A stretch of 64,000 nucleotides of DNA from contig CAWJGT010000003.1 in NCBI GenBank assembly GCA_963842525.1, forward strand, positions 160,001-224,000, in the 5' to 3' direction. Positions within the stretch are counted from its first letter, which is position 1. Each line of letters opens with the position of its first letter. The notes beneath the pieces are model-generated. The model was given only the letters and a program-made list of their open reading frames with translations. It was not told where the DNA came from and ran no database searches. The position numbers and the translations under genes were made by a program. The DNA is from an uncultured Holophagales bacterium (GTDB lineage: Bacteria > Acidobacteriota > Thermoanaerobaculia > Multivoradales > UBA5704). This document shows positions 1 to 64,000 of the stretch, piece by piece.

Positions 1-511
1 TCAGGCATACGGCCAGGAAGGCGGCAAAGAGGAAGGGATTCTCCAGGCTCCAGCGATGTCGTTTCACCTCGACAGGAACGGTAGTGGGAAGGCCGGCTTG
101 CACGAGGGCGACGAGGTCGGGCATCGCTTCGAAACCGGCGAGGAGGAAGGATGGACCGGTCCGCGGAAAGACCTGGACGGACCCCGGCGTACCCCGGGAA
201 TCCTGATGGATCCGGACCTTCTTGATCTCTTCCCAGGGGACCTCGTGCCGGAGCTTCCCAGACTCGCGGACGATGCCGTCAGGCCGTACGAGAAGCCGTG
301 AACGGCCCCATTTGCGTAGCTCAACCTGGACGAGCAGGAACAAGACGAAGGCGGTGATCCCAACGGGAACGAACGCGGAGATCCGAGCGCCGCCGCCGCT
401 GCCGACGAGCGCGTGCACAGCGACGAAGGCCAGGATCATCAGGATCAGGATGACCATGCGCCTTCGAGCTCTGGCGAGGAAGTCTTCAGAAAGGGTGAAT
501 TCCTGGGTCAC
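1..511 (-). CDS. Membrane protein (two N-terminal TM segments, then a soluble PH-like segment); runs off the window edge
   Basis: Manual translation from GTG at 511: MTQEFTLSEDFLARARRRMVILILMILAFVAVHALVG...ITAFVLFLLVQVELRKWGRSRLLVRPDGIV...EVPWEEIKKV. No stop before base 1, so it is absent from the ORF track. Confidence 0.6.
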   Translation of the reverse strand, partial: MTQEFTLSEDFLARARRRMVILILMILAFVAVHALVGSGGGARISAFVPVGITAFVLFLLVQVELRKWGRSRLLVRPDGIVRESGKLRHEVPWEEIKKVRIHQDSRGTPGSVQVFPRTGPSFLLAGFEAMPDLVALVQAGLPTTVPVEVKRHRWSLENPFLFAAFLAVCL

Positions 512-693
512 GGAGTCACTCCAGACCAAGACCAGGGACGAACATGGATCGCAATGAGACTACCACAGACAGGTCTCCCATCCTCCGACCCCCGTGCGTT
601 GACACCGCACCACCCCGGCGATAGAGTCCGCGCGAAACGGAAAGAGCAGGGGTCTCGTTCGCTGCTCCGGGGGCAGCGGTCGGAGCGGATGCC

Positions 694-2859
694 TTGAGCC
701 GGTCCAAACCTATCGAGGTCGCCGTCGTTGGCGGCGGATGCGCTGGTCTCACGGCGGCTTTCGAGCTGAGCCGGCCGGAGCACCGCGGCAGGTTCCATGT
801 CACCGTCTATCAGGTCGGGTGGCGCCTGGGTGGCAAGGGCGCTTCCGGGCGGGGGGCGGCCGACCGCATCGAGGAGCATGGGCTCCATGTCTGGATGGGG
901 TTCTATGAGAACGCCTTCCGGCTGATGCGGGAGTGCTATGCCGAGCTGGGCCGCGATCCCAAGACCTGCCGCATCGCGACCTGGCGCGACGCTTTCTTTC
1001 CCGATCCTTATGTCTGCCTGACCGAGCGCTGCGGCAATGACCGTGGGGGTGACGACTGGCGCTTCTGGACGGCGTTCTTTCCGGAGGGGCACGGCAACCC
1101 CGGGGACCCCCTGCGCGACGAGAACCCGTTCACGGTCGCCGGCTATCTCTCCCGCTGTGCGACGCTGCTGCGCTCGCTGCTGGTCTCGGCGTGCGACCAG
1201 GCCGCGCCTCCCGGCCGTCGCGACCGGCCGGAGCCTTCGGTCTTCTCTCCCGAAACCCTTCTCGAGAACATCAACCGGCTGCTGCGCTATGGCCAGCTCG
1301 CGACCATGGCCGGCGTGCTGGAGGCTTGCCGCCTGCTGGAGGGGGGCCTGGCTTCGGTGGTGCGCGCCCCGGACAACCTCATCCTCCGCCTGATCGACGC
1401 GGTGGCGGCCGGCGCGCGCAGGCTGCTGGAGACCCTCTGCCAGACCAACGACGAGACGCGGCGCATCTGGGAGCTGGTCGACCTGGTGCTCGCCATCCTG
1501 CGTGGGTCCGTCCGCTTCGGGCTGGCCACGCATCCCAAGGGGTTCGACGCCATCGACGACTACGACTGGCGCGAGTGGCTGCGGCTCAACGGTGCGTCGG
1601 AGGCGGCGCTCGATTCGGCGTTCCTGCGCGGGGTCTACGACCTGCTGTTCGCGTATGAGGACGGCGACCCCGAGCGGCCCCGCATGGCCGCCGGGCAGGC
1701 GTTGCGCGGCGCGGTGCGGATGTTCTTCACCTATCGCGGCGCCCTGTTCTGGAAGATGAGCTCCGGCATGGGGGACATCGTCTTCGCCCCCCTCTACGAG
1801 GTCCTCCGGCGGCGCGGCGTCTCGTTCCGGTTCTTCCATCGTCTGGAGAACGTCCGGCTGGCTGACCCGGCACAGCTCGCTCCGGGCGAGCGTCCCTATG
1901 TCGAATCTTTGGAGCTCGACGTCCAGGCTGAGATCGAAGGGGATGAGTACCGCCCCCTGATCGACGTGCGCGGCCTGCCGTGCTGGCCCGCGGCGCCGGA
2001 CTGGGACCAACTCGTGGACGGTCCGCGGCTGCGCGACGAGGACTGGCGCTTCGAGTCGTTCTGGGATCGCCGCAAGGCAGGGCAGCGCACGTTGCGCGTC
2101 ACCGAGGACTTCGACTTCGTCGTCCTCGCCCTGGGCCTCGGAGCCATCCCTCATGTGGCCCGCGACATCCTGGCCCGCGATCCGCGCTGGCGCGACATGG
2201 TGCGCCACGTCAAGACGGTGGAGACCCAGGCCTTCCAGCTCTGGCTGAAGGAGGACGCCCGCGGCCTGGGATGGACCGGCCCGGCGGTCAATCTGTCGTC
2301 CTTTGTCGAGCCCTTCGACACCTGGGCTGACATGCGGCAGCTCATTCCGGAGGAGAGCTGGCCCGTGCCGCCGCGGTCGATCGCCTATTTCTGCAACGTC
2401 CTGCCGGGCCCGGCGAAGGCGCCCGGCCGGTCGCGCAAGGGCTATCCGGCCGAGCGGCACAAGGAGGTGCGGGAGAACGCGGTCCGCTTCCTGGAGCGCG
2501 ATATCGTCCAGCTTTGGCCGCGTGCGGCCGGTCCAGGCGGTTTCCGCTGGGACCTGCTGGCGGCCCCGGACAGTGGTGTCCAGGGCGAGGCCCAGGGGGA
2601 GGCCCGGTTCGACACGCAGTTCTGGACGGCGAACGTGAATCCCTCGGACCGCTATGTGCTGACGCTCCCCGGCAGCTCGAAGCACAGGATCTCGCCGCTG
2701 GACAATACTTATGACAATTTGACCATCGCCGGGGATTGGACGGATTGTGGGCACAATGCAGGCTGCGTCGAAGCGGCGGTGATAGCGGGCCGGCTGGCCG
2801 CGCACTCTCTTTCCGGGTCGCCCGCGCTGGAGGATATTGTCGGCTATGACCATCCGTAG
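694..2859 (+). CDS. FAD/NAD(P)-binding oxidoreductase, carotenoid desaturase/amine oxidase-like superfamily
   Basis: VAVVGGGCAG dinucleotide motif, RLGGKGASGR, EEHGLHVWMGFYENAF, C-terminal AGDW and GCVEAAV. Confidence 0.85.
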   Translation: MSRSKPIEVAVVGGGCAGLTAAFELSRPEHRGRFHVTVYQVGWRLGGKGASGRGAADRIEEHGLHVWMGFYENAFRLMRECYAELGRDPKTCRIATWRDAFFPDPYVCLTERCGNDRGGDDWRFWTAFFPEGHGNPGDPLRDENPFTVAGYLSRCATLLRSLLVSACDQAAPPGRRDRPEPSVFSPETLLENINRLLRYGQLATMAGVLEACRLLEGGLASVVRAPDNLILRLIDAVAAGARRLLETLCQTNDETRRIWELVDLVLAILRGSVRFGLATHPKGFDAIDDYDWREWLRLNGASEAALDSAFLRGVYDLLFAYEDGDPERPRMAAGQALRGAVRMFFTYRGALFWKMSSGMGDIVFAPLYEVLRRRGVSFRFFHRLENVRLADPAQLAPGERPYVESLELDVQAEIEGDEYRPLIDVRGLPCWPAAPDWDQLVDGPRLRDEDWRFESFWDRRKAGQRTLRVTEDFDFVVLALGLGAIPHVARDILARDPRWRDMVRHVKTVETQAFQLWLKEDARGLGWTGPAVNLSSFVEPFDTWADMRQLIPEESWPVPPRSIAYFCNVLPGPAKAPGRSRKGYPAERHKEVRENAVRFLERDIVQLWPRAAGPGGFRWDLLAAPDSGVQGEAQGEARFDTQFWTANVNPSDRYVLTLPGSSKHRISPLDNTYDNLTIAGDWTDCGHNAGCVEAAVIAGRLAAHSLSGSPALEDIVGYDHP

Positions 2860-2871
2860 GAGGAGCCCGAG

Positions 2872-3681
2872 GTGAAGGGCCAACGTCTGCGAAGGGAGGA
2901 CCCCGTGAGGACGGAACCCATCCGCAATTTCTCGAACGCCTTCCGGACCGATCCCTGGGAGGACCCCGATCGGTATGGAACCGGCGACCCATGCGGCCCC
3001 GGTCCGGCCGGAGACGCCGGAAGGTACCGCGACCGCGCGTCCTGGAACGACGTGGTCTCGCGCGGCGTCGAGCTCGGTTATCAGGTGATCGAGGACCAGA
3101 TCCGCCAGGGCCAGCGCGTGGCTCGCGACCTGAACGATCGGCCGTACGACGTCGGCCGGATGAGCGACGACCTCTGGGAGGTCACGGAGAGGAGCTTCCG
3201 TTACTACTCGGAGGCGACCAATCTCTGGATGCAGTTCCTGACCGGCATGTCCTGGATGGGGGGCCCCGGGATGGGCGGCCCCTGGACGAGGCCGTGGGGC
3301 AGGCCTGGGGACAGACGGCGCCCCGAGGAGGCTGCGTCTGCGCCATCCCCGGCCGAGAGCGGCTGGCGCCGGGTGGCCGTCGCGTTCGAGGTGGACTCTC
3401 TCCGCCCGGTGAGCGTGGAGCTCGACCTGCATACGCCCGGCGACGTCGCCCTCCCCCTGGCCGCGGTCGGGCTGCAATCGCTGGAGGGGCACACGGCGTT
3501 GACGGAGATCACGTTCGAGCCCGGCGTCGTCCGCGAGGGGGTCCGCCTGCGGCTGCGCATTCCGGACGACCAGCCGGCCGGCTTCTACACCGGCGTGGTC
3601 TTCGACCAGCGCACAGGACAGTCACAGGGCACGCTGTCGGTGCGCGTGTCCGAGCGGGTCGAGCGGGTCGAGCGGGACTAG
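2872..3681 (+). CDS. Hypothetical protein in the operon (helical N-terminal part, beta-rich C-terminal part)
   Basis: AGGAGG RBS upstream of GTG; 12 bp from the upstream gene and 4 bp from the downstream gene. Confidence 0.7.
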   Translation: MKGQRLRREDPVRTEPIRNFSNAFRTDPWEDPDRYGTGDPCGPGPAGDAGRYRDRASWNDVVSRGVELGYQVIEDQIRQGQRVARDLNDRPYDVGRMSDDLWEVTERSFRYYSEATNLWMQFLTGMSWMGGPGMGGPWTRPWGRPGDRRRPEEAASAPSPAESGWRRVAVAFEVDSLRPVSVELDLHTPGDVALPLAAVGLQSLEGHTALTEITFEPGVVREGVRLRLRIPDDQPAGFYTGVVFDQRTGQSQGTLSVRVSERVERVERD

Positions 3682-3685
3682 GGCG

Positions 3686-4735
3686 ATGGCTGCCGCGGAT
3701 CTGCCGAAGCTGGTCCCGGAGGTCTTGCGGGAGTACAGCGAGATCACCCGCGAGGCGCTGCGGGAATACCTGCCGTCGCGGGAGCCGCGGCGCCACCTCT
3801 ACGACCTGCTGCCCGACTACCCGCTGCGCGGCGGCAAGGGGATGCGCCCGAGCCTCTGCATCGCCACGGCGCGCGCTTTCGGGGGCCGGCTCGAGGACGC
3901 CCTCGGCACGGCGGTGGCCATCGAGCTGCTCCACAACGCCCTGTTGATCCACGACGACATCGAGGACGAGAGCGAGGAGCGCCGCGGCAAGCCGACGCTG
4001 CACATGCTCCACGGCATCCCGCTCGCGCTGAACGTCGGCGACATGCTGACCCTGCTGAGTCTGCGTCCGCTGATCGAGAACCGGGCGCGGATCGGCCCGC
4101 GGCTCGCCATGCAGGTGATCGAGGAGACCGAGCGCATGGCGCAGGAGTCGGCCGAAGGGCAGGCCATGGAGCTGGGCTGGCGCCGCGACAACACCCTGGG
4201 CGTCGACGACTCCGACTACCTGCTGATGGTCCTCAAGAAGACCTGCTGGCTGGCGTCGATCCACCCCTGCCGGGTGGGCGCGCTCCTCGGCACCCACGGC
4301 GGCCTTTGCGGCAACGACCTCGAGCCGTTCCTCCGTTTCGGCTTTTTCCTCGGCGCCGCCTTCCAGATCCACGACGATCTGCTCAACCTGGTGGGCGATC
4401 CCGGGAAATTCGGCAAGGAGCTCGGCGGCGACCTGTGGGAAGGCAAGCGGACGCTGATGCTGATCCACCTCTACCGCGAAGCCGCGCCCGCCGAGAAGGA
4501 CCGCATCTCCGAGCTCCTGGGCCTGCCGCGGGAGCAGAAGAGGGCCGCCGACATCGCCTGGATGCGCCGGCGGATGGACGACTACGGCTGCATCGAATAT
4601 GCGCGGCACATCGCTCACGGACTGGCCGGCGCCGCGCTCCACGAGTTCTCCCTCCTCTATGGAGGACTACCCGACTCGCGGGACAAACGGTTCATCGAAG
4701 GCATGGTGACCTGGGTCTTCGAGCGGGAATCGTGA
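3686..4735 (+). CDS. Polyprenyl diphosphate synthase (trans-IPPS family)
   Basis: GGKGMRP, FARM HDDIED followed by RRGKPT, GQAMEL, KT, FQIHDDLLN (SARM variant), DLWEGKRT. Confidence 0.92.
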   Translation: MAAADLPKLVPEVLREYSEITREALREYLPSREPRRHLYDLLPDYPLRGGKGMRPSLCIATARAFGGRLEDALGTAVAIELLHNALLIHDDIEDESEERRGKPTLHMLHGIPLALNVGDMLTLLSLRPLIENRARIGPRLAMQVIEETERMAQESAEGQAMELGWRRDNTLGVDDSDYLLMVLKKTCWLASIHPCRVGALLGTHGGLCGNDLEPFLRFGFFLGAAFQIHDDLLNLVGDPGKFGKELGGDLWEGKRTLMLIHLYREAAPAEKDRISELLGLPREQKRAADIAWMRRRMDDYGCIEYARHIAHGLAGAALHEFSLLYGGLPDSRDKRFIEGMVTWVFERES

Positions 4736-4745
4736 AAGGCTCCGC

Positions 4746-6993
4746 ATGAAAACTGCTCCCGATCCTGGCAGCCCTCTCCTCGCCAGCCCGTTCCTCTCCC
4801 GCAGCCCCGGGATGGTCCCGCCGTTCAACTTCCCCGGCGTGACCATGCGCGTCTTCCCCCTGAAGGCGGACATGTACGTCCTGCGGGCCTTTTGCGACAA
4901 GTACCTGAACGTCGCCCCGCCCGAGGTCGCCGAGTTCGAGCCGTTCGCCCCGTTCGTCTACATGATCGTGCTGCACTACGGCAAGATGTCCGTGGAGGCC
5001 GCCAACCTCGGGTGGATCTCGCAGCACGAGGTGACCTTCAGCGTGCCGCTCCTGTGGCACCGGCGCCGCGCGAACGGGCGGGAAACCGTCGACTGGGCCT
5101 ACGTGACGCCCTTCATCTTCGTCGACAATCCGCTGTCGCTCACCACCGGACGGGAGGTGTACGGCTGGCCGAAGGTGCTGTCACATTTCCAGAGCGACAT
5201 CGACCGCTGGATGAGGTCCCCGACCAACGCGCAGACCCTGATGTCGATGAGCACCCTGGTGGTCGACCAGATCGGCGGAGTCGAAAGCGAGCAGGTGCTG
5301 TTGGAGATCGAGGACACCCTGATCCCCAACACGCCGCTCGCGCCGCCCGCCTACAAGCCCCTCTTCCGGGCCTTGACCGCCGCTCCCCGCGCGCTCTTGA
5401 GCTCCCTGTCGTTGGCCAGCGACCTGATGTCGATCTGGACCGCGCCGCCGCTGCTGGGCTATTCGCCGAACGATCGCCGCCTGCTGATGCAGAGCCTGGC
5501 CCAGGGCTTCCAGAGCACGCTGCCGCTGCGCGGGAGCCCGTACTACAACATCGTCACCCAGAAGCAGTTCCGGGACGTGCAGTTTCCCCAGACCCTCTGC
5601 TACCAGGCCCTGGTCATGTCGCGCATGACCCTCCGGCGTTACAACCGGGGCGGCCTGCTGGGCGACTTCAGCTACTTCCAGGGCGATAACTCGGGAGGGC
5701 TCCGCATCCTGGTCCACCGCTATGCCACGCAGACGATCGTCGACATCCTCGGGCTGGAGGTCGACCAGCAAATGGCGGTCGCTGGCAGGGCGGTCGACAT
5801 CCTGATGCCGATCTACCCCTTCTGGCTCGACCTGGATGTCGAGTACGGGCGGGGATCGACCCTCTGCTGGCGGACGCGCGAGTCGGCGTGGCACAGGGGG
5901 TCCGAAATCCTGCCGTCGGCGCCGGCGCAGCCGCCGGGCCACCTCTACAACACGGCGCAGGGGCCGACGTTCGTGGACATCGGAGGGCCCCAGCAGTCCG
6001 ACGACACCACGATCAACATCCTCCCGCTGCTGGCGAGCTTCGAGCGCCTCCAGCAGGTCGTCGACAACTACCTCAACGTCGCGCCGGATGTCAGGTTCGA
6101 GGCCTGTGGACAGTACGTCTATCTCGTCACGATGTCCTTTGGCCAGGTCACCTCGTCGCTCGACGCCCTCGGCTCCATCGCCGGGCGGGAGCTCGCCTTC
6201 TATATCCCGGTCTTGCAGCGCGGCGCGGACGGCCAGGAAAAGAGAGCCCTGCTGGCCCCCTTCATCTACGCGGACAACTCCACGGTCGCCGTCACGGGCC
6301 GGGAGGTGGGCGGCATCCCCATGATGCAGGCCCAGCTCGCCAGCCCGCCGGACACCTGGATGCGCGGCCCGTCGGGCTGGCGCACGCTCCTGCAGGTCAC
6401 GACGCTGCTCTTTCCCGTCCAGGACCTCGGCGTCGAGGCCACACAGCGGGTGCTCCTGGACATCTACGAGGGGAATCCGGAGGCGAGCGTGAGCCCCTTG
6501 CGCAAGCCGGGGGCCGCGGCCGCGGGCGAGGCGCTGGAGACGGAGCTGCGCCAGAGGGAGGAGCTGCGGCCGGCGGACCCTGAGGATCTAGTGCCCGGCG
6601 GGGACTTCTTCCTCGAGATGCTGGAGAGCAGAGAGCTCCGGGTGGTCACGCTCAAGCAGATCCCGGACTCGTGGGATGCGTCTCGCGCCGCCTACCAGGA
6701 AGCTCCTGATCACCGGCTGGTCCGTCGTGGGGCCCGACGACCCGAAGGCGCTGCGGGAGGAGCTGCATGTCCGGATCTTCCGCTATCCCAGCGCGCCCAT
6801 CGTCGAGACTCTGGGCCTGCGGTCCACGGCGAGCGGCAGCGTGGGCGGCGTCAATTTCGACGTCTGCGAGGTGGTCAAGCCTCACTCCGTCCGGCTCTCC
6901 CTGCGCAGCCATTGCCTCGGGTCGCTGGGCTGGCGGGCCGGCGGGGGAGCATGGCACGGGCCGGCCTCCTCCGGCCTCGTGAAGGGGGCTTGA
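4746..6993 (+). CDS. Protein with two ADC-like domains; one frameshift near 6700
   Basis: Two repeats of FI(F/Y)xDN...GREVxG...KQ(F/I)xD...YQ. After AYQ the homologous C-terminus (VRIFRYPSAPIVETLGL) continues in the 6676..6993 frame, so the ORF-track end at 7316 is spurious. Confidence 0.75.
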
Positions 6994-7044
6994 AGCCGGC
7001 GGGGTGCCCGAACGAACGGAGAGCCAGGAGAGGAGATCCCGAGA

Positions 7045-10000
7045 ATGGACCTGCCACGGTACAGCACCGGACGCGGCCCGGAAGATTCGGCTCCGGACCT
7101 CGTGCCGCCGTTCCTCTTCCCCGGGACGACGATGCGCGTCTTCCCCCTCAAGGCGAACATGTTCCGCCTGCGGCACTTCTGCGACACCTACCTCAACCTG
7201 ATGCCGCCCACGGTCGCGCGGTTCCAACCGGCCCTCCCGTATGTCTACATGATCGTCCTCGACTACGGGAAGATGGCCGTGGAGGAGGCGAACTTCGGCT
7301 GGATCTCGCAGCATGAGATCACATTCAGCATACCGCTCGAATGGCAACGGCAGCGCGCTGGGTGCTGGGAGCTGGTCGACCAGGTCTACGTGAACCCCTT
7401 CATCTTCGTCGACAGCCCCTTGTCGCTGACCACGGGGCGGGAGGTCTACGGCTGGTCGAAAATCCTCACCGAGCTGAGCCCCGGCATCCACTCGTGGCTC
7501 TCGGACCCGCGCGGCCCGCAGCGGCTGATGAGCCTCCGCGTCAAGGGCCTGGCCGGGATGCCCGCGCCGAAGGGCGTGCTCCTGGCGGAGGTCGTCTCCG
7601 AGCCGCCGCCCAACCCGAGCCTGGTGCCGCCGGACCTGAATAACGCCTGGAATCCGCTGGTGTGCATCCCCCGGGCGCTCCTCGGCTCCTGGAGCCTCCT
7701 GCAGGACTTCTGCGACCTGTCCGCGGCCCTGCCCATCCGGGGCTATGGGCCGAGCCCGCTCTCCTTCTTCGAGCGGCTGCTCCGGTCGGGGAGGAGGAAC
7801 AGCCCGAGTCAATCCGAGTCCGCCTCCGGCATCGTGACCCTCAAACAGTTCCGCGACGCCGAGCATCCGGACTGCGCCTGCTACCAGGCCCTGATCCATT
7901 CCGAGATGACGACCCGGAGGTTCAACCGGGGCGGCTTGCTCGGCGACCTCGACCTGCTGCGCGGCGACACTACGGGCGGCTATCGGATCCGCCTCCACCA
8001 TCTCGAGGCCTTGCCGATCCTGGAGTCGCTCGGCCTGGAGGCAGCCCGGGAGGTGGGGTTCGAGTCCTCCTACGTGGCGACGCTGAGACCGGTCTTTCCC
8101 TTCTGGCTCGACCTGGACCTGGAGTACGGCACGGGCCAGGCCGTCTGCTGGCGGACGCGGGAGTCCGACTGGGTGGTGGCCGGCAAGCCGGCCATCAAGG
8201 GGAGCGGGTCGCAAGCTCCGGCGGCGCCCCGCGGGAACCGCTACAACACCGTCCAGGGCTCCGCCGTGCTGCCGGGCCCGTTCTCCTACCCGCAGACGAC
8301 CCTGCACGGCTTCGCCCTCGCGGCGGACCCGGGCCGGCTCAAGAAGTTCGTCGACGGGTACCTCAACCTCGACGGCCTCGAGGCTGAGGCCGGCCTCCGC
8401 TTCGAGCCCTGGGGAAACCTCGTGCTCCTCGTCGTTGTGCACGGAGAGATCCGGTCCCAGGCGACCGCGCTCGGGTCCCTGCCAGCGCGGGAGGCCGGCT
8501 TCTTCGTCCCGGTCAAGGTATTCGAAAAGCGGACGGTGCCCGGCAGGGGTGCGGCTGAAGAGGGGCCGTACAGCGTAGCCCTGGTGACGCCGTTCCTTTT
8601 CACGGACAACAGCCTGCTCGCCATCGCGCACCGCGAGATGGCGGGGCATGCGATCACCGAGGCCACCCTGGAAGGGCCTGACGATCCGCGGCTCCCCGGG
8701 CCGGAGGTATCCCGCTCCCTGTTGCGGGTGGTGAAGGACGTCTTTCCAGGCTTAGGGCTGGGACTGGGCGCGGAAAAGCGGGTGCTCGTCGAGCTCGTCC
8801 AGCAACCGGGACCGGCGGACTGGCAGCTCGCGGGAGGAGGGGGCGACGAGGGACGGGTCCTCTCGGATGTGCTGAGCCTGGCCCGCAACATCATCACGCT
8901 CAAGCAGTTCCGCGATGCTCAGGACCCGAGCCGCGCCTGCTATCAGTCGTTCGTCTCCATCAAGAGGATCACCGGGGCGATGGTTCAGCCCACCAAGATC
9001 ACCGAGAACATCCAGGTAAAGATCCACCGCTATCCCAGCCACCCGGTCGCCGAGATGCTCGGGCTCGCCGGGGATGACTCCGGCGCCGCGGTGGAGACCT
9101 TCCAGCCGCTGCTGGCGGTCTGGGCGCAGGTGCACCTGCGCACCGCCAGGCTCCGGGAGATCTGCTGGCGGGCAGGCTCGAAGTGGCAGCGGCGGCACGA
9201 AGAGCTCCGCTCCCTGAGCCTCCGCGGCGAGACCAAAAAGGAGGTGGGGAAGATCGAGACGATTCTGAACAATGTCCTGGATGGCTGGAATACCCGGCTC
9301 GGCAACGTGCCGGCGAGCGCCGCGGCCCCCGCTCCGCTCCGAGCCGCCCGCTCGACGGCCCAGGCCCAGGCCGACTACGTCGAATTCACCTGGGGCCAGC
9401 AGTTGCCCGCGCCGTACACGTTCAAGGATGTCCGTCTGCGCGGCTTCACCCTGGCCGCCTCGTACGACAAGCTCGCAGAGCTCTGCGACAGGTTCCTCAA
9501 CTTCAAAGGATTTCACTACGAGCCGTTCCCCACGCTGATCCCGGGACAGTCCGTGGTCTACCTGCAGGCCCTCACCTACGGGTCCATCCGGTCGCTCGTC
9601 CCCGCCTACGGGAACGCCGGGTACAGCCAGCAGGACGAGGTCTACTTCGCCGTTCCCGTGATCGATCCCCAGACCGGCGATTTCGGCCTCTTCACACCCG
9701 TCATCTTCGTGAGCAATCCCTGGTCGCTGACCGCCGGCCGGGAGGTGCTCGGGTTCCCCAAAGGCCTGGGCCAATTCGAGCTGCCCATGGATATGGAGAA
9801 CCCTTATCCGATCCGGGTGGAGACCATGGCCTTCAACGAGTTCCAGCCCGAGAGCCGGCTCTCCTGGGGGCCGCTGCTCGAGATCATCGACCGGCCGGGG
9901 CCGGTGGCCGCGGCAGAGGAATTCGATCCGCGGGGGTTCTGGCCTTTCGGCGACCTGCGGAAGCTTCATGGCGACAGGGGGCCTCTGCCGCTGAAGAAGG

Positions 10001-10302
10001 ACTACTTCGACCGGCTGGAGGAGATCGCGAAGGAGATGAGCTATTCGAGCATCCAGCTCAAGCAGATCCGCGGCCTGCTGGCGGCGAAGGCGGCCTACCA
10101 GGAGGTCGTCCGCTCGACGGTCAAGCTGACCTCGCTCGACAACGGCGGCTTCCTGCCGCCCGCCGGCATCCGGCTCTTCACGACCGAGACCCTGCCGACC
10201 GCGGACGTCCTCGGCCTCGACGTCCAGAACGGCGTCGTGGAACCCTACCTCCCCTTCTGGCTCGACTGCGGCTTCGACTTCCTGGACCCGGTGGTGGTGT
10301 AA
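7045..10302 (+). CDS. Protein with three ADC-like domains; paralog of the upstream gene
   Basis: N-terminus VPPFLFPGTTMRVFPLKA closely matches the upstream paralog; GREVYGWSK, HREMAGHA and GREVLGFPK motifs; repeated LKQFRD/LKQIRG. Confidence 0.8.
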   Translation: MDLPRYSTGRGPEDSAPDLVPPFLFPGTTMRVFPLKANMFRLRHFCDTYLNLMPPTVARFQPALPYVYMIVLDYGKMAVEEANFGWISQHEITFSIPLEWQRQRAGCWELVDQVYVNPFIFVDSPLSLTTGREVYGWSKILTELSPGIHSWLSDPRGPQRLMSLRVKGLAGMPAPKGVLLAEVVSEPPPNPSLVPPDLNNAWNPLVCIPRALLGSWSLLQDFCDLSAALPIRGYGPSPLSFFERLLRSGRRNSPSQSESASGIVTLKQFRDAEHPDCACYQALIHSEMTTRRFNRGGLLGDLDLLRGDTTGGYRIRLHHLEALPILESLGLEAAREVGFESSYVATLRPVFPFWLDLDLEYGTGQAVCWRTRESDWVVAGKPAIKGSGSQAPAAPRGNRYNTVQGSAVLPGPFSYPQTTLHGFALAADPGRLKKFVDGYLNLDGLEAEAGLRFEPWGNLVLLVVVHGEIRSQATALGSLPAREAGFFVPVKVFEKRTVPGRGAAEEGPYSVALVTPFLFTDNSLLAIAHREMAGHAITEATLEGPDDPRLPGPEVSRSLLRVVKDVFPGLGLGLGAEKRVLVELVQQPGPADWQLAGGGGDEGRVLSDVLSLARNIITLKQFRDAQDPSRACYQSFVSIKRITGAMVQPTKITENIQVKIHRYPSHPVAEMLGLAGDDSGAAVETFQPLLAVWAQVHLRTARLREICWRAGSKWQRRHEELRSLSLRGETKKEVGKIETILNNVLDGWNTRLGNVPASAAAPAPLRAARSTAQAQADYVEFTWGQQLPAPYTFKDVRLRGFTLAASYDKLAELCDRFLNFKGFHYEPFPTLIPGQSVVYLQALTYGSIRSLVPAYGNAGYSQQDEVYFAVPVIDPQTGDFGLFTPVIFVSNPWSLTAGREVLGFPKGLGQFELPMDMENPYPIRVETMAFNEFQPESRLSWGPLLEIIDRPGPVAAAEEFDPRGFWPFGDLRKLHGDRGPLPLKKDYFDRLEEIAKEMSYSSIQLKQIRGLLAAKAAYQEVVRSTVKLTSLDNGGFLPPAGIRLFTTETLPTADVLGLDVQNGVVEPYLPFWLDCGFDFLDPVVV

Positions 10303-10369
10303 AGCGTTCAGCGCCAGGCGGGCGGCCGGTTATCGCACTCCGCCTCCCTCGGGCCCGCCTTTTTCTCTC

Positions 10370-10399
10370 TTGACAGGACCAGCGGGACGGCGACAAGCT
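10370..10399 (+). promoter_or_regulatory. Possible sigma70-type promoter for the GrpE/Hsp70 operon
   Basis: Perfect TTGACA at 10370-10375; weak -10 (CAAGCT) about 18 bp downstream; ATG at 10411. Confidence 0.3.
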
Positions 10400-10444
10400 A
10401 TTCCGCACTCATGACGGCGACCCGGAGGCCGGGTCGATCGTCTG

Positions 10445-11086
10445 TTGCAGGAGGGAATCGCGGCTCTGCGATACGAGGAACCTCAGCTCGAGCCAACGGA
10501 GGTGGACCTGCTGGCGGCCTTCGACGTCCTGGTCCAGGAGGTCGGGCGCCTGCGCAAGCTGCTCCTGAAGCTGGGCCATGCCCAGGAGCTGTTCCAGGGC
10601 AGGGTCGAAGAGGAGGTCGGGCGCCTCTCCCAGGCTCTGGACCGCGGCACGGCTGCCAGCCCCGGGGACCGGGACGCCGCCCGAGACGCCGCCCGAGACG
10701 CAATACCGAGCCCGCCCCAGCTTCGGACGTTGATGGAGCTCGACCGGGCGGTCCTCTATCTGCTCGCCTTCGTCCAGGATGGGGGCCGCGGCCCGCTCGC
10801 GAGCAATCCAGGGGAGGCGGACATGAGCCCGCGCTCGGTCCGGGAGGGGCTGGCCCTCCTGCAGGTCCGCGTGCGCAACCTCCAGAAGTCGTTCGGCCTC
10901 GAGCCGATCCCTTCGACGGGCTACCTGTTCGACGACCGCTGGCACCAGGCGTACGGCGTCTGCCACCGGCCCGATCTGGAGGATGGCGAGGTGGCCGAGG
11001 AGGTCCTGCCCGGGTACCGCCTGGGAGAGAAGGTGGCGCGGCCGGCTCTGGTGATCGTCAACCGTCACATGGAGGGACAAGAGTGA
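10445..11086 (+). CDS. grpE: GrpE-like nucleotide exchange factor; the true start may be ATG 10411 through an indel
   Basis: C-terminal FDDRWHQA...GEVAEEVLPGYRLGEKVARPALVIV GrpE signature; GTGA overlap with Hsp70. Confidence 0.8.
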   Translation: MQEGIAALRYEEPQLEPTEVDLLAAFDVLVQEVGRLRKLLLKLGHAQELFQGRVEEEVGRLSQALDRGTAASPGDRDAARDAARDAIPSPPQLRTLMELDRAVLYLLAFVQDGGRGPLASNPGEADMSPRSVREGLALLQVRVRNLQKSFGLEPIPSTGYLFDDRWHQAYGVCHRPDLEDGEVAEEVLPGYRLGEKVARPALVIVNRHMEGQE

Positions 11087-12852
11087 AAGAAACGATTTTC
11101 GGCATCGATCTGGGGACGACCAACTCCTGCCTCGCGCTCGTGGAGCCGGGCGGGCCGCGAGTGATCGACATCGACGGCCAGCCCATCGTCCCGTCCGTGG
11201 TGAGCCTCGACCGCAAGACCGGCGCGATGATCGTCGGGAGCCGGGCGCGCAATCGCCTGGCGCTCGAGCCGGGGTGGACCGTGCGCTCCATCAAGCGGCG
11301 GATGGGGCTGAACGAGCCGGTGCGGATCGGCGACCGGACGCTGCTGCCGGAAGAGATCTCCGCCGAGATCCTCCGCTATCTGCGCGAGCAGGGCGGGGAG
11401 GCCTGTGGCCGGGAGGTGCGCCGGGCTGTGATCACCGTCCCCGCGTACTTCGGCGACGCGCAGCGGCGGGCCACCCTGCGGGCCGGCGAGCTCGCCGGGC
11501 TCGACGTGGTGCGGCTCCTCAACGAGCCGACCGCCGCCGCTCTCGTCTATGACCGCACCTGGGTGCGCGGTCACGGCGCCGGAGCGGCGCTATCGGACAT
11601 TGCGGGAGCGGCGCTGTCCGACGTCGCCGGCTCCGGGCCCGGGGCACCGCAGCGGGTCCTGGTCTACGACCTGGGCGGCGGCACGTTCGACGTATCGGTG
11701 GTCGAGATCGGCGGCGAGATCAACGAGGTGCGCGCGAGCTGCGGCAACAACCATCTCGGCGGCGACGACTTCGACCTCCTGCTGGCGGAGCACATCCTGG
11801 CCGAGGTGCGCGAGCGCTACGGACGCGATCTCGGCGACGATCCGCGCGCCCGCGCACGGCTGCTCGACGCCGCGGAACGGGCGAAGATCGACCTCTCGAC
11901 GCACCCCTACGCGCGGGTCACCGAAGAGGCCCTGGCCCCGGGGCTCCATCTCGACCTGGAGATCGAGCGGACCGCCTTCGAAGAGCTGATCCAGCGCGAT
12001 CTCGACGGTACGCTTGCGGAGGTGGACCGCGCTCTCGCGGAGGCGCGCCTGCGGCCCGGGCAGATCGACCGGGTGGTCCTGGTGGGCGGCTCGACGCGCA
12101 TCCCCAAGGTTCTCCAGATGCTCGAAAACCGTTTCGAATGCCCTGTCGAGCACGCGATCGATCCGGCTCTGGGCGTGGGGTTGGGCGCCGCTCTGCAGGG
12201 CGCCATCCTGGGCGGTGAGATCTTCGACCAGATCCTGGTCGACGTGGCGGCCCACTCGCTGGGGGTCAGGACGCTGGGCGGCGCATTTCCGATGAGCATG
12301 GGGGAGCATTTCTCGGCCGTCATTCGCCGCAACACCCAGATCCCCGCCACCCGTTCGGAGGTCTACTTCACGATCCACGACAACCAGGAGAAAGTGCAGG
12401 TCGCGGTCTATCAGGGCGAGAGCGTCCGGTGCAGCGAGAATACCTTCATTGGTCACTTTTTCTTCGAGCTGGCGCCCATGCCGGCGGACAGCCCGGTGCT
12501 CGTGGAATTCAGCTACGACCTCGACGGGATCATCCGCGTGGTGGTGAGCCAGAAGGGCACCGACCGGCGCAAGGAGGTGACGCTGAGCACCCGCCGCGGC
12601 GGCCCGGATGCCGCGGATACCGCGGCGCCGGTTGGAGCGCGGCCGGTGGACAACTACATCCTGCGCAAGGCCCGGGCGCTTGCCGCTTCCCTGCCGGCCG
12701 GCGACATGCAGGAGCGCCTGCGAACGGCTGCTGTTGCCTACGAGGCGGAGCTGGGGCGCGGCGAGGGATCGCCCGATCTGGAGCAGGCGGAGAACGAGCT
12801 TTTGGAGCTTCTCGAGGCGCTGGAGGAGGCGCCGCTGTCCAGTGAGCCGTAG
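11083..12852 (+). CDS. Hsp70-family protein (specialised DnaK/HscC-like paralog, 589 aa)
   Basis: GIDLGTTNS, TVPAYF, NEPTAAA, DLGGGTFD, LGGDDFD, LVGGSTRIPKV; start GTG 11083 with GGAGGG RBS. Confidence 0.93.
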   Translation: MKETIFGIDLGTTNSCLALVEPGGPRVIDIDGQPIVPSVVSLDRKTGAMIVGSRARNRLALEPGWTVRSIKRRMGLNEPVRIGDRTLLPEEISAEILRYLREQGGEACGREVRRAVITVPAYFGDAQRRATLRAGELAGLDVVRLLNEPTAAALVYDRTWVRGHGAGAALSDIAGAALSDVAGSGPGAPQRVLVYDLGGGTFDVSVVEIGGEINEVRASCGNNHLGGDDFDLLLAEHILAEVRERYGRDLGDDPRARARLLDAAERAKIDLSTHPYARVTEEALAPGLHLDLEIERTAFEELIQRDLDGTLAEVDRALAEARLRPGQIDRVVLVGGSTRIPKVLQMLENRFECPVEHAIDPALGVGLGAALQGAILGGEIFDQILVDVAAHSLGVRTLGGAFPMSMGEHFSAVIRRNTQIPATRSEVYFTIHDNQEKVQVAVYQGESVRCSENTFIGHFFFELAPMPADSPVLVEFSYDLDGIIRVVVSQKGTDRRKEVTLSTRRGGPDAADTAAPVGARPVDNYILRKARALAASLPAGDMQERLRTAAVAYEAELGRGEGSPDLEQAENELLELLEALEEAPLSSEP

Positions 12853-15007
12853 ACGGCAGCAGAAGAAGGAGCTTCAGCGGCTCGTGTCTCTGGAGCGGCA
12901 GCTCGAGGCTCTCTATCAGCGCGGAGCCGACGGGGAGCTCCTGGAGCTGGCTCATCGGCCCGGCCGGCCTGCCCTGTCGCCAGAAGCGGCCGGTCTCTAC
13001 GGGGAGGTGGTGGACCGGACGTTGCGCCGGGCCCTCGCCGGCAGTGACCTCGCAGCGGTCGACCGCCTCCTCCGGCAGATCGGCCGCGAGGCTGCGGACC
13101 GGCCGTGGGTGCGGCTCGCCGAGGCCGTGAGGCATCTGGTGGAGGGGAAGCTCGACGCGGCCCGAACCTGCCTGGCCGCGTTGTCCGATCCTTCGCTCCC
13201 GTCGCAGCTCGTGGCAGCTCTCGCCGCGTTCTGCGCTCCGAGCCCCGAGCCCGCCGTCGAGGAGCCGGTGCCGCAGGCCCTGGACCGTCTCTACCGCTCG
13301 CTCGCCACCCTCGCCGAGCAGGGCTCCCGCCCGGAAGCCGTCCACCTTGCGGGCCTGGAAAAGGACGTGGCACTCCTGTGTGCGGAGCTCTCCGGCGATC
13401 CGGCGGCGAAGAAGCTGCTCGATGCCGCGCAGGCGTGCCTCCTCCGCCTGGCCGAGCTGGCGGACCTGGAGCAGGCGCTGCGCGGTGAGGAGGGGAGCGC
13501 CAACGTCCATCGGCTCTTCCTGGAGCGGGTGAACCGCCTCTCCGGTCCCCTGCTGGAGGCCCTTCGCGACAGTCCGGCCGTTCCCTTGATGCAGCCTCTG
13601 CGGCAGGCCCTGCGTCTGCGCTGGCGGGCGGTCCTCTCGCTCGTGATGGGGCGCGGGGACGATGAAGCCTGGCCTGCGGCCTTTGCGGGCTCCCCCTCTC
13701 TCTTCGCCCTGGACGTGGAGGCTGGCGATGGCCGGGCCCGGCTGGCACATCGCCAGGAGCTGCGCGAGCTCCTGGCGGCCGGGCGTTACCAGGCGCTCGC
13801 GCGCCGGTTGGCCTCCTGGAGCAGGTCCGAGCGGGTGCCCGAGCGCCTGGCCCGGCTCTGGAGCCTCGAGCTCTGGGCCTGGGAGCACGCGGCGACCGGC
13901 GGGGCTATGGAGGATGAGATCGTGGCGGCGCCCTCGGACACGGAGATGCATGATGTCCTGCTCCGCCTCGTGGCCATGGCCGGCGAGATCGAGCAGCGGT
14001 TCCCTGCCGAGCAGCGCCCCGAGGTCGCCCGCTTCCTGCGCACGGGGCTGTTCGATCTCTTCGAGACCGTGTACTTCTGCGACCATTTCCTCGCCGCCGC
14101 CGCGGCACTGCTCCGGCACCTCCCGGACGACCCCGGGCTGCTGGGAGTGGCGGTCACCGCCGCGGTCTGTGCGCAGGATCACCAGGCGTGCGCTGTGTTC
14201 GCGTCCCTCATCGCGGCCCGGACGGGTGTGCCGGACATGGAGCAGGAGCCCCTCTTGCGGCTCATCCCCCAGCTCGCGCATGAACCGGCGCGGCACGCCG
14301 CGCGCATTCTGCCCCTGCTGCGCCCCCTCCTGGAAGGGGAGGCCTGGTCGCGCGCCGTCTCGGCGTTCGCACAGCGGGTCACCAACCTCGCCTGCTCCGG
14401 TCTCCGCCGGGACGACAGCGAGCTCTGGGTGCACGACATCGTCCGGGACATCGGGCTCTACCGGACCGCGCTGCCCGACTCGGGCCAGCTCGCCGTCCTG
14501 GACGCAGCGGTCCGCTGCCTGCGCAGAGCCGGCGAGCCGCGGGATCTGCGCCAGCTCCTGGAGAGGACCCCCGGCCTCGCGCCGGCCCTTGTCGCGGTGC
14601 AGGTGTTGGTGGCCGCCGGCCCCCTGGTGCTCCCGCCCGTCCGGAAAGCTCTCGAGGATGTCCGGGAGACCGCCATCGAGCGCCTCGACGCCGACTGGCG
14701 GGTGTGGCGGCCGGCGTTACCCGACCTGGTGATCGGTGCGGAGAAGGGAACGGTCCGTAAGCTGCGCAAGCGGCTGCAACAACTCCTGCGCCAGCGCGAC
14801 CTCGGCGACACGGACCGGAAAGCGTTCGAAGAGATGCGCGAACAGATCCAGATGATGCAAAGCCTGGAGAAAGACCTGTGGCGAGACCTCGGTGGCTGGA
14901 GCATCCCCCACGACGAGGACGACAAGAGCGAGGAGAGCAAGCCGCCCCGCCCGAGGAAGTCACGCCGGCGCGCTGCCGGCGACGACCTGCAGCCCGAGCC
15001 TTTCTGA
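12842..15007 (+). CDS. Large alpha-helical hypothetical protein (~720 aa) in the Hsp70 operon
   Basis: GTG 12842 (MSRRRQQKKELQRL) overlaps the Hsp70 end; Leu/Ala/Arg-rich helical pattern; charged tail. Confidence 0.7.
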   Translation: MSRRRQQKKELQRLVSLERQLEALYQRGADGELLELAHRPGRPALSPEAAGLYGEVVDRTLRRALAGSDLAAVDRLLRQIGREAADRPWVRLAEAVRHLVEGKLDAARTCLAALSDPSLPSQLVAALAAFCAPSPEPAVEEPVPQALDRLYRSLATLAEQGSRPEAVHLAGLEKDVALLCAELSGDPAAKKLLDAAQACLLRLAELADLEQALRGEEGSANVHRLFLERVNRLSGPLLEALRDSPAVPLMQPLRQALRLRWRAVLSLVMGRGDDEAWPAAFAGSPSLFALDVEAGDGRARLAHRQELRELLAAGRYQALARRLASWSRSERVPERLARLWSLELWAWEHAATGGAMEDEIVAAPSDTEMHDVLLRLVAMAGEIEQRFPAEQRPEVARFLRTGLFDLFETVYFCDHFLAAAAALLRHLPDDPGLLGVAVTAAVCAQDHQACAVFASLIAARTGVPDMEQEPLLRLIPQLAHEPARHAARILPLLRPLLEGEAWSRAVSAFAQRVTNLACSGLRRDDSELWVHDIVRDIGLYRTALPDSGQLAVLDAAVRCLRRAGEPRDLRQLLERTPGLAPALVAVQVLVAAGPLVLPPVRKALEDVRETAIERLDADWRVWRPALPDLVIGAEKGTVRKLRKRLQQLLRQRDLGDTDRKAFEEMREQIQMMQSLEKDLWRDLGGWSIPHDEDDKSEESKPPRPRKSRRRAAGDDLQPEPF

Positions 15008-15022
15008 ACCGGAGGCCGTTGC

Positions 15023-15373
15023 ATGGACGATTCCTATCAAGTGCTCGGGCTGAAGCCGGGTGCCGCCAGGGAAGAGATCGATCGCGCCTACCGCACCCTG
15101 GTCCGCCGCTATCCGCCGGAGCTCAATCCCGAGCGTTTCGCCCTCATCCATGACGCCTACGACCGGCTCCGCTCCTTCGAGCGCACGATGGAAGAGGTAC
15201 GCAAAATCCCCGAAGCCGGGCTGGACTCGCTGTTCCCGGTGCCCCGGATGAGCCTGCGGCCTTTCGCTCCCCTGGACGCGCCTCTGCAGCCGCAGGACCT
15301 GGAGCCGCTCCTGCGTCCGTGGCGTTGTATCCTGCTGGCACGCCTGCTCCGCGAGCACCTCGCAGAGCGCTGA
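15023..15373 (+). CDS. Small J-domain (DnaJ-like) protein with non-canonical YPPE motif
   Basis: DSYQVLGLKPGAAREEIDRAYRTLVRRYPPELNPERFALIHDAYDRL; GGAGG RBS. Confidence 0.85.
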   Translation: MDDSYQVLGLKPGAAREEIDRAYRTLVRRYPPELNPERFALIHDAYDRLRSFERTMEEVRKIPEAGLDSLFPVPRMSLRPFAPLDAPLQPQDLEPLLRPWRCILLARLLREHLAER

Positions 15374-15389
15374 GCCGCAGGTTCGGCCC

Positions 15390-15414
15390 TGGGAGCGCCG
15401 GCGTCTCGCCGGCT
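15390..15414. repeat. Short REP-like palindrome
   Basis: GGGAGCGCCGGCGTCTCGCCGGC hairpin just downstream of the J-domain gene. Confidence 0.35.
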
Positions 15415-15654
15415 CTACTTCCCCGTAGCCGCCTCCTGGACCCCCAGGGCGCCGCCCGAGCCTCCCCTCCCTTCAGGCCTCTCCTCAACGGCCAAGAGCA
15501 GCCGCCTCAATAGGGTCCTCAGGCTCGTTCGGAGGTAACTCGGGCCACGCGCACCCTGGGAAAAACAGCCCTGGCTTGGTCGACCGGTTGGCGGCCGGCC
15601 GCGCGGCGGAGTAGAGTCTTGCCTATAGGCGGATCGACTCCGAGCGAGCTCCCG

Positions 15655-16233
15655 ATGTCCTCTCCTGACGAAGTCACCCGGCTGTTGCGGGCCTGGCGAA
15701 GCGGCGACGCGGGCGCTCTGGAGGAGCTTGCGCCGCTGGTCTATGCCGAGCTTCACCGCCTGGCCGAGAGCCGCATCCGGCATGAGCGGGCCGACCATAC
15801 CCTGCAGGCCACGGCCCTGGTGCACGAGGCCTATCTCCGGCTGGCGGGCGCCGACGCTCCCGACTGGCAGGACCGGGCCCACTTCTTCGCCGTCGCCGCG
15901 CGGATGATGCGGCGCATCCTGGTCGATCATGCCCGCGCCCGCGGCGGCCCCAAACGCGGCGGCTCCGTGCGCAAGGTCTCACTGGAGGAAGCCGCCGTGC
16001 TCACGGACGAACGCACGGAGGACATTCTCGAGCTGGACGAGGCCCTCGGCCGGCTGGCCGCTTTCGATCCCCGCCAGCACCAGGTGGTGGAGCTGCGGTT
16101 CTTCGGCGGCCTGTCGGTCGAGGAGACGGCGGAGGTGCTCGGCCTGTCTCCGATCACGGTGAAGCGCGACTGGCGGGTGGCGCGGGCCTGGCTGTATGCG
16201 GAGCTTGCGGGAGCCCGGGGAGCAGAGGCGTGA
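15655..16233 (+). CDS. ECF sigma factor, kinase-activated type (TIGR02999/ECF43-like)
   Basis: EVTRLLRAW, HTLQATALVHEAYLRL, DRAHFFAVAARMMRRILVDHAR, VELRFFGGLSVEETAEVLG, TVKRDWRVARAWL. Confidence 0.93.
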   Translation: MSSPDEVTRLLRAWRSGDAGALEELAPLVYAELHRLAESRIRHERADHTLQATALVHEAYLRLAGADAPDWQDRAHFFAVAARMMRRILVDHARARGGPKRGGSVRKVSLEEAAVLTDERTEDILELDEALGRLAAFDPRQHQVVELRFFGGLSVEETAEVLGLSPITVKRDWRVARAWLYAELAGARGAEA

Positions 16234-18872
16234 CGCCCGAGCGCTGGCGGCGGATCAACGAGCTGTTCGAGCAGGAAGCCGCGCTCGATCCGGCCGGGCG
16301 GGCCGCCCGCCTGGAGGCGGCCAGCGGCGGCGATCCGGAGCTTCCGGCCGAGGTCGAAAGGCTTCTCGCCGCGGACCTTCAGGCCGGCAGCTTCCTGGAG
16401 AACCTGGTCCAGTGGACCCCTGAGGAGCCATCGGCCGCCGGGGGAGACCTGCCGGCGGACCGGCAGATCGGGCCCTATCGGATCGAGCGCGAGATCGGAC
16501 AGGGCGGGATGGGCACCGTCTATCTGGCGGCACGCGCTGACGGCCTGTTCGAAAAAGAGGTGGCGGTGAAGGTCGTGCGCCGGGGCTTCGACACCGCCGA
16601 CGCCCTGCGCCGCTTCGAGCTGGAGCAACGGATCCTCGCCCGGCTGGAGCACCCCGGGATCGCCCGGCTCTATGACGCGGGCACCACCGCGGAGGGCCGG
16701 CCCTATGTTGTGATGGAGCACGTCGAGGGGCTGCCGATCCACCGCTGGTGCGAGCAGCACCGGCTCGCCGTGGCCGAGCGGCTGAAGCTCTTCCTGGAGG
16801 TCTGCGCGGCGGTCCACTACGCGCACCAGAACCTGGTGGCGCACCGTGACCTCAAGCCGAGCAATATCCTGGTCGATGCCGCCGGCCGGCCGCGGCTCCT
16901 CGACTTCGGCATCGCCAAGCTGCTCAGCCCGGAGGGTGAGGTTGCCGCCGACCTGACCCATGCGGCGCAGCGGCCCATGACCCCCGGCTACGCGAGCCCG
17001 GAGCAGATCCGCGGCGAGCCGGTGACCACGGCAAGCGACGTCTACTCCCTGGGCGTCCTCCTCTACGAGCTGCTCGCCGGCCGGCAGCCCTTCGCCCTCG
17101 CCGGCCTGTCCCCGCGCGAGATGGAACGGATCGTCTCCGAGACCGAGCCGCAGCCGCCCAGCCGGGCAGCCGGCAGCCCGGAGCTGCTTGCCGGCCGGCC
17201 TGAAGGGGCCGAACGGCTGCGGAGGTTACTGGCGGGGGACCTCGACCGCATCGTCCTCAAGGCCATGCACAAGGAGCCCGGCCGGCGCTATGCAACGGTC
17301 GATCAGCTCGCGGACGACGTCCGCCGCCATCTCACCGGCCTGCCGGTGCTCGCGCGCGGAGACTCCTTCTGGTACCGGGCCGGCAAGCTGGTGCGGCGCC
17401 ACAAGCTGGCGGCGGCCCTGGTCCTGGTCGTGACGACTGCCGGTCTGGGGACCGCGGTGCTCGCCGTGGAGAGGGCGCGCGCCCTGGAGCGAGCTACGGC
17501 CGCTCTCGTCCGCGCCGATCGCGAAGCGGCCAAGGCGCGCGAGGCGACCGATCTCCTCGTCGAGCTGTTCAAGCTGTCGGACCGCCGCGAAACCGCCGGC
17601 GAGACGGTCACCGCCCGCGAGGTCCTGCGCCAGGGGACCCAGCGCGTCGAGGCGACGATCGCGAAACAGCCCGAGATCGCGGGCGAGCTGCTCGGCACGA
17701 TCGGCCGGGTCTACCTCAACCTCGGGCTGCCGCGGGAGGCGGTGCCGGTCCTTCAGCGGGCGTTGGCCGCACACCGGCGCGCCCGCGGCCCGCGCCATCC
17801 GGACGTTGCCGCCGCTCTCGACGATCTGGCGCGGGCCCTGCGCGACGAAGGGAAATACGCGGCGGCCGAGCCCCTGGCCCGGCATGCATTGGCGCTGCGC
17901 CGCGATCTGCTGGGAGAGGACCACCCCGACGTGGCCGCGAGCCTCGGCAATCTGGGGGTGCTGCTCTTCCGGAGCGGCGAGTATCCGGCCGCCGAGGCGG
18001 CGCTCACCGAGGCGCTGGCCCTCCGCCGCCGCCTCCCCCTGAACGAACGGGTCCTGCTTGGCGACAGCCTGACCGATCTGGCCTTTCTGTACCAGGCGAA
18101 GGCGGAGTACGGCCGCGCCGAGTCCCTTTTTCGCGAGGCGGTGGAGGTCTATCGCCAGCAGCTCGGGCCGGAGCATCCGACTGTGGCGAGCGGCCTCAAC
18201 AACCTCGCCATGACGCTGTACCGCAAGGGCGATACCGCGGCGGCCGAGCCTCTTCTCCGCGAGGCGTTGCGGCTCCACCGCCGTGATCTGGGGGACGACC
18301 ACCCGGCGGTCGCCGCCTCCCTGGAGAACCTCTCCGGCATGCTCGCGGAGCGCGGCGACTTCACAGCGGCCGAGCCGCTCGCCCGCGAGGCCCTCGCTCT
18401 GCACCGGAAAACGTTGGGTGACCGGCACCCCACTGTGGCGGGAAGCATCAACAGCCTCGCCGTCCAGATCCACTCGCGCGGCGACCTCGCAGCCGCCGAG
18501 CGGCTGTTCCGCGAGGTCCTGGCGTTGCGCCGCGAGATCCTCCCCCCGGAGCATCCGGACATCGCCTCTTCGCTCCTGGGGCTCGGAGCCGTCCTGTCCG
18601 ACCGGGGCGAGGAGAAGGCCGCCGAGCCGCTCCTGCGCGAGGCGCTCGCCATCCGCCGCCGCGTGCTGCCGCCCGGCCACTGGCGCATCGCGACCGTCGA
18701 GAGCGAGCTCGGAGGCTGCCTCGCCCGCCAGCGCCGGTGGCAGGAAGCGAGGCCGCTGCTGGTCGACAGCTACTCCCGGCTGCGCCAGGCGTTCGGCGCC
18801 GAGAACCAGCACACGCGGCGGGCCTTCGCCCATCTCGCGCGGCTCACCGCTTCTTCCCCCCCAGGGGGTTGA
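16230..18872 (+). CDS. Membrane Ser/Thr protein kinase with C-terminal TPR array
   Basis: GQGGMG, VAVK, HRDLKPSN, DFG, TPGYASPEQ; one TM segment; repeated HPxVAxSLxNL TPRs; GTGA overlap with the sigma gene. Confidence 0.95.
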   Translation: MTPERWRRINELFEQEAALDPAGRAARLEAASGGDPELPAEVERLLAADLQAGSFLENLVQWTPEEPSAAGGDLPADRQIGPYRIEREIGQGGMGTVYLAARADGLFEKEVAVKVVRRGFDTADALRRFELEQRILARLEHPGIARLYDAGTTAEGRPYVVMEHVEGLPIHRWCEQHRLAVAERLKLFLEVCAAVHYAHQNLVAHRDLKPSNILVDAAGRPRLLDFGIAKLLSPEGEVAADLTHAAQRPMTPGYASPEQIRGEPVTTASDVYSLGVLLYELLAGRQPFALAGLSPREMERIVSETEPQPPSRAAGSPELLAGRPEGAERLRRLLAGDLDRIVLKAMHKEPGRRYATVDQLADDVRRHLTGLPVLARGDSFWYRAGKLVRRHKLAAALVLVVTTAGLGTAVLAVERARALERATAALVRADREAAKAREATDLLVELFKLSDRRETAGETVTAREVLRQGTQRVEATIAKQPEIAGELLGTIGRVYLNLGLPREAVPVLQRALAAHRRARGPRHPDVAAALDDLARALRDEGKYAAAEPLARHALALRRDLLGEDHPDVAASLGNLGVLLFRSGEYPAAEAALTEALALRRRLPLNERVLLGDSLTDLAFLYQAKAEYGRAESLFREAVEVYRQQLGPEHPTVASGLNNLAMTLYRKGDTAAAEPLLREALRLHRRDLGDDHPAVAASLENLSGMLAERGDFTAAEPLAREALALHRKTLGDRHPTVAGSINSLAVQIHSRGDLAAAERLFREVLALRREILPPEHPDIASSLLGLGAVLSDRGEEKAAEPLLREALAIRRRVLPPGHWRIATVESELGGCLARQRRWQEARPLLVDSYSRLRQAFGAENQHTRRAFAHLARLTASSPPGG

Positions 18873-18879
18873 GGGGTTC

Positions 18880-19560
18880 TTATTGCAGGCCGCCCCACCT
18901 CTCGATCAGCACCTGGACATCCGACAGCCCGACCAAGCCGTCCTGATCGAGATCGAAGGGGCATTTCTGGTTCAGGTGGGCCGCGACGATCTGCTGGTCT
19001 TCCAGGTCCACCGTGCCGTTGCCATCGAAGTCGACGTTGGGATAGCCGGTGCCCGCCGGCCCGAAGAAGCAGGCCACGAGAGCGACGTCGTGCAACGTGA
19101 CGACGCCGCTGTTGTCGACGTCGAGGCCCGGATCGCGGGCGTCCCACTTGCCGTTCAGATTGGCGTCGATGAAACAGTTGCCATAGCCGGCGAGCAGGGC
19201 CACCAAGTCGCGGCAGTCGATGACCCCGTCGCCGGACAGATCGGCGCCGGCTTCCGCGCACGAGCCCCAGTGCCCGAGCACGAAGGCGCGGTCGAAGCAC
19301 CCCACGACGCCGTCATGGTTCACGTCGGCGGCCATGCCCGGGGCTGCGGAGCCCCAGTCTTTGACGACCAGCCCCAGATCCGCGGCATCGACGACGCCGT
19401 CTCCATTCACGTCCGCGGAGAGGACACAGTGTCCGCCCGGGCAGTCGGGCCCGGTGAGCTTGAGGGTACAAACGGTCGGTGCCGCCAGCGCGCAGGTGGG
19501 TGCGAAGAGGACGATCAGGACCGGGAGGGCGGCAGGGAACATTTGGATCTTGGGTGTCAT
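18880..19560 (-). CDS. Secreted protein made of six dockerin-like/EF-hand Ca-binding repeats
   Basis: Signal peptide; DVNGDGVVDAADL, DVNHDGVVGCFD, DLSGDGVIDCRDL, DVDNSGVVTLHDV, DFDGNGTVDLED, DLDQDGLVGLSDV. Confidence 0.8.
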   Translation of the reverse strand: MTPKIQMFPAALPVLIVLFAPTCALAAPTVCTLKLTGPDCPGGHCVLSADVNGDGVVDAADLGLVVKDWGSAAPGMAADVNHDGVVGCFDRAFVLGHWGSCAEAGADLSGDGVIDCRDLVALLAGYGNCFIDANLNGKWDARDPGLDVDNSGVVTLHDVALVACFFGPAGTGYPNVDFDGNGTVDLEDQQIVAAHLNQKCPFDLDQDGLVGLSDVQVLIERWGGLQ

Positions 19561-19667
19561 CGCGTCTCCTTTCCTACAAGGGTGCCTGGCAGATGGCCGA
19601 GCGCGCCCCCACTCTCATCAGCGGAGAACGCTGGCGAGAGGGATCATGGGGGTGCTAGAATCGCTGC

Positions 19668-20879
19668 ATGATGGCACGAGCGTTGGCCGCCACCCTGCAG
19701 ATCACCTTCCTGGCTCTCCTCGCCGGGCCGGCTGGCGCTGCGCCGCCTCCGGTGCCACGAGGCGCCGAGATCCGTGTCAACACCGACACGCAGGTCTCTC
19801 ACTTCAACCCCTCCGTCGCCGTCTTCCCGGACAGCCGCTTCGTGGTCGTCTGGTCGGCGACCTCCGGAGCGCGGGCGCGGTTTTTCGACAGCCAGGGAAG
19901 ACCGACGAGCGGCGAGCGCCGCCTCGCGGTCAGCGGGATCGTCGATCAGGTCGTCGCGGACCGTGACGGCAGCTTCCTCGTGGTCTGGAGTGGGGGCACG
20001 GGCCCCGCGCTTGGCGTCTACGTACGCCGCTTCAACCGAGACGGCATGCCGCGGGGCAAGGCGATCCGCGCCAACGCGCCCAGCACATCCAGCCGGTTTG
20101 ACGCCGTGGCCGCCATCGGACCGGATGGCCGCTTCGCAGTCGCCTGGAAAGCGCAGGTCGACGTGTCCGAGGAGAGCGGCTATACCAACGCCGTGGCGCG
20201 GATCTTCACCGCCAAGGGGACCCCCGTCACGCCGGAGATCCTCCTTCTCGAAGGCGATGCCGCCGGCGCTGCCGGAGACGACGCCATCGACGCCTATCCG
20301 ACCAGCCTGGCCCTGACACCCGACGGCACCCTGGCGGCGCTGGTCCAGTCCTTTGAGTCGAGCGGCTGTCTCAATAGCTACCTGATACGGGTGCCTTCGG
20401 CGGGTGGGTCCCTCAGCTCGCAAGCTCTGGGCTCGATCCTCTGCGCGCCGGACTATTTCGGCTCGTCTCTGGCCATGGGACTGGATGGCAGCCTGGTCGC
20501 CACCTGGAGCGACTTCTCGATTCGGGCCCAGCGATTCTCTCCGGACGGAACCCCCCGGGGCCAGTACTTTGGGGTCAGCACCGGGCAAGATGGTCAGACC
20601 GACGCGGCGGTCGCTCTGCAGGCCGGCGGGAGCTTCGTCGTCGCCTGGGCCGAGCCGTTCGGGCGGGACGGGGACGGCAGCGGCATCTTCGGCCGCGCCT
20701 TTGCTCCCAATGGAGCACCGCGCACGCAGGACTTCCGGATCAACGTCACGACGGCCGGCAACCAGCACGATCCGGCGATCGCCGCGGCCCGTCAAGGTCC
20801 TGTCCTGGTCGTCTGGACCCAACTGACTCCGGATGGCCGGAGCGACGTCTTCGCGCGCGTGCTCTCGGCGAAGCCATAG
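19668..20879 (+). CDS. Secreted beta-repeat (propeller-like) protein
   Basis: Signal peptide; repeated (E/D)xRVN-T...PxVA...GxFVVxW...ARxF units; TGCTAGAAT 6 nt before the ATG. Confidence 0.8.
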   Translation: MMARALAATLQITFLALLAGPAGAAPPPVPRGAEIRVNTDTQVSHFNPSVAVFPDSRFVVVWSATSGARARFFDSQGRPTSGERRLAVSGIVDQVVADRDGSFLVVWSGGTGPALGVYVRRFNRDGMPRGKAIRANAPSTSSRFDAVAAIGPDGRFAVAWKAQVDVSEESGYTNAVARIFTAKGTPVTPEILLLEGDAAGAAGDDAIDAYPTSLALTPDGTLAALVQSFESSGCLNSYLIRVPSAGGSLSSQALGSILCAPDYFGSSLAMGLDGSLVATWSDFSIRAQRFSPDGTPRGQYFGVSTGQDGQTDAAVALQAGGSFVVAWAEPFGRDGDGSGIFGRAFAPNGAPRTQDFRINVTTAGNQHDPAIAAARQGPVLVVWTQLTPDGRSDVFARVLSAKP

Positions 20880-20971
20880 CCGAGCGGCGCCGCACCCACC
20901 GCGCGGGCTCGCCGCGCAGCCTCACAGCATGCACGAAGGATCCGGCCAGCTATGCCGCGCAAGCCGATCCG

Positions 20972-21362
20972 CCGTGGATAACGATATCCGGCGCAGATAA
21001 GCTTATCCGAGCCAGTGTAAGCTTATCCGCCGATCAGATAAGCTTATCCGCCGTGGATAACACTATCCGGCGCGGATAAGCTTATCCACCGCGGATAACA
21101 CTATCTGGCGCAGATAAGCTTATCCGTGGCAGATAAGCTTATCCGGCGTGGATAACGGTATCCGGCGCAGATAAGCTTATCCGCCACGGATAACACTATC
21201 TGGCGTGGATAAGCTTATCTGGGCCAGTGTAAGCTTATCTGGCGCAGATAAGCTTATCTGCCGTGGATAACACTATCCGGCGCGAACTAAGCTTATCCGT
21301 GGCAGATACATTTATCCGACATGGATTACGGTATCCGGCGCGGATGGCGTGATCCGGGCCGG
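20972..21362. repeat. Tandem array of ~20 units with ~19-bp period: 12-bp palindromic core GATAAGCTTATC (variant GATAACACTATC) plus 7-bp GC-rich linkers
   Basis: Read directly, e.g. GATAAGCTTATC-CGGCGTG-GATAACGGTATC-CGGCGCA; the last units decay. Confidence 0.95.
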
Positions 21363-21407
21363 CTCAAGCAGATCTGTCGCAGATATCAGCATCCCACTCA
21401 TCTCGCC

Positions 21408-21520
21408 AGCCGGCGATTTAGCTCCTCTTTACAGCTACAGGAGTTTGACGCGAGAGGAGGCGTGGAAAGGGCCCGTGCACGCCGATCCCTGCGGCAGGGC
21501 GAGTGCAGCGAGGGTTAGGC
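21408..21520 (-). mobile_element. Degenerate integron attC-like site closing cassette 2
   Basis: Minus strand starts GCCTAAC-CCTCGCTGCAC (R''/L''); the right end is decayed (GGAGCTAAATCG). Confidence 0.5.
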
Positions 21521-21545
21521 GGCCAGTCACGAGCATAGGAGAAGG

Positions 21546-21902
21546 TCAGTCGATAGCTTCGAGGATGGCGTCCATCGGCAGACGGACAGCAGTAAGCAGC
21601 CAGGCGCAAAGTGCGAACGCACAAAGAATAGTCCCGCCAGACACCAGGACAGCGTAGAGAAGGGATGGTCGAGACCTTTTGAGGATGTCGATTGCAAGGA
21701 TGGCGAAGGGTGCCAACAGGAGCCACCACCACTTGTAGGTTGCGACGAAGAACCGGGTGAGCGTAGGGAGTGGCGCGGCGAGCCCGGTTAGAAGTTTGTC
21801 AAAGTCGGGGGCATACCAATATGTGAAACCGAGAACGAAGAGAAGAGACAGGAATGCGGCCGCGAGAAGGGCCGAGGCGACGATCCTGTGTGGCTGGCTC
21901 AT
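21546..21902 (-). CDS. Small three-TM membrane protein (cassette 2 ORF)
   Basis: MSQPHRIVASALLAAAFLSLLFVLGFTYW...LPTLTRFF...; the ORF-track start at 21944 is probably too far upstream. Confidence 0.65.
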   Translation of the reverse strand: MSQPHRIVASALLAAAFLSLLFVLGFTYWYAPDFDKLLTGLAAPLPTLTRFFVATYKWWWLLLAPFAILAIDILKRSRPSLLYAVLVSGGTILCAFALCAWLLTAVRLPMDAILEAID

Positions 21903-21959
21903 AGCAGTGCGCTCTCGGTCCGCAATAACGTCACGTGGGGGCACGATTGATCCCTGGCC

Positions 21960-22033
21960 GCCTTACGCGCAGATGGTGAGCGGCGGGAACCACGCTGTTT
22001 GCGGTTTCCGTCCGCTCGACCGTGGGGTTATGC
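21960..22033 (-). mobile_element. Integron attC-like recombination site closing the TIR cassette
   Basis: Minus strand GCATAAC-CCCAC-GGTCGAGCGG...central hairpin...CCGCTCACC-ATCTGCGC-GTAAGGC: R'', L''/L' with one unpaired base, R' with one mismatch. Confidence 0.72.
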
Positions 22034-22038
22034 GTCCC

Positions 22039-23034
22039 CTACTTGGTTGGCTCGTTCGGTTCTTCGGATTCATCGTCTACTGCACCCCTCAGCCGGCGCC
22101 CCTCGTACCTGTGCAGCAAGTGATCGAGCATCATTGGAAGCTCCATCATCATCATGTGCGCTTCTTTCGAGGAACCGCCGAACTCTTCCATAAAAGGGCC
22201 ACGGCTAACATATTTGACAACCCGCCGCAGGCGCTCGATCGCTCTCTGCGCTGCCTTGGGATCGCCGTCCTTGACATCACGATAAGCCTCCATGATGATC
22301 TCATAGAGCCAAGGATAGTCGTCTCGCAGAAGGCCACCGAACATGAGCAATGCAACAGGATCCTCTCCGTCTTCAGACATCATATGTGCCATTTCGTCGA
22401 ACATCATAGGATGAAACCTTCGACGGCGGCGTGATCGCGGAGCCTGTTCGGAAACTATACCCTCAAGATCGCGAAAACGCGAGTCGAGGCCCCGCACACT
22501 AGTAACAAGCTCTTCAAGGATCTCGTGATGAGGCCGCATATGTCTTTCAGTCGGGGCTTCCTTCGGAATGCCAGCCAACCGCTTTTCAAGCTCCGGCCAC
22601 AAAGCGGCGAATAACTGTTTAACGCGGTCGTCGGGAATCGCTTGGTCCGTGGCATGGTTTATCGACTGAACCACCTCGCCCAGTCCGCTCCTTTCGACTT
22701 TTTTGGCTTGAAACTGCGCAAGTGGTCCCGTAATGTCACTGAACTCAAGATTGAAGAGAAGAGGAATGACCTTGGCACCCTGCATCGACTTCGCAAGGGC
22801 TCCGGCCTCAAACAACACCCAAGGCGAACCGACGTTCTCCGGAGTCACACATATTACTCCAAAGTTCGATGCTTCCAACTCTTTTGCCACAGCTTGTGCC
22901 CAGCGGTCTCCGGCAGACACATCCGCCTCAGAGAGCCAAGGCTCCACATAATGGAGTACGAGCGGGAACCACTCCCGTAATGCCTGCGCGAGCGCTTGGC
23001 TACGCTCTCCGCTCCAACTAATGAATAGCTTCAT
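22039..23034 (-). CDS. TIR-domain protein (TIR_2-like N-terminus plus helical C-terminus); integron cassette cargo
   Basis: MKLFISWSG...AGDRW...SPWVLFEAGAL with the conserved Glu; visibly more AT-rich than its flanks. Confidence 0.9.
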   Translation of the reverse strand: MKLFISWSGERSQALAQALREWFPLVLHYVEPWLSEADVSAGDRWAQAVAKELEASNFGVICVTPENVGSPWVLFEAGALAKSMQGAKVIPLLFNLEFSDITGPLAQFQAKKVERSGLGEVVQSINHATDQAIPDDRVKQLFAALWPELEKRLAGIPKEAPTERHMRPHHEILEELVTSVRGLDSRFRDLEGIVSEQAPRSRRRRRFHPMMFDEMAHMMSEDGEDPVALLMFGGLLRDDYPWLYEIIMEAYRDVKDGDPKAAQRAIERLRRVVKYVSRGPFMEEFGGSSKEAHMMMMELPMMLDHLLHRYEGRRLRGAVDDESEEPNEPTK

Positions 23035-23067
23035 GTAGGTTCCTCGCTTAACCGCATCGGTTCACGC

Positions 23068-23152
23068 CGCATAATAAGCGTCTATCCGGGGTCCTCCCAC
23101 AACACAGCTCCGGAGTCCACCACCTTCTCAGGGGAGGACCGCGGATAGACGC
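23068..23152. repeat. Long imperfect inverted repeat abutting the start of the TIR cassette
   Basis: GCGTCTATCCGGGGTCCTCCC...GGGAGGACCGCGGATAGACGC, preceded by GCATAAT. Confidence 0.7.
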
Positions 23153-23727
23153 ACGAGGAGCGACAGCCTTCAGGGCTTCTACGCGCCGCATAAGAGTCCC
23201 TGGCTCGTCGCGTCCTTGCCCGTAACTTGTTCTCGCGCCTCAACTTGAAGAAGGATACGCCTCCGCCTTGAGAGAGTCAACGCGACTGGTGAAGGGCGAT
23301 AAGGCACCCGGAGGGGGCTTCTCCGTCTCCGGAAGACGGATACGATGCTCTGCCCTTGCTCAAAGGGTAGACCTATCTCTATGGCTCTCCGGGAGATCGT
23401 GCCACCCAGACGGACGCCCGCCGGCGTCTTCTGCGTATTGACTACAGGAAACGTCTCGTTGACTCGGGTCCGTGAGACCTCGAGTGCGGTGCGCGGCAGG
23501 CTCAGCGAAGCTGCGATGCCGCTGAGCCCGGTGCCGTACGCTCTCGGCGGAGACAGTGCTCCGCCGTGAACGGACGGCGTGGCCGATAGTGCGCTGAGGA
23601 GAGGTTCGAGCGCGGTCCGCGCGCGACCGAGCGCAGTTGGCACGTCCCGGCGCGATCTACGGCCGCACCTATTCTCAGCTGCAGCCGCACCGAGATCGAC
23701 TGGTCGAGCCGCGTGGAAAACCGCAAC

Positions 23728-24414
23728 TTAGTCGGCGGTCTCGAACGAGCCCTCGAAGATCGTCTGGTTGCCGTTCTTCTCGATGGTCAAGACCTCGAAG
23801 CCGTACTCCCTGCCGGGGCGGAGGATCTCGGGCGGCACGCGCAGGTGAGTCAGCCAGGCCGGGACCTTGATCGACATCTCGGCGATGCCATCCCCCGAGA
23901 CGATCACTTCGTAGCCAGCGATCTCGACCCCCGCCGGGCTGGTCACCGGCTCCCAGTTGATCACCGTGTTCGTGCGGTCCTGCGGCACGCCCTCCTGCGG
24001 CGTGAGGATGTTGGGTGCACCCGGGATGCGGTGGCTGAATCGGGCCTTGGCCCGGACCCTCTCGCCGTCCTCCGACCTGCCCTCGAAGGTGTAGAGACCC
24101 TCCGGGAAGAGCGCGAAGAGCTCTGCGAGCGGCAACTCGTCGAGCGATGGCTCCTCGCCCTCCACGAAGAGCTCGCTCAGGCCGATCTCGCCGAGGGCGT
24201 TGACGCCGGCGACGTTGAAGATGACCCGGCCCTGGGGATCGGTGATGCGGATCGACTCCCACTCGCCGTCGAGGAAGATGTGGACTCCTACGTCCTGGTC
24301 GGTGTCGTTGAACTCGATGAAGATCTTGGCTTCCTCCAGGGTCGCCGCGGCCAAGGGTGTGGCGAGGAGGGCGAACGAAGCGATGAATAGGAATCCTCGT
24401 GCTGCTTTCTTCAT
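23728..24414 (-). CDS. Secreted protein with a C-terminal FN3-like beta domain
   Basis: Signal peptide MKKAARGFLFIASFALLATPLAA; AAGGAGG RBS; INWEPVT...GYEVIV...PGREYGFEV. Confidence 0.8.
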   Translation of the reverse strand: MKKAARGFLFIASFALLATPLAAATLEEAKIFIEFNDTDQDVGVHIFLDGEWESIRITDPQGRVIFNVAGVNALGEIGLSELFVEGEEPSLDELPLAELFALFPEGLYTFEGRSEDGERVRAKARFSHRIPGAPNILTPQEGVPQDRTNTVINWEPVTSPAGVEIAGYEVIVSGDGIAEMSIKVPAWLTHLRVPPEILRPGREYGFEVLTIEKNGNQTIFEGSFETAD

Positions 24415-24510
24415 GGCGTAGGCCTCCTTTTGCGGTCACTGGGCGCCGATCTTCGACACCCACCTCCTTGGATGCGCCAGCAGGCAGAATCCTTCGCCTT
24501 CAGCAGGTTT

Positions 24511-24614
24511 GAGGCACTGTAAGTAGCAGGGCGGTCCCTCCGCTCCGTGGTGGGGCGGGGGAGAGAGCCGCCTCGAAGGCGGTGCCTCATGATGGCACCG
24601 CTGGATGTCGTGCC
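24511..24614. repeat. ~105-bp element, copy 1
   Basis: GAGGCACTGTAAG...GCCGCCTCGAAG..GGTGCCTCATGATG.CACCGCTGGATG; near-identical to 25283-25385. Confidence 0.85.
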
Positions 24615-24904
24615 ACAAGAAACTCCAGGCACCTATTCTCAGGCACCTATTCTCCCGGTAAACAGATACACCCCCAGGCACCCCTTGGGGGAGCACCATT
24701 ACGACCGTCCTGCATAACTTGCCCAGGTGGGGAGTGGCTCAGTGGGGCAGGAGCGGCCATAGGGACGAGTTGTCCTGATGAGGCTGAAGGCTCCTGCCAG
24801 AGCATCTCAGAATGGAACCGTCGGACACGAAGCGGAGGACGACTCGGCCAGCGCTGGCCGTCCCGACTTGATGAAGAGCATGTTCTTCGTGGAGGGCTGC
24901 TGGC

Positions 24905-25228
24905 TCAGGCGGCGCGGGACTCGAACAGGATCTCCTCGTCTGCCGGGCTGACGAAGCTATACCCTCCGAGCTCGGCGATCTGATCCTCGGTCAAGCCGGT
25001 CAGGAGCATGACGATGTGAGCCCACATCGGTCCGTGCCTCTCGTCAAGAGGCCCGCTCGTGTCGAAGGCCACGAAGACACTGGAGGCCGGTAGTTGTGCA
25101 GATTCCCTAGCCGTCAGCATCGCTCGAGTCTGCGGGCTGAGTTGGAACGTGGCCCCGTTCATCTGCTTCCCGACGTCAACGACGATTTGCGACGTGACGA
25201 ACCTCCGGACGGTGTCCTGACGCAACAA
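24905..25228 (-). CDS. Small hypothetical protein between the two 105-bp repeats; start uncertain
   Basis: Globular-looking 107-aa ORF; a GGAGG precedes an internal ACG, possibly a mutated ATG. Confidence 0.5.
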   Translation of the reverse strand: MLRQDTVRRFVTSQIVVDVGKQMNGATFQLSPQTRAMLTARESAQLPASSVFVAFDTSGPLDERHGPMWAHIVMLLTGLTEDQIAELGGYSFVSPADEEILFESRAA

Positions 25229-25282
25229 GTCTAGTACAGCGGCCTTGCGCGCGGCTAGGTCCGGTATTATGTGGGACTGATC

Positions 25283-25385
25283 GAGGCACTGTAAGAGGCA
25301 GGAGGCGGTCCCTTCGCTCCGTGGGGCGGGGGAGAGGGCCGCCTCGAAGAAGGTGCCTCATGATGCGCACCGCTGGATGCCGTGC
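25283..25385. repeat. ~105-bp element, copy 2
   Basis: Direct repeat of 24511-24614. Confidence 0.85.
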
Positions 25386-25452
25386 TGCCCTCCTGTCCGT
25401 CGCTCTCGCTCTGCTGGTCATCCCCACCCTCCTGCCGTAGCTCCGATCGTGC

Positions 25453-25487
25453 TTGCATTTTGCAGTCAACGGTGTCAGGATGCTGGC
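25453..25487 (+). promoter_or_regulatory. Probable leaderless promoter/operator of the TA operon
   Basis: TTGCAT-17 bp-CAGGAT-6 bp-ATG; TGCATTTTGCA near-palindrome overlaps the -35. Confidence 0.45.
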
Positions 25488-25724
25488 ATGAGTGTACAGA
25501 TCACCATCCGTGACGTGCCGGACGCGGTGAGGGATGAGCTCGCCTCGCGGGCAGCTCTACAAGGCAAGTCGATGCAGGAATACCTGCGTGTCGAGTTGGA
25601 ACGCCTGGCCGCACGCCCTCCGGTCGAGAAGGTGCTCGAGCGGATCCGGGAGCGCAAGGCGACGGCAGGAGTCAGGCTCTCTCCGGAAGAGATCCTGGGC
25701 CACCGTGACGCGGACCGCCGGTGA
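25488..25724 (+). CDS. FitA/VapB-like ribbon-helix-helix antitoxin
   Basis: MSVQITIRDVPDAVRDELASRAALQGKSMQEYLR; GTGA overlap with the PIN gene. Confidence 0.88.
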   Translation: MSVQITIRDVPDAVRDELASRAALQGKSMQEYLRVELERLAARPPVEKVLERIRERKATAGVRLSPEEILGHRDADRR

Positions 25725-26116
25725 GCCCAGTCGTCGACGCGTCGCTCCTGGTCGCCGCCACGTCGGATCCGGGCGCAGAAGGAAGATGGGCCGAGGACGT
25801 GGTGCGTGCCGGTAACCTGGTCGCGCCCCATCTGGCTCTCGTCGAAGCTACGAATATCCTCCGACGGTTCGAGCTAGAGGGCCGGCTTGGCCGGATGGAA
25901 GCCGGTGCCGCTGCCCGTGATCTTCTTCTGTTCGACCTCGAGTTGATGCCCTTTACCCCATTCGCGGAGCGGGTCTGGGAATTGCGGGCCAACGTAACGA
26001 GCTACGACGCCTGGTACGTTGCGGTGGCCGAACAATGCGATCTCCCCCTGGCGACGCTCGACCGCCGTCTCGCCAAAGCCACCGGCCCTCGCTGCCGCTT
26101 CCTGCTGCCGCCCTAG
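25721..26116 (+). CDS. vapC: PIN-domain VapC-like toxin
   Basis: VVDAS, EATNILRR, TSYDAWYVAVAE, LATLDRRL. Confidence 0.9.
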   Translation: MSPVVDASLLVAATSDPGAEGRWAEDVVRAGNLVAPHLALVEATNILRRFELEGRLGRMEAGAAARDLLLFDLELMPFTPFAERVWELRANVTSYDAWYVAVAEQCDLPLATLDRRLAKATGPRCRFLLPP

Positions 26117-26607
26117 CCGATATCCAGGACATACTTCCCGAGATCCCCGATGCGTTGCAACGTCTCGGGACGAATGCGCGAGGCCTGGTTGATCGCCGCT
26201 CGAGCCTCCCGTGGGATCAAGGCGCCCTGGATCGAACGCCGGGGCTGGGCTGACCGGTTGGCGCTATAGCCATGCCATACCGACCCATTGAAGATGATGA
26301 TTGATCCGGCTGGGCCACACGCGATGACCTGCCCCTCGTAGACATCGGTCGCATCCTTCATCGACTCGGCAGGCTCGTGGGACAGCAAATGCGAGCCAGG
26401 CACGAAACGCGTGGCGCCGTTCTCCTTGTGAAACTCGTCAACCATGAGGATGAAACCGACCAGCGGCCACCCATCGGCTTGATGCTTGACGTCCACGTGA
26501 AGCGCCTGTGCCGGCGCGCCCGGTTGCAGCGTCCTGGCGTGCATCGTGCTGAGCTTGAAAGGTCGACCAATGATCCGGCAACATGCAGCCAGCAGGCGAC
26601 CGTACAT
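26113..26607 (-). pseudogene. 5'-truncated PhyH (phytanoyl-CoA dioxygenase-like) gene
   Basis: QALHVD, ENGATRFVPGSH, GSIIIFNGSVWHG, NRSAQPRR; N-terminal third missing. Confidence 0.7.
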
Positions 26608-26708
26608 GTGTGGTTCTCGCAGTCTTCACGAAGTGCACTCAAAAACTGATTGAACGATTTTTCGTCAGTGACCTTTTCGAGCAGCTCTCGCAGTTGGTCG
26701 GCCGGCAT
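26600..26708 (-). pseudogene. N-terminal fragment of an unrelated small protein joined out of frame to the PhyH remnant
   Basis: GGAGGAG RBS then MPADQLRELLEKVTDEKSFNQFLSALREDCENH; the reading then becomes incoherent. Confidence 0.45.
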
Positions 26709-26819
26709 CGGGCTCCTCCCCGGGGATTCCGTTTCCGCAACAATACCGCAGATGGCCCTGAAGAAGGCCGGCGCGGTCACCGCGTGCCGTTGCGATGACC
26801 GCGCTACGGGTGCCGCTCA

Positions 26820-26890
26820 GCTCCAGGCCGAGCCCGCCACCTGCTGGTGCTGACGTTGAGGCGGTTCCAGACGTTGATGGTGGCAATCAG
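26820..26890 (-). pseudogene. C-terminal remnant of an AhpD/carboxymuconolactone decarboxylase-like gene
   Basis: LIATINVWNRLNVST matches the family's IxxxNxWNR C-terminal motif. Confidence 0.5.
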
Positions 26891-27297
26891 AGGCGGAATC
26901 GATAGACGACCGTACCGGAGTCCGACACGTCCATCTCGCTGAAGCTGCGGAGGTGGAGCCGCTGGAGTATTTCCTCGGCTTGCTCCAAGCTCATACCACA
27001 ATCGGCGGCCACGTCCACGGCGGTAACGATCCCCTGCCGCTCTCTTGCCACCCTCAGCACGGCGGCTTCCTTCGCCTCTCCTTTGCGTCTGGCAGCAGCT
27101 CTTCGGACGCGCCAGAAGAGGAACAAGCCGCCAGCCAAGGGGAAGACCCCGAACAAGAACGAGAGCAGCAGGTTGGTGGATGGGGAATACTCCGAAGTTC
27201 CCTCGAGGGTTCCGATGAGGATTCCTGCAAGGATCACGACGCCGAAAAGGCCGATGAGCAGGGCACCGGCAAGCAGCAGCCTCTCGCCGAATCTCAT
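26887..27297 (-). CDS. Two-TM membrane protein with a C-terminal winged-helix-like domain
   Basis: GGGAG RBS plus ATG; two hydrophobic segments; IVTAVDVAADCGMSLEQAEEILQRL...SGTVVYRF. Confidence 0.75.
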   Translation of the reverse strand: MRFGERLLLAGALLIGLFGVVILAGILIGTLEGTSEYSPSTNLLLSFLFGVFPLAGGLFLFWRVRRAAARRKGEAKEAAVLRVARERQGIVTAVDVAADCGMSLEQAEEILQRLHLRSFSEMDVSDSGTVVYRFRL

Positions 27298-27531
27298 AAG
27301 TCTCCCTTGGACCGTCCGGTCCTTTGGTCCTGCGCGGATTGTATCCGGCACCAGGCACTTCCGGGTAGAAGGTGCACCCAAGAATCCCCATGCACCTCTT
27401 CTGCCGCAGCGCGGCCATCCCGTCTCGCGCACCAGCGTGCGCAGGTAGGCCAAGGCGGCACCGAAAAGGGCTTAGACTACTAGACGCCCCGGCCGTGCGC
27501 CGCGCGGGCGGACACCGATGGAGCAAGACCT

Positions 27532-29211
27532 ATGACCGAACCTGCGCCGCTGATCCAGCCGACCCTCGCCACGCCGGTCGAGCAGATGTTCCCGACGTTG
27601 ACGCCGGCTCAGGTGGCGCGGATCGCGGCGCATGGACGTGTGCGGCCGATCCGGCCGGGCGAGGTGCTCGTCGAGGCGGGAGACCATGCGGTGCCGTTCT
27701 TCGTGGTCAAGACGGGCCGGATCGAGGTCGTCCAACCGTCCGCCGGCAGCGAGACGCTCGTCGCCGCTCATGGGCCGGGCCAGTTCACCGGCGAGGTCAA
27801 CATGCTGTCCGGCCGCCGCACGCTCGTGCGCTCGCGGGTGGCCGAGCCGGGCGAGGTCATCGAGCTGGACCGCGAATGCCTGCTGGAGCTCGTGCAGACC
27901 GACAGCGAGCTCGGCGAGGTCATCCTCCGGGCCTTCATCCTGCGCCGGGTGGAGCTGATCGCGCACGGCGTGAGCGATGTCGTTGTGGTCGGCTCGAATT
28001 TCTGCTCGGGAACGCTGCGCGTCCGCGAGTTCCTGACCCGCAACGGCCATCCGTATTCCTACGTCGACCTCGACCGCGACGCCGGTGTCCAGGAGCTGCT
28101 GGATCAATTTCACATCGGCGACGAAGATGTCCCCTTCCTGATCTGCCGCGGCGAGGTGGTGCTGCGGAATCCGACCAATCAGAAGATCGCCGACTGCCTC
28201 GGCTTCAACGAAGGGATCGACCAGAGCCATCTCCGCGACGTGGTTATCGTCGGCGCCGGCCCTTCGGGATTGGCTGCGGCGGTGTACGGCGCGTCGGAAG
28301 GGCTGGACGTCCTGGTGCTGGAGTCGAGCGCGCCGGGCGGCCAGGCGGGCGCGAGCTCGAAAATCGAGAACTATCTCGGTTTTCCAACCGGCATCTCGGG
28401 CCAGGATCTCGCCGGCCGCGCCTATACCCAGGCGCAGAAGTTCGGCGCGCAAGTGATGATCGCCAAGGGCGCCCAGCGGCTGGCGTGCGACCGTAAACCG
28501 TACGCCCTCGAGATCGACGGCGGCTCGCGCGTGCCGGCACGCACCGTCATCATTGCGACGGGCGCCGAATATCGCAGGCTGGCGCTGCCGAACCTCTCAC
28601 AATTCGAAGGCGCCGGCGTCTACTACGGCGCCACCTTCATGGAGGCGCAGCTCTGCGTGGGTGAAGAGGTGGTCGTGGTGGGGGGCGGAAACTCCGCCGG
28701 CCAGGCCGCGGTGTTCCTCGCCCGGACGGCCCGGCGCGTGCACATGCTCGTCCGCTCGGACGGGCTCGCGGACACCATGTCGCGCTATCTGATCCGGCGG
28801 ATCGAAGACAGCCCCGCGATCGCCTTACGGACCCGCACCGAGATCACGGCCCTCGAAGGGAACGGTCATCTCGAGCGCGTGCGCTGGCAGGACCACCAGA
28901 CGGGGGAGATCGAGACGCACGGCGTCCGCCACGTCTTCCTCATGACGGGCGCCGCTCCCAGCACGAGCTGGCTCGACGGTTGTATCAAGCTCGACGAGAA
29001 AGGCTTCATCAAGACCGGACCGGACCTGTCGCGGGAAGACCTGGCCGCCGCGGAGTGGCCGCTCGTTCGGGCACCTTATCTCCTCGAAACCAGCCTCCCC
29101 GGAGTCTTCGCGGTCGGCGACGTCCGGGGCGGCAGTATCAAACGTGTGGCGTCGGCCGTCGGCGAGGGATCGATCGCCGTCTCCTTCGTGCACCAGGTTC
29201 TTCACGAGTGA
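27532..29211 (+). CDS. cNMP-binding domain fused to a thioredoxin reductase-like FAD oxidoreductase
   Basis: GQFTGE cNMP motif; IVGAGPSGLAAAVY, IENYLGFPTGISG, VVGGGNSAGQAA, GVFAVGDVR, KRVASAVGEG. Confidence 0.92.
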   Translation: MTEPAPLIQPTLATPVEQMFPTLTPAQVARIAAHGRVRPIRPGEVLVEAGDHAVPFFVVKTGRIEVVQPSAGSETLVAAHGPGQFTGEVNMLSGRRTLVRSRVAEPGEVIELDRECLLELVQTDSELGEVILRAFILRRVELIAHGVSDVVVVGSNFCSGTLRVREFLTRNGHPYSYVDLDRDAGVQELLDQFHIGDEDVPFLICRGEVVLRNPTNQKIADCLGFNEGIDQSHLRDVVIVGAGPSGLAAAVYGASEGLDVLVLESSAPGGQAGASSKIENYLGFPTGISGQDLAGRAYTQAQKFGAQVMIAKGAQRLACDRKPYALEIDGGSRVPARTVIIATGAEYRRLALPNLSQFEGAGVYYGATFMEAQLCVGEEVVVVGGGNSAGQAAVFLARTARRVHMLVRSDGLADTMSRYLIRRIEDSPAIALRTRTEITALEGNGHLERVRWQDHQTGEIETHGVRHVFLMTGAAPSTSWLDGCIKLDEKGFIKTGPDLSREDLAAAEWPLVRAPYLLETSLPGVFAVGDVRGGSIKRVASAVGEGSIAVSFVHQVLHE

Positions 29212-29227
29212 GGGAAAGGAGAGATCC

Positions 29228-29497
29228 ATGCCCGGCGAAACCTGTTCTCATCTCGATGCGATCAAGACCGTCACCCACGAGAAGCGCCACGAATGCGATG
29301 AGTGCGTGAAGATCGGCTCCCGCTGGGTCCATCTGCGGACCTGCCAGACCTGCGGCACGACGCTCTGCTGCGACAGCTCGCCGAACCGCCACGCCAGCAA
29401 GCACGCGCACGCGAGCGGGCATCCCGTGGTCGCCTCGGCAGAGCCCGGGGAGCGCTGGCTGTATTGCTATCGGGACGAGGCCTTCACGGAATATTGA
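29228..29497 (+). CDS. UBP-type zinc finger protein
   Basis: CSH..CDEC..WVHLRTCQTCG..CCDSSPNRHASKH..H. Confidence 0.9.
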   Translation: MPGETCSHLDAIKTVTHEKRHECDECVKIGSRWVHLRTCQTCGTTLCCDSSPNRHASKHAHASGHPVVASAEPGERWLYCYRDEAFTEY

Positions 29498-29586
29498 AGT
29501 TGGATCTACGGGAGGCCCGCAGCTGCAAGCGATCGTGCCGCAGAACCAGGCGGCTGTAGCGGTCATGCTTCGGGTGCCGGGGAGAG

Positions 29587-29695
29587 CCGCCCGGGCATGA
29601 ATGCCCGGGCTAGGAACAGCGCCGGGTAAACCCGGCTTCAAAGCCCCATTCATGGGGCGCCATTCCTAGCCCGGCGATTCATCGCCGGGCGGGGC
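29587..29695. repeat. REP/REPIN-like palindrome cluster between convergent genes
   Basis: CCCGGGCATGAATGCCCGGG, GCCGGGTAAACCCGGC, GCCCCATTCATGGGGC, CCCGGCGATTCATCGCCGGG. Confidence 0.75.
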
Positions 29696-29707
29696 TAAAA
29701 CACCCTT

Positions 29708-31141
29708 CTACATCCGGTGCCGCGTGGCCAGCTTCGTCAGGTCGATGAAGTCCGGGTCCGTGTGCAGGCTCGCGAACATGAAGTCGTCGCGGGCTTCCTG
29801 CATCTCCATGGCGCGCACGGCGTCGAACTGCTCGTACTGGTAGAAGTGCCGGCGCAGCAGCTCCATGGCCTTCTTGCGGTCTCCCACCTGGGCCCAGATG
29901 GCGGCGAGGTTGTAGCTTGCTTCGAGCACCTCTTCGTTGGCGCTCGCGATGCGGGCGGCCTCTTCTTTCTGTCCGGCGGCGGCCAGGTAGACGGCGGCGA
30001 AGATGCGGTTGTAGCGGTCGTCGGGATCGAGGGCCAGGGACTGGCGCATGTAGCCGGCCGCCTTGTCGGCCTGCTTCTCGGAGAACCAGTAGACGGCGAG
30101 GTTGCGGTAGGTGATCGGCAGCGGGTGCTCGGCGATCGACGTCTCGAAGAGGGCCAGCCCCTCGGCGAAGCGCCCGCCGTGGATGGTCATCTTGCCGAGG
30201 CCGTGCATGGCGACGGCCCGCGCGATCGGGTCCGCCGGCTGGGCGAGCACGCGCTCGAAGGCGGTCCGGGCCTTGCCCCAGTCGCCGGTCTGATGGCGGT
30301 AGACCTCGCCCAGGTAGCGCAGCGCCGTGGGGTCGGCGGGGTCGAGCCGGGCCGCCTTGGCGTAGAGCCGCTCGGCTTCGGAGTAGCGGCCGGCGAGCTC
30401 GGCGCGGAGCCCTTGGAGCAGGGTAGGCTCGACGGCGGCGATCCGTCCATGGACGTCGGGATCGGCGAGACCGTCCGGGCCGAGCCGCTGGAGCTCCGCC
30501 TCTTCAACGGTCACGCCAAGCTTGCGCAGGCTCTTGGCGGCCTTCTTGCCGAGGCTCGGGAAGAGGCAGCGCTGGTCCCAGACCTGCTGCAGGTCGGCGA
30601 TGGCAGCCTCGCGGTCGGCCGCAGCTTTCTTGTCGGCGGCCTTGAGGAGGGCTCCCAGGGTGGACTCGCGCTTGTCCATCTCCGCATTCAAGAGCTGCTC
30701 GACGGTGCGCGCCTCCAGCTTGCCCCCCTTGGAAGGCACGCGCCCGAGCTCCGTGCCGTCGGCGGCGGTGAGGATGGCGAGCGGTTCCTCGGCCGGGGCC
30801 TTGAAGCTCTCATGGAGCGCTTTGTTGTCGGTGGTCACGATGGCCATGGCCACGCAGCGCGCGCCGGCGAGCGACAGGGCGCGCGAGGTCTGGAGCGGCG
30901 AGGTCCGCGCTTCGTCGGGCGAGGTCGGGAACCAGTAGACGGTGAGCGGCGCCCTGGGCTGCTCGGCGCCGGGCGCGAGCACCTTCCAGGAGACGCGGTA
31001 GACGACCGGCTCGCTGCCGCCGACGTTGGGTACGACGCCGCCCGCTCCGCCTCCTCCACCGCCGCCGCAGGTGGCAGCGGCCGGCAGGGCCGGCAGCAGC
31101 AGGACGAGAACGAGCGCGAGACAGCGGAGACGGTTCTTCAT
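29708..31141 (-). CDS. Secreted protein: poly-Gly linker, thioredoxin-like segment, C-terminal TPRs
   Basis: MKNRLRCLALVLVLLLPALPAAATCGGGGGGG; GGAGGG RBS; TPR motifs such as YAKAARLDP..ALRYLGEVY. Confidence 0.8.
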   Translation of the reverse strand: MKNRLRCLALVLVLLLPALPAAATCGGGGGGGAGGVVPNVGGSEPVVYRVSWKVLAPGAEQPRAPLTVYWFPTSPDEARTSPLQTSRALSLAGARCVAMAIVTTDNKALHESFKAPAEEPLAILTAADGTELGRVPSKGGKLEARTVEQLLNAEMDKRESTLGALLKAADKKAAADREAAIADLQQVWDQRCLFPSLGKKAAKSLRKLGVTVEEAELQRLGPDGLADPDVHGRIAAVEPTLLQGLRAELAGRYSEAERLYAKAARLDPADPTALRYLGEVYRHQTGDWGKARTAFERVLAQPADPIARAVAMHGLGKMTIHGGRFAEGLALFETSIAEHPLPITYRNLAVYWFSEKQADKAAGYMRQSLALDPDDRYNRIFAAVYLAAAGQKEEAARIASANEEVLEASYNLAAIWAQVGDRKKAMELLRRHFYQYEQFDAVRAMEMQEARDDFMFASLHTDPDFIDLTKLATRHRM

Positions 31142-31195
31142 GGCGTCGAGCCCTCCGGGTCGGGAGTCCAGGGGACTATGATACGCCGAAGATCC

Positions 31196-31888
31196 ATGCG
31201 AGCTGCCCTTCCCAGGAGCGTCAAGACCGCCGAGACCGCGACCGGCCGCCGCGTCCCTCTCTGGCTCAAGCTGGCCTACACGGCCTGGGTCGCGGTCTGG
31301 GTGCCGGTCTACTGGTATTACAACGGCCCGGACAATTTCCTCTGGCTGTGTGACGTCGCGAACCTGATCGTGGCCGTGGCGCTCTGGCGGGAGAGCCGGC
31401 TGCTGTTCTCGTCCCAGGCCGTGGGGGTCCTGCTCGTGCAGGTGGTCTGGGCGGTGGACTTTCTCGGCCGCCTGTTCTTCGGTGTCCATCCGGTCGGCGG
31501 CACGGAGTACATGTTCAATGTCGCCGAGCCGCTCCTGCCGCGCCTGATGTCGCTCTTCCACCTGGTCATGCCGCCGCTGCTGCTCTGGGGCGTGAGGCGC
31601 CTGGGCTACGACCGCCGCGCCTGGCGCCTGGAGACTGCGCTCGTCTGGGTGCTGCTGCCGGTGACGTTTCTCCTCACCGGCCCGGATGTGAACATCAACT
31701 GGGTCTGGGGACCGTTCGGCAAGATCCAGCACGTGATGCCGCCGTGGCTTTACATGATCGTCAACATGGCGGCCTACCCGTTGCTCCTCTTCCTGCCCAC
31801 CCACCTCCTCCTGAGCCGCTGGCGGGTCCTCACCCCCGGCCCCTCTCCCGTCTCCCTTCCGTCCCCCGCCGGGAGAGGGGAGGAATAG
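31196..31888 (+). CDS. Multi-pass membrane protein
   Basis: PLWLKLAYTAWVAVWVPVYW..NFLWLCDV..GGTEYMF..SLFH..NINWVWG; the C-terminus is encoded by the CCCTCACCCC repeat. Confidence 0.8.
   Translation: MRAALPRSVKTAETATGRRVPLWLKLAYTAWVAVWVPVYWYYNGPDNFLWLCDVANLIVAVALWRESRLLFSSQAVGVLLVQVVWAVDFLGRLFFGVHPVGGTEYMFNVAEPLLPRLMSLFHLVMPPLLLWGVRRLGYDRRAWRLETALVWVLLPVTFLLTGPDVNINWVWGPFGKIQHVMPPWLYMIVNMAAYPLLLFLPTHLLLSRWRVLTPGPSPVSLPSPAGRGEE
31828..31882. repeat. CCCTCACCCCCGGCCCCTCTCCC...GGGAGAGGGG palindromic element (half copy, inside CDS)
   Basis: Same family as copies at 43297, 49367, 50776, 56706, 59051 and 60183. Confidence 0.85.
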
Positions 31889-31938
31889 AGCGGCTGCCGG
31901 AGGAGCGAGGCCCGTGCCCGGCAGCCGGTCTGGAGGGA

Positions 31939-32265
31939 TCAGTTGGTGGCGTAGACGGTCACGAGGAAGCTGCCGCCGTTGCTGCCGCTGGGATTGGCGA
32001 TGTAGAGCCGGCGCGACTTCACGATGTCGGTCGCCGAGCCGTTCGTGAGCTGCTTGAAGATGACCGGATCCTTCTGGGCGCTCTTGTCCTCCATCACATC
32101 GAACCGGACGTTGTCGGGCTGCTCGGTCTCGGAGACCTCCCAGGCGAACCCGGTGTAGCCGGAGGGAACTTCATCGGTGCTGAAGTTCCCGCTGGAGCGG
32201 TGGTCCTGCCCCTTCTGGGGAGAGCCTTCGGAACGGACACTGGCGATTTGCACGCGTTCGGACAT
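31939..32265 (-). CDS. Small beta-rich hypothetical protein, paralog B
   Basis: MSERVQIASV...HRSSGNFST...FDVMEDKSA...LYIANP...FLVTVYATN; AAGGA RBS. Confidence 0.8.
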   Translation of the reverse strand: MSERVQIASVRSEGSPQKGQDHRSSGNFSTDEVPSGYTGFAWEVSETEQPDNVRFDVMEDKSAQKDPVIFKQLTNGSATDIVKSRRLYIANPSGSNGGSFLVTVYATN

Positions 32266-32312
32266 GGCTGATTTCCTTTCAGTTCCCTTGAATGTTCGAT
32301 TTGTGCGGCGGC

Positions 32313-32636
32313 TCAGTTGGTGGCGTAGACGGTCACGAGGAACGAGCTGCTGGCGCCCTTGGGATTGGCGATATAGAGCTGCCGCTTCTGCTCGATCCCG
32401 GTCTGGCTGCCGTCCGTGAGGTTTTCGTAGATGGTGTGGTCCCGCGCGGCGCTGCGGTCTTCCATTACGTCGAAGCTGATCCCGTCGGGTGTGGGGACGC
32501 CGGAGATCTCCCAAACGAACTTGCTGAAGCCGCCCGGCACGTCCTCGGTGCTGAAATTGCCGCTGGAGCGGTGGGACTGTCCGTCCTGGGGCTGCTTCGC
32601 TGAGGTAACGCTGGCGATCTGGATCCTGTCGGGCAT
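32313..32636 (-). CDS. Small beta-rich hypothetical protein, paralog A
   Basis: MPDRIQIASV...HRSSGNFST...FDVMEDRSA...LYIANP...FLVTVYATN; GAGGA RBS. Confidence 0.8.
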   Translation of the reverse strand: MPDRIQIASVTSAKQPQDGQSHRSSGNFSTEDVPGGFSKFVWEISGVPTPDGISFDVMEDRSAARDHTIYENLTDGSQTGIEQKRQLYIANPKGASSSFLVTVYATN

Positions 32637-32745
32637 TTCGTCCTCTCTTTCTTTTCGTTGAGCGCGACCGCTCGTTCGATCAGGTAGTGGGACGAGATCG
32701 CGAGCTATCGCACCCGCGGAGGAAGGAAATTTGAGGAAGGTGCGT

Positions 32746-33573
32746 TCAGCGGCCGGCGACCCGGAAGGGATGGCTTCCGAGATCGGCCGGCGGAGCGCCG
32801 GGGCGCAGGCCCTCGACGGCGAGGCGGTAGTCGCCGGGAGGGAAGAAGCCGGCGGGGAAGGAGACCATCAGGACTTCCAGGGCGTTCGGCCGCAGCCCAT
32901 CCTGGCGGAAGAGGGTGCGGCCCCGGGCGCCGGTCACGGTCACGCGGTAGCTCGCGAAGCCGGGATCGGCCCCGGCGTCCACGGCGAGGGTGACCGGGCT
33001 GCCGCGGTGGAAGGTAGCGGCCGGCTCGCCGGGCTCGTCGCGGAGGACGCTCAGGAGGAGGACGGTGGGGACCAGGGGCCGGGCCGCCTCGGGAGCCGCG
33101 TCGGTCGGCCTCTGGGCTTGCGCGAGGCGCCGCTCCAGGTCGCGGCGCTCGTCCTGCCGCTGTCGCTCGCTCGCGGCCAGACGGGCCTCGGCGTCGCGGC
33201 GGGCGGCTTCGAGCTGCCGCTGCTGCTCGGTCTGCTCCTGCCGGGCCTGCCGCAGCTCGCGGTTCTCGCCGAGGAGCCAAAGGGCCGGCAGGGCGGCGGC
33301 GGCGAGGAGGACGGCGAGGGTGAGGCCGATCTGGGCGAGCCGGCCGCGACGGGCGAGCCAGGCCAGGAGGCCCGCTCCCACCACGGCGCGGGCCGCGTCC
33401 TCGGCGGCCATGGACTGGAGCCCCCGCTGGAAGCCGCGGGCCATCTCGATCTGCTCCATGCACTGCGGGCAGGCGAAATAGTGCTCCTCGAAGCGCGTCT
33501 CCTCCTCCGGGTCCAGGAGGCCCCGGTGGTAGCGTTCGATCAGCCCGTGCTCCTCGATGTAGGCGTGGTCCAT
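32746..33573 (-). CDS. zf-HC2 (ZAS) membrane anti-sigma factor
   Basis: FEEHYFACPQC (HxxxCxxC), TM LAQIGLTLAVLLAAAALPALWLL, coiled coil, C-terminal beta domain. Confidence 0.85.
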   Translation of the reverse strand: MDHAYIEEHGLIERYHRGLLDPEEETRFEEHYFACPQCMEQIEMARGFQRGLQSMAAEDAARAVVGAGLLAWLARRGRLAQIGLTLAVLLAAAALPALWLLGENRELRQARQEQTEQQRQLEAARRDAEARLAASERQRQDERRDLERRLAQAQRPTDAAPEAARPLVPTVLLLSVLRDEPGEPAATFHRGSPVTLAVDAGADPGFASYRVTVTGARGRTLFRQDGLRPNALEVLMVSFPAGFFPPGDYRLAVEGLRPGAPPADLGSHPFRVAGR

Positions 33574-33577
33574 GGCC

Positions 33578-34243
33578 TCAGCCCTTCAGCTCCCCCTTCC
33601 CTAGTGGGACGAGGAGGGCAAGTATCCCAAGAACCAGGAGGAGAGCTGTGGCGGACCGGCCGAGCCGCTCCAGATACAGCTCCTTGTAGCGCTGGCGGGC
33701 GCGGTGGAGGACGCGGTTGAACTGCAGGCTGGTGAGGCCGAAATCATTCGAGATGCGGTCCTTGTCCTCCTCGGCGATGTAGTAGCGGAGGAGGATCTGG
33801 CGGTCGCGGTCGTTGCCGAGCTCGTGGATGACCCGCCGCACCAGGGAGACGTTTTCCCGCTGGAGGATCTCGCCGAGCTGGCCGGGGAGGCGTGCGGGCA
33901 CGGTTTCGAGGGCCTCGCTGTCCGGCTCGGTCTTGCGCCGCGCGGCCTTGCGGTAGTGCTCGATGGCCAGGTTGCGGGCGATCTGGGCGAGGAAGCCGGG
34001 GAGCCTGGCGGCTTCGCGCAGCTCCCCGGCGCGCAGCTTCTCGAGCACGAGCCGGAAGGTGTCCTGGAAAAGGTCTTCGGCCTCGGGCCGGCCATTGGTG
34101 TGCCGGTCCAGGAGGATGGCCACCGGACGGCCGTACAGCTCCACCAGCCGCCCTTCGGCGTTGCGGTCTCCCGTCCGGATCCGCGCGACCAGCGCCGCCG
34201 GATCGTCCCCAGACGATGTAGTGCCCGTCTCGCGCGTTGCCAG
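33578..34243 (-). CDS. ECF sigma-70 factor with a hydrophobic C-terminal tail; start uncertain (CTG 34243)
   Basis: LVARIRTGDRNAE..AEDLFQDTF..FLAQIARNLAIEHYRK..DRQILLRYY..FNRVLHRARQR; TGCTAGAAT extended -10 on the minus strand near 34275-34283. Confidence 0.85.
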   Translation of the reverse strand: MATRETGTTSSGDDPAALVARIRTGDRNAEGRLVELYGRPVAILLDRHTNGRPEAEDLFQDTFRLVLEKLRAGELREAARLPGFLAQIARNLAIEHYRKAARRKTEPDSEALETVPARLPGQLGEILQRENVSLVRRVIHELGNDRDRQILLRYYIAEEDKDRISNDFGLTSLQFNRVLHRARQRYKELYLERLGRSATALLLVLGILALLVPLGKGELKG

Positions 34244-34289
34244 AATCGACAGCCCCTGTCGGTTGCGGGGCGCGATTCTAGCACGCGGG

Positions 34290-34745
34290 CTACCCCTCGA
34301 CCTTCGGCGACGGCGTCGTCGGCGGGGTGTCGTCGGCCCCCCAGACGCCGACCTGGTCGGGGTCGCCCCAGACGTTGCTGCCGTAGATCCCCCGGGTCCG
34401 GGTCCCGCCAAGCGACGTGATGTCGTAGCGGGAGATGTAGATCCGGAACGGCTGGTCGTTGAAGAAGCCCTTCCAGACGAGGTTGGATTCGGACAGAGCG
34501 AACTGCAGGGGTTGGCCCGTCTCGTCGCTCGTGGCGAGCACGACTTGGCCCGCGGCGTCCAGGATGGCGAAGCCGACCGCCACGAAGTAGCCGTCCGTCA
34601 GGACCGGCGGCGTGTCGCCGTATGTGCCCGTACCGATAAGGAATTGGCCGCCGACCTGCAGCAGCGGGTCTGGAGCCCCGTTGACGGGAGAGCTGGCGAC
34701 GTTGCGGATGGTGTAGGCGCCGACGAAATCCCCGATGTTGGCCAC
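34290..34745 (-). CDS. Hypothetical beta-rich protein between the CHAT and sigma genes
   Basis: AAAGGAG RBS plus GTG; FVGAYTI...GIYGSNVWGDPDQVGVWGAD. Confidence 0.7.
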   Translation of the reverse strand: MANIGDFVGAYTIRNVASSPVNGAPDPLLQVGGQFLIGTGTYGDTPPVLTDGYFVAVGFAILDAAGQVVLATSDETGQPLQFALSESNLVWKGFFNDQPFRIYISRYDITSLGGTRTRGIYGSNVWGDPDQVGVWGADDTPPTTPSPKVEG

Positions 34746-34790
34746 GACGATCTCCTTTCTGGTTTCCTGCTGGAGGATGTTTCCTTCCGG

Positions 34791-37700
34791 TCAGTGGGAC
34801 GAGGGTACAGCCTGTCCCACCTCCGGGCCGGCTTTCCAGTCCCCCTGCCAGTCTCCCTGGAGGATGAACCCGGCCCAGAACCAGGGGTCGCGCCACCGCC
34901 GCTCCTGCCGCACCGCGAGCTGTGCAGCCCGCAGCGCCGCGGCCGGAGGCAGGCCGTCCGTCCACAAGGCGCGGTAGAAGCGGGTCATGAGCGCGGCCGT
35001 GGCCCGGTCCTCCACGCGCCAGAGGCTCGCCACCACGCGTGGCGCTCCGGCGTACAGGAAGCCGCGGGTGAGGCCCACGAGCCCCTCCCCCCGCGCCTCC
35101 CGGCCGAGGGCGGTCCGGCAGCCGCTGAGCACCACCAGGTCGGCGCCCAGGCGCAGGCCATAGATGTCGCGCAGGTGGAGGAATCCCTCTTCGGGCTGCC
35201 CGTCCGGGCTTACATTCGAGAGTGCCAGGCCGGACAGGGCCGGGTGCTCGGCATCGATCACGCCGTGAGTGGCGAAATGGACGATCCGGTAGCCCGCCAG
35301 CTCACCGCCGAGAACCCGTGTCCGGCTCGCCGAGGCATCGAGCAGCACGAGAGACTGGCCCTGGGGCGCCAGGGCCGCGATCTCCTCGGCCTCCTGCCGG
35401 GAGGCCGGCAGGCGCTCGAAGCGGGCGCCGTCGTCCTCCCGCACCGCCAAGGTGGCGGGGGAGGCGGGTTGGACGCCGGCGAGCCGGGGATCGCGCGCAT
35501 CGAACACCGGGTCCGCCAGGATGGCGATCTGCCGCGGCGCCGGAGCGCGCTCCCGGAGCGTGCGCCGTTGGACTGCGAGAGCCGAAATCGAGGGCACGTA
35601 CACCACCTCGTGGCTGGCGAGGACGGGAACGCCTGACCCCGGCGCCGGCAGGGCTCCGAAGGGGATGTAGTGAAGGGCGCCATCCGCCTCGACGGCCAGG
35701 CGGCGGAAGCGCGCCAATTGGCTGGCCACGGGAGCGAGCAGCAGGCGTCCCAGCTCCGCGGCCGAGCGCGCCTCGCTCTCCCGGTCGGCGGGGTCGAAAG
35801 CGCTCAGCCCTCCATGCAGCCGGCGGGCGGCCTCCTCCAGGACGGCGCGGCCCGGCAGCTCGTAGCTGTCCAGCGAGCCGGCGGTGACCGCCCAGAGAGA
35901 GCTGCGCTCGTCGCCGAGGGCATAGACCAGGAGGAGCGTCTCCGGATCGAGGAGGGCCTGGATCCCGGCAGCGCTCAGGGGGCGGGGATGGGTGAGAGCG
36001 GCCAAGTCGGGATTGCGCTCGCGGATTTCGGCCTCGACGAGATCGAGGTCACGGAGGAGCGCACCCTGGTCATCCTCCAGGGCCGCACGGGTCTTCGGAT
36101 CGCGCTCCCGTAAGGCCCGCTCGGCCTTGGCGCTCAGGCGCTGCTGAAGAGATCTCTGGCGCTCGACCAGGGCCGCGCCGGCGCCGCTGCGGAGGTCGAC
36201 CCCGGCCTCGCCCAGCAGCTCGAGGAGCGTCCGGGCGCGGGCGCGCTCGCTGCTCTCCAGCGCCTGGCGGTCGTACCCAGCCCCGGGATCGGCCCGGTGG
36301 GCCTCCAGGAGGAGATCGCGGTGCAGATCGTAGACGTGGTAGAGGGAGTCCGAGTAGGAGGTGCGGAGGTCCGGAGCGCCGATCCGCGTCCGCACATCTT
36401 CCAGGAGGGCGAGGGCCTCTTCGGTGTGCACGCGGGCTTCGGCGGAGCGGCCCATCCGGCGCTCCAGCTTCGCCAGCTCTTCGAGCGCTCGCAGCTCTTC
36501 GGCTCGATCGTGGACGCGGCCCGCGGCCTCGCGAGCCGCCGTGAGGCTCGCCAGAGCGGCCTGGGTCTCTCCGAGCTCCCCCTGGGCTCTGCCGAGGCTG
36601 CGCCGGGCGTCCGCCTCGCGCGGCAGGTCGCCGGCGGCCTGCAACCGCTCCAGCGCCTGCGTGAGGGCCGCCTTCGCCGCGGCCGGATCGCCCAGCAACT
36701 GCCGGGTCCGGCCCAGATGGCTGAGAGCGATCCCTTCGCCCCGGCGGTCGCCGGTGGCGCGCGCGATCTCCAGCGCCTGGGTCAGGGGATCGAGCGCGCC
36801 GCGAAAATCCTGGAGCGCGATCCGCAGCTCGCCCAGGCTGATGAGCGTGAAGGACTCGCCGGCGCGGTCCCCGACCTCGCGCCAGAGTGCCAGGGCCTGC
36901 TCGTGGCTGGCGAGCGCCTGGGTGTTCTCGCCCAGCCCCCGGTAGAGCGTGCCGAGGTTGCCGAGCACCCGCGCCTGCCACCGGCGGTCCTCCACGGTCC
37001 GGAACACCTCCAGCGCGCGGCCGTACTGGGCGAGGGCTTCCTGAAAGTCGCCCAGCTCGCGCTGGAGCACGCCCAGGTTGTTGAGCGTCCGTGCCTCGCC
37101 GCGCCGGTCGCCGGTCGCCCGCATCCGTTCGAGCGCCTGTCCGTACGCCGCCAGGGCCTCCTCCGGCTCGCCGAGCACATCCCAGGCGCGGCCCAGGCTG
37201 GTGAGCGCGGCCCCTTCGAGAGCCAGCGCTCCCGCCTCCCGGAGCCGCGGCAGCGCGCGCTGGTAGCAGTCGATGCCGGCCCGCAGCTCGCCCCGGGACA
37301 GGTCCATCAGACAGAGGTTGTTCGCCGATCCCGCCTCGCCGTAGAGATCGCCGATTTTCCGCTGGATCGCGTTGGCGTCCGCGAACGACCCCCGCGCCTC
37401 GGCGACATGGCCCAGGAGCCAGAGGTCGAGCCCGATCTCGTTGCGGGTGGCGGCTTCCCAGAGGGACTCGCCGAGCTGCTGCCAGAGCGGCAGGACCTGG
37501 CGGCCGAGCTCCAGCGCCTCCCGCGTCTCGTTCGTCAGGCGGGAGAGAACGGCCAGGGCATAGAGCGTCCGGGCCTCCTCGCGCCGATCGCCCAGGACGC
37601 GCCACAGGGGGAGCGCCTCACGCCAGGCGGTGAGCGCCTTGCGGCGGGCCTCGGCCGATCCCTCGAAGTAGGCGCGCCCCGCCGAGGTCATGGCCCGCTC

Positions 37701-38123
37701 GGCGTCGCGGCGCGTGCGGTCGTCCTCGGCGGCCTGCGGCAGCTCGTCGAGCCGGATCTCGAAGCGCCCCGGCGGCGCCCCTGTCTCGCGAGCGCGCACT
37801 TCGATCCGGTAGCTCCCGGACGCCGCGGGCTCCAGCACCAGCGATTCGGCCCCCTGGCGATCGACCGGATTGTCCACCGCCACCCGCTCGCCATCCGGCC
37901 CGGTGGCCGCCAGGGCCACGTCGATCCCGCGCTGCTCCACGGTGATCCGCCAGACCCTGCCGCCGGCCAGCTCGGCCGTCCAGGTCTGGGCCTCGTCGTC
38001 GGCCAGCTCGCGCGCCACCGGCTGGCCGGGGCGCAGCGCAGCCGGGTCCGGCGCCGCGGCGAGCAGCGAGAGTCCCAGGACCAGCCGGGTCAGCAGACGG
38101 AGCGTAGGCCGGAGCATCGACAT
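34791..38123 (-). CDS. Signal-peptide TPR-CHAT (caspase-like) protease with an N-terminal PPC-like domain
   Basis: VEQRGIDV..GPDG PPC-like motif; many GDRxGEAxxLxxLG TPRs; CHAT dyad motifs HFATHG and LSGCRTALG; ASLWRV; PWFWAGF. Confidence 0.93.
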   Translation of the reverse strand: MSMLRPTLRLLTRLVLGLSLLAAAPDPAALRPGQPVARELADDEAQTWTAELAGGRVWRITVEQRGIDVALAATGPDGERVAVDNPVDRQGAESLVLEPAASGSYRIEVRARETGAPPGRFEIRLDELPQAAEDDRTRRDAERAMTSAGRAYFEGSAEARRKALTAWREALPLWRVLGDRREEARTLYALAVLSRLTNETREALELGRQVLPLWQQLGESLWEAATRNEIGLDLWLLGHVAEARGSFADANAIQRKIGDLYGEAGSANNLCLMDLSRGELRAGIDCYQRALPRLREAGALALEGAALTSLGRAWDVLGEPEEALAAYGQALERMRATGDRRGEARTLNNLGVLQRELGDFQEALAQYGRALEVFRTVEDRRWQARVLGNLGTLYRGLGENTQALASHEQALALWREVGDRAGESFTLISLGELRIALQDFRGALDPLTQALEIARATGDRRGEGIALSHLGRTRQLLGDPAAAKAALTQALERLQAAGDLPREADARRSLGRAQGELGETQAALASLTAAREAAGRVHDRAEELRALEELAKLERRMGRSAEARVHTEEALALLEDVRTRIGAPDLRTSYSDSLYHVYDLHRDLLLEAHRADPGAGYDRQALESSERARARTLLELLGEAGVDLRSGAGAALVERQRSLQQRLSAKAERALRERDPKTRAALEDDQGALLRDLDLVEAEIRERNPDLAALTHPRPLSAAGIQALLDPETLLLVYALGDERSSLWAVTAGSLDSYELPGRAVLEEAARRLHGGLSAFDPADRESEARSAAELGRLLLAPVASQLARFRRLAVEADGALHYIPFGALPAPGSGVPVLASHEVVYVPSISALAVQRRTLRERAPAPRQIAILADPVFDARDPRLAGVQPASPATLAVREDDGARFERLPASRQEAEEIAALAPQGQSLVLLDASASRTRVLGGELAGYRIVHFATHGVIDAEHPALSGLALSNVSPDGQPEEGFLHLRDIYGLRLGADLVVLSGCRTALGREARGEGLVGLTRGFLYAGAPRVVASLWRVEDRATAALMTRFYRALWTDGLPPAAALRAAQLAVRQERRWRDPWFWAGFILQGDWQGDWKAGPEVGQAVPSSH

Positions 38124-38384
38124 GTGGGCCTGGAAAGCCGGAGCACCAGGGCAGCTCGGTTCAGGATCGGGCCGATGATACACCGGACCGCCTGGTAGAA
38201 GGCTTCCGCCAGACGACACGTGGCAGTGAAGCTGTGGCTGAAGCCCCTGGCTCTCCGCCCGTGGCGGAGCCGCAAAAGCAGTGGCGGAGAGCCAGCGCCA
38301 CCTGTCTTTGGCTCAGCGCCCATGGTCGGTCGGCCTCCGGGGCCGGGAGTGGTATAGCCTCTCACCCGCCGATCGCGCGACGCA

Positions 38385-39152
38385 GTGGAGTTTCGGAGGG
38401 CCTGGGACGCCCGCGGGCTCGGCGGGGAGGCGCGAGCCTGGGTGGATCGCTGCCGCGAGGCCCTCGAAGACCGGGACGGCCAGCCGCCGGACTTCGAGAC
38501 GCCGGCTGGTGCGCTGTGGTTGTTCATGGTGGTATCCCAAGCCAATCGATCTCTTCAGGCTGGTGCTTTGGCGGAGGCCGAAGCGGAGTACGACGCGATC
38601 CGGCTAACGCTCGAGAAATCCAGCAGCGAGCAGGCAAAGAGGCGCCTCGCCGTGGCCTACCATCAGCTCGGGAGGGTGGCCGAGGATCATGGAGATCTGC
38701 CGGGAGACGAGTCGTGGTACCGCAAGTCACTGGAGATCACAGAGGCGCTGGGGGATCAGCCTGCGATGTCTATGTCCTACCATCAACTCGGGAGCGTGGC
38801 CGAGGCTCGCGGGGATCTTGAGGGAGCCGAGTCGTGGTACCGCAAGTCCCTGGAGATCGAAGAGTCGCTGGGGGATCGACCCGGTATGGCCTTCACCTAT
38901 GGGCAACTCGGCCTTCTGGCGCTAGCCCGTGGGGACACGACAGGAGCCCTGGACTGGACGGTCCGTTGCGTGGCCCTGTTCCCCGAGTTCCCCCACCCGG
39001 CGACAGGCCCGGGGCCCCACAACCTCGCCCGACTCACGGCCAACTTAGGCATGCCGGCCCTCGAAGCGAGCTGGCAGCGCTGCACGGGCGGACCGTTGCC
39101 CGAGCCGGTATGGGCGTGGGTGGCGGCGCGATTGGAGAAAAGTTCCGCCTGA
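38385..39152 (+). pseudogene. C-terminal TPR fragment of a larger NTPase/TPR-type protein (5'-truncated)
   Basis: YHQLGxVAExRGDL..AESWYRKSLEI TPRs; begins abruptly with no RBS. Confidence 0.6.
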
Positions 39153-39293
39153 AGCGCCACCAAAGTATTGACAGGCACGACCGGATCAATAGAATCGCGG
39201 TAAGCAGTCAGAAGATCCCGGTCGATCGCAGCTCGCAGGCTGGCCTTTTTCCGGCCAACGAGACGGCGAAACCTCCTGAATTGCCACGTCGCC

Positions 39294-39941
39294 AGCCCTG
39301 AAGGGGCGACAGCATAGAGCCTGGGGCGCAAGCCCCAGGAAAGGGAGATCCCCCACAAACCCAAGCCCTGAAAGGGCGGTAGCAGACCATGGCCAGCAGC
39401 CTCACCAATCTCCTCTACCACATCGTCTTTTCCACCAAGGAACGCGTCCCTTTGATCCATGACGATCTTCGGGAATCCCTCTACGAATACGTCGGTGGAA
39501 TTCTTCGTGCCGAACGGAGCATCCTTCTTGAGATTGGCGGCGTGGCGGACCATGTCCACCTGCTGGCGAAGTTGAAGGCGGACCTCGCGGTCGCGTCGGC
39601 GGTGCGACTCATCAAGTCAAATTCCACCGGCTGGATCAACGACAACCGAAAGATCCAAGGACGATTCGAATGGCAGTCTGGATACTTCGCGGTCTCCGTG
39701 AGCGAGTCCCGTGTGGCGGAGGTCCGCCGGTATATACAGACGCAGCAGGAGCATCATGCGCGGATCTCATTTCGGGATGAATTGATCAAGTTGCTCAAGA
39801 AGCACCGCATTGCGTTTGATGAGAAATATTTTTTGGGTTGATGGGGCGGTCTGCTGTCGCCCCTTCGGGGCTTTTCGATGTGTGTGGGGCGTGTTCCTGG
39901 GGCTTGCGCCCCAGGCTATATGCTGACGCCCCTTCGGGGCT
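39294..39941. mobile_element. IS200/RAYT-like element: HUH transposase between ~95-bp inverted REP-like arms (39294-39388 and 39848-39941)
   Basis: Left AGCCCTGAAGGGGCGACAGCATAGAGCCTGGGGCGCAAGCCCCAGGAA...GCAGACC is the near reverse complement of the right arm. Confidence 0.85.
39389..39841 (+). CDS. tnpA: IS200/IS605-family Y1 transposase
   Basis: YHIVFSTKER, DHVHLL (HUH), WQSGY, VRRYIQTQQEHH. Confidence 0.93.
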   Translation: MASSLTNLLYHIVFSTKERVPLIHDDLRESLYEYVGGILRAERSILLEIGGVADHVHLLAKLKADLAVASAVRLIKSNSTGWINDNRKIQGRFEWQSGYFAVSVSESRVAEVRRYIQTQQEHHARISFRDELIKLLKKHRIAFDEKYFLG

Positions 39942-39978
39942 GGCTTTCCGGCGGTCTTGTCGCGATAGACTCCTCCTC

Positions 39979-40437
39979 ATGCCCTCCAGGTCCGCTGCCA
40001 AAGGCTGCATCTTCTGCTCGATCGTCCGCGGCGCAACCGAGGCGCTCCGGGTGTACGAGGACGAGCTGACGGTCGTCTTCCTCGACCACCGGCCTCTGCT
40101 GCCCGGGCACTGCCTGATCGTCCCGCGGACCCATGTCGAGACCCTGCCGGAGCTGCCGGACGGGCTCGTGGCGCCCCTGTTCGGCACGGCCCGCCTCCTC
40201 TGCCAGGCCGTGGAGAAGGGGATGGAGGCGGAGGGGTCGTTCGTGGCGGTCAACAACAAGATCAGCCAGAGCGTGCCGCACCTGCACGTCCACGTGGTCC
40301 CCCGCTGGCAGAAGGACGGGCTGTTCTCGGCGAAGCTGATCTGGAAGCGGAGCCCCTACAAGGACGAGGCGGAGCGGCGGGCCGTCCAGGCGAAGATCCG
40401 GCGCGCGGCTGAAGAGATCGCCGGAGAGGAGGCCTAG
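39979..40437 (+). CDS. HIT family hydrolase
   Basis: CIFC, PGHCLIVPRTH, SQSVPHLHVHVVPR. Confidence 0.92.
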   Translation: MPSRSAAKGCIFCSIVRGATEALRVYEDELTVVFLDHRPLLPGHCLIVPRTHVETLPELPDGLVAPLFGTARLLCQAVEKGMEAEGSFVAVNNKISQSVPHLHVHVVPRWQKDGLFSAKLIWKRSPYKDEAERRAVQAKIRRAAEEIAGEEA

Positions 40438-40438
40438 C

Positions 40439-43264
40439 GTGGCCGCGGAGCCCAGGAAGACGCCGGACGCCGAGCCCCCGGCGCTCTCGCCCGCGGCGGT
40501 GCTCGGTGTGATCGAGGCGGTGGTGCGCGGGCTCCATCCGCAGCGGCGGGACCTGCGCCTGTCCCTGGACGCGTCCCTGGAACGGGATCTCGGGCTCGAC
40601 AGCCTGGGACGCGTCGAGCTGGTGCAGCGCCTGGAGCGGGCTTTCGGCGTGACGCTCCCCGCAGGGATTCTCGGCTCTGCGGAGACCCCGCGCGACCTCC
40701 TCCAGGCCCTGGCGGCCGGCGGCGCATCCGGCTTCGGCTTCCGGGAGGACCTGCTGGAGCTCGGAGCCGGCGAGCCGGCGCCGGAGCGCACGCGGACGCT
40801 TCTCGAGGTGCTGGACTGGCACGTCCAGCGGCACCCGCAGCGCCGGCACGTCCTCTTCTATCCCGGCGAGGGCGAGCCGGAGGAGCTGACCTACGGCGAC
40901 CTCGACCGGCGGGCCCGCGCCGTGGCCGCCGGTCTGCGGGCGCTCGGCGTTCAGCCGCGGCAGACGGTCGGGCTGATGCTCCCCACGGGCCTCGACTACT
41001 TCGCGGCCTTCCTGGGCACGCAGCTCGCGGGCGGCATCCCGGTCCCTCTCTATCCGCCGGCCCGCCGCAGCCAGATCGAGGACCATCTCCGCCGCCAGGC
41101 CGGCATCCTCGCCACCGCGGAGTCCTGCCTCCTCGTCACCTTCGACGAGGTCCTCCCGCTCGCCCGCCTGTTGCGCGCCCAGCTCCCCGAGCTGCGCCGG
41201 GTGATCACGGTCGAGGAGCTGTCGTCCCTCTCCAGCCGGGACGGGAAAGCTCAGGTCGCCGAGGTGGCGGAGGAGGACCTCGCCTTCCTCCAGTTCACCT
41301 CCGGGAGCACGGGCAGCCCGAAGGGAGTGATGCTGACCCACGCCAACCTGCTGGCGAACCTGCGGGCCATCGCCAAGGGGGCGGACCTGCGGGGGGACGA
41401 CGTGGTGGTGAGCTGGCTGCCGCTCTACCACGACATGGGGCTCATCGGCTCGTGGATGGCGCCGCTCTACTTCGGCATGCCCCTGATCCTGATGTCGCCG
41501 CTGACCTTCCTCGCCCGGCCGGCGCGCTGGCTCCAGGCCATCCACCATCACCGGGCGACCCTGTCGCCGGCCCCCAACTTCGCCTATGAGCTGTGCGCGA
41601 GGAAGGTCGAGGACGCCGAGATCGAGGGTCTCGATCTTTCCTCGTGGCGCTTCGCCCTGAACGGCGCGGAGCCGGTGAGCCCGGAGGCGATGCGGCGCTT
41701 TTCCGAGCGCTTCGCCCCCTATGGGTTCGATCCGCGGGTCATGGCGCCGGTCTACGGCCTGGCGGAATGCTCGCTGGCGCTGGCCTTCCCGCCGCTGGGG
41801 CGCGGGCCGCTGGTGGACGCGGTGGACCGCGAGACGTTCCAGCGCTCCGGCCGGGCCGTGCCGACGGACAATCCGCAGGGCCTGCGGTTCGTCTCGTGCG
41901 GCCTGCCTCTCTCCGGCCACGAGGTGCGCATCGTCGACGAATCCGGCCGCGAGGTGGAGGAGCGGCAGGAGGGGCGGCTCGAATTCTGTGGCCCGTCGGT
42001 CACCAGCGGCTATTACCGCAATCCCGAGGCGACCCGGAAGCTGATCCGCGGCGAGTGGATCGACTCGGGCGACCGCGCCTATGTGGCCGCGGGGGAGATC
42101 TACATCACCGGCCGCGTCAAGGACATCGTCATCCGCGCCGGCCGCAACCTCTATCCCCAGGAGCTGGAGGAGGCGGTCGGCGAGATCCCCGGGGTGCGCA
42201 AGGGGTGTGTGGCCGTCTTCGGCACATCCGACCCGGCCACGGGGACCGAGCGGCTGGTCATCCTCGCCGAGACCCGCGAGCGCGACGCGGCCGCGCTGGA
42301 GAAGCTGCGCGAGGCGATCCAGGACCGCGCGGTCGACCTCCTGGGCGGGCCGGCCGACGAAATCGTCCTGGCGCCGCCGCATGCCGTGCCCAAGACCTCG
42401 AGCGGCAAGATCCGCCGGGCCGCGAGCCGCGACCTGTACGAGCAGGGGCGGATCGGCCGGCGCGGCAGCTCGGTCGGCTGGCAGCTCGCCAGGCTCGCCG
42501 GCACGGCGGCGAGGGCGCAGGCCGGCCGCTGGCTGCGCTCCGCGGGGGACCTTCTCTACGCCGGCTGGTTCTGGACCGTCTTCGTCCTGGCGGCCCTGCC
42601 GGTCTGGACCGCCCTGGCGCTGACGCCCGGGACGGCGCGCCGGCGGCGGCTGGCCCGTTGGGTCGCCCGCGTCCTCGCGTTCCTCACCGGGACCCGGCTG
42701 CGGACCGAGGGGCTCAGTAACCTCTCCAATGGGCTCTCCGGTGGGCCGCGGATCGTGGCCTCGAACCACCAGAGCTATCTCGATGCCTTCGTCCTGACCG
42801 CCGTCCTGCCGCCCGACTTCGGCTATGTGGTCAAGCGCGAGCTGGAAGGGAATGTCGTCGCGCGGGTCCTGCTGCGCGGGTTGGGCGCGGTCTTCGTCGA
42901 GCGATTCGATCCCGCGGTCGGAATGGAGGAGACCCGCAAGGCGGTGGATGCGGTGCGCGGCGGGGATTCACTGGTGATCTTCCCCGAGGGGACCTTCCAT
43001 CGCGCCCCAGGGCTCCTGCCGTTCCGCCTCGGCGCCTTCGTGATGGCGGCCGAGGCGGGCGTGCCGGTCGTCCCGGTGACGATCCGCGGCACCCGTTCCA
43101 AGATGCGCAGCGGCTCCTGGTTCCCCCGGCGGGGCGTGGTGACGGTCACAGTCGCGCCGCCGGTCCAGCCCACGGGGACCGGCTGGGACGCCGCCCGCAA
43201 GCTGCGCGACGCCGTCCGGGCCGAGATCCTCACCCGCTGCGGCGAGCCGGACGCGGGCGGTTGA
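40439..43264 (+). CDS. ACP + fatty acyl-AMP ligase-like adenylation domain + PlsC-type acyltransferase fusion
   Basis: LGLDSLGRVEL (Ppant Ser), QFTSGSTGSPKG, SWLPLYHDMGLIG, YGLAE, KTSSGK, NHQSYLD, FPEGT. Confidence 0.92.
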   Translation: MAAEPRKTPDAEPPALSPAAVLGVIEAVVRGLHPQRRDLRLSLDASLERDLGLDSLGRVELVQRLERAFGVTLPAGILGSAETPRDLLQALAAGGASGFGFREDLLELGAGEPAPERTRTLLEVLDWHVQRHPQRRHVLFYPGEGEPEELTYGDLDRRARAVAAGLRALGVQPRQTVGLMLPTGLDYFAAFLGTQLAGGIPVPLYPPARRSQIEDHLRRQAGILATAESCLLVTFDEVLPLARLLRAQLPELRRVITVEELSSLSSRDGKAQVAEVAEEDLAFLQFTSGSTGSPKGVMLTHANLLANLRAIAKGADLRGDDVVVSWLPLYHDMGLIGSWMAPLYFGMPLILMSPLTFLARPARWLQAIHHHRATLSPAPNFAYELCARKVEDAEIEGLDLSSWRFALNGAEPVSPEAMRRFSERFAPYGFDPRVMAPVYGLAECSLALAFPPLGRGPLVDAVDRETFQRSGRAVPTDNPQGLRFVSCGLPLSGHEVRIVDESGREVEERQEGRLEFCGPSVTSGYYRNPEATRKLIRGEWIDSGDRAYVAAGEIYITGRVKDIVIRAGRNLYPQELEEAVGEIPGVRKGCVAVFGTSDPATGTERLVILAETRERDAAALEKLREAIQDRAVDLLGGPADEIVLAPPHAVPKTSSGKIRRAASRDLYEQGRIGRRGSSVGWQLARLAGTAARAQAGRWLRSAGDLLYAGWFWTVFVLAALPVWTALALTPGTARRRRLARWVARVLAFLTGTRLRTEGLSNLSNGLSGGPRIVASNHQSYLDAFVLTAVLPPDFGYVVKRELEGNVVARVLLRGLGAVFVERFDPAVGMEETRKAVDAVRGGDSLVIFPEGTFHRAPGLLPFRLGAFVMAAEAGVPVVPVTIRGTRSKMRSGSWFPRRGVVTVTVAPPVQPTGTGWDAARKLRDAVRAEILTRCGEPDAGG

Positions 43265-43296
43265 GAGGTGTCTCGAAAGTCTCCGCGAGGTCGCAG

Positions 43297-43452
43297 CCGA
43301 GGGCCCTCACCCCCGGCCCCTCTCCCATCCGCACTCACACCCGCCCGGGAGAGGGGAGCCCCCCACCCAGGAGCCTCCTGATCATGCATTTCTCCCCTCT
43401 CCCGGGGGAAGGGAGTGCGGATGGGATAGGGGCCGGGGGTGAGGGCCCTCGG
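43297..43452. repeat. Full-length (~155 bp) CCCTCACCCC-family inverted-repeat element (MITE/REPIN-like)
   Basis: GAGGGCCCTCACCCCCGGCCCCTCTCCCATCCGCACTC...GAGTGCGGATGGGATAGGGGCCGGGGGTGAGGGCCCTC. Confidence 0.85.
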
Positions 43453-43660
43453 CGACGCCCCCAGCAGAGTTTTCCAAACACCCTCTGAGAGGCGGGCTCA
43501 GCCGAGCCCGGACGGTGCGAAGATCAGCAAGAAGGTGAACAAGCGGGATGATGCGTGCGGTGTTTCGCGTCATGGCAGCACCTCCGACACTTCCATTGTG
43601 CGCTCCGGGCGCCGCGACTGCAACGCGCACCCGGTCTAAAATGCTCCGAGAGAACTCGCC

Positions 43661-45076
43661 GTGAGCGGACCCGATCCCATTCTCCAGCCTCCGGACGCCG
43701 CAGAGCGGCTCTCGTCCGTGGACTACGCCTGGCTGCGGATGGACGAGCCGGCCAACCTGATGATCATCAACGGGGTGCTGGTCCTGGACGAGCCGGTGGA
43801 TTTCGGCCGGTTGCGCTCGGTCGTCGAGCGGCGGCTGGCAGTGCTGCCGCGGTTCCACCAGCGTGTGGTCCTGCGCAAGCGGAAGCCCTACTGGGAGCCG
43901 GATTCCAATTTCGACCTCGACGCCCACCTCCAGCGCCAGCCGCTGCCGGAGCCCGGCGACGAGGCGGCCCTGCGCCAGGTCCTCAACGGCCTGATGAGCT
44001 CGCCGCTCGATCCGGAGCGGCCGCTGTGGAGCCTGCACCTCCTCGAGGGGTACAACGGCGGCTCCGTCCTCTTCGGCAAGATCCATCATTGCATCGGCGA
44101 CGGCGTTGCGCTGCTGATGGTCGTCCTCTCGCTGACCGATCTGGCGCCGGGGCCGTCGGCGGCGCCCAATCCGGTCACCGGGCTGCTGCGGGGGAGCGAA
44201 GAGGAGGTCCATGCCGCCCGCGAGCTCGTCGAGCAGATCATGCCCGATGCCGTGCGCCTCATGGCGATGCCGGTCGAGGCGCTGCGCCGGACCGCCACCT
44301 GGGTCAAGGGGCTGGGATCGGTGGCGGCCTTCGGCCGGCTCGCCCTCCGCCTGCCGGACCCCAGGACGATCTTCAAAGGTCCGCTCGGGGTCGAGAAGCG
44401 GGTCGCCTGGTCGGACGCGGTGCCGGTGGAGGAGGTGAAGGCCATCGGACGGGTGTTGGGCGGGACGGTCAACGACGTGCTCCTCACCGTGGTGGCCGGC
44501 GGCATGCGGCGCTACCTGGAGCGGCGCGGGCAACCGGTGAACGGCCGGCTGAGCTTCCGCGCGGCCATGCCGGTCAACCTGCGCCCGCTGGAGAAGATGG
44601 CACGGCTCGGCAACGAGTTCGGGCTCATCTTCCTCTCCCTGCCGGCCGGCATCGTCGATCCGGCGGCGCGGCTGACCGAGCTGCGGCGGCGCGCCGCGGC
44701 GCTCAAGCGCTCGCTCGAGCCCCTCGTCGTCTACCGGGTGCTCCAGCTCCTGGGGATGACCCCGCTGGTGGTGCAGAAGATCGTGGTGCGCATCTTCGGG
44801 ACGAAAGCCACGGCGGTGATGACCAACGTGCCCGGCCCGCGCGAGACCCTGTACCTGGCGGGCAAGCCGATCCGGGAGATCTTCTTCTGGGTGCCGCAGT
44901 CGGGCCGGCTGGGGCTCGGCTTCAGCATCTGCAGCTATGCCGGGCATGTCCGGGTCGGCGTCGGCACGGACGCCTGCCTGGTCCCCGATCCCGAGGCGAT
45001 CGTCGAGGGTCTCCATGAAGAGCTCGCGGCGATGCGGGAGCTGGCCGGCCTCCCCGCCGCGCCCTCGCCTGCGTAA
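43661..45076 (+). CDS. Wax ester synthase/diacylglycerol acyltransferase (WS/DGAT)
   Basis: LSSVDYAWLRM, PLDPERPLW, HHCIGDG (HHxxxDG), TVNDV, PVNLR, TNVPGP, SYAG. Confidence 0.93.
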   Translation: MSGPDPILQPPDAAERLSSVDYAWLRMDEPANLMIINGVLVLDEPVDFGRLRSVVERRLAVLPRFHQRVVLRKRKPYWEPDSNFDLDAHLQRQPLPEPGDEAALRQVLNGLMSSPLDPERPLWSLHLLEGYNGGSVLFGKIHHCIGDGVALLMVVLSLTDLAPGPSAAPNPVTGLLRGSEEEVHAARELVEQIMPDAVRLMAMPVEALRRTATWVKGLGSVAAFGRLALRLPDPRTIFKGPLGVEKRVAWSDAVPVEEVKAIGRVLGGTVNDVLLTVVAGGMRRYLERRGQPVNGRLSFRAAMPVNLRPLEKMARLGNEFGLIFLSLPAGIVDPAARLTELRRRAAALKRSLEPLVVYRVLQLLGMTPLVVQKIVVRIFGTKATAVMTNVPGPRETLYLAGKPIREIFFWVPQSGRLGLGFSICSYAGHVRVGVGTDACLVPDPEAIVEGLHEELAAMRELAGLPAAPSPA

Positions 45077-45126
45077 TGCCCTTTTTCCGCTATGCTTGTG
45101 CCATTACGACGAGGAGACTTCAGCCG

Positions 45127-45678
45127 ATGAGGCTAGAGACCCGGTTCTTTCCACTCGTGATGGCGCTGCTCGCCATACCTGCCAGCTCTCCGGCCCAGGC
45201 ACCCGAAACCAGCCCGGTCCCTGCGGGCGCCCTCAACACCTGGACCTTCAGCACCGACGCCTCCAACAACCTGGTGATCCAGGACCTCTCCTCGTTCAGC
45301 TCGTCGCAGGGCACGGCCGTCGGCCAGTCGATCTGCCTGCAGTTCGTCATGCCCTGCCCGACCGACGCGGTGCGGACGCGACGCCGCTATTCGTTGCGCA
45401 ATCAGCGGGAAAAGGGGGCGGAGTGGAGGATGGAGCTGGGCGAGGCCAGCTTCCAGAACGGCGCCATGACGCTGCCTGTCCAGGTGGGTGTCATCGAACA
45501 GGGAGTCGTGCAGATCCTCAGCTCGCCGGGTCCCTGGACCGCGGACCTGCGGCGGATCCCCGCGGCGGAGCTGCGGGCCGGAGAAGGTAAGAAGTGGAAC
45601 GTGACGCTCAGCCTGGCCGAGGACTCCTCGGGCCAGGGGTGCTGGATCGAGGTCCAGTGCCCGGCCGGCGGAGGCTAG
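45127..45678 (+). CDS. Secreted hypothetical protein
   Basis: GAGGAG RBS; signal peptide MRLETRFFPLVMALLAIPASSPA. Confidence 0.65.
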   Translation: MRLETRFFPLVMALLAIPASSPAQAPETSPVPAGALNTWTFSTDASNNLVIQDLSSFSSSQGTAVGQSICLQFVMPCPTDAVRTRRRYSLRNQREKGAEWRMELGEASFQNGAMTLPVQVGVIEQGVVQILSSPGPWTADLRRIPAAELRAGEGKKWNVTLSLAEDSSGQGCWIEVQCPAGGG

Positions 45679-45727
45679 CCGGCCCGGCCCGATCGCGTGG
45701 GGGCGGAGAGGAGTAGAATCGTTTCGT

Positions 45728-46429
45728 ATGACCTCGGCGGTTCCTACCGGCGGGACGCGGCGGGTGGCCGGGTTGGCGGTGTTGGTCTTCGCCGCTGCGG
45801 CAGCCCTCTCGTTGAAGGCGGGGTTTGACCTGGTCCTGCGGCGGGGGAGCTTCCCCGCCTGGTTCGTGCCGGCGTTCGTGGCCGGCCTGGGGGTCCTGCT
45901 CGTCTGGGCCGGCGCGGTCACGGCCCGGATCTGGAAAACCCGCAGCACCGCATTGCCGGCGGGCGGCGGTCTCGCCCGCGCGGTCTGGCTGCTCGTCCCC
46001 CTCTCCTTCGTCTGTACCTCGACGGTCCACCAGCTCTATCCGTTCCGTCCCTCGCTGGCGGCGGCCTGGCCGGAGGCCGGCCCGGTGCTCCGCTTCAACC
46101 TTGTGCTGACAGGCCTGGGCTTCGCCGCCGCGGCGGTCCTGTCGGTCCTCTACCTCGCCGGCCGCCGCCGCACGGCCCTGCTGGGCCTCCTGGCGCTCGG
46201 CCTCGTGCTGCTGGTGCCCAACGACGACTGCGCGAACCCCTTCAACGCCTGGTGGCTGGCGACCGTCGGCGCCTCGCCGCTGATGTTCGTGCCGAACCTC
46301 TACGCCGGACTCTTCGCCGCCGGCGCCCTGCTCGGGGTCTGGCCGCGATGGAACGCACTGGCCGTGGCGGGGGCGTGCGCCGGCGTCGCGCTCCTCGGCC
46401 TCGGGCACATGACCCGGGTGATCTGGTAG
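45728..46429 (+). CDS. Multi-pass membrane protein
   Basis: About seven hydrophobic segments; PNDDCANPFNAWW and GASPLM motifs. Confidence 0.7.
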   Translation: MTSAVPTGGTRRVAGLAVLVFAAAAALSLKAGFDLVLRRGSFPAWFVPAFVAGLGVLLVWAGAVTARIWKTRSTALPAGGGLARAVWLLVPLSFVCTSTVHQLYPFRPSLAAAWPEAGPVLRFNLVLTGLGFAAAAVLSVLYLAGRRRTALLGLLALGLVLLVPNDDCANPFNAWWLATVGASPLMFVPNLYAGLFAAGALLGVWPRWNALAVAGACAGVALLGLGHMTRVIW

Positions 46430-46575
46430 GCGATGGCGGGTATAATGAAGGCATTGGCACGTATGCCTTACAGTCTCTCGCCTCGAAGCCTGGGGCAAAG
46501 TCAGGAGCACCGGGAGCCGCGACCGGAAGGTCGGCCCCGGCGCAGTGCTTTGGTCTACCTTCAAGGAGAAACGTC

Positions 46576-46911
46576 ATGGAGCTTCCGCTCACCATCACAG
46601 CGCACGAAGTGGATCTTCCCGAGTCGGTCGAAGCCGTCATCCGTGAGAAGGCTTCGAAGCTGGAGAAGTTCAACGGCCGGGTCATCGGGTGTCACGTCAC
46701 CGTGGAAGGCCCCGGCCGCCATCATCGCAACGGCGGTCCCTACAACGTGCGCATCGATCTGACCGTCCCGGGCAGCGAGATCCTGGTCAACCACAAGGCT
46801 GCGCCGGAGCTGACCGCCGCGGTCCGCGAGGCCTTCGATGCCGCGCGCCGCCGGCTCGACGAGCACCGCGACCTCATGCTGGCGCGGAGGAAAGAGGCGA
46901 AGCCGGAGTAG
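46576..46911 (+). CDS. HPF/RaiA (S30EA) ribosome-associated protein
   Basis: AAGGAG RBS; MELPLTIT..IREKASKLEKF..CHVTVE..YNVRIDLTVPG..AVREAFDAARRRL; TATAAT at 46441. Confidence 0.85.
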   Translation: MELPLTITAHEVDLPESVEAVIREKASKLEKFNGRVIGCHVTVEGPGRHHRNGGPYNVRIDLTVPGSEILVNHKAAPELTAAVREAFDAARRRLDEHRDLMLARRKEAKPE

Positions 46912-46940
46912 GGCTGCCGCGCGCCGGCCGCGAGGTCCGA

Positions 46941-46967
46941 GGCCCCGGGGGAACCCGGGGCCTTTTC
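46941..46967 (+). terminator. Rho-independent terminator
   Basis: GGCCCCGGG-GGAA-CCCGGGGCC-TTTT. Confidence 0.75.
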
Positions 46968-47129
46968 ATTGGATGAGCGCTTGACCGCCTCTGGAGATCC
47001 ATGCAACTCTTCGCGGACCCAGAACCGACCCGTCGTCGCGTCTGAAACCGAAGTCGGCCTGCGAGCAAGGAGCTGTCCAGGCGTCGGCTTTTCTGTTGCA
47101 CCGCCTGCGCCTGACGGAGGGGATCAGAG

Positions 47130-49083
47130 ATGGCCTTGATCGAGATAGGCGGGGGTCTTTCCCGCGGATTGGACCCTGCGCGAGGAGGTCCTGCCGGCCC
47201 GGTCGGAGGCCGGGAACCGGAACGGCGCCTCCGAGGTCTTCTGCGATGCCGTCGTCCTCGTGGCCACGGCGCTCCACCTCGATTCCGCGGGGACAGGGCC
47301 TTTCCTCCAGTGGCTGCGCCGGTTCGACCTGCCGACCTTCCTGGTGCTGACCCGCTTCCATCAGATGCGGCGCACCGAAGACGTGATCCACCGCAAGACG
47401 GCGGAGGCCGCGCGGCGCCTCGACGTCCTCCGCCTCCGGGTCTTCGCCTGCTCCGCGGAGCCCGGCCCGGGCCTCGTCACAGTGCCGGAGGCGGCGCGCG
47501 AGATCCGCTCTGCGGTCGAAGCCGGTTTCCCGGAGGTGCGTCCGCGGCACGTCGTTGCGCTCAGCCGTGCCTGGCTCGACCGCTCCCGCGCCGAGGTCCG
47601 AATCCTGCGCGACGGCCTGCAGGAGCGGCGCAGCCACCTCCGGGCCGAGTCGAGGGTGGCCCGCAGCACCATACGCGGGCTCCTGGTGCTCGCCGGGACC
47701 GTGGGGGAGTCGCTGCGCCGCTGGAGCGCCGGCTTCGTCGAGAGCGTCGGAAGCCTGACCTGGGGCGCGATCCGGCCCCAGGTGGAGCTGGACACCGCGG
47801 CTCGTGACGAAGACTGGGCGGCTGCTCTGCAACGAGCCCTGTCCGCGGCCCTCGTCGAGCGCTGGCGCGCGCGATCGGCATCCACCCCCTGGTGCTCCTG
47901 GGCGACGGCTACTTCAAGATCCCCGAAGGAGAGCTCTTCCACTATACGCAGCCGCTGGCCCTGTTGCGGGAGCACTCTGGCCGGAGCCCTGTCGTGGCCT
48001 TCCGCTGCCCGCGCGACATGGCGCCGCTCTCCGGGCGGGCCAGGCAGTACTTCCAGGCGCTCGGCGCTCTTGCCGTCCTCGCCCGTGCGCGCGGCTTGGC
48101 TGAAGGTTTCCGGCATCTGGAGGCGGATCTCGCCCAGGCGTGCGAGGGCGCACAGGCGGCCGGCTCGGCCGGAGGGATGCGCAAAGCGTTCCTGATGCTC
48201 CTGTACGGCCGGCTGGCGGCGATCCGCGAAGCTCTCGCCACCTGCATGAGCCCGGACCCGGGCGCGGGGGCGGCGCGCCTCCGTGCTCTCCGTGATCTTC
48301 ACCGCCCGGCTGAGCCCGCGCCACCAGTTGCCGCGCGAATTTGCGCTCGACAAGGCGGGTTGGGAGCTGTTCCAGGGCGGCGAGGGCCGGCCGCCGCTCG
48401 CCGAGGACCCGATCTGCTACCTCTTCCTCGACAAGGCGCGCATTCATCTGCAGCACGACTTCCTGCGGCTCGCCTCCCTCGTCGATACGCCGGGGCTCGG
48501 CTCGGTCACCGACCGCCACGACGAGATCACGGAGACGTACCTGCGCGGCCGGAGCGGCCTGATCGTCAAGATGGATCACCAGTGGGAGCGCAGGGAGATG
48601 TGGCGCCTCGTCCACCTCATCCGGGCGCTGCCGGAGGAGCGGACGCGTGGCCTGCGCTCGGACCTGAGCCGGCTTGGTGGCGAGCTGCGGGAAGAGATCC
48701 AGGACAAGCACGGCAAGCTGGAGCGGCGGCAGGAGGCCGCGGCTGCCGAGCAGAAGAAGCTCCTGGAATCGATCCTGCGGCAGACGGAGGACGCGCGCAA
48801 GCAGCTCCAGGCCCTCCCCGGCGTGATCTCGGCCCAGGAGAAGAAGCTGACCGGCAAGCAGGACTCCCTGCGAGATGGTCTGGGCGCTTTGCAGAAAGAG
48901 CTCCCCGAGCAGTTTCACAACCGCCGCGAGCTCGGCGAGATCCTCAATCGAATGATCACCGAGCAGCGGTCCCTCTTCCAGCAGAGCGCTCGTACCATGC
49001 AGCGGCAGATCCGCATCGCCCAGGTCCTGGGCGGCCTCGCTGCTCTCCTCTCGCTGATCGCCTGGCTGGCGACCCGCACCTGA
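47130..49083 (+). pseudogene. Decayed dynamin-like GTPase locus (several frames, internal deletions)
   Basis: CDAVVLVATA..PTFLVLTRF (G4-like) in one frame; LVDTPGLGS..HDEIT (G3) in another; coiled coil plus C-terminal TM; no P-loop found. Confidence 0.5.
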
Positions 49084-49140
49084 CCGAGCATTGACCGCCT
49101 GCTGCGGATCAAGAGACGCCCGACCGGTTTGGCGATGCCT

Positions 49141-49352
49141 GTCACGCGGACCTGGCTCCCTGCCAGCGGGACCGTGAAACACGGTCCGGTCTTGCGGTCC
49201 GTGTCACTGGGACCACGCTCCCTGTGACACGGACCCTGGGTCCGGTCACGCGGACCGCGATCCCCGCCACAGGAGGCTCCAAGCCGGACGCCGGACCGCA
49301 GGTCGACCGACAGGCCCCAAGGTCCGCGTGACGCATTTCGCGGTCCCAGTCG
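49141..49352. repeat. Degenerate ~21-bp tandem repeat (GTCACGCGGACC core)
   Basis: GTCACGCGGACCTGGCTCCCT / GTCACTGGGACCACGCTCCCT / GTGACACGGACCCTGGGTCCG / GTCACGCGGACCGCGATCCCC. Confidence 0.55.
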
Positions 49353-49366
49353 TGCGGAGCCCGGCA

Positions 49367-49448
49367 GAGCCTCACCCCCTGGCCCCCTCTCCCGTGCGTC
49401 CACCACCCGCCACACCCCGAACGGGAGAGGGGTCGGGGGAGAGGGCTC
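49367..49448. repeat. CCCTCACCCC-family palindromic element
   Basis: GCCTCACCCCCTGGCCCCCTCTCCCG...CGGGAGAGGGGTCGGGGGAGAGGGC. Confidence 0.8.
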
Positions 49449-49507
49449 ACAGCGGCGGCCTCGCCACCAGCACTTTCCAGACGTCCTCTGAGGATCTTGG
49501 GGGCGGC

Positions 49508-51718
49508 TCACAGGTAACCCAGCGCCCGCAGCCGCTCGCGCGCCTCTTTGTCGAGTTGCGCGGGCTCGGGCTTGAGGCCTTGCCGGCTGCGCAGGATCTC
49601 GGCCCGGATCTGCGCCAGGAGCCAGCCGGCCCGCACGGGGTTCTGGCGGATCCGGTTCGGGCCCTCCTCGCCACTCCGGTCGAGACGGAAGAGCTGGGGG
49701 CCCGGCGCCAGCGCCCAACTTTGCGGCAGGATGGCCTTCCAGCCGGCGTGGACGATGCTCACCCCCGTCCGGTTGCGGTAGCTCAGGTGGGAGAAGGCCT
49801 TGCGCGCGGTCAAGTCATCCGGATCGGATTCCAGGGCGGCGAGGCGGCGCAGGTCGGTCCCCGGCCGGCCGGCCGGCGGCGCGAGGCCGGCGGCACGGAG
49901 GATCGTCGGCAGGAGGTCGACGTGCTGGGCGAGCTGGCGGACCCGCTCGCCTCGGGTCTGCCCCGGCCACTTCACGATCAGCGGGATGTCCAGGACCTCC
50001 CGGTAGAGGTCGTGGGCGTGGCCGATCTGGCCGTGCTCGCCGAGCTCTTCGCCATGGTCGGACACGAAGACAACGAGCGAGCCGTCGTAGAGCCCACGCG
50101 ACCGGAGGGCGTCGAGGAGCGCGCCGAAGCTGCGGTCGTTGCCGGCGACCTCGGCGTCGTAGAGGGGGATCAGCTCGCGGACCAGCGCTGCCCGGCTCTC
50201 CCCCCGCGCCGCGTAGACCCGCTTCAGGTCCTCGGTCGAGCCGGCCTCCGGACGAAGCCCCGGGGCGAAGCGCACGCGGTCCTCGAAAGCGGGCTCGTAG
50301 GGAGCGTGCGGATCGAGGGTATGGATATAGAGGAAGAAAGGGCTCTGCCCGGCGTGGGCGTCCAGCCAGGCCAGGACGCGCCGGTTCACCGTGCCGGAGC
50401 CTGTCTCTTCCATGTCCAGAGAGAAGTCGTCGAACCCCTGATCCAGGCCGGTCGCCGGGCTGACGTGCCCGTTGGTGCTGAAGGCCGCCGTCCGGTAGCC
50501 GGCGGCGCGCAGCAGCTCGGGCAGGGTCGCGGCCTCCGCAGCGAGCTTGTCATCGAGCGTCCGGACGCCGTGAGCCAGCGGTCCCAGCCCGGTCAGGATC
50601 GAGGCGACCGAGGGCCGGGTCCACGGTGACTGCGCCACGGCGTGCCCGAACAGGGAGGCCGTCCGCGCGAAGGCGTCAATCCGCGGCGAGGTGGGCTGCC
50701 GCGACCCGTAGGCGCCCACCCGGTCGGCACGCAGGGTGTCGACCAGGTAGACGATGACGTTGGGACGTCGTTTTTCTCCCCCTCTCCCGGTACCGGGAGA
50801 GGGGGCCGGGGGGTGAGGGCTTTGGGAGAGGGGGGAGGAGGGACGGGCACGGACCACAGGGCGTTCCAGGACCAGTCCGCCGGCCGAGGAGGGGTTCGCC
50901 GGGACGGCGCGCAGGGTGAGCCGAAGCAGGTGGTGGCCATGTCCGGGCAGCTCGATCGACTGACGGTCGGGGCCGGGCTCGAGGGTCTCGAGAATTCGTT
51001 CCTCCTCGCCTTCTTCCTGGGCGGCGACCACGAGACGCCCCTCTCCCCCGCGCGCCTGGAGCCCGCCGAGCCAGAGGATTCCCTCGGAGGGGACGTCGAG
51101 GTAGTAGACGGCCTCGGTCCCGAAGGGGAGGACCAGCGTTCCCGCCTCCGCGCGCGGCGGCTCGACGGCGCTCGCGCGGGCTGGCCGAAGGCGCAGCAGG
51201 TCCCAGGAGACTGCGAGATCGCGGTGGTCGTATCTGATCACCCGGCGGTAGCGGAAAGCCAGGCGGTTCCTGCCGGCCACCTGGGCCTCTCGTGGCAGCT
51301 CCACCGTGTAGTCGTGGAGCTTGGGGCTCAAGGTCAGCTCGGCCACCCGCTGGCCGTTCAGCTCGACGGTCATGGTCTGGAGGGCTTTGTCCCCAGCTTC
51401 GAACGGGGCGCACCGCAGCTCGGCCCGCAGGTCGCGCGGCGCCGCCAGGAAGATCTCGACGACCGAGATCTTCCCTTTGCTCCAGACGACCGTCGGCCCT
51501 TGGCGGCCTCCCCCCTCGTTGCGGTACCAGCCGCTCGCCAGATGGGTCCGGGCCGCCGCCGTCCCGAAGTCGACCTGCCCGACCTCCCGCCGTGCTTCGG
51601 CCACTGGGAGGAGGGCGGCCAGGTCATGAACCGGCTCCAGAGGGCCCTGCGTCCGCGCGCAGGCTCCAAGGGCGAACGCCAGGGCCAGGGCTGCGGAACG
51701 GGACCTCGGGGCGACCAC
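49508..51718 (-). CDS. Sulfatase-like (alkaline phosphatase superfamily) lipoprotein
   Basis: Lipobox ALGAC; PNVIVYLVDTLRAD, SPWTRPSVASILTG, DPHAPY, SDHGEELGEHG; C-terminal RLRALGYL; start may instead be 51739. Confidence 0.88.
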   Translation of the reverse strand: MVAPRSRSAALALAFALGACARTQGPLEPVHDLAALLPVAEARREVGQVDFGTAAARTHLASGWYRNEGGGRQGPTVVWSKGKISVVEIFLAAPRDLRAELRCAPFEAGDKALQTMTVELNGQRVAELTLSPKLHDYTVELPREAQVAGRNRLAFRYRRVIRYDHRDLAVSWDLLRLRPARASAVEPPRAEAGTLVLPFGTEAVYYLDVPSEGILWLGGLQARGGEGRLVVAAQEEGEEERILETLEPGPDRQSIELPGHGHHLLRLTLRAVPANPSSAGGLVLERPVVRARPSSPLSQSPHPPAPSPGTGRGGEKRRPNVIVYLVDTLRADRVGAYGSRQPTSPRIDAFARTASLFGHAVAQSPWTRPSVASILTGLGPLAHGVRTLDDKLAAEAATLPELLRAAGYRTAAFSTNGHVSPATGLDQGFDDFSLDMEETGSGTVNRRVLAWLDAHAGQSPFFLYIHTLDPHAPYEPAFEDRVRFAPGLRPEAGSTEDLKRVYAARGESRAALVRELIPLYDAEVAGNDRSFGALLDALRSRGLYDGSLVVFVSDHGEELGEHGQIGHAHDLYREVLDIPLIVKWPGQTRGERVRQLAQHVDLLPTILRAAGLAPPAGRPGTDLRRLAALESDPDDLTARKAFSHLSYRNRTGVSIVHAGWKAILPQSWALAPGPQLFRLDRSGEEGPNRIRQNPVRAGWLLAQIRAEILRSRQGLKPEPAQLDKEARERLRALGYL
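50776..50840. repeat. CCCTCACCCC-family element in frame inside the sulfatase linker
   Basis: Encodes PSSPLSQSPHPPAPSPGTGRGGEK. Confidence 0.8.
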
Positions 51719-51848
51719 GGTCCGCGGAAGGTAGCACAACGGTTTGCCGATCTGTGTTGAAGCTCTTCCATGTCGTCGGGAGCTGTGGTATACGTCCGAC
51801 GCACCTTTGTACCCTGGTCGAGACGCACACCCTCAGGAGGTGACCATC

Positions 51849-54800
51849 GTGCTGGACTTCGTCAGGAGCGGACTCGTCCGCTGCATCGCTCTGCTTGCCT
51901 TGCTTGTCTACGTCCCACCCCTGGCTGCCGCCACGGCTCCAAGCCCGAGCGACAGCAGGCCCAAGCTCGGCCGTATGGTCGACGCCCGGGTCAACTTGAA
52001 GGATTCCTACCAGCGGGCCACGGGCGCCCGGTCCGCGGCGGCTGAGGCAGGCCTTGCCGAAGCTCGCCGCAGGGCCCCGGCGATCGGCGCCGCCATCGCA
52101 GAGCTCAAGCGCAGCCTGCCAGGCCTGGAGGTGAAGTTCTCCGGCCTGACCGGCGGCGTCATCTCGGTCCAGAACAAGGGCGGCGCGTTGACCGTCCCGG
52201 CTCCCGGCCGCAGCAGCGAGGAGATCGTGCTCGGCTTCCTGCGCGATCACGCCGGCCTCTACGGGCTCTCGGCCGCCGACGTCGCCGATCTCGCCGTCCT
52301 CGGCGACAGCCCCGGCGGCGAGAGCGGGCTGCGCATGCTCCGCATGGAGCAGCAGATCGCCGGCCGTCCGATCTTCCAGAGCGAAACCCGCTTCCTGCTC
52401 GACCGCCAGGGCCGCCTGGTGAAGAGCGTCGGGTCGCTGGTCCCGCACGCCAGGACGTTCGCGCCGCATCTGCCGTCGGCGCAGCTCCTGCCGCGGCGAG
52501 GCCATGTCGCGCCTGATGGCGGCCCATGGCAGGACCGTGGGTCCCGCCGCCTTCACCGTCACCGGCCAAAGCGGAGTGTGGACCGTGCTGGCGTCGACGG
52601 ACGAGCTCGTGGCCGGCCCGATCCACGCCCGCGAGGTGCTCTTCCCGCTCGCCCCCGGCCTGCTGGTGCCGGCGTGGTCGCTGGTCGTGTTCACCAGCGG
52701 CGACGAGGACTGGTACGCCGTCGTCGACGCCGAGACGGGCGACCTGCTGTGGCGCAAGAACATCCGCAACTATGTTTCGACCCACGACGCGCGCTTCCGG
52801 GTCTATGTGCAGGCCGACGGCGTCACTCCGGCCGACAGCCCGGCGCCGCAGTCGCCGAGCCCGGCAGTCTCCGGGGCCGGCACCCAGTTTGCGGAGATTC
52901 TGCCGTCGCTCGTCAGCATGCATACCGCCATGGACGCCACGGCCAGCCCGGACGGCTGGATCAACGACTGCCCGGGCGGCATCTGCACGGCCAACGAGAC
53001 CCAGACCCTGGGCAACAACGTGCTGGCCTGCCTCGACCGTGAGGCGTGCCGGCCAACACCTGCGATACCGGCGCCAACAGCGTGCTCGACGGCAACGGCC
53101 GGCCGACTGGCAATCCGGACGCCAACACCCGCGACCGCGACTTCCTCGGCACGGCGCCGCGTGACTTCCAGACCAACTACCTGCCCGCCCCGCAAGGCGG
53201 GGCCGCCGGTGCCGAAACCGGCCAGACCCCGACCGGCGTCGGCGTCCCTCAGACGATCTTCCGGCGCGGCTCGGTGACGCAGCAATTCTACGTCTCCAAC
53301 TGGTACCACGACCAGCTCTTCGCCCTCGGCTTCGACGAGGCCGCGGGCAATTTCCAGCAGACCAACTTCAGCGGCATGGGCCTCGGCGGCGACCGCGTCC
53401 TGATCGACGTGCAGGACGCCAGCGGGACCAACAACGCCAACTTCGGCACGCCGCCCGACGGCGTCTCGGGCCGTGCCCAGATGTTCCGCTTCACCGGCCC
53501 CACGATCGACCGCGACGGCGGCCTCGACAGCGAGATCCTGATCCACGAGCTGACGCACGGCACCAGCAACCGGATCGTCGGCAATGCGGCGGGGCTCAAC
53601 TGGGATCCCGCGGCCGGCATGGGAGAAGGCTGGAGCGACTTCTATGCCGTGGCGCTGCTCAACAACACCAACGCCGACGATCCGGACGGGCAGTACGCGA
53701 CCGGCGCCTACGCCACCTACAAGTTCATCTTCCCCACCATCAGCCCCGCCTATGTCGACAACTATGTCTACGGCATCCGCCGGTTCCCGTACAGCACGGA
53801 CAACACGGTCAACCCGATGACCTGGGCCGATTTGAGCGACGTCAGCTATGACTTGAGCGGCGGCATCCCTCCCGACCCGCTCGACAGCTCCTTCGGCGGC
53901 GGCGCGGAGGTGCACAACGCCGGCGAGCTCTGGGCTCTCTCGCTGTGGGAGGTGCGCGGCCGGATCATCGCCGACCCAGCCGGCGCCAACGGCGACGTGC
54001 CGACCGGCAACCAGACGACGCTTGAGATCGTCACCGGCGGCCTCAAGATGACGGCGCCCGATCCGACGTACACCGATGCGCGCGACGCGATCATCGACGC
54101 CGACTGCGCCACCAATGCCTGCGCCAACGAGGAGTCGATCTGGGGAGGGTTCGCCGACCGCGGGCTCGGCTATCGGGCACGGTCCCCCTACTTCGTCGCG
54201 ATCGCCTTCATCTCCAGCCATCAGGGGGTCGAGGAGTCGTTCAACAGCCCCTACCTCGACGTCGTGGACGCGGGGACCGACGTGGCCATCGACGACACCG
54301 CCAGCAACAACAACGGCGCGATCGACCCGGGCGAGGCGGTTGCGCTCACGGTCACCCTGACCAACCCGTGGCGCGCCGCGAGCAAGGCGGTGGCCAGCGC
54401 GACCGCGACGCTCACCACCTCCACGCCGGGCGTGACGATCTTCGACAACACCGCCACGTACGGCGCCATCGCGCCCCAGGGCACGGCCGCCGGCGACGTC
54501 TTCACCATCGCCGTCGACGAATTGGTCCTCTGCGGCAGCGCCATCGACTTCACGGTCACCACCGTGTTCGAACATCGGCACCACGGCGGCCACCTTCCGG
54601 CTGCGCGTGGGCGCGGCGAGCGGCACGGATCCGGTCGTCACCTACACCGGCAATCCCGCTCCGGATCTCGCCGTCCCGGACAACACCCCGCAGGGCGTCT
54701 TCCACACGATGACCATCACCGACGACTTCGAGATCGCCGACATCGACTTCCGCGTCGACGACCTTCCCCATACCTTCGTCGACGATCTGAACGTGATGCT

Positions 54801-56517
54801 GCAGGGGCCTTCCGGCCTCGGGATCGACATGGTGGGCCTCATCGGGCTCATCGGCGCGGGCGGCGGCAGCGGCGACAACCTCCTCAACACGCTGGTCGAC
54901 GACGACCAGCCGTTCGACGCCGCGCACGACATGATCGCGGCACCGAACGCCGGCAACGCACCCGGTTTTGACGGGCCGTGGGTGCCGGAATACAACTCGC
55001 CGTCGTGGCCGGCCGTCGTCGGTCTTGCGGGCGATCCGACCGGCAACCTGACGTACTTCGACGGCCTCAGCACGCAGGGAGACTGGAGCGCGCTCGCCGC
55101 GGACGAGTTCGGTGGCGACATCGGTACCCTCAACGCCTGGTCGATCCTCGTCACCCCGGTCCATTTTGTCTGCTCACCGTTCCTGGGAGGGGTGGCCGAC
55201 GTCTCCGCGACCAAGACGGTGACCGGCACCTTCACGGTCGGCGGCACGGTGACGTATACCGTGACGCTCACCAACGACGGCACGGCAGCTCAGGGTGACA
55301 ACCCGGGCGACGAGCTCACCGACCTCCTGCCGGCCAGCCTGACGCTGGTCAGCGCCGTGGCCACCAGCGGCACGGCGGGGACTGCGGGCAACACGGTCAC
55401 CTGGAACGGCACGATCGCACCTCTCGGCGGCACGGTCACCATCACGATCACCGCCACGATCAACGCCGGGACCCAGTGCACCTCGATCACCAACCAGGGC
55501 ACCGCGTCCTTCGACAGCGACAATGACGGTACGAACGACACCGCTGTTCCCACCGACGACCCCGGCGTGGTCGGCACGGCCGATCCCACGGTCTTCACGG
55601 TCCAGTGTGCGGCCGTCACGGCGACCAAGACCGTGAGCGGCACGTTCACAGTCGGCAGCAACATCACCTACACCATCATCCTTTCAAACTCGGGCTCCGG
55701 CGCCACTCTCGACAACGCCGGCGACGAGCTCACCGACATCCTGCCGGCCAGCCTGACGCTGGTCAGCGCCGTGGCCACCAGCGGCACTGCGGGGACCGCG
55801 GGGAACACCGTCACCTGGAACGGCAGCATCCCGGCCGCCGGCAGCGTGACCATCACCATCACCGCCACCATCAACGCCGGTACCGGGTGCACCACGATCT
55901 CCAACCAGGCGACGATCGCCTTCGATGCCGACCTGAACGGCACCAACGAGTCGGCGGGCGTCAGCGACGACCCCTCGGTCGGAGGCGCCAACGACCCGAC
56001 GACCTTCGAGGTCCAGTGCGTGGACCTCGAGGCCACCAAGACCGTGACCGGCACTTTCGAGCCCGGTGGCATCGTGACCTACACGATCGTGATCGAGAAC
56101 AACGGCAACGCGACCGCGACGGGTGTGGTATTCACCGACGACCTGCCTGCCGGCGTGACCCTGGGACCGGGCGTCCCCACGTCCACGATCGCTCCGCAAC
56201 CCACCAACACCGACCCTGTCACCTGGACCGGCGACATTCCGGCCGGCGGCAGCGTGACCATCACCATCCAGGCCACGATCGACGATGACGCTTCGGGTAC
56301 GATCAGCAACCAGGGAAGCGTCGCCTTCGACAGCGACCTCAGCGGCACCAACGACACGACGATCGATACCGACGACCCGGTTCCCCCCGGTAGCGACGAT
56401 CCGACCGCGTTCGTCGTCGGCGGCACGGTCGCGATTCCGACGGCCTCTGAGTACGGCCTGCTGCTGCTCGGGCTCGGCCTGCTGCTCGCCGCCTGGAGCG
56501 TAATGCGCCGCGCATGA
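51849..56517 (+). CDS. Secreted M36 (fungalysin) metallopeptidase with P-domain, three DUF11-like repeats and an IPTL-CTERM-like anchor; frameshifts near 52495, 53045 and 54567
   Basis: AGGAGG plus GTG; LGFDEAAGNFQ, IHELTHG (HExxH), GMGEGWSDF, GIRRFPYS, EVHNAGE; ATKTVxG..TYTI repeats; IPTASEYGLLLLGLGLLLAAWSVMRRA. Confidence 0.88.
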
Positions 56518-56556
56518 CCTGACGGTCCAGAGCGCGTCGCACTCCGCGACACGACA

Positions 56557-56593
56557 ACGCCTCACCCTCTCGGGGGTGGGGCGTTTTTCTTTT
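56557..56593 (+). terminator. Rho-independent terminator
   Basis: ACGCCTCACCCTC-TCG-GGGGTGGGGCGT-TTTTCTTTT. Confidence 0.75.
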
Positions 56594-56646
56594 GTATGGG
56601 AGGATGGCCCGCGAGTGCCCGCACGTACCTGGAGGGAGGAGACCGC

Positions 56647-58052
56647 GTGAGATCCCGATCCTGGTTTTTGTTGGTCGCCTTCGGTCTTGTGGCGGTGCCG
56701 GCAAGGCCCCTCACCCCCGGCCCCTCTCCCATCGCCCCCCCTGCCCCCGGGAGAGGGGAGGAAGACCAACTGTCGCTGTCAGCGGCGGTGGAGCGGGCCC
56801 TCGCCGGGTTTCCCGCGGTCGAGGGCGCGCGCGCCCGGCAGGAGGAGGCGCGCTTGGCGCTCGGCGAGGCCGAGGTCGGCCTGCGGCCCCGCGGCCGGTT
56901 CAACGGCTCGGCCACCCAGTACCAGGAGCCCATGGTGGTCACGCCGATCCACGGCTTCGGCCCGGGGCAGTTTCCCTCGTTCGACGAGACGCTCTTCCAG
57001 GGCACCCTCGGCGTGAGCTGGACGCTCTGGGACGGCGGCGCCAACGGCGCCCGGGTGCGGTCGGCTGTCTCGCAGCTCGAAGTTGCCGGCGCCGCCCTGA
57101 CCGCGGCCGAGCAGTCCCTGGCCGGCCGGGTCGCCGCGGCCTACCTCACCGTGCTCGGCCAGCGCCAGGTGCTGGCAGCCCACAACCTGCGCCTCGCCTC
57201 CCTGGAGGCCGAGCGGTCCCGGGTGCAGCAGCGCTTCGACGTGGGACGGGCGGCACGGCTGGAGGTCCTGCGCGCCGAGGCCGCCCTGGCGAGCGCCCGT
57301 GCCGACCGGGTCCGCCTCACGGCCGCGGTGGACAATGCCGAGCGCGATCTCGCCCGTCTCCTCGGGGCACCGGTGGAGGAGACCCGCGCGGACCGGCTCG
57401 TGCCGGTGGCCCTGGCCGACTTGAAACCGCCGGACCGGGAAGCCCTCGTCGCCGAGGGGATCGAGGCCAGCCCGGCCGTGGCCCAGGCGCGCTCCCAGGT
57501 CGCCGCCGCCGAGGCCGGGATCGCCCTGGCGCGGAGCTCCCTGAGGCCGGAGCTGCGGGCGGTGGCCAACCTGAACGAGTGGGGCTCCAAGGACGGAGAC
57601 TTCGCCACCGAATGGAACGCCGGCTTCCAGGTCGCCGTGCCCCTCTTCGAAGGCGGCGCCACCCGCCGGCGGATCGCCCGCGCCGAGGCGTCCCGGCGCG
57701 CCGCGGCCGAGCAGCTCCGGCTGGCCGAGCTGCAGGTGCGCGAGGACGTGGACCGCGCCGCCGCCCGCGAAGAGGAGGCCCAGGCGCGCGCCGAAAGCCT
57801 CGCCAGCGCGGTCGAAAGCGCTTCGCTGAAGTCGTCCGCGTCCAGAAGCTCCTCCTCGACGAGGGGGCCGGGACCCAGACCGACTTCCTCACCGCCGAGG
57901 CCGACCTGTTGACCGCGCGCGCCAACCTGGCCGAGGCGGGCCACGCCGCGATCCTGGCGCGCGTCGACCTCGCCCGCGCCGCCGGCCGGCTGGGCCCGGA
58001 CTGGCTGCGGAGCAATGTCCTGGATGTGTCGCAGGTGGAGACCAACCCATGA
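56647..58052 (+). CDS. TolC-family outer-membrane efflux protein; frameshift near 57817
   Basis: Signal peptide; LSLSAAVERAL, WTLWDGG, VPLFEGG; C-terminus RFAEVVRVQKLLLDEGAGTQTDFLTAEADL is in the 56592..58052 frame. Confidence 0.85.
56706..56760. repeat. CCCTCACCCC-family element in frame after the TolC signal peptide
   Basis: Encodes PLTPGPSPIAPPAPGRGEE. Confidence 0.8.
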
Positions 58053-59044
58053 GCCCGAAGAAGATCGTGCCGCCCCTGCTGCTGTTGGTCGTTGGCGGAG
58101 CAGCCTTCTGGTTCTACCGCTCCCAGCGGATCGAGCCCGACGAGGACACCCTTGCCGCCTCCGGCACCGTCGAAGCCACCGACGCGCAGCTCGGTTTCGC
58201 AGGGGCGGGCCGCATCGAGTCGATCGACGTCCGCGAAGGGGACGCGGTCGCGGCCGGCCAGGAGCTTGCCCGCCTCGATCGCGCCGAGCTGGAAGCCCGG
58301 CGCGCCCAGGCCGTGGCCCAGGTAGCGGCCGCCCGCGCCGCGCTCGCCGACCTGGAGCGGGGCTCGCGCCGCGAGGAGATCGCGCAGGCCCGCGCCGCCT
58401 TGACCGCCGCCGAGGAGAGGCGCCGCGACGCGCAGCGCGACCTGGAACGCACCCGCCGGCTGTACGAGGGCGGCGCGGTCAGCCGCGAGGCCTTGGACAA
58501 GGCAGAGACCGCCCTCGACGTCTTCACCGCCCAGCGCGACCAGGTCGCCGAGCAGCTCCGGCTGGTCCGCGAAGGGCCGAGCCGCGAGAAGATCGACGCC
58601 GCCCGCGCCCAGGTGGCCCAGGCCGAGGCCGCCCTTCAGGGAGCCGAGGCCGCGCTCGGCAACACTGTGATGAGCGCGCCGTTTGCGGGCCGGGTCACCG
58701 TCCGCAACCGCCAGGCCGGGGAGACCGTGTCTCCCGGGGCGCCCGTGCTCACCTTGATGGACCCGCGCGACCGCTGGGTGCGCATCTACGTCAAGGAAGA
58801 CCGCCTCGGCGCCGTCAAGCTGGGCACCCGCGCCGCCATCACCTCCGACACCTATCCTGGAAAGACCTATCCCGGAGAGGTCTCCTACATCTCCTCCGAG
58901 GCCGAGTTCACGCCGAAGAGCGTGCAGACCGCCGAGGAGCGGGTCCGCCTCGTCTATGCCGTCAAGGTGCGCATCACCGGCGACCCGGGACATGAGCTGA
59001 AGCCGGGGCTGCCGGCGGACGTGCGGCTGGAGGTGGCGCCGTGA
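58049..59044 (+). CDS. HlyD-family periplasmic adaptor (YbhG-like)
   Basis: ASGTVEA, VREGDAVAAGQ, EAEFTPKSVQT..RLVYAVKV, LKPGLPAD. Confidence 0.92.
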   Translation: MSPKKIVPPLLLLVVGGAAFWFYRSQRIEPDEDTLAASGTVEATDAQLGFAGAGRIESIDVREGDAVAAGQELARLDRAELEARRAQAVAQVAAARAALADLERGSRREEIAQARAALTAAEERRRDAQRDLERTRRLYEGGAVSREALDKAETALDVFTAQRDQVAEQLRLVREGPSREKIDAARAQVAQAEAALQGAEAALGNTVMSAPFAGRVTVRNRQAGETVSPGAPVLTLMDPRDRWVRIYVKEDRLGAVKLGTRAAITSDTYPGKTYPGEVSYISSEAEFTPKSVQTAEERVRLVYAVKVRITGDPGHELKPGLPADVRLEVAP

Positions 59045-59050
59045 TGGAGG

Positions 59051-59212
59051 GGCCTCACCCCCGGCCCCTCTCCCATCTCCCACCCGCCCTTTCCCCGGGA
59101 GAGGGGAGAAATTTCGCCAGAAAAGCCTCTGGAAAGAGTCTTCTTGCATTGTTCCCCCTCTCCCGGCGGGGGGTGGAAGGGAGATGGGAGAGGGGGTTAG
59201 GGGGTGAGGTCC
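59051..59212. repeat. Full-length CCCTCACCCC-family element inside the efflux operon
   Basis: GGCCTCACCCCCGGCCCCTCTCCCATCTCCC...GGGAGATGGGAGAGGGGGTTAGGGGGTGAGGTCC. Confidence 0.85.
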
Positions 59213-59213
59213 C

Positions 59214-60146
59214 TTGATCCGCGTCGACAACCTCACCCGCCGCTTCGGCGATCTCGTGGCTGTGGACCGGCTGAGCTTCGAGGTGCGGCGCGGCGAGCTG
59301 TTCGGCCTGGTCGGCCCGGACGGCGCCGGCAAGACCACCACGCTGCGCATGCTGGCCGGCGTGCTCCGGCCCACGGCCGGGGACGCGATGCTCGACGGCG
59401 TCTCGGTGGCGCGCGATCCCGAGCGGGTCAAGCACGGCCTCGCCTACATGTCCCAGCGCTTCGGCCTCTACGCCGACCTCACAGTGATCGAAAACCTCCA
59501 GTTCTACGCCGACCTCTACCGGGTGCCGCGCCGCGAAAGAGCAAGCCGCCTGGAGAGGCTTTTCCAATTTTCCAACCTGGGCCCGTTCCGCGACCGGCTG
59601 GCCGGCAAGCTCTCGGGCGGCATGAAGCAGAAGCTCGGGCTCTCCTGCGCCCTTATCCACCAGCCGGTCATCCTGCTCCTGGACGAGCCCACCTTCGGCG
59701 TCGACCCGGTCTCCCGGCGCGACCTCTGGCTGATCGTCCACGAGATGGTGGCCGAAGGGGTGACCGCGGTGGTGAGCACGGCCTACATGGACGAGGCCGA
59801 ACGCTTCGACCGGCTGGTCCTCCTGCACAAGGGGAGCCTGCTGGCCCTGGATGCTCCCGAGGCGCTGCAGAAGGGCTTCGACGGGCAGGTCCTGGAGCTG
59901 CGGGTGGACCGTCCGCGCGAAGCCCGCGAACGGCTGCTCGGCCATCCGGCGGTACGGCGGGTCGCGCTCTTCGGCGACCGCCTCCACCTCACCGTCGCAT
60001 CGCCCGGGACGGACGGCCCCGCGGTGACGGCGGCCCTGCGTGAAGCCGGCTTCGCGGTCGAAGGCGCGCGCCCGGTGCCGCCCTCGCTCGAAGACGTCTT
60101 CATCGAGAAGATCGCTGCCGCCGAGGCAACTCAGGAGGCAGCATGA
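59214..60146 (+). CDS. ABC transporter ATP-binding protein 1
   Basis: [24 protein letters not shown]. Confidence 0.93.
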
Positions 60147-61184
60147 GCCGCGTTCTCTCCTCTTCTGGAGCTGCATTGTCTTCCCCCCTCTCCCGGGGGT
60201 CGGGAGTGCGGATGGGAGAGGGGGGCCAGGGGGGTGAGGGGGCCATCGCCGTCGAGGTCGAGGACCTCACCCGGACCTACGGCGACTTCGTGGCCGTGGA
60301 CCATGTCAGCTTCGCGGTGGAGAAGGAGGAGGTCTTCGGCTTCCTCGGCCCCAACGGCGCCGGCAAGACGACGACGATCAAGATGCTGACCGGCCTGGTG
60401 CCGCCGACCTCGGGCCGCGGCAAGGTGGCGGGATTCGACATCCTGACGGGAGCGGCGGCAGATCAAGCGCCACATCGGCTACATGTCGCAGCTCTTCTCG
60501 CTCTATGCCGACCTCACGGTCGAAGAGAATATTGCCTTCTTTTCCGGCCTCTACGGCGTGTCCCGGGAGCGCCGGGCCGAGCGCCGCGACTGGGTGCTGC
60601 AGATGGCCGGGCTCGTGGACCAGCGGGAGAGGCTGACCGGCGAGCTCTCCCTGGGTTGGAAGCAGCGGCTCGCCCTGGGGTGTGCCGTGCTCCACGAGCC
60701 GCCCGTCCTCTTCCTCGACGAGCCAACCTCCGGGGTGGACCCGATCTCGCGCCGCTCCTTCTGGGACCTGATCTACACCCTGGCCACCGCCGGGACCACG
60801 GTCTTCGTGACCACCCACTACATGGAAGAGGCCGAATACTGCCACCGGCTGGCGCTGATGAACCGCGGGAAGCTGGTCGCCCTCGACACGCCGGCCCACC
60901 TGCGGGAGGGTCTGAAGCAGCCGCTGCTGGAGGTCCGCACCCCCGCGGGAGCCCGGGCCGCCGAGCTGCTGGAGAAAGCCCCTGGAGTGGTCGGAGCCGG
61001 CCTCTTCGGCCGCACGCTGCACGTCACCCTGGAGGAGGGAACGAATCCTGCCGCGGCCCGCCGCGAGATCGAGGAATTCCTGGGCTCCCACGGCGTGCCG
61101 GTCGAGAGCATCGAGGAGATCACCCCGTCCCTGGAGGACGTCTTCATCGCCCTGGTCCAGGAGGCCGGGGGAGCGCCGGCATGA
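60143..61184 (+). CDS. ABC transporter ATP-binding protein 2; frameshift near 60449
   Basis: GPNGAGKTT in the first frame; [21 protein letters not shown] and TTHY in the second. Confidence 0.88.
60183..60242. repeat. CCCTCACCCC-family half element, reverse orientation, in the ATPase 2 N-terminus
   Basis: Encodes [20 protein letters not shown]. Confidence 0.75.
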
Positions 61185-62305
61185 GCCTCACCCGCCTGCT
61201 CGCCATCGCCCGCAAGGAGCTGATCCAGCTCCGGCGCGACACCCGCAGCCTGATCCTCGCCTTCCTGCTGCCGGTGCTGCTGCTCGTCCTTTTTGGCTAT
61301 GCCATCTCCTGGGACGTGCGCGACCTGCGCACGGCCGTGCTCGACGGTGACCGCTCGGCGCGCAGCCGCGAGCTGATCGAATCCTTCCGCGCCTCCGGCT
61401 ACTTCGAGATCGTCGATCACCTGGAAAGACCTGCCGAGATCGGACCCCTGCTCGACCGTGGCGCCATCCAGATCGCCCTGGTGATCCCGCCCGGCTTCGC
61501 TGCCGACGTGGACGGCGGCCGGACCGCGGCGGTCCAGGCGATCGTCGATGGCAGCGACGCCAACACCGCCACCATCGCCCTGGCCTATGCCGAGGCCGTG
61601 GCGCGGTCCTGGTCCGCGCGGGTGATGCTGCACGGCGCCGCGCTCTCGTCCATTCGGCCGCCGGTCGAGGCCGCCTCGCGGGTCTGGTACAACGAGGAGC
61701 TGCTCAGCCGCAACATGATCGTCCCCGGCCTGGTGGCCGCCATCATGGCGATCATCGCGGCCATGCTCACCTCGCTGACCATTGCCCGCGAGTGGGAGCG
61801 CGGCACCATGGAGCAGCTCGCCGCAACGCCGGTCTCGCGCCTGGAGGTCGTCCTCGGCAAGCTCCTTCCCTATATTGCCATCGGCCTGGCCGACGTGGTC
61901 GTCAGCGCGGTCCTCGGCGTCGTGCTGTTCGACGTCCCTTTCCGCGGCAGCCCGGTCCTCCTGCTGGCGCTCTCGTCCCTCTTCCTGATCGGCGCTTTGG
62001 GGCTCGGCATGTTCATCTCGGCGGCGGCGAAGTCGCAGGTCCTGGCCACGCAGATCGCCATGCTCGCCACCTTCCTGCCGACCTTCCTGCTGTCCGGCTT
62101 CATGTTCGCGGTCGAGGTCATGCCGCGCCCCCTCCAGGCGCTGAGCTTCCTCATCCCGGCACGCTATTTTCTGGTGGTCACCCGCGGCATCTTCCTCAAG
62201 GGCGTGGGCATCGAGGTGCTCTTCGTCCAGGCGCTGCTGATGATCGCCTTCGCCGTGGTGGGCCTCGGCCTGGCGGTGCTCAAATTCCGCAAGGAGCTGG
62301 GATGA
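61181..62305 (+). CDS. ABC-2 type permease (YbhS-like)
   Basis: [42 protein letters not shown]. Confidence 0.92.
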
Positions 62306-63411
62306 GCCCCGAACGGGTCTTCGAGATGGTGCGCAAGGAGCTGCGCCAGGTCTTCCGCGACCCGCGGCTGAAACGGGTGATCTTCGTCGCCCCGATCGTG
62401 CAGCTCCTCGTCTTCGGCTATGCCGTCTCGACCGACGTCCGCAACACCTCGACCCTGGTGGTGGACGGCGACCGGACGCGCGCCTCGCGCGAGCTGGTGG
62501 ACGCCTTCACCGCCTCCGGCTATTTCCGCATCGTGGGGATCTCCGAGCGGCCCGCCGACCTCCTGCGCGCCCTTGACCATGGCGACGCCGCGCTGGGCGT
62601 GGTGATCCCCCCGGGGTTCTCGCGTGATCTATCCGAAAGCCGGGCGCAGGTGCAGCTCCTCTTCGACGGCACCAACTCCAACCTCGCCACGGTGGCCCGC
62701 GGCTATGCCGAGCGGATCGTCCAGAGCTATGGAGCGAGCCGCGCGCCGAGCCCGATATCGGATCAATTGTCTCCGGCTGTGGACCTGCGGTCGCGGGCCT
62801 GGTTCAACCCCGAGCTCGCGAGCCGCACGTACAACGTGCCGGCGGTGATCGGGGCCCTGCTCCTGCTCCTCTGCCTGCTCCTGACCTCGCTGGCGGTGGT
62901 ACGCGAGCGCGAGATCGGCACCCTGGAGCAGCTCCTGGTGAGCCCGCTGGAACCGGGCGAGCTGATCCTCGGCAAGAGCCTCCCCTTCGCCCTGATCGGC
63001 CTCGTCGACCTGGGGCTGGTCACCGCCGTCGCCATCTTCTGGTTCCGCGTGCCCTTGCGCGGCAGCCTGCTCCTGCTGCTGGCGGCGAGCGTCCTGTTCA
63101 TCCTTTCAGCGCTGGGCCTGGGCCTGCTGATCTCCAGCATCTCCAACACCCAGCAGGAAGCCTTCATGGCCGCCTTCCTGGTCTTCCTGCCCGCCATGCT
63201 GCTGTCCGGCTTCATGTTCCCGGTCGGCAGCATGCCGCCGGTCTTCCAGACCATGACCCTGCTGAACCCGCTGCGCCACTACCTGGAGATCGTGCGAGCC
63301 CTCTTCCTCAAGGGCGCCGGTCTCGAGGCGCTCTGGCACCAGTACCTGGCGCTCCTCGCCATGGGCACCGGTCTTCTCTGGTTGGCGGCGCGGCGGTTCC
63401 GGAGCGCGTGA
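62302..63411 (+). CDS. ABC-2 type permease (YbhR-like)
   Basis: [41 protein letters not shown]. Confidence 0.92.
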
Positions 63412-63446
63412 AGGGGCTGGCTCCGGGACCGGCCGGCAGCGCCAGC

Positions 63447-63614
63447 TCAGTTGAAGGCCAGCATCTCGCCGACACTGATGATCGAAATCAAGGGCGTCTG
63501 GGAGCGACTGTGCAAGCCGAAACGTGCCTCAACCGACCTCCCAATCGGGTTGCCTCGGATGAGGTGGACGAGGATGGTGGTGTCGAGGAGAAGAAGGTCC
63601 GAGTGCCCGATCAC
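63447..63614 (-). pseudogene. Truncated PIN-domain toxin (55 aa)
   Basis: LLLDTTILVHLIR...ISIISVGEM then stop; GTGA overlap with the antitoxin; C-terminal acidic residues absent. Confidence 0.7.
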
Positions 63615-63937
63615 GAGAGCTTTTCGAGGGCCGCAAGGATCTCTTCCTCGCTCTCGTCCCCCGGCCAACGGCCCATGATGGCGTTGATGCCGGAGCTTGG
63701 AGTCTGAGGCCGATACAGGGCTCGGCGGTCGAGCTTTCGGAAGGAGGATAGGTAGGAACCCGTAGGCTCATCGGGAGGAGCTTCTCCGGATTCGTCCCCG
63801 TTCCTCCGGGCATGCCGCCGCAGCAGGGGCTCGACACCGCTGTGGATCAGATCGGGAACGGAGCGGCCCTCCTCGCGGGCGGTCTCTTCCAGAGCCTTCA
63901 TTTCTTCGTCCGTCAGCTTGACATGCGCGATCGCCAT
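63611..63937 (-). CDS. RHH/CopG-like antitoxin
   Basis: HVKLTDEEMKALEETAREEGRSVPDLI..; C-terminal GRWPGDESEEEILAALEKLS; GGGAGG RBS; TGCTATGAT upstream. Confidence 0.75.
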   Translation of the reverse strand: MAIAHVKLTDEEMKALEETAREEGRSVPDLIHSGVEPLLRRHARRNGDESGEAPPDEPTGSYLSSFRKLDRRALYRPQTPSSGINAIMGRWPGDESEEEILAALEKLS

Positions 63938-64000
63938 GGCGCCTCCCTTGGGACCTCATCCAACTCCATCAAAATCATAGCACGTCTTCGTGCGGCATTG

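Follow-up and report, generated by a model that had tools for sequence, protein, structure and literature searches.

The acetoacetate decarboxylase (ADC) superfamily includes the true acetoacetate decarboxylases (3bgt, 3bh2 and 3c8w) and the aldolase-dehydratase/cyclase members MppR (4jm3), Sbi00515 (4zbt/6eej) and Swit_4259 (5upb). Known members have a single domain and a length of about 250 aa, and their contexts are solventogenesis or amino-acid tailoring. A second Lys directly after the Schiff-base Lys is a hallmark of the true ADCs. In prenyl chain synthesis, the hexaprenyl and heptaprenyl diphosphate synthases are heteromeric, with a small non-catalytic subunit that is IPPS-like (isoprenyl diphosphate synthase-like) and helical. 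The hopanoid/squalene route has HpnC and HpnD (SQS_PSY) and HpnE together with a cyclase, while HpnA belongs to hopanoid clusters and SdmB to bacterial sterol demethylation. Moreover, STAND regulators of the MalT/LAL type, which are AAA_16 and TPR proteins with a DNA-binding domain as output, are co-inherited with biosynthetic genes.

In our study, an operon in which an IPPS is encoded beside ADC-fold proteins was analyzed in the window, that is, the whole stretch of 64,000 nucleotides from an uncultured Holophagales bacterium. It probably belongs to a widely distributed, horizontally scattered type of operon that has so far gone undescribed and that makes or tailors an isoprenoid-derived compound.

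Organization of the operon

The operon consisted of five co-oriented genes on the plus strand at 694-10302. The ORF calls gave gaps of 12, 4, 10 and 51 nt, in agreement with the first-pass annotation, which had described five closely spaced genes with gaps of 4-51 bp. The features were as follows.

599..627, + strand: sigma-70-like promoter site, by consensus match only: TTGACA-17-TAGAGT, 67 nt ahead of the first gene
694..2859, + strand: flavoprotein, 721 aa, FAD/NAD(P)-binding oxidoreductase of the amine-oxidase/PDS/HpnE superfamily, with NAD_binding_8, an HpnE-like N-terminus and a divergent middle part
2872..3681, + strand: 269-aa conserved protein of no known family, predicted IPPS-binding subunit (motif, predicted structure, complex model)
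3686..4735, + strand: trans-isoprenyl diphosphate synthase (IPPS; polyprenyl_synt), 349 aa, DDIED at residue 90 and DDLLN at residue 230
4746..6993, + strand: g4, two-domain ADC-fold protein, with D1 at about 4809-5885 (R35/E95/K143) and D2 at about 5982-6990 (Met at the Lys position)
6700..6700, + strand: extra A in GGAAG, which shifts g4 from frame 0 to frame +1 and is absent from two related soil-metagenome contigs
7045..10302, + strand: g5, three-domain ADC-fold protein, 1085 aa, with D1 at about 7102-8169 (R31/E91/K139), D2 at about 8272-9189 (Ile at the Lys position) and D3 at about 9340-10299 (R799/E865/K906)

The promoter site was the sole such site within 1-11200, compared with a mean of 0.6 in shuffled sequence. 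The proposed combination of a carotenoid-desaturase-like flavoprotein, a trans-prenyl diphosphate synthase and an uncharacterized protein was borne out by Pfam: the flavoprotein matched NAD_binding_8 (E 3.4e-10), the IPPS matched polyprenyl_synt (PF00348, E 8.3e-54), and no family match was obtained for the 269-aa protein in Pfam or NCBIfam. The phytoene/squalene synthase said to be missing was indeed absent, as the cassette held no SQS_PSY-type synthase and the two PF00494 matches of the genome were on other contigs (C9 and C7). No riboswitch or other Rfam element was found near the cassette in the window or in the loci L012, L013 and L034.

Conservation and distribution of the cassette

The distribution of the cassette was studied in 76 fetched loci, defined as loci encoding D1-D2 proteins. 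By tblastn, the IPPS was found in 61 of them, the flavoprotein in 57 and the 269-aa protein in 45, which shows that the gene set is conserved in other genomes. By clustering, the IPPS, the flavoprotein and the ADC protein occurred together in 53 of the 76 loci (54 with the window included) and in at least 8 phyla. Because the same gene set recurs in these 53 loci, the gene arrangement is far beyond chance, and the operon, which had been called an orphan, is instead a widely distributed and patchily inherited cassette. Its carriers were Acidobacteriota, Myxococcota, Nitrospirota, Binatia, Gemmatimonadota, Latescibacterota, Pseudomonadota and cyanobacteria, with identities across carriers of 57-71% for the IPPS and 48-65% for the flavoprotein. 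Several carriers are cultured and harmless; cultured strains with members of the family include Sulfitobacter mediterraneus DSM 12244, Rhodopila globiformis DSM 161, Polyangium fumosum DSM 14668 and Methylotetracoccus oryzae C50C1. Among relatives, the cassette was present in 6 of 31 genomes, and in 3 of 301 in a phylum sample. In addition, D1-D2 paralogues without the cassette were found at about 13 loci, which had no shared neighbours.

When the 18-kb upstream flank of the operon and 24 kb of the window were compared, only the four core families recurred in many loci. The Hsp70-like gene (11077-12852) and the next ORF had been considered as members of the system and were ruled out, with tblastn matches in 0 of the 76 loci. 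Weak matches were seen for an ABC-transporter ORF 9-10 kb upstream (8 loci) and for a kinase-TPR ORF at 15786-18869 (12 loci).

ADC-fold proteins g4 and g5

The g4 and g5 proteins matched Pfam ADC (PF06314) with 41.9 and 50.6 bits, respectively (gathering score 29.8), over model positions 42-116 of 238 only. Alignment divided them into five homologous domains of about 350 aa each, with identities of 52% between the D1 domains, 38% between the D2 domains and 28-32% for the other pairs. The ADC fold, which the first-pass annotation had assigned to the repeats, was confirmed on the predicted D1-D2 model (pLDDT mostly 80-94). The top 24 Foldseek matches were all ADC, MppR, Sbi00515 or Swit_4259, with E values of 1.7e-10 to 3.6e-8 and TM of 0.58-0.72. 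Similarly, VIA gave Z 18.4-21.2 with 228-244 residues aligned, and the next entry stood at Z 4.5; the best match (Z 21.2) had an rmsd of 3.5 with 244 of 250 residues aligned. D3 was modelled at pLDDT <50, and its fold was assigned by sequence homology only. A weak pairwise phmmer alignment of D3 with the ADC of Chromobacterium (3bgt, E 0.094) placed its Glu on E77 and its Lys on K116. This 137-aa core of D3 was the only query that matched an ADC, weakly, among the PDB sequence searches; those with the whole g5, the five-domain profile and the 40-sequence family profile returned no ADC entry.

Across 121 aligned family sequences, the D1 triad was almost invariant (K139 in 121, E91 in 121 and R31 in 120). 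The Lys position of D2 read A, T, S, V or I across the family, besides the Met and Ile of g4 and g5. The Arg, the Glu and the Schiff-base Lys were kept in g4 D1, g5 D1 and g5 D3. The Schiff-base Lys chemistry claimed for the repeats is thus tenable for three of the five ADC domains and not for the two D2 domains, from which the Lys is missing. It is strongly supported that D2 is a degenerate partner domain without the Schiff-base Lys and that D1 keeps the catalytic Arg, Glu and Lys of ADC. The second adjacent Lys was also missing, the motifs being PKV, SKI and PKG, compared with PKK in 3bgt and 3c8w. Furthermore, the NCBIfam acetoacetate decarboxylase model gave 18.9 bits, below its cut-off of 150.

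The g4 and g5 domains share the fold of the ADC superfamily, but they are longer than the known members, carry a helical insert, are fused in tandem and stand in an isoprenoid context. Judging by the residues retained, each tandem appears to pair one active-type domain with one degenerate domain, and g5 to add a third with active-site residues, which is unlike the known ADC members. The ADC gene was duplicated in this genome, and the second copy was fused to the third domain with its triad intact; in two Nitrospirota loci, this third domain was a separate gene. The C-terminal extensions (224-450 aa) that follow D2 in five other family members had no Pfam match. At E <= 1e-10, about 1,760 cluster representatives of the D1-D2 family were counted in a set of 1.84 billion proteins.

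Prenyl synthase and 269-aa protein

Residues D90, D91, D94, D230, D231 and N234 of the IPPS were invariant in 26 orthologues, and the mean column identity was 71%. Its nearest NCBIfam models were IdsA/GGPP synthase, all below cut-off (best IdsA, 195 bits vs 468). None of the named equivalogs (IdsA, GGPP, FPP and long-chain synthases) reached its NCBIfam cut-off.

The 269-aa protein had an N-terminal RLRRxDPxRTxPIRN motif and was predicted to contain a helical hairpin (55-128) and a C-terminal Ig-like beta-sandwich (170-259). Foldseek gave no match at E <= 1e-3 (best: a filamin Ig domain, 0.11), no entry VIA-wide had Z >= 5, and only unnamed clusters were found in the Atlas. The predicted complex of the IPPS and the 269-aa protein had an ipSAE of 0.79, compared with 0.00 for the best control; 116 of 157 solved complexes attained that mark, as did 2 of 215 mismatched pairs. 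At least 36% of the contacts agreed between the runs, and the partner pLDDT was at least 51. In the predicted docking, the first long helix of the 269-aa protein lay on helices of the IPPS. The 269-aa gene was followed by an adjacent IPPS gene on the same strand in 41 of 45 loci, and the IPPS gene by the ADC gene in 41 of 61. Longer fused forms of the two proteins were sought and none was found, which is weak evidence either way; a candidate natural fusion in L046 was ruled out by a stop codon between the genes.

From the complex model, the 269-aa protein is predicted to be an accessory subunit of the IPPS. It is similar to the small subunits of the heteromeric prenyl diphosphate synthases in that a small non-catalytic protein, here a predicted binder, is coded beside the catalytic IPPS. 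However, its helical hairpin and Ig-like domain match nothing known and differ from the IPPS-like helical fold of those subunits.

Flavoprotein and reductase

The N-terminal 84 aa of the flavoprotein matched HpnE (residues 9-84) with an E value of 1.2e-16 and 61 bits, against a cut-off of 283; for PDS, the score was 25.7 against 569. There was no full-length match to the HpnE or phytoene desaturase equivalog models. Although HpnE was nearest to the N-terminus, its model has 430 positions, which the flavoprotein exceeded by about 290 aa, and no match was obtained for the middle part of the flavoprotein. With the family profile, the sole PDB match was the plant phytoene desaturase 5mog (E 6.9e-4), in the N- and C-terminal FAD-binding parts only.

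Forty of the 54 cassette loci carried one of two reductase types, never both. The closest models to the cassette reductase were those of HpnA (168 bits), SdmB and OleD, none of which reached its cut-off; HpnA and SdmB share with it an isoprenoid lipid context. In the genome studied, a reductase homologue, 47% identical to the reductase of L013, was located 1.08 Mb from the operon, side by side with a zinc-ribbon-cyclase-AAA_16-TPR gene, the cyclase-STAND gene.

On these matches, the cassette could be regarded as branching off squalene/hopanoid-type triterpenoid metabolism. A triterpenoid whose synthesis is encoded elsewhere would then be the substrate of the HpnE-like flavoprotein and the HpnA/SdmB-like reductase, and the ADC proteins would be accessory, for example in keto-acid decarboxylation. 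The best NCBIfam partial matches (HpnE, as above; HpnA, E 3e-49; SdmB, E 2.6e-28) and the SQS_PSY genes on other contigs are consistent with such a role. However, the matches were all far under the equivalog cut-offs (61 vs 283; 168 vs 368), and neither HpnC/HpnD nor a cyclase was present in the cassette. Likewise, no SQS_PSY or cyclase family occurred in the gene clusters common to at least 6 loci. Moreover, a dedicated and highly conserved IPPS is part of the cassette, an indication that the cassette has its own substrate supply, and the side-branch role is therefore considered unlikely.

STAND-type signalling proteins

STAND-type signalling proteins were encoded in 42 of the 54 cassette loci, sometimes in 2-3 copies. 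In these proteins, AAA_16 and TPR were combined with a head domain that was either a class III cyclase or a Ser/Thr kinase. Thus, they resemble the regulators of the MalT/LAL type in architecture and in co-inheritance with biosynthetic genes, but a class III nucleotide cyclase or a Ser/Thr kinase replaces the DNA-binding output domain. In PADLOC, the five core proteins matched 0 families, and the neighbouring cyclase and kinase domains gave generic matches only.

The frequency of these proteins would fit a stress, signalling or defence module under STAND control, in which a STAND cyclase or kinase senses a trigger and the enzymes, as the output arm, synthesize a lipid or small-molecule effector or signal. 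The cyclase-STAND gene of this genome has stayed beside the reductase, both far from the core, and its type of cyclase domain gave weak PycC-type PADLOC matches (E 3e-13). On the other hand, STAND proteins are also ordinary cluster-situated regulators, the core proteins were without PADLOC matches, and no cNMP-binding domain was found in them by Pfam. An output arm of this kind is quite improbable, and the operon is preferably read as a biosynthetic or tailoring system.

Frameshift in g4

From about residue 653 on, frame 0 of g4 encoded Arg-rich junk and was open to 7316, and the homologous C-terminus was located in frame +1, with its stop at 6993. In two soil-metagenome contigs (X2 record 5 and X3 record 10), base 6700 was missing and g4 was in frame; both contigs came from the same study, with a depth of 2 and 2-3 other differences each. 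The metagenome runs X1 and X4 did not extend over position 6700. Across 30 relatives, the best match other than the own one was 41% identical. As g4 is frameshifted in the assembly, this copy may be partly inactive, to judge from the reading frames.

A more extreme view is that the operon is decaying in this genome, g4 being a true pseudogene and the system no longer functional. The frameshift at 6700, the separation of the reductase and STAND genes from the cassette and the patchy occurrence among relatives would agree with decay. This is nevertheless very unlikely: the related metagenome contigs lack the extra base, and the STAND gene on the same contig was likewise split into two overlapping frames. 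The splitting of this second long gene suggests indel errors in the assembly. In addition, all other genes were intact with catalytic motifs, and g5 supplies a complete D1-D2-D3.

Proposed pathway

The best reading of the chemistry is that the operon would carry out Schiff-base carbonyl chemistry on an isoprenoid-derived substrate. The IPPS and its accessory subunit would produce an all-trans prenyl diphosphate of short or medium length, and the isoprenoid would be oxidized or desaturated by the flavoprotein. The D1 Lys would bind a carbonyl compound as an imine/enamine, leading to decarboxylation or to C-C coupling with the isoprenoid; by analogy with ADC, MppR and Sbi00515, this compound would most likely be a keto acid. 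The resulting keto group might be reduced by the HpnA/SdmB/OleD-like reductase, which is in the cassette elsewhere and has its closest homologue here at the distant site described above. The STAND cyclase/kinase proteins may regulate the system or sense its product. No recognizable prenyltransferase, terpene cyclase or phosphatase that would link the prenyl diphosphate to the carbonyl chemistry was present in the cassette. The pathway to an uncharacterized isoprenoid-derived compound proposed in the first-pass annotation gains support from the conserved gene set and from the search for characterized pathways, as none was matched in the NCBIfam equivalogs, PADLOC or the literature; product and chemistry are inferred.

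In a catabolic role, the cassette would break down isoprenoid ketones or keto acids, and one of the steps would be an ADC-type decarboxylation. This would suit the keto-acid substrates of true ADC and its relatives, as well as the similarity of the reductase to OleD, a beta-keto-acid reductase. However, the most conserved cassette member is an intact biosynthetic IPPS, and no conserved set of CoA ligase, thiolase or hydratase was found, an AMP-binding enzyme being present in only 7 loci. Degradation is therefore highly improbable, and a biosynthetic or tailoring function is preferred.

Within such a function, there is a slim chance that D1 is a new kind of C-C bond-forming enzyme of isoprenoid metabolism. 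The Lys enamine would form from a small keto acid, either decarboxylated as in ADC or directly as in pyruvate aldolase-dehydratases, and would attack an isoprenoid electrophile. This electrophile could conceivably be an allylic diphosphate or an aldehyde made by the flavoprotein, derived from the IPPS with its novel accessory subunit. The isoprenoid ketone or keto acid produced might then, equally speculatively, have a connection with the co-inherited STAND cyclases/kinases, as a signal or lipid.

In the literature outside subscription journals, no description of the cassette was found. Within that literature, the component families are all known and their combination is new, and no link of the Schiff-base fold to prenyl chemistry was found. 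If the cassette makes a new isoprenoid lipid or signal, it would represent a biosynthetic class likely to be missed by terpene-type cluster rules, for which a synthase or cyclase is required. If the proposal is true, it would provide a function for a large family of "hypothetical proteins" as well as a new IPPS accessory subunit. Several carriers are cultured, which makes the question directly testable.

Organization of the operon

The five genes of the operon are located on the + strand within 694-10302 of the window (G000:C3:160001-224000), which belongs to a genome of 9.95 Mb with about 68% GC. The intergenic gaps were 12, 4, 10, and 51 nt, and the sole sigma-70-like site across the 11.2 kb examined was found at 599-627. 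The genes are probably co-transcribed.

Genes of the operon (window coordinates)
694-2859, +, flavoprotein, 721 aa (ORF)
2872-3681, +, 269-aa protein (ORF; no Pfam or NCBIfam match)
3686-4735, +, trans-prenyl diphosphate synthase (IPPS), 349 aa (polyprenyl_synt, E 8.3e-54)
from 4746, +, g4, giant acetoacetate decarboxylase (ADC) protein (Pfam ADC match above the gathering score)
7045-10302, +, g5, giant ADC protein, 1085 aa (Pfam ADC match above the gathering score)

An Hsp70/DnaK-like gene was located at 11077-12852 inside the ORF 10411-12852 (HSP70 E 2e-119, below the DnaK equivalog cut-off). This ORF extends upstream by about 220 open Pro/Gly/Arg-rich codons, and it is followed by an unannotated 799-aa ORF at 12608-15007. 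A tblastn search located neither gene among the 76 cassette loci. In addition, the window holds two Acido-Lenti-1 sRNA matches on opposite strands about 600 nt apart, 39294-39339 (-) and 39896-39941 (+), with scores of 47.5 and 52.8 bits, both above the gathering score.

Fold and catalytic residues of the ADC domains

The first-pass annotation had proposed five ADC-like repeats in g4 and g5, here termed D1 to D3 in order. The identity was 52% between the two D1 domains, 38% between the two D2 domains, and 28-32% for the remaining pairs. The structure of g5 was modelled by AlphaFold on a 40-sequence alignment; pLDDT was mostly 80-94 in D1 and D2 and below 50 in D3, because the alignment did not include D3. 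The top 24 Foldseek matches of the model in the PDB were all ADC, MppR, Sbi00515, or Swit_4259 (E 1.7e-10 to 3.6e-8), and the following matches had E values above 1e-3. Furthermore, VIA gave Z scores of 18.4-21.2 over 228-244 residues, chiefly in D2, with the next entry at 4.5. The modelling showed that D1 and D2 have the ADC fold. In the alignment of the D3 core with the Chromobacterium ADC 3bgt (pairwise E only 0.094), the Glu fell on E77 and the Lys on K116, within the PKK motif.

Among 121 aligned family sequences, K139, E91, and K267 of D1 were present in all and R31 in 120, and D2 carried A, T, S, V, or I at the position of the D1 Lys. In the window, the triad was kept in g4 D1 (R35/E95/K143), g5 D1 (R31/E91/K139), and g5 D3 (R799/E865/K906), and the Lys was replaced by Met and Ile in the two D2 domains. 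At the sequence level, the putative catalytic triad was thus shown to be selectively retained in D1 and D3, so that three of the five domains are equipped with it. True ADCs carry a second Lys, which was absent from every ADC domain here; therefore, these enzymes belong to the ADC superfamily without being acetoacetate decarboxylases.

IPPS, flavoprotein and 269-aa protein

The IPPS is intact as judged from its sequence, with both Asp-rich motifs invariant among orthologues. Its nearest models were IdsA and GGPP synthase, short-chain synthases of the archaeal type, with scores below every equivalog cut-off. The mean column identity was 71% for the IPPS, higher than the 61% of the also highly conserved flavoprotein. 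Known-family matches of the flavoprotein were confined to its ends: a Pfam NAD_binding_8 match, NCBIfam matches to the N-termini of HpnE, ZDS, and PDS, and a GD-type C-terminal motif aligning with the plant PDS 5mog. Its closest Atlas clusters were 673-728-aa 'flavin containing amine oxidoreductases'.

The 269-aa protein gave no match in fold and family searches. Its 33 aligned members shared an N-terminal RLRRxDPxRTxPIRN motif, a helical hairpin, a low-complexity linker, and a confidently modelled C-terminal beta-sandwich. The complex model of this protein with the IPPS scored 0.79, and the highest of three controls gave 0.00. Of 157 solved complexes, 116 attained this mark, as did 2 of 215 mismatched pairs; these counts are rough here as custom alignments were used. 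At least 36% of contacts agreed between runs, and partner pLDDT was at least 51. The modelled interface sets helix 58-77 of the 269-aa protein against IPPS residues 175-183, 213-224, and 304-323. The model supports the predicted binding of the 269-aa protein to the IPPS.

Distribution of the cassette

Among 1.84 billion proteins, the D1-D2 family had 2,527 cluster representatives at E <= 1e-3, 1,762 at <= 1e-10, and 591 at <= 1e-30, and its members, where named at all, were called 'hypothetical protein'. A one-genome-per-species scan yielded 76 loci from Thermoanaerobaculia, Myxococcota, Binatia, Nitrospirota, Gemmatimonadales, Latescibacterota, alpha-, beta- and gammaproteobacteria, and picocyanobacteria.

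Cassette genes in the 76 loci (tblastn with the window's proteins as queries)
IPPS: 61/76 loci; identity 44-71% (57-71% for full-length matches)
Flavoprotein: 57/76 loci; identity 48-65% for full-length matches
269-aa protein: 45/76 loci; identity 20-39%

D1-D2 was encoded in all 76, and many of the loci lacking cassette genes either lay on contigs cut short or were additional paralogues from genomes with the cassette elsewhere. On the same strand, the 269-aa gene was followed by the IPPS in 41 of 45 loci, the tightest pair, the IPPS by the ADC gene in 41 of 61, and the flavoprotein gene by the 269-aa gene in 32 of 44. The flavoprotein gene sometimes lay downstream of the ADC gene, with the 269-aa/IPPS pair unbroken. 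The operon was thereby shown to be a real, conserved gene set.

Tandem D1-D2 copies occurred in the window, in L001 (three), and in L016 and L028 (two each). In two Nitrospirota loci, a single D3-like domain was encoded by a gene of its own, and the D1-D2-D3 fusion was found only in the window and, judged by full-length coverage, in one metagenome protein (67% identity). Most family members carry 224-450 aa more after D2, regions without a Pfam match in L057, L006, L023, L042, and L035; this tail is missing from g4, and D3 occupies its place in g5.

The cassette occurs rarely and patchily in the lineage to which the organism belongs. Any ADC match was found in 6 of 31 relatives, own genome counted, and the flavoprotein (E <= 1e-80) in 3 of the 301 genomes sampled from the phylum. 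One of these three, G159 of the same order, had adjacent ADC, IPPS, and flavoprotein genes. Another of the three, G077, had a flavoprotein of 39% identity, and neither ADC nor this IPPS was found. G159 holds at least four D1-D2 paralogues (contigs C124, C36, C31, C128, C47), and only the C31 copy adjoins the IPPS and flavoprotein.

Associated reductases and STAND proteins

ORF clustering of all loci placed IPPS, flavoprotein, and ADC together in 54 (53 fetched and the own locus). An NAD-dependent epimerase/dehydratase-type reductase occurred in 27 and a saccharopine-dehydrogenase-like reductase in 13, never both in one locus. The former was closest to HpnA (168 bits), SdmB, and OleD, with every score below the cut-off. 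A triterpenoid side branch is a less favoured rival reading, which draws on these sub-threshold likenesses and the HpnE match of the flavoprotein.

STAND-type proteins were present in 37 of the 54 loci; they join AAA_16 and TPR either to a class III cyclase, accompanied by a zinc-ribbon or SAM domain, or to a Ser/Thr kinase. A kinase-STAND-histidine-kinase protein occurred in 5 further loci. The own locus is counted among the 37 only through a TPR-rich Ser/Thr kinase of 1028 aa at 15786-18869 (TPR_10 E 2e-83), which groups by its TPR part with STAND proteins from other cassette loci and in which AAA_16 was not detectable. In the own genome, a like reductase, 47% identical to that of L013, was found 1.08 Mb from the cassette, directly adjoining a zinc-ribbon-cyclase-AAA_16/TPR STAND gene; the two functions thus stay linked even where separated from the core. 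These results showed that a reductase of the lipid type and STAND signalling proteins consistently accompany the cassette. The STAND proteins also speak for another less favoured rival, a STAND-controlled signal or defence module.

The break in g4

As assembled, homology in g4 ended after about residue 653, with the frame-0 ORF continuing Arg-rich to 7316 and the homologous C-terminus in frame +1 (stop at 6993). Such a break might mark the window's operon as a decaying copy. One base at 6700 (GGAAG) was missing in contigs of two soil-metagenome runs of one study (about 98% identity across 151 nt, depth 2), and its removal joins both parts in one frame as a 748-aa protein. A second apparent frameshift lies on the same contig, in the STAND gene at 10905-14265 (- strand) of L090, the own-genome reductase locus (G000:C3 ~1244905-1248265), which is split into ORFs of 558 and 670 aa that lie in different frames and share about 320 nt; its orthologues are single, of about 1120 aa. 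Because of these two observations, we favour an assembly indel over a true pseudogene. The public g5 record P0001 has 1009 aa compared with 1085 aa, starting 76 codons late at Met77, evidently as a result of the frameshifted g4 ORF running on to 7316; it lacks the conserved N-terminal 76 residues (window 7045-7272), including Arg31. In L015, a Myxococcales MAG, the flavoprotein gene (5493-7661) has one internal stop codon and the ADC gene is two ORFs.

Proposed pathway

The IPPS, aided by a putative accessory subunit, would provide a prenyl diphosphate, and the PDS/HpnE-like flavoprotein may oxidise or desaturate the isoprenoid. The Lys-imine/enamine enzyme would decarboxylate a keto-acid partner or use it for C-C coupling, and the reductase may finish the carbonyl. 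A catabolic role is a further rival to this biosynthetic scheme. Any one specific reaction is held with much less confidence than the pathway overall. On balance, we lean towards a hitherto undescribed biosynthetic pathway in which the cassette makes an isoprenoid-derived product with the help of Schiff-base chemistry.

Follow-up and report, generated by a model that had tools for sequence, protein, structure and literature searches.

What is the function of an array of about 20 palindromic repeats, spaced at 19 bp, in a window of 64,000 nucleotides (C3:160-224 kb; the whole stretch of DNA analysed here) from the 9.95-Mb genome (G000) of an uncultured Holophagales bacterium? The original prediction, drawn from the letters alone, was chiefly that the array offers a dimeric protein a multimeric platform for binding, of a centromere- or iteron-like kind. 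This remains the best reading and gains indirect support on two counts: sister arrays lie 3' of a gene for a small helical protein (ORF130) at 36 of 49 loci elsewhere, and a homodimer model of that protein passes its controls. On this reading, the ORF130 protein would be the factor that binds the repeats.

The array and its neighbourhood

The array is real and its anatomy is regular: about 20 units, each a 12-bp palindrome with a 7-bp GC linker, recur with a period of 19 bp. The array is non-coding, as originally stated (all six reading frames are closed), with a GC content of 0.51 compared to ~0.675 genome-wide. TRF calls a period of 19 bp at 20985-21308 (16.8 copies, score 251) and a period of 57 bp at 20967-21345 (6.6 copies, score 321), together with periods of 38 and 77 bp. 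Matches to GATAAGCTTATC with up to two mismatches number 11 in the window, of which 8 are exact and all lie within 20996-21297; shuffled controls have a mean of 0.29 matches and a maximum of 3, and 11 matches are reached in 0 of 100 shuffles. Parsed in register, 18 units have at least 9 of the 12 core positions matched (20977-21316), while degenerate units extend to 20958 and to ~21393. The spacings between units (n = 22) are 19 bp in 17 cases, 20 bp in four and 21 bp in one, and the same parse recovers the GATAAC(AC/GG/GA)TATC variants and 7-bp GC-rich linkers that were first described. The core unit is a perfect 12-bp palindrome; the array itself is polar, its direction being readable from the linkers and from units of the CCAGTGTAAGC variant. 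As in its sister arrays, units are homogenised inside and decay towards both ends. A higher-order duplication of about 11 units, also claimed, is borne out in part: TGTAAGCTTATC occurs at 21016 and 21228 (212 bp apart) within about five consecutive units of the same order, but TRF does not report a period of ~211 bp. The features of the locus, in window coordinates, are as follows.

19668..20879, + strand: 403-aa gene of no known family, the left neighbour outside the element; it ends 88 bp before the array, at the place taken by ORF130 in intact copies.
20905..20966, + strand: leader remnant of a cassette, recognised by pairwise alignment to the hairpin-array leader of an intact copy (G000:C7:36987-37150); the ORF130 gene and the hairpin are absent.
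20967..21345, no strand assigned: tandem array core of GATAAGCTTATC, its variants and 7-bp GC-rich linkers, period 19 (TRF, motif search, six-frame closure, GC 0.51).
21346..21440, no strand assigned: decaying units (to ~21393) and a short trailer, which has only the motif GGCGATTTAGC in common with the C7 copy.
21444..21527, + strand: weak attC-like site that ends in GGTTAGGCG (covariance model with filters off, E 0.32; suggestive only).
21546..21944, - strand: small ORF of 132 aa and no family, between both attC-like sites; candidate last cassette.
21954..22040, + strand: attC-like integron recombination site (85 bits, E 3e-21 with a covariance model trained in part on this very sequence).
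22039..23034, - strand: TIR-domain gene (PADLOC TIR-TM; PF13676 at 5e-11, PDLC03016 at 2.4e-64), the stop codon of which abuts the attC-like site.

The window copy retains ~75 bp of leader, has lost the gene and the hairpin, and has no tblastn match to ORF130 anywhere in the window. Judged by its sequence, the window array is the orphaned, decayed DNA part of a cassette that otherwise pairs a gene with an array.

To the right of the array lie attC-like sites. An attC site is an imperfect palindrome in which the R'' (RYYYAAC) and R' (GTTRRRY) boxes are complementary, a spacer is left unpaired and one or more bases are extrahelical. These defining features are found in the 21954-22040 element, in which the R boxes (GCCTTAC / GTTATGC) pair, the spacer does not, and the stem is long and imperfect, with a T that bulges from its 3' arm on the + strand; because of the position of this T, the + strand resembles the bottom strand of attC. 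An alignment of eight copies of the element yields a consensus fold of 20 pairs that includes the R-box pairing and the bulged T, with a central length that varies among copies. The weaker site at 21444..21527 is possibly the last, degraded attC, adjoining the array, and the TIR-TM gene is a candidate defence cassette that reads towards the array. The array had been placed at the distal end of a cassette array, which is borne out in part: on its right side, attC-like sites and then the TIR-TM gene lie in a low-GC island, and its left side consists of ordinary core genes. The window array has core DNA on one side and, on the other, a low-GC island opening with attC-like sites and a TIR-TM cassette. 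No integrase domain is found in the 16-32 kb part of the window, and the only intI found in G000 is a remnant (C9:1070932-1071162); the attC-like sites of this genome would form a cluster lacking an integrase. In the related genome G005 an empty site is not definable, because neither flank is conserved there, though G005 does have an ortholog of the left-hand gene at 72-74% identity. In sequencing runs, a fraction of 0.08 of the sampled words recurs in one soil DNA run, and the matches listed include no RNA dataset.

The ORF130-array cassette

Intact copies of the cassette begin with two short hairpins, a conserved TTGACA hexamer, a GGAG ribosome site and ORF130 (~125-140 aa), followed by a GC-rich hairpin, a leader of ~100-250 bp, a tandem array of 250-700 bp and a trailer of ~120 bp. 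A promoter and terminator scan of one intact copy calls neither a promoter nor the hairpin after the gene. The array units are spaced 19-21 bp apart (about two turns of B-DNA), often with a super-period of two or three units. G000 encodes ~42 ORF130 paralogs. A TRF array with a period of 19-21 bp and a paralog-specific unit is located within 1 kb downstream of 25 of the 42 ORFs, while any repeat upstream is noted for 5 of the 42; the remaining 17 paralogs are without an array. The same polarity is observed in a survey of 52 homolog loci from ~30 other Thermoanaerobaculia or Holophagales genomes, in which 36 of 49 evaluable loci have a downstream array of 100 bp or more, compared to an upstream array at 2 of 50. 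A second gene of ~200 aa (ORF200), found beside two subtype arrays, was considered as another linked family and rejected, as an array is near only 2 of its 20 paralogs; this link is probably coincidental.

The arrays are constrained in period. In all 57 of 57 gene-linked arrays the best autocorrelation period is 19-21 bp or two to three times that, despite unrelated unit sequences, and only 16 of 58 arrays are clearly dyad-symmetric. The units diverge together with the proteins: repeated 9-mers are common to 17 of 18 array pairs at protein identities of 80% or more, 15 of 41 at 70-80%, 14 of 184 at 60-70% and 11 of 369 at 50-60%. Simple one-to-one sequence recognition is not evident, since proteins that are ~60% identical carry unrelated arrays, and the G018 protein beside GATAAGCTTATC arrays is only 41-50% identical to those of G000.

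A unique and unconserved array, named at the outset as an outcome that would count against a function, is not what is found when the core motif is searched genome-wide and in relatives. The GATAAGCTTATC core has 72 occurrences in G000, in about 17-18 arrays dispersed over the genome, about half of which sit 3' of an ORF130 gene and GC hairpin; 23 isolated loose matches are mostly other sequences. The family recurs in a second genus (G018) with an identical gene-array layout and an identical GATAAGCTTATC core. A search of the literature outside subscription journals, which also covered integrons in Thermoanaerobaculia, retrieved no description of the ORF130-array family. The ORF130-array cassette of soil Acidobacteria is widespread and apparently undescribed.

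The ORF130 protein is itself without a named relative. Searches of Pfam, NCBIfam, PHROGs and PADLOC give nothing above threshold, PF05635 does not match at E <= 1, and Foldseek of the model against the PDB gives nothing at E <= 0.001. The matches listed by VIA-align wide are generic three-helix bundles (best Z 9.5), a protein atlas search returns only unnamed Acidobacteriota clusters, and the longer ORF130-matching proteins comprise two matches without a Pfam domain and no informative fused form. A recognisable DNA-binding fold is, thus, not detected by either family or fold searches. The family is large, with 995 cluster representatives at E <= 1e-3 and 397 at 1e-10 (clusters at 50% identity); the homologs are mostly on contigs of 1-2 kb, as expected if the arrays break short-read assemblies. 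The AF2 model consists of three long helices in a three-helix bundle. Modelled as a homodimer, the protein reaches an ipSAE of 0.60 compared to 0.00 for the best control, with at least 94% of contacts agreeing between runs and a partner pLDDT of at least 84; among proteins of solved structure, 20 of the 30 pairs but 1 of the 23 single chains attain the 0.60 mark. The invariant residues include P101 and R103, followed by near-invariant G104 and R105, and the basic QPFRGR(K) segment falls in a low-confidence segment that is modelled as disordered.

Proposed function and alternatives

The array is proposed to be a phased docking platform for the small helical protein of the cassette, a reading given a probability of roughly 0.45. 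Each unit would be occupied by one dimer of the three-helix ORF130 protein, with the dimers along the same face of the helix, and the contact may be made via the invariant basic QPFRGR(K) segment; the perfect 12-bp palindrome suits the binding of a dimer. The bound dimers would assemble into an extended filament or solenoid of nucleoprotein, as in centromere and iteron arrays. As eight close ORF130 paralogs are encoded elsewhere in the genome, it is conceivable that the window array is bound by them in trans. The proposal is favoured by the linkage of gene and array, the constrained period, the joint divergence of proteins and units, the conservation and dimer model of the protein and the location of the cassettes. 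Also in favour is the extent of the unit that is duplicated in this genome, which comprises only the gene and the array with their borders (~300-bp upstream region, ORF130, array and trailer), starting ~750-950 bp to the left of the array and stopping ~120-130 bp beyond its right end. Pointing the other way are the family and fold searches, which detect no DNA-binding fold, the disordered state of the basic segment in the model, the unrelated arrays of ~60% identical proteins, the small share of dyad-symmetric arrays, the 17 paralogs without an array, the 115 of 133 arrays of this period class that lack a nearby ORF130, and the absence of promoter and terminator calls.

The consequence of such binding would be a boundary, insulator or silencing-nucleation function rather than segregation, a role made likely by the tendency of the arrays towards the edges of low-GC DNA, which in several cases are integron-type cassette arrays. 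Around 20 cassettes the mean GC is 0.66-0.68 upstream and 0.61-0.63 for ~2.5 kb downstream of the arrays. Of the strictly non-coding arrays, 7 of 50 have attC-like sites within 5 kb, compared to 0.82 on average and never more than 5 in 500 random placements. The attC model finds one strong site (L025) in 58 loci of other genomes; therefore, the integron link is established only for G000. In its most extended and quite unlikely form, the proposal is that each chromosome holds dozens of orthogonal protein-satellite pairs, in which each paralog coats its own rapidly co-evolving, two-turn-phased array, the coated blocks mark and insulate, or nucleate silencing at, the edges of integron cassette arrays and other foreign, low-GC islands, and orphans such as the window array are served in trans.

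If the protein does bind the array, the cassettes would represent a large unnamed family of cis-arrays and binding proteins that is chromosomal, not plasmid-borne, is present in dozens of diverged versions per genome and retains a strict spacing of two turns. Such binding would also supply a natural set of orthogonal DNA-protein address pairs and a means of studying how the large genomes of soil bacteria keep integron cassettes and other acquired DNA apart. The extended form, if true, would constitute a bacterial counterpart of satellite DNA with dedicated binding proteins and a chromatin boundary element of a kind not known in bacteria. The window alone is more modest, being a decayed family member at the border of an island that bears a defence gene.

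Several other explanations bear on the same observations. The cassette may be selfish or mobilisable, with the array, leader or trailer as the cis site at which the gene-array unit is copied or recombined, for instance by a recombinase whose gene is at another locus or by an integron integrase that uses it as a secondary site, such that ORF130 would be an accessory and the orphans decayed insertions. In favour, subfamily copies that are 88-92% identical occur at unrelated loci with discrete common boundaries. Many copies are orphans or truncated, and relatives carry the arrays patchily, as only 2 of 40 other genomes have multi-site arrays. Near the arrays are found attC-like sites, a group II intron RT and IS elements, as well as a 5'-truncated integron-integrase gene in two genomes (abutting in G018 and with the array ~650 bp upstream of the remnant in G000). 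By contrast, the boundary alignments reveal neither terminal inverted repeats nor target duplications, the unit is without a transposase or recombinase gene, and the two-turn period of 57 of 57 arrays is left unexplained by mobility. A mobile cassette is judged unlikely as the explanation of the array; it is compatible with the binding platform and no replacement for it. The trailer end (TGTAGACCCGT...) was also considered as an IS end and rejected: the IS-like TGTAGACGCCCGCC... belongs to another multi-copy element, and only four cassettes have the trailer motif.

Decidedly doubtful is the view that the array is a functionless minisatellite, generated by slippage or unequal crossover and linked to ORF130 by co-duplication or by a slippage-prone sequence 3' of the gene. 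Neutrality should not hold a single period class (19-21 bp or multiples) over unrelated units in ~30 genomes, nor should it place arrays downstream at 36 of 49 loci and upstream at 2 of 50 or keep arrays of 250-700 bp beside a gene that has diverged to 40-60% identity. The homogenised interior and decaying ends of the arrays are what such a process would leave, as are the rapid turnover of sequence between paralogs and the persistence of orphans; in addition, the 133 non-embedded arrays of the 19-21-bp period class in G000 (34 families) mostly lack ORF130, which is absent near 115 of them, including families of 25 and 18 copies. A structured nucleic acid, in which hairpins or a cruciform form in a transcript or in single-stranded DNA (to serve, for example, as an RNA scaffold, a stack of terminators or a signal for replication or recombination), is very unlikely. 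The multi-hairpin element of the original prediction survives only in that a single strand folds strongly: the + strand reaches -201.8 kcal/mol compared to a shuffle mean of -119.4 (z = -15.3; 0 of 100 shuffles as good), with long imperfect inverted repeats through the array. The fold is a long-range pairing of array halves rather than a chain of hairpins, as expected of any palindromic tandem repeat, and has no conserved local structure; clear dyad symmetry is limited to 16 of 58 sister arrays, the array lies beyond the hairpin that follows the gene, and Rfam has no credible match in 19-28 kb. Scarcely credible is a DnaA titration site or origin-related cluster, to which the original prediction pointed on the basis of near-matches to the DnaA box. 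Six 8/9 matches to TTATNCACA are present in the array, but the link to DnaA falls away: none is perfect, the window total of 8 (4.3 expected) is reached by 5 of 100 shuffles, dnaA is on contigs C5 and C25, away from C3:181 kb, ~17 such arrays are dispersed in the genome, sister-array units of the same cassette family do not resemble DnaA boxes, and the GC skew does not switch at the site.

Comparison with known systems

The docking platform has partial likenesses among known DNA-organising systems. Silencers of the H-NS/Lsr2 type combine oligomerising helices at the N-terminus with a DNA-binding module at the C-terminus that carries a Q/RGR minor-groove hook. ORF130 has a helical core with a dimer model; its invariant or near-invariant R103, G104 and R105 are in the low-confidence segment, and the match to Pfam Histone_HNS_N (E 0.065) is below the cut-off. 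REP/BIME elements (surveyed in PMC3733652) share with the array short GC-flanked palindromes in many dispersed, intergenic copies. The units here are by contrast found almost only in long head-to-tail arrays of strict period that are linked to a specific gene, and the exact cores cluster in ~18 arrays instead of scattering singly or in small clusters, in agreement with the earlier exclusion of REP. The exclusion of CRISPR likewise stands, as 12-bp cores with 7-bp linkers from a small degenerate set differ from 23-50-bp repeats with unique spacers.

The EBV oriP family of repeats, which is bound by EBNA1, has ~20 imperfect tandem copies of a 30-bp unit with a palindromic dimer site and serves as a maintenance or tethering and enhancer platform. 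The likeness of ~20 imperfect tandem palindromic units is an analogy of architecture only, since oriP belongs to a eukaryotic virus and has a 30-bp unit and an unrelated protein. Iterons of theta plasmids, such as P1 incA and F incC, are helically phased repeats of 19-22 bp downstream of a rep gene and act as a titration or handcuffing platform for the binding protein. Direct repeats of 17-22 bp in helical phase are the shared feature (period 19 here; 19-21 bp or multiples in 57 of 57 sister arrays), whereas ORF130 has no match to a Rep family (no winged-helix initiator), the array has no origin features or perfect DnaA boxes, the ORF130 genes number ~40 on the chromosome, and the arrays are several-fold longer.

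Partition systems provide further parallels in layout. The sopC centromere of the F plasmid lies beside sopB and consists of twelve 43-bp direct repeats, and SopB binds a 16-bp inverted repeat within each (PMC3177203). Both sopC and the ORF130 arrays are tandem arrays of about a dozen or more palindrome-bearing units, phased in whole helical turns, directly 3' of a gene for a small DNA-organising protein. ORF130 differs in that it has no Pfam match to ParB/SopB, the duplicated unit is without a ParA-type ATPase, ~40 paralogous cassettes occur per chromosome compared to one per replicon, the period is 19-21 bp, and the units are hypervariable between paralogs. Repeats that adjoin the gene of their binding protein, a hallmark of partition loci, are common in the family (36 of 49 loci downstream; 25 of 42 G000 paralogs), although in the window itself the gene is missing. 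The binding proteins of such loci have a ParB-type HTH or a ribbon-helix-helix fold; for comparison, the ORF130 model has three long helices, and the fold matches listed for it are generic helical bundles. A partner NTPase (ParA, ParM or TubZ) is absent from the duplicated unit and from among 96 downstream ORFs of 20 cassettes.

The parC repeats of pSK41, a type II partition centromere, are 20 bp in length. They are far fewer than the repeats of ORF130 arrays; moreover, ParR is a ribbon-helix-helix protein that works with ParM, whereas ORF130 is modelled as an all-helical three-helix bundle and has no adjacent NTPase. The ParR-centromere complex of pSK41 is superhelical (PMC3074162). The two systems share short tandem repeats at a spacing of about two turns; cooperative binding of dimers that generates a superhelical scaffold is the mechanism proposed here, by analogy, for ORF130 and its arrays.

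Anatomy and copies of the window array

The array is composed of head-to-tail repeats, as read directly from window 20700-21700. Tandem Repeats Finder (TRF) calls periods of 19 bp (20985-21308, 16.8 copies) and 57 bp (20967-21345, 6.6 copies), and additionally of 38 and 77 bp. In-register parsing yields 18 units with a core match of at least 9/12, flanked on both sides by weaker units (20958 to ~21393). The 22 unit spacings are of 19 bp (17), 20 bp (4) and 21 bp (1), and the cores are separated by GC-rich 7-bp linkers of the form YGSCGYR. The 12-bp palindromic core, GATAAGCTTATC, has 11 matches in the window at up to two mismatches (8 exact), all within 20996-21297, against a mean of 0.29 over 100 shuffles, none of which gave 11. 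Set against its reverse complement, the array has an identity of 0.47 (two controls, 0.34 and 0.40), all six frames are closed across it, and its GC content is 0.51 vs ~67.5% for the genome. The original prediction of a non-coding palindromic array of ~20 units with a 19-bp period is thus borne out by TRF, the shuffle test and six-frame closure. The higher-order duplication of ~11 units that it also proposed holds in part: the TGTAAGCTTATC variant occurs twice, 212 bp apart, and ~5 units agree in order at this offset, but TRF calls no ~211-bp period.

In the source genome (G000; 9.95 Mb, 34 contigs, the window being C3:160001-224000), GATAAGCTTATC occurs 72 times and its reversed control 0 times; the window array is therefore not unique. 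These sites form ~18 clusters, and blastn grouping assigns 17 arrays to the family. Many of the arrays have common sequence at both sides; with the arrays masked, ~300-700 bp of left flank are common to 9 arrays and ~120 bp of right flank to 4-5. Among 40 relatives, multi-site GATAAGCTTATC arrays occur in two only, a congener (G005, 11 sites) and a member of another genus (G018, 30 sites), while four more genomes carry a single site. One GATAAGCTTATC-type array of G000 harbors an IS-like element ending in TGTAGACGCCCGCCTTATTTCGTGACC, which encodes a 225-aa ORF and has ~9 near-identical copies (99.5% protein identity; C9:107213-107973 and eight others).

The ORF130 cassette

The common left flank codes for ORF130, a small helical protein of 124-137 aa (e.g., C25:136998-137372 and C7:143647-144045), with a GC-rich hairpin 3' of the gene. 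Alignment of the left ends gives the order of two short hairpins, a conserved TTGACA hexamer, a 5' leader, GGAG and ATG. In one cassette copy, a simple consensus scan yielded no promoter call and no terminator call; the cassette hairpins, TTGACA and GGAG are therefore assigned from alignment alone. The layout in G018 is the same, with the ORF130 C-terminus followed by the hairpin and an array whose super-periods are 63 and 104 bp. Within G000, about one in two GATAAGCTTATC arrays is without ORF130 or has mere fragments of the gene.

Three profile rounds identify 42 ORF130 paralogs in G000. Most of them are followed by a GC hairpin, in many cases accompanied by a run of T, beyond which lies a tandem array with a unit that varies between paralogs (e.g., GCAAGCTTCCCTGG, CCAAATTTTCTGG and GTTTTCCGAC). 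The arrays stand on one side of the gene only: TRF finds an array within 1 kb downstream of 25/42 paralogs and any repeat upstream of 5/42. A one-genome-per-species scan provides 52 loci from ~30 metagenome-assembled genomes (MAGs) of Thermoanaerobaculia, Holophagales and unclassified Acidobacteriota; here, 36 of 49 evaluable loci carry an array of 100 bp or longer in the first 1.1 kb downstream, against 2 of 50 that carry one upstream. At C25:137375-137545, a hairpin-bearing insert of ~130-170 bp (GAGCGCCTAACAAAACCGGCCTAACGGGCC...) resides between the ORF130 stop and its hairpin; a second copy, 94.5% identical, is found past the array of another cassette (C7:144608-144730), and the insert is probably a small MITE.

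All 57 gene-linked arrays, despite their unrelated units, autocorrelate best at a period of 19-21 bp or at a two- to threefold multiple of it; AAGCTT is present five or more times in 14 of them. Compared with its own reverse complement, an array is on average 0.52 identical (two controls, 0.44 and 0.41), and only 16/58 arrays are clearly palindromic; dyad symmetry is not general. The ORF130 gene and its array diverge together, as follows.

Array sharing by ORF130 protein identity (a sharing pair has at least 10% of repeated 9-mers in common; pairs are not all independent, several 'different source' pairs coming from one MAG)
Protein identity at least 80%: 17 of 18 pairs
Protein identity 70-80%: 15 of 41 pairs
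Protein identity 60-70%: 14 of 184 pairs
Protein identity 50-60%: 11 of 369 pairs
Protein identity 40-50%: 8 of 451 pairs

A simple recognition code is disfavored, because the G018 protein beside GATAAGCTTATC arrays shares only 41-50% identity with the proteins that accompany this core in G000.

Database relatives of ORF130 number at least 660; each is unnamed or annotated 'hypothetical', none has a Pfam domain, and most are from contigs of 1-2 kb. Among 1.84 billion cluster representatives searched with a profile, 995 match at E<=1e-3 and 397 match at E<=1e-10; almost all are 100-160 aa long. Alignment of 35 homologs reveals a conserved core of ~105 residues and a proline-rich tail; the invariant residues include A56, K58, Q59, Y87, G88, P101 and R103, with F102, G104 and R105 near-invariant. 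The AlphaFold2 model (mean pLDDT 73) has three long helices (6-23, 28-52 and 58-87) and a disordered tail. Foldseek finds no match to this model at E<=0.001, VIA-align finds generic three-helix bundles only, no library searched (Pfam, NCBIfam, PHROGs, PADLOC and a protein atlas) provides a family name, and no informative fusion is found among longer proteins. The homodimer model scores an ipSAE of 0.60 (three runs, 0.60, 0.60 and 0.62; best control, 0.00), a mark reached by 20/30 proteins solved as pairs and 1/23 solved as single chains. With contact agreement of at least 94% and pLDDT of at least 84 across runs, the modeling supports, and does not prove, self-association.

Most ORF130 genes come with an array, but arrays of the 19-21-bp class are a wider phenomenon in G000. 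Of the 235 arrays that TRF calls at a length of 150 bp or more, 196 have a best period in this class (x1 to x3); 63 of these are inside longer ORFs and 133 are not. The 133 form 34 families (25, 18, 17, 8, 8, 7, 7 and smaller). Only 18/133 have an ORF130 facing the array within 700 bp, which weakens the claim that ORF130 explains all such arrays. The two largest families, with a 63-bp unit (25 copies) and a 62-bp unit (18 copies), are without ORF130 nearby. TPR-regulator-like ORFs of ~440 aa face 12 arrays, with a median distance of 43 bp between ORF 3' end and array (representative, C9:689001-690314). Super-periods of three units (57-63 bp) are very frequent among the non-embedded arrays; C14:50422-50798 and C11:141987-142415 are examples from the census.

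The gene-less copy and its attC-like neighborhood

No ORF130 homolog is found in C3:160-224 kb. The leader of the intact copy at C7:37 kb, from just past the hairpin of that copy onwards, aligns with the 75 bp ahead of the window array, and upstream of this leader is the end of an unrelated 403-aa gene. The window array is an orphan, gene-less copy. GC is 67-74% among the ordinary-looking genes to its left and drops to 55-64% over ~6 kb to its right. The same asymmetry is seen in 20 cassettes (mean GC 0.66-0.68 upstream and 0.61-0.63 for ~2.5 kb past the array), where the downstream ORFs mostly have no family.

Features beside the arrays
Window, left of the array: FAD oxidoreductase, polyprenyl synthetase, Hsp70-like, DnaJ-like, Ser/Thr kinase with TPR repeats
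Window 22039-23034, minus strand: TIR gene (PADLOC TIR-TM match, 2.4e-64), directly beside the attC-like site at 21954-22040
Downstream of the 20 cassettes, ORFs with a family: PIN domain, YhgA-like transposase, group II intron RT, IS200-like, DUF5677, DUF6886, CHAT

A 65-bp sequence at window 21965-22029 is present again in several cassette downstream regions. When aligned and folded, its copies display two boxes, GCCnAAC and GTTnGGC, that complement each other, as well as a spacer without pairing and a long, imperfect stem bearing a bulged T; the length of their central part varies. This is the anatomy of an integron attC site. A covariance model places attC-like sites (E<1e-3) downstream of 7/20 cassette loci and in the window, the matches being mostly training sequences with L077:3373, L077:4286 and L069:3322 as the new ones; across other genomes, it finds one strong site in 58 loci. 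A sequence profile finds 19 sites in G000. Such a site lies within 5 kb of 7/50 strictly non-coding arrays (500 random placements: mean 0.82, maximum 5). Site orientation relative to the cassette is the same in 7 of 8 downstream cases (seven cassette loci and the window orphan), and in both cases inspected the stop of an ORF on the minus strand is only a few bases away from it; in the window, this ORF is the TIR gene. As the bulge is on the 3' arm, the plus strand resembles the attC bottom strand, and gene cassettes would therefore read towards the array. The earlier placement of the array at the distal end of a cassette array agrees with this orientation and is, to that extent, retained. The TIR-TM gene is a candidate defense gene cassette in an attC cluster without an integrase. 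No intact intI is found in G000, only a remnant (C9:1070932-1071162) ~650 bp downstream of a 21-bp-period array (array and remnant together, C9:1069876-1071162). In G018, an ORF130 cassette directly abuts, via its array, a 5'-truncated intI (locus L006, ~3050-4376). Both intI are without the first ~100 codons and begin at the same residue (..LPxVL(S/T)R(D/E)EV..).

Other repeats are noted in the window. Two ~105-bp direct repeats (24511-24613 and 25283-25385; blocks 93-95% identical, spacing 771 bp) each overlap the start of a small plus-strand ORF, the second of which encodes a FitA-like RHH antitoxin, with a PIN (VapC-type) gene next in line; the repeats have the appearance of a 5' region duplicated between two small modules. 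A 120-bp tandem repeat (38656-38911, ~2 copies) and a 411-bp tandem repeat (55297-56058, 1.8 copies, 79% matches) are probably coding repeats in large genes. A 52-nt inverted repeat (29587-29692; 2-nt gap, 75% complementary) is located just past the low-GC island.

Explanations of the array

The explanation with the best support is a putative phased protein-binding platform of a gene-plus-array cassette (probability 0.45), the copy in the window being without the gene and bordering a cassette-bearing island. That it belongs to a mobilisable selfish cassette is unlikely while retaining some weight, and is compatible with a role in protein binding. Its being a neutral minisatellite is decidedly unlikely. 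A structured RNA or single-stranded DNA is improbable: the folding energy of the strand lies far below that of shuffled sequences (z = -15.3), but the pairing is long-range, between the array halves, and Rfam gives no match in window 19-28 kb. DnaA titration has next to no probability, and the suggested link to DnaA boxes falls away, as the array has six boxes at 8/9 and zero perfect ones, dnaA is on other contigs and the units of sister arrays are unrelated. In the literature searched, the coverage of which stops short of subscription journals, no paper on this kind of gene-plus-array module is found. Compared with the known repeat systems, the putative binding platform is distinct in its anatomy from both CRISPR and REP, as had been predicted from the sequence.
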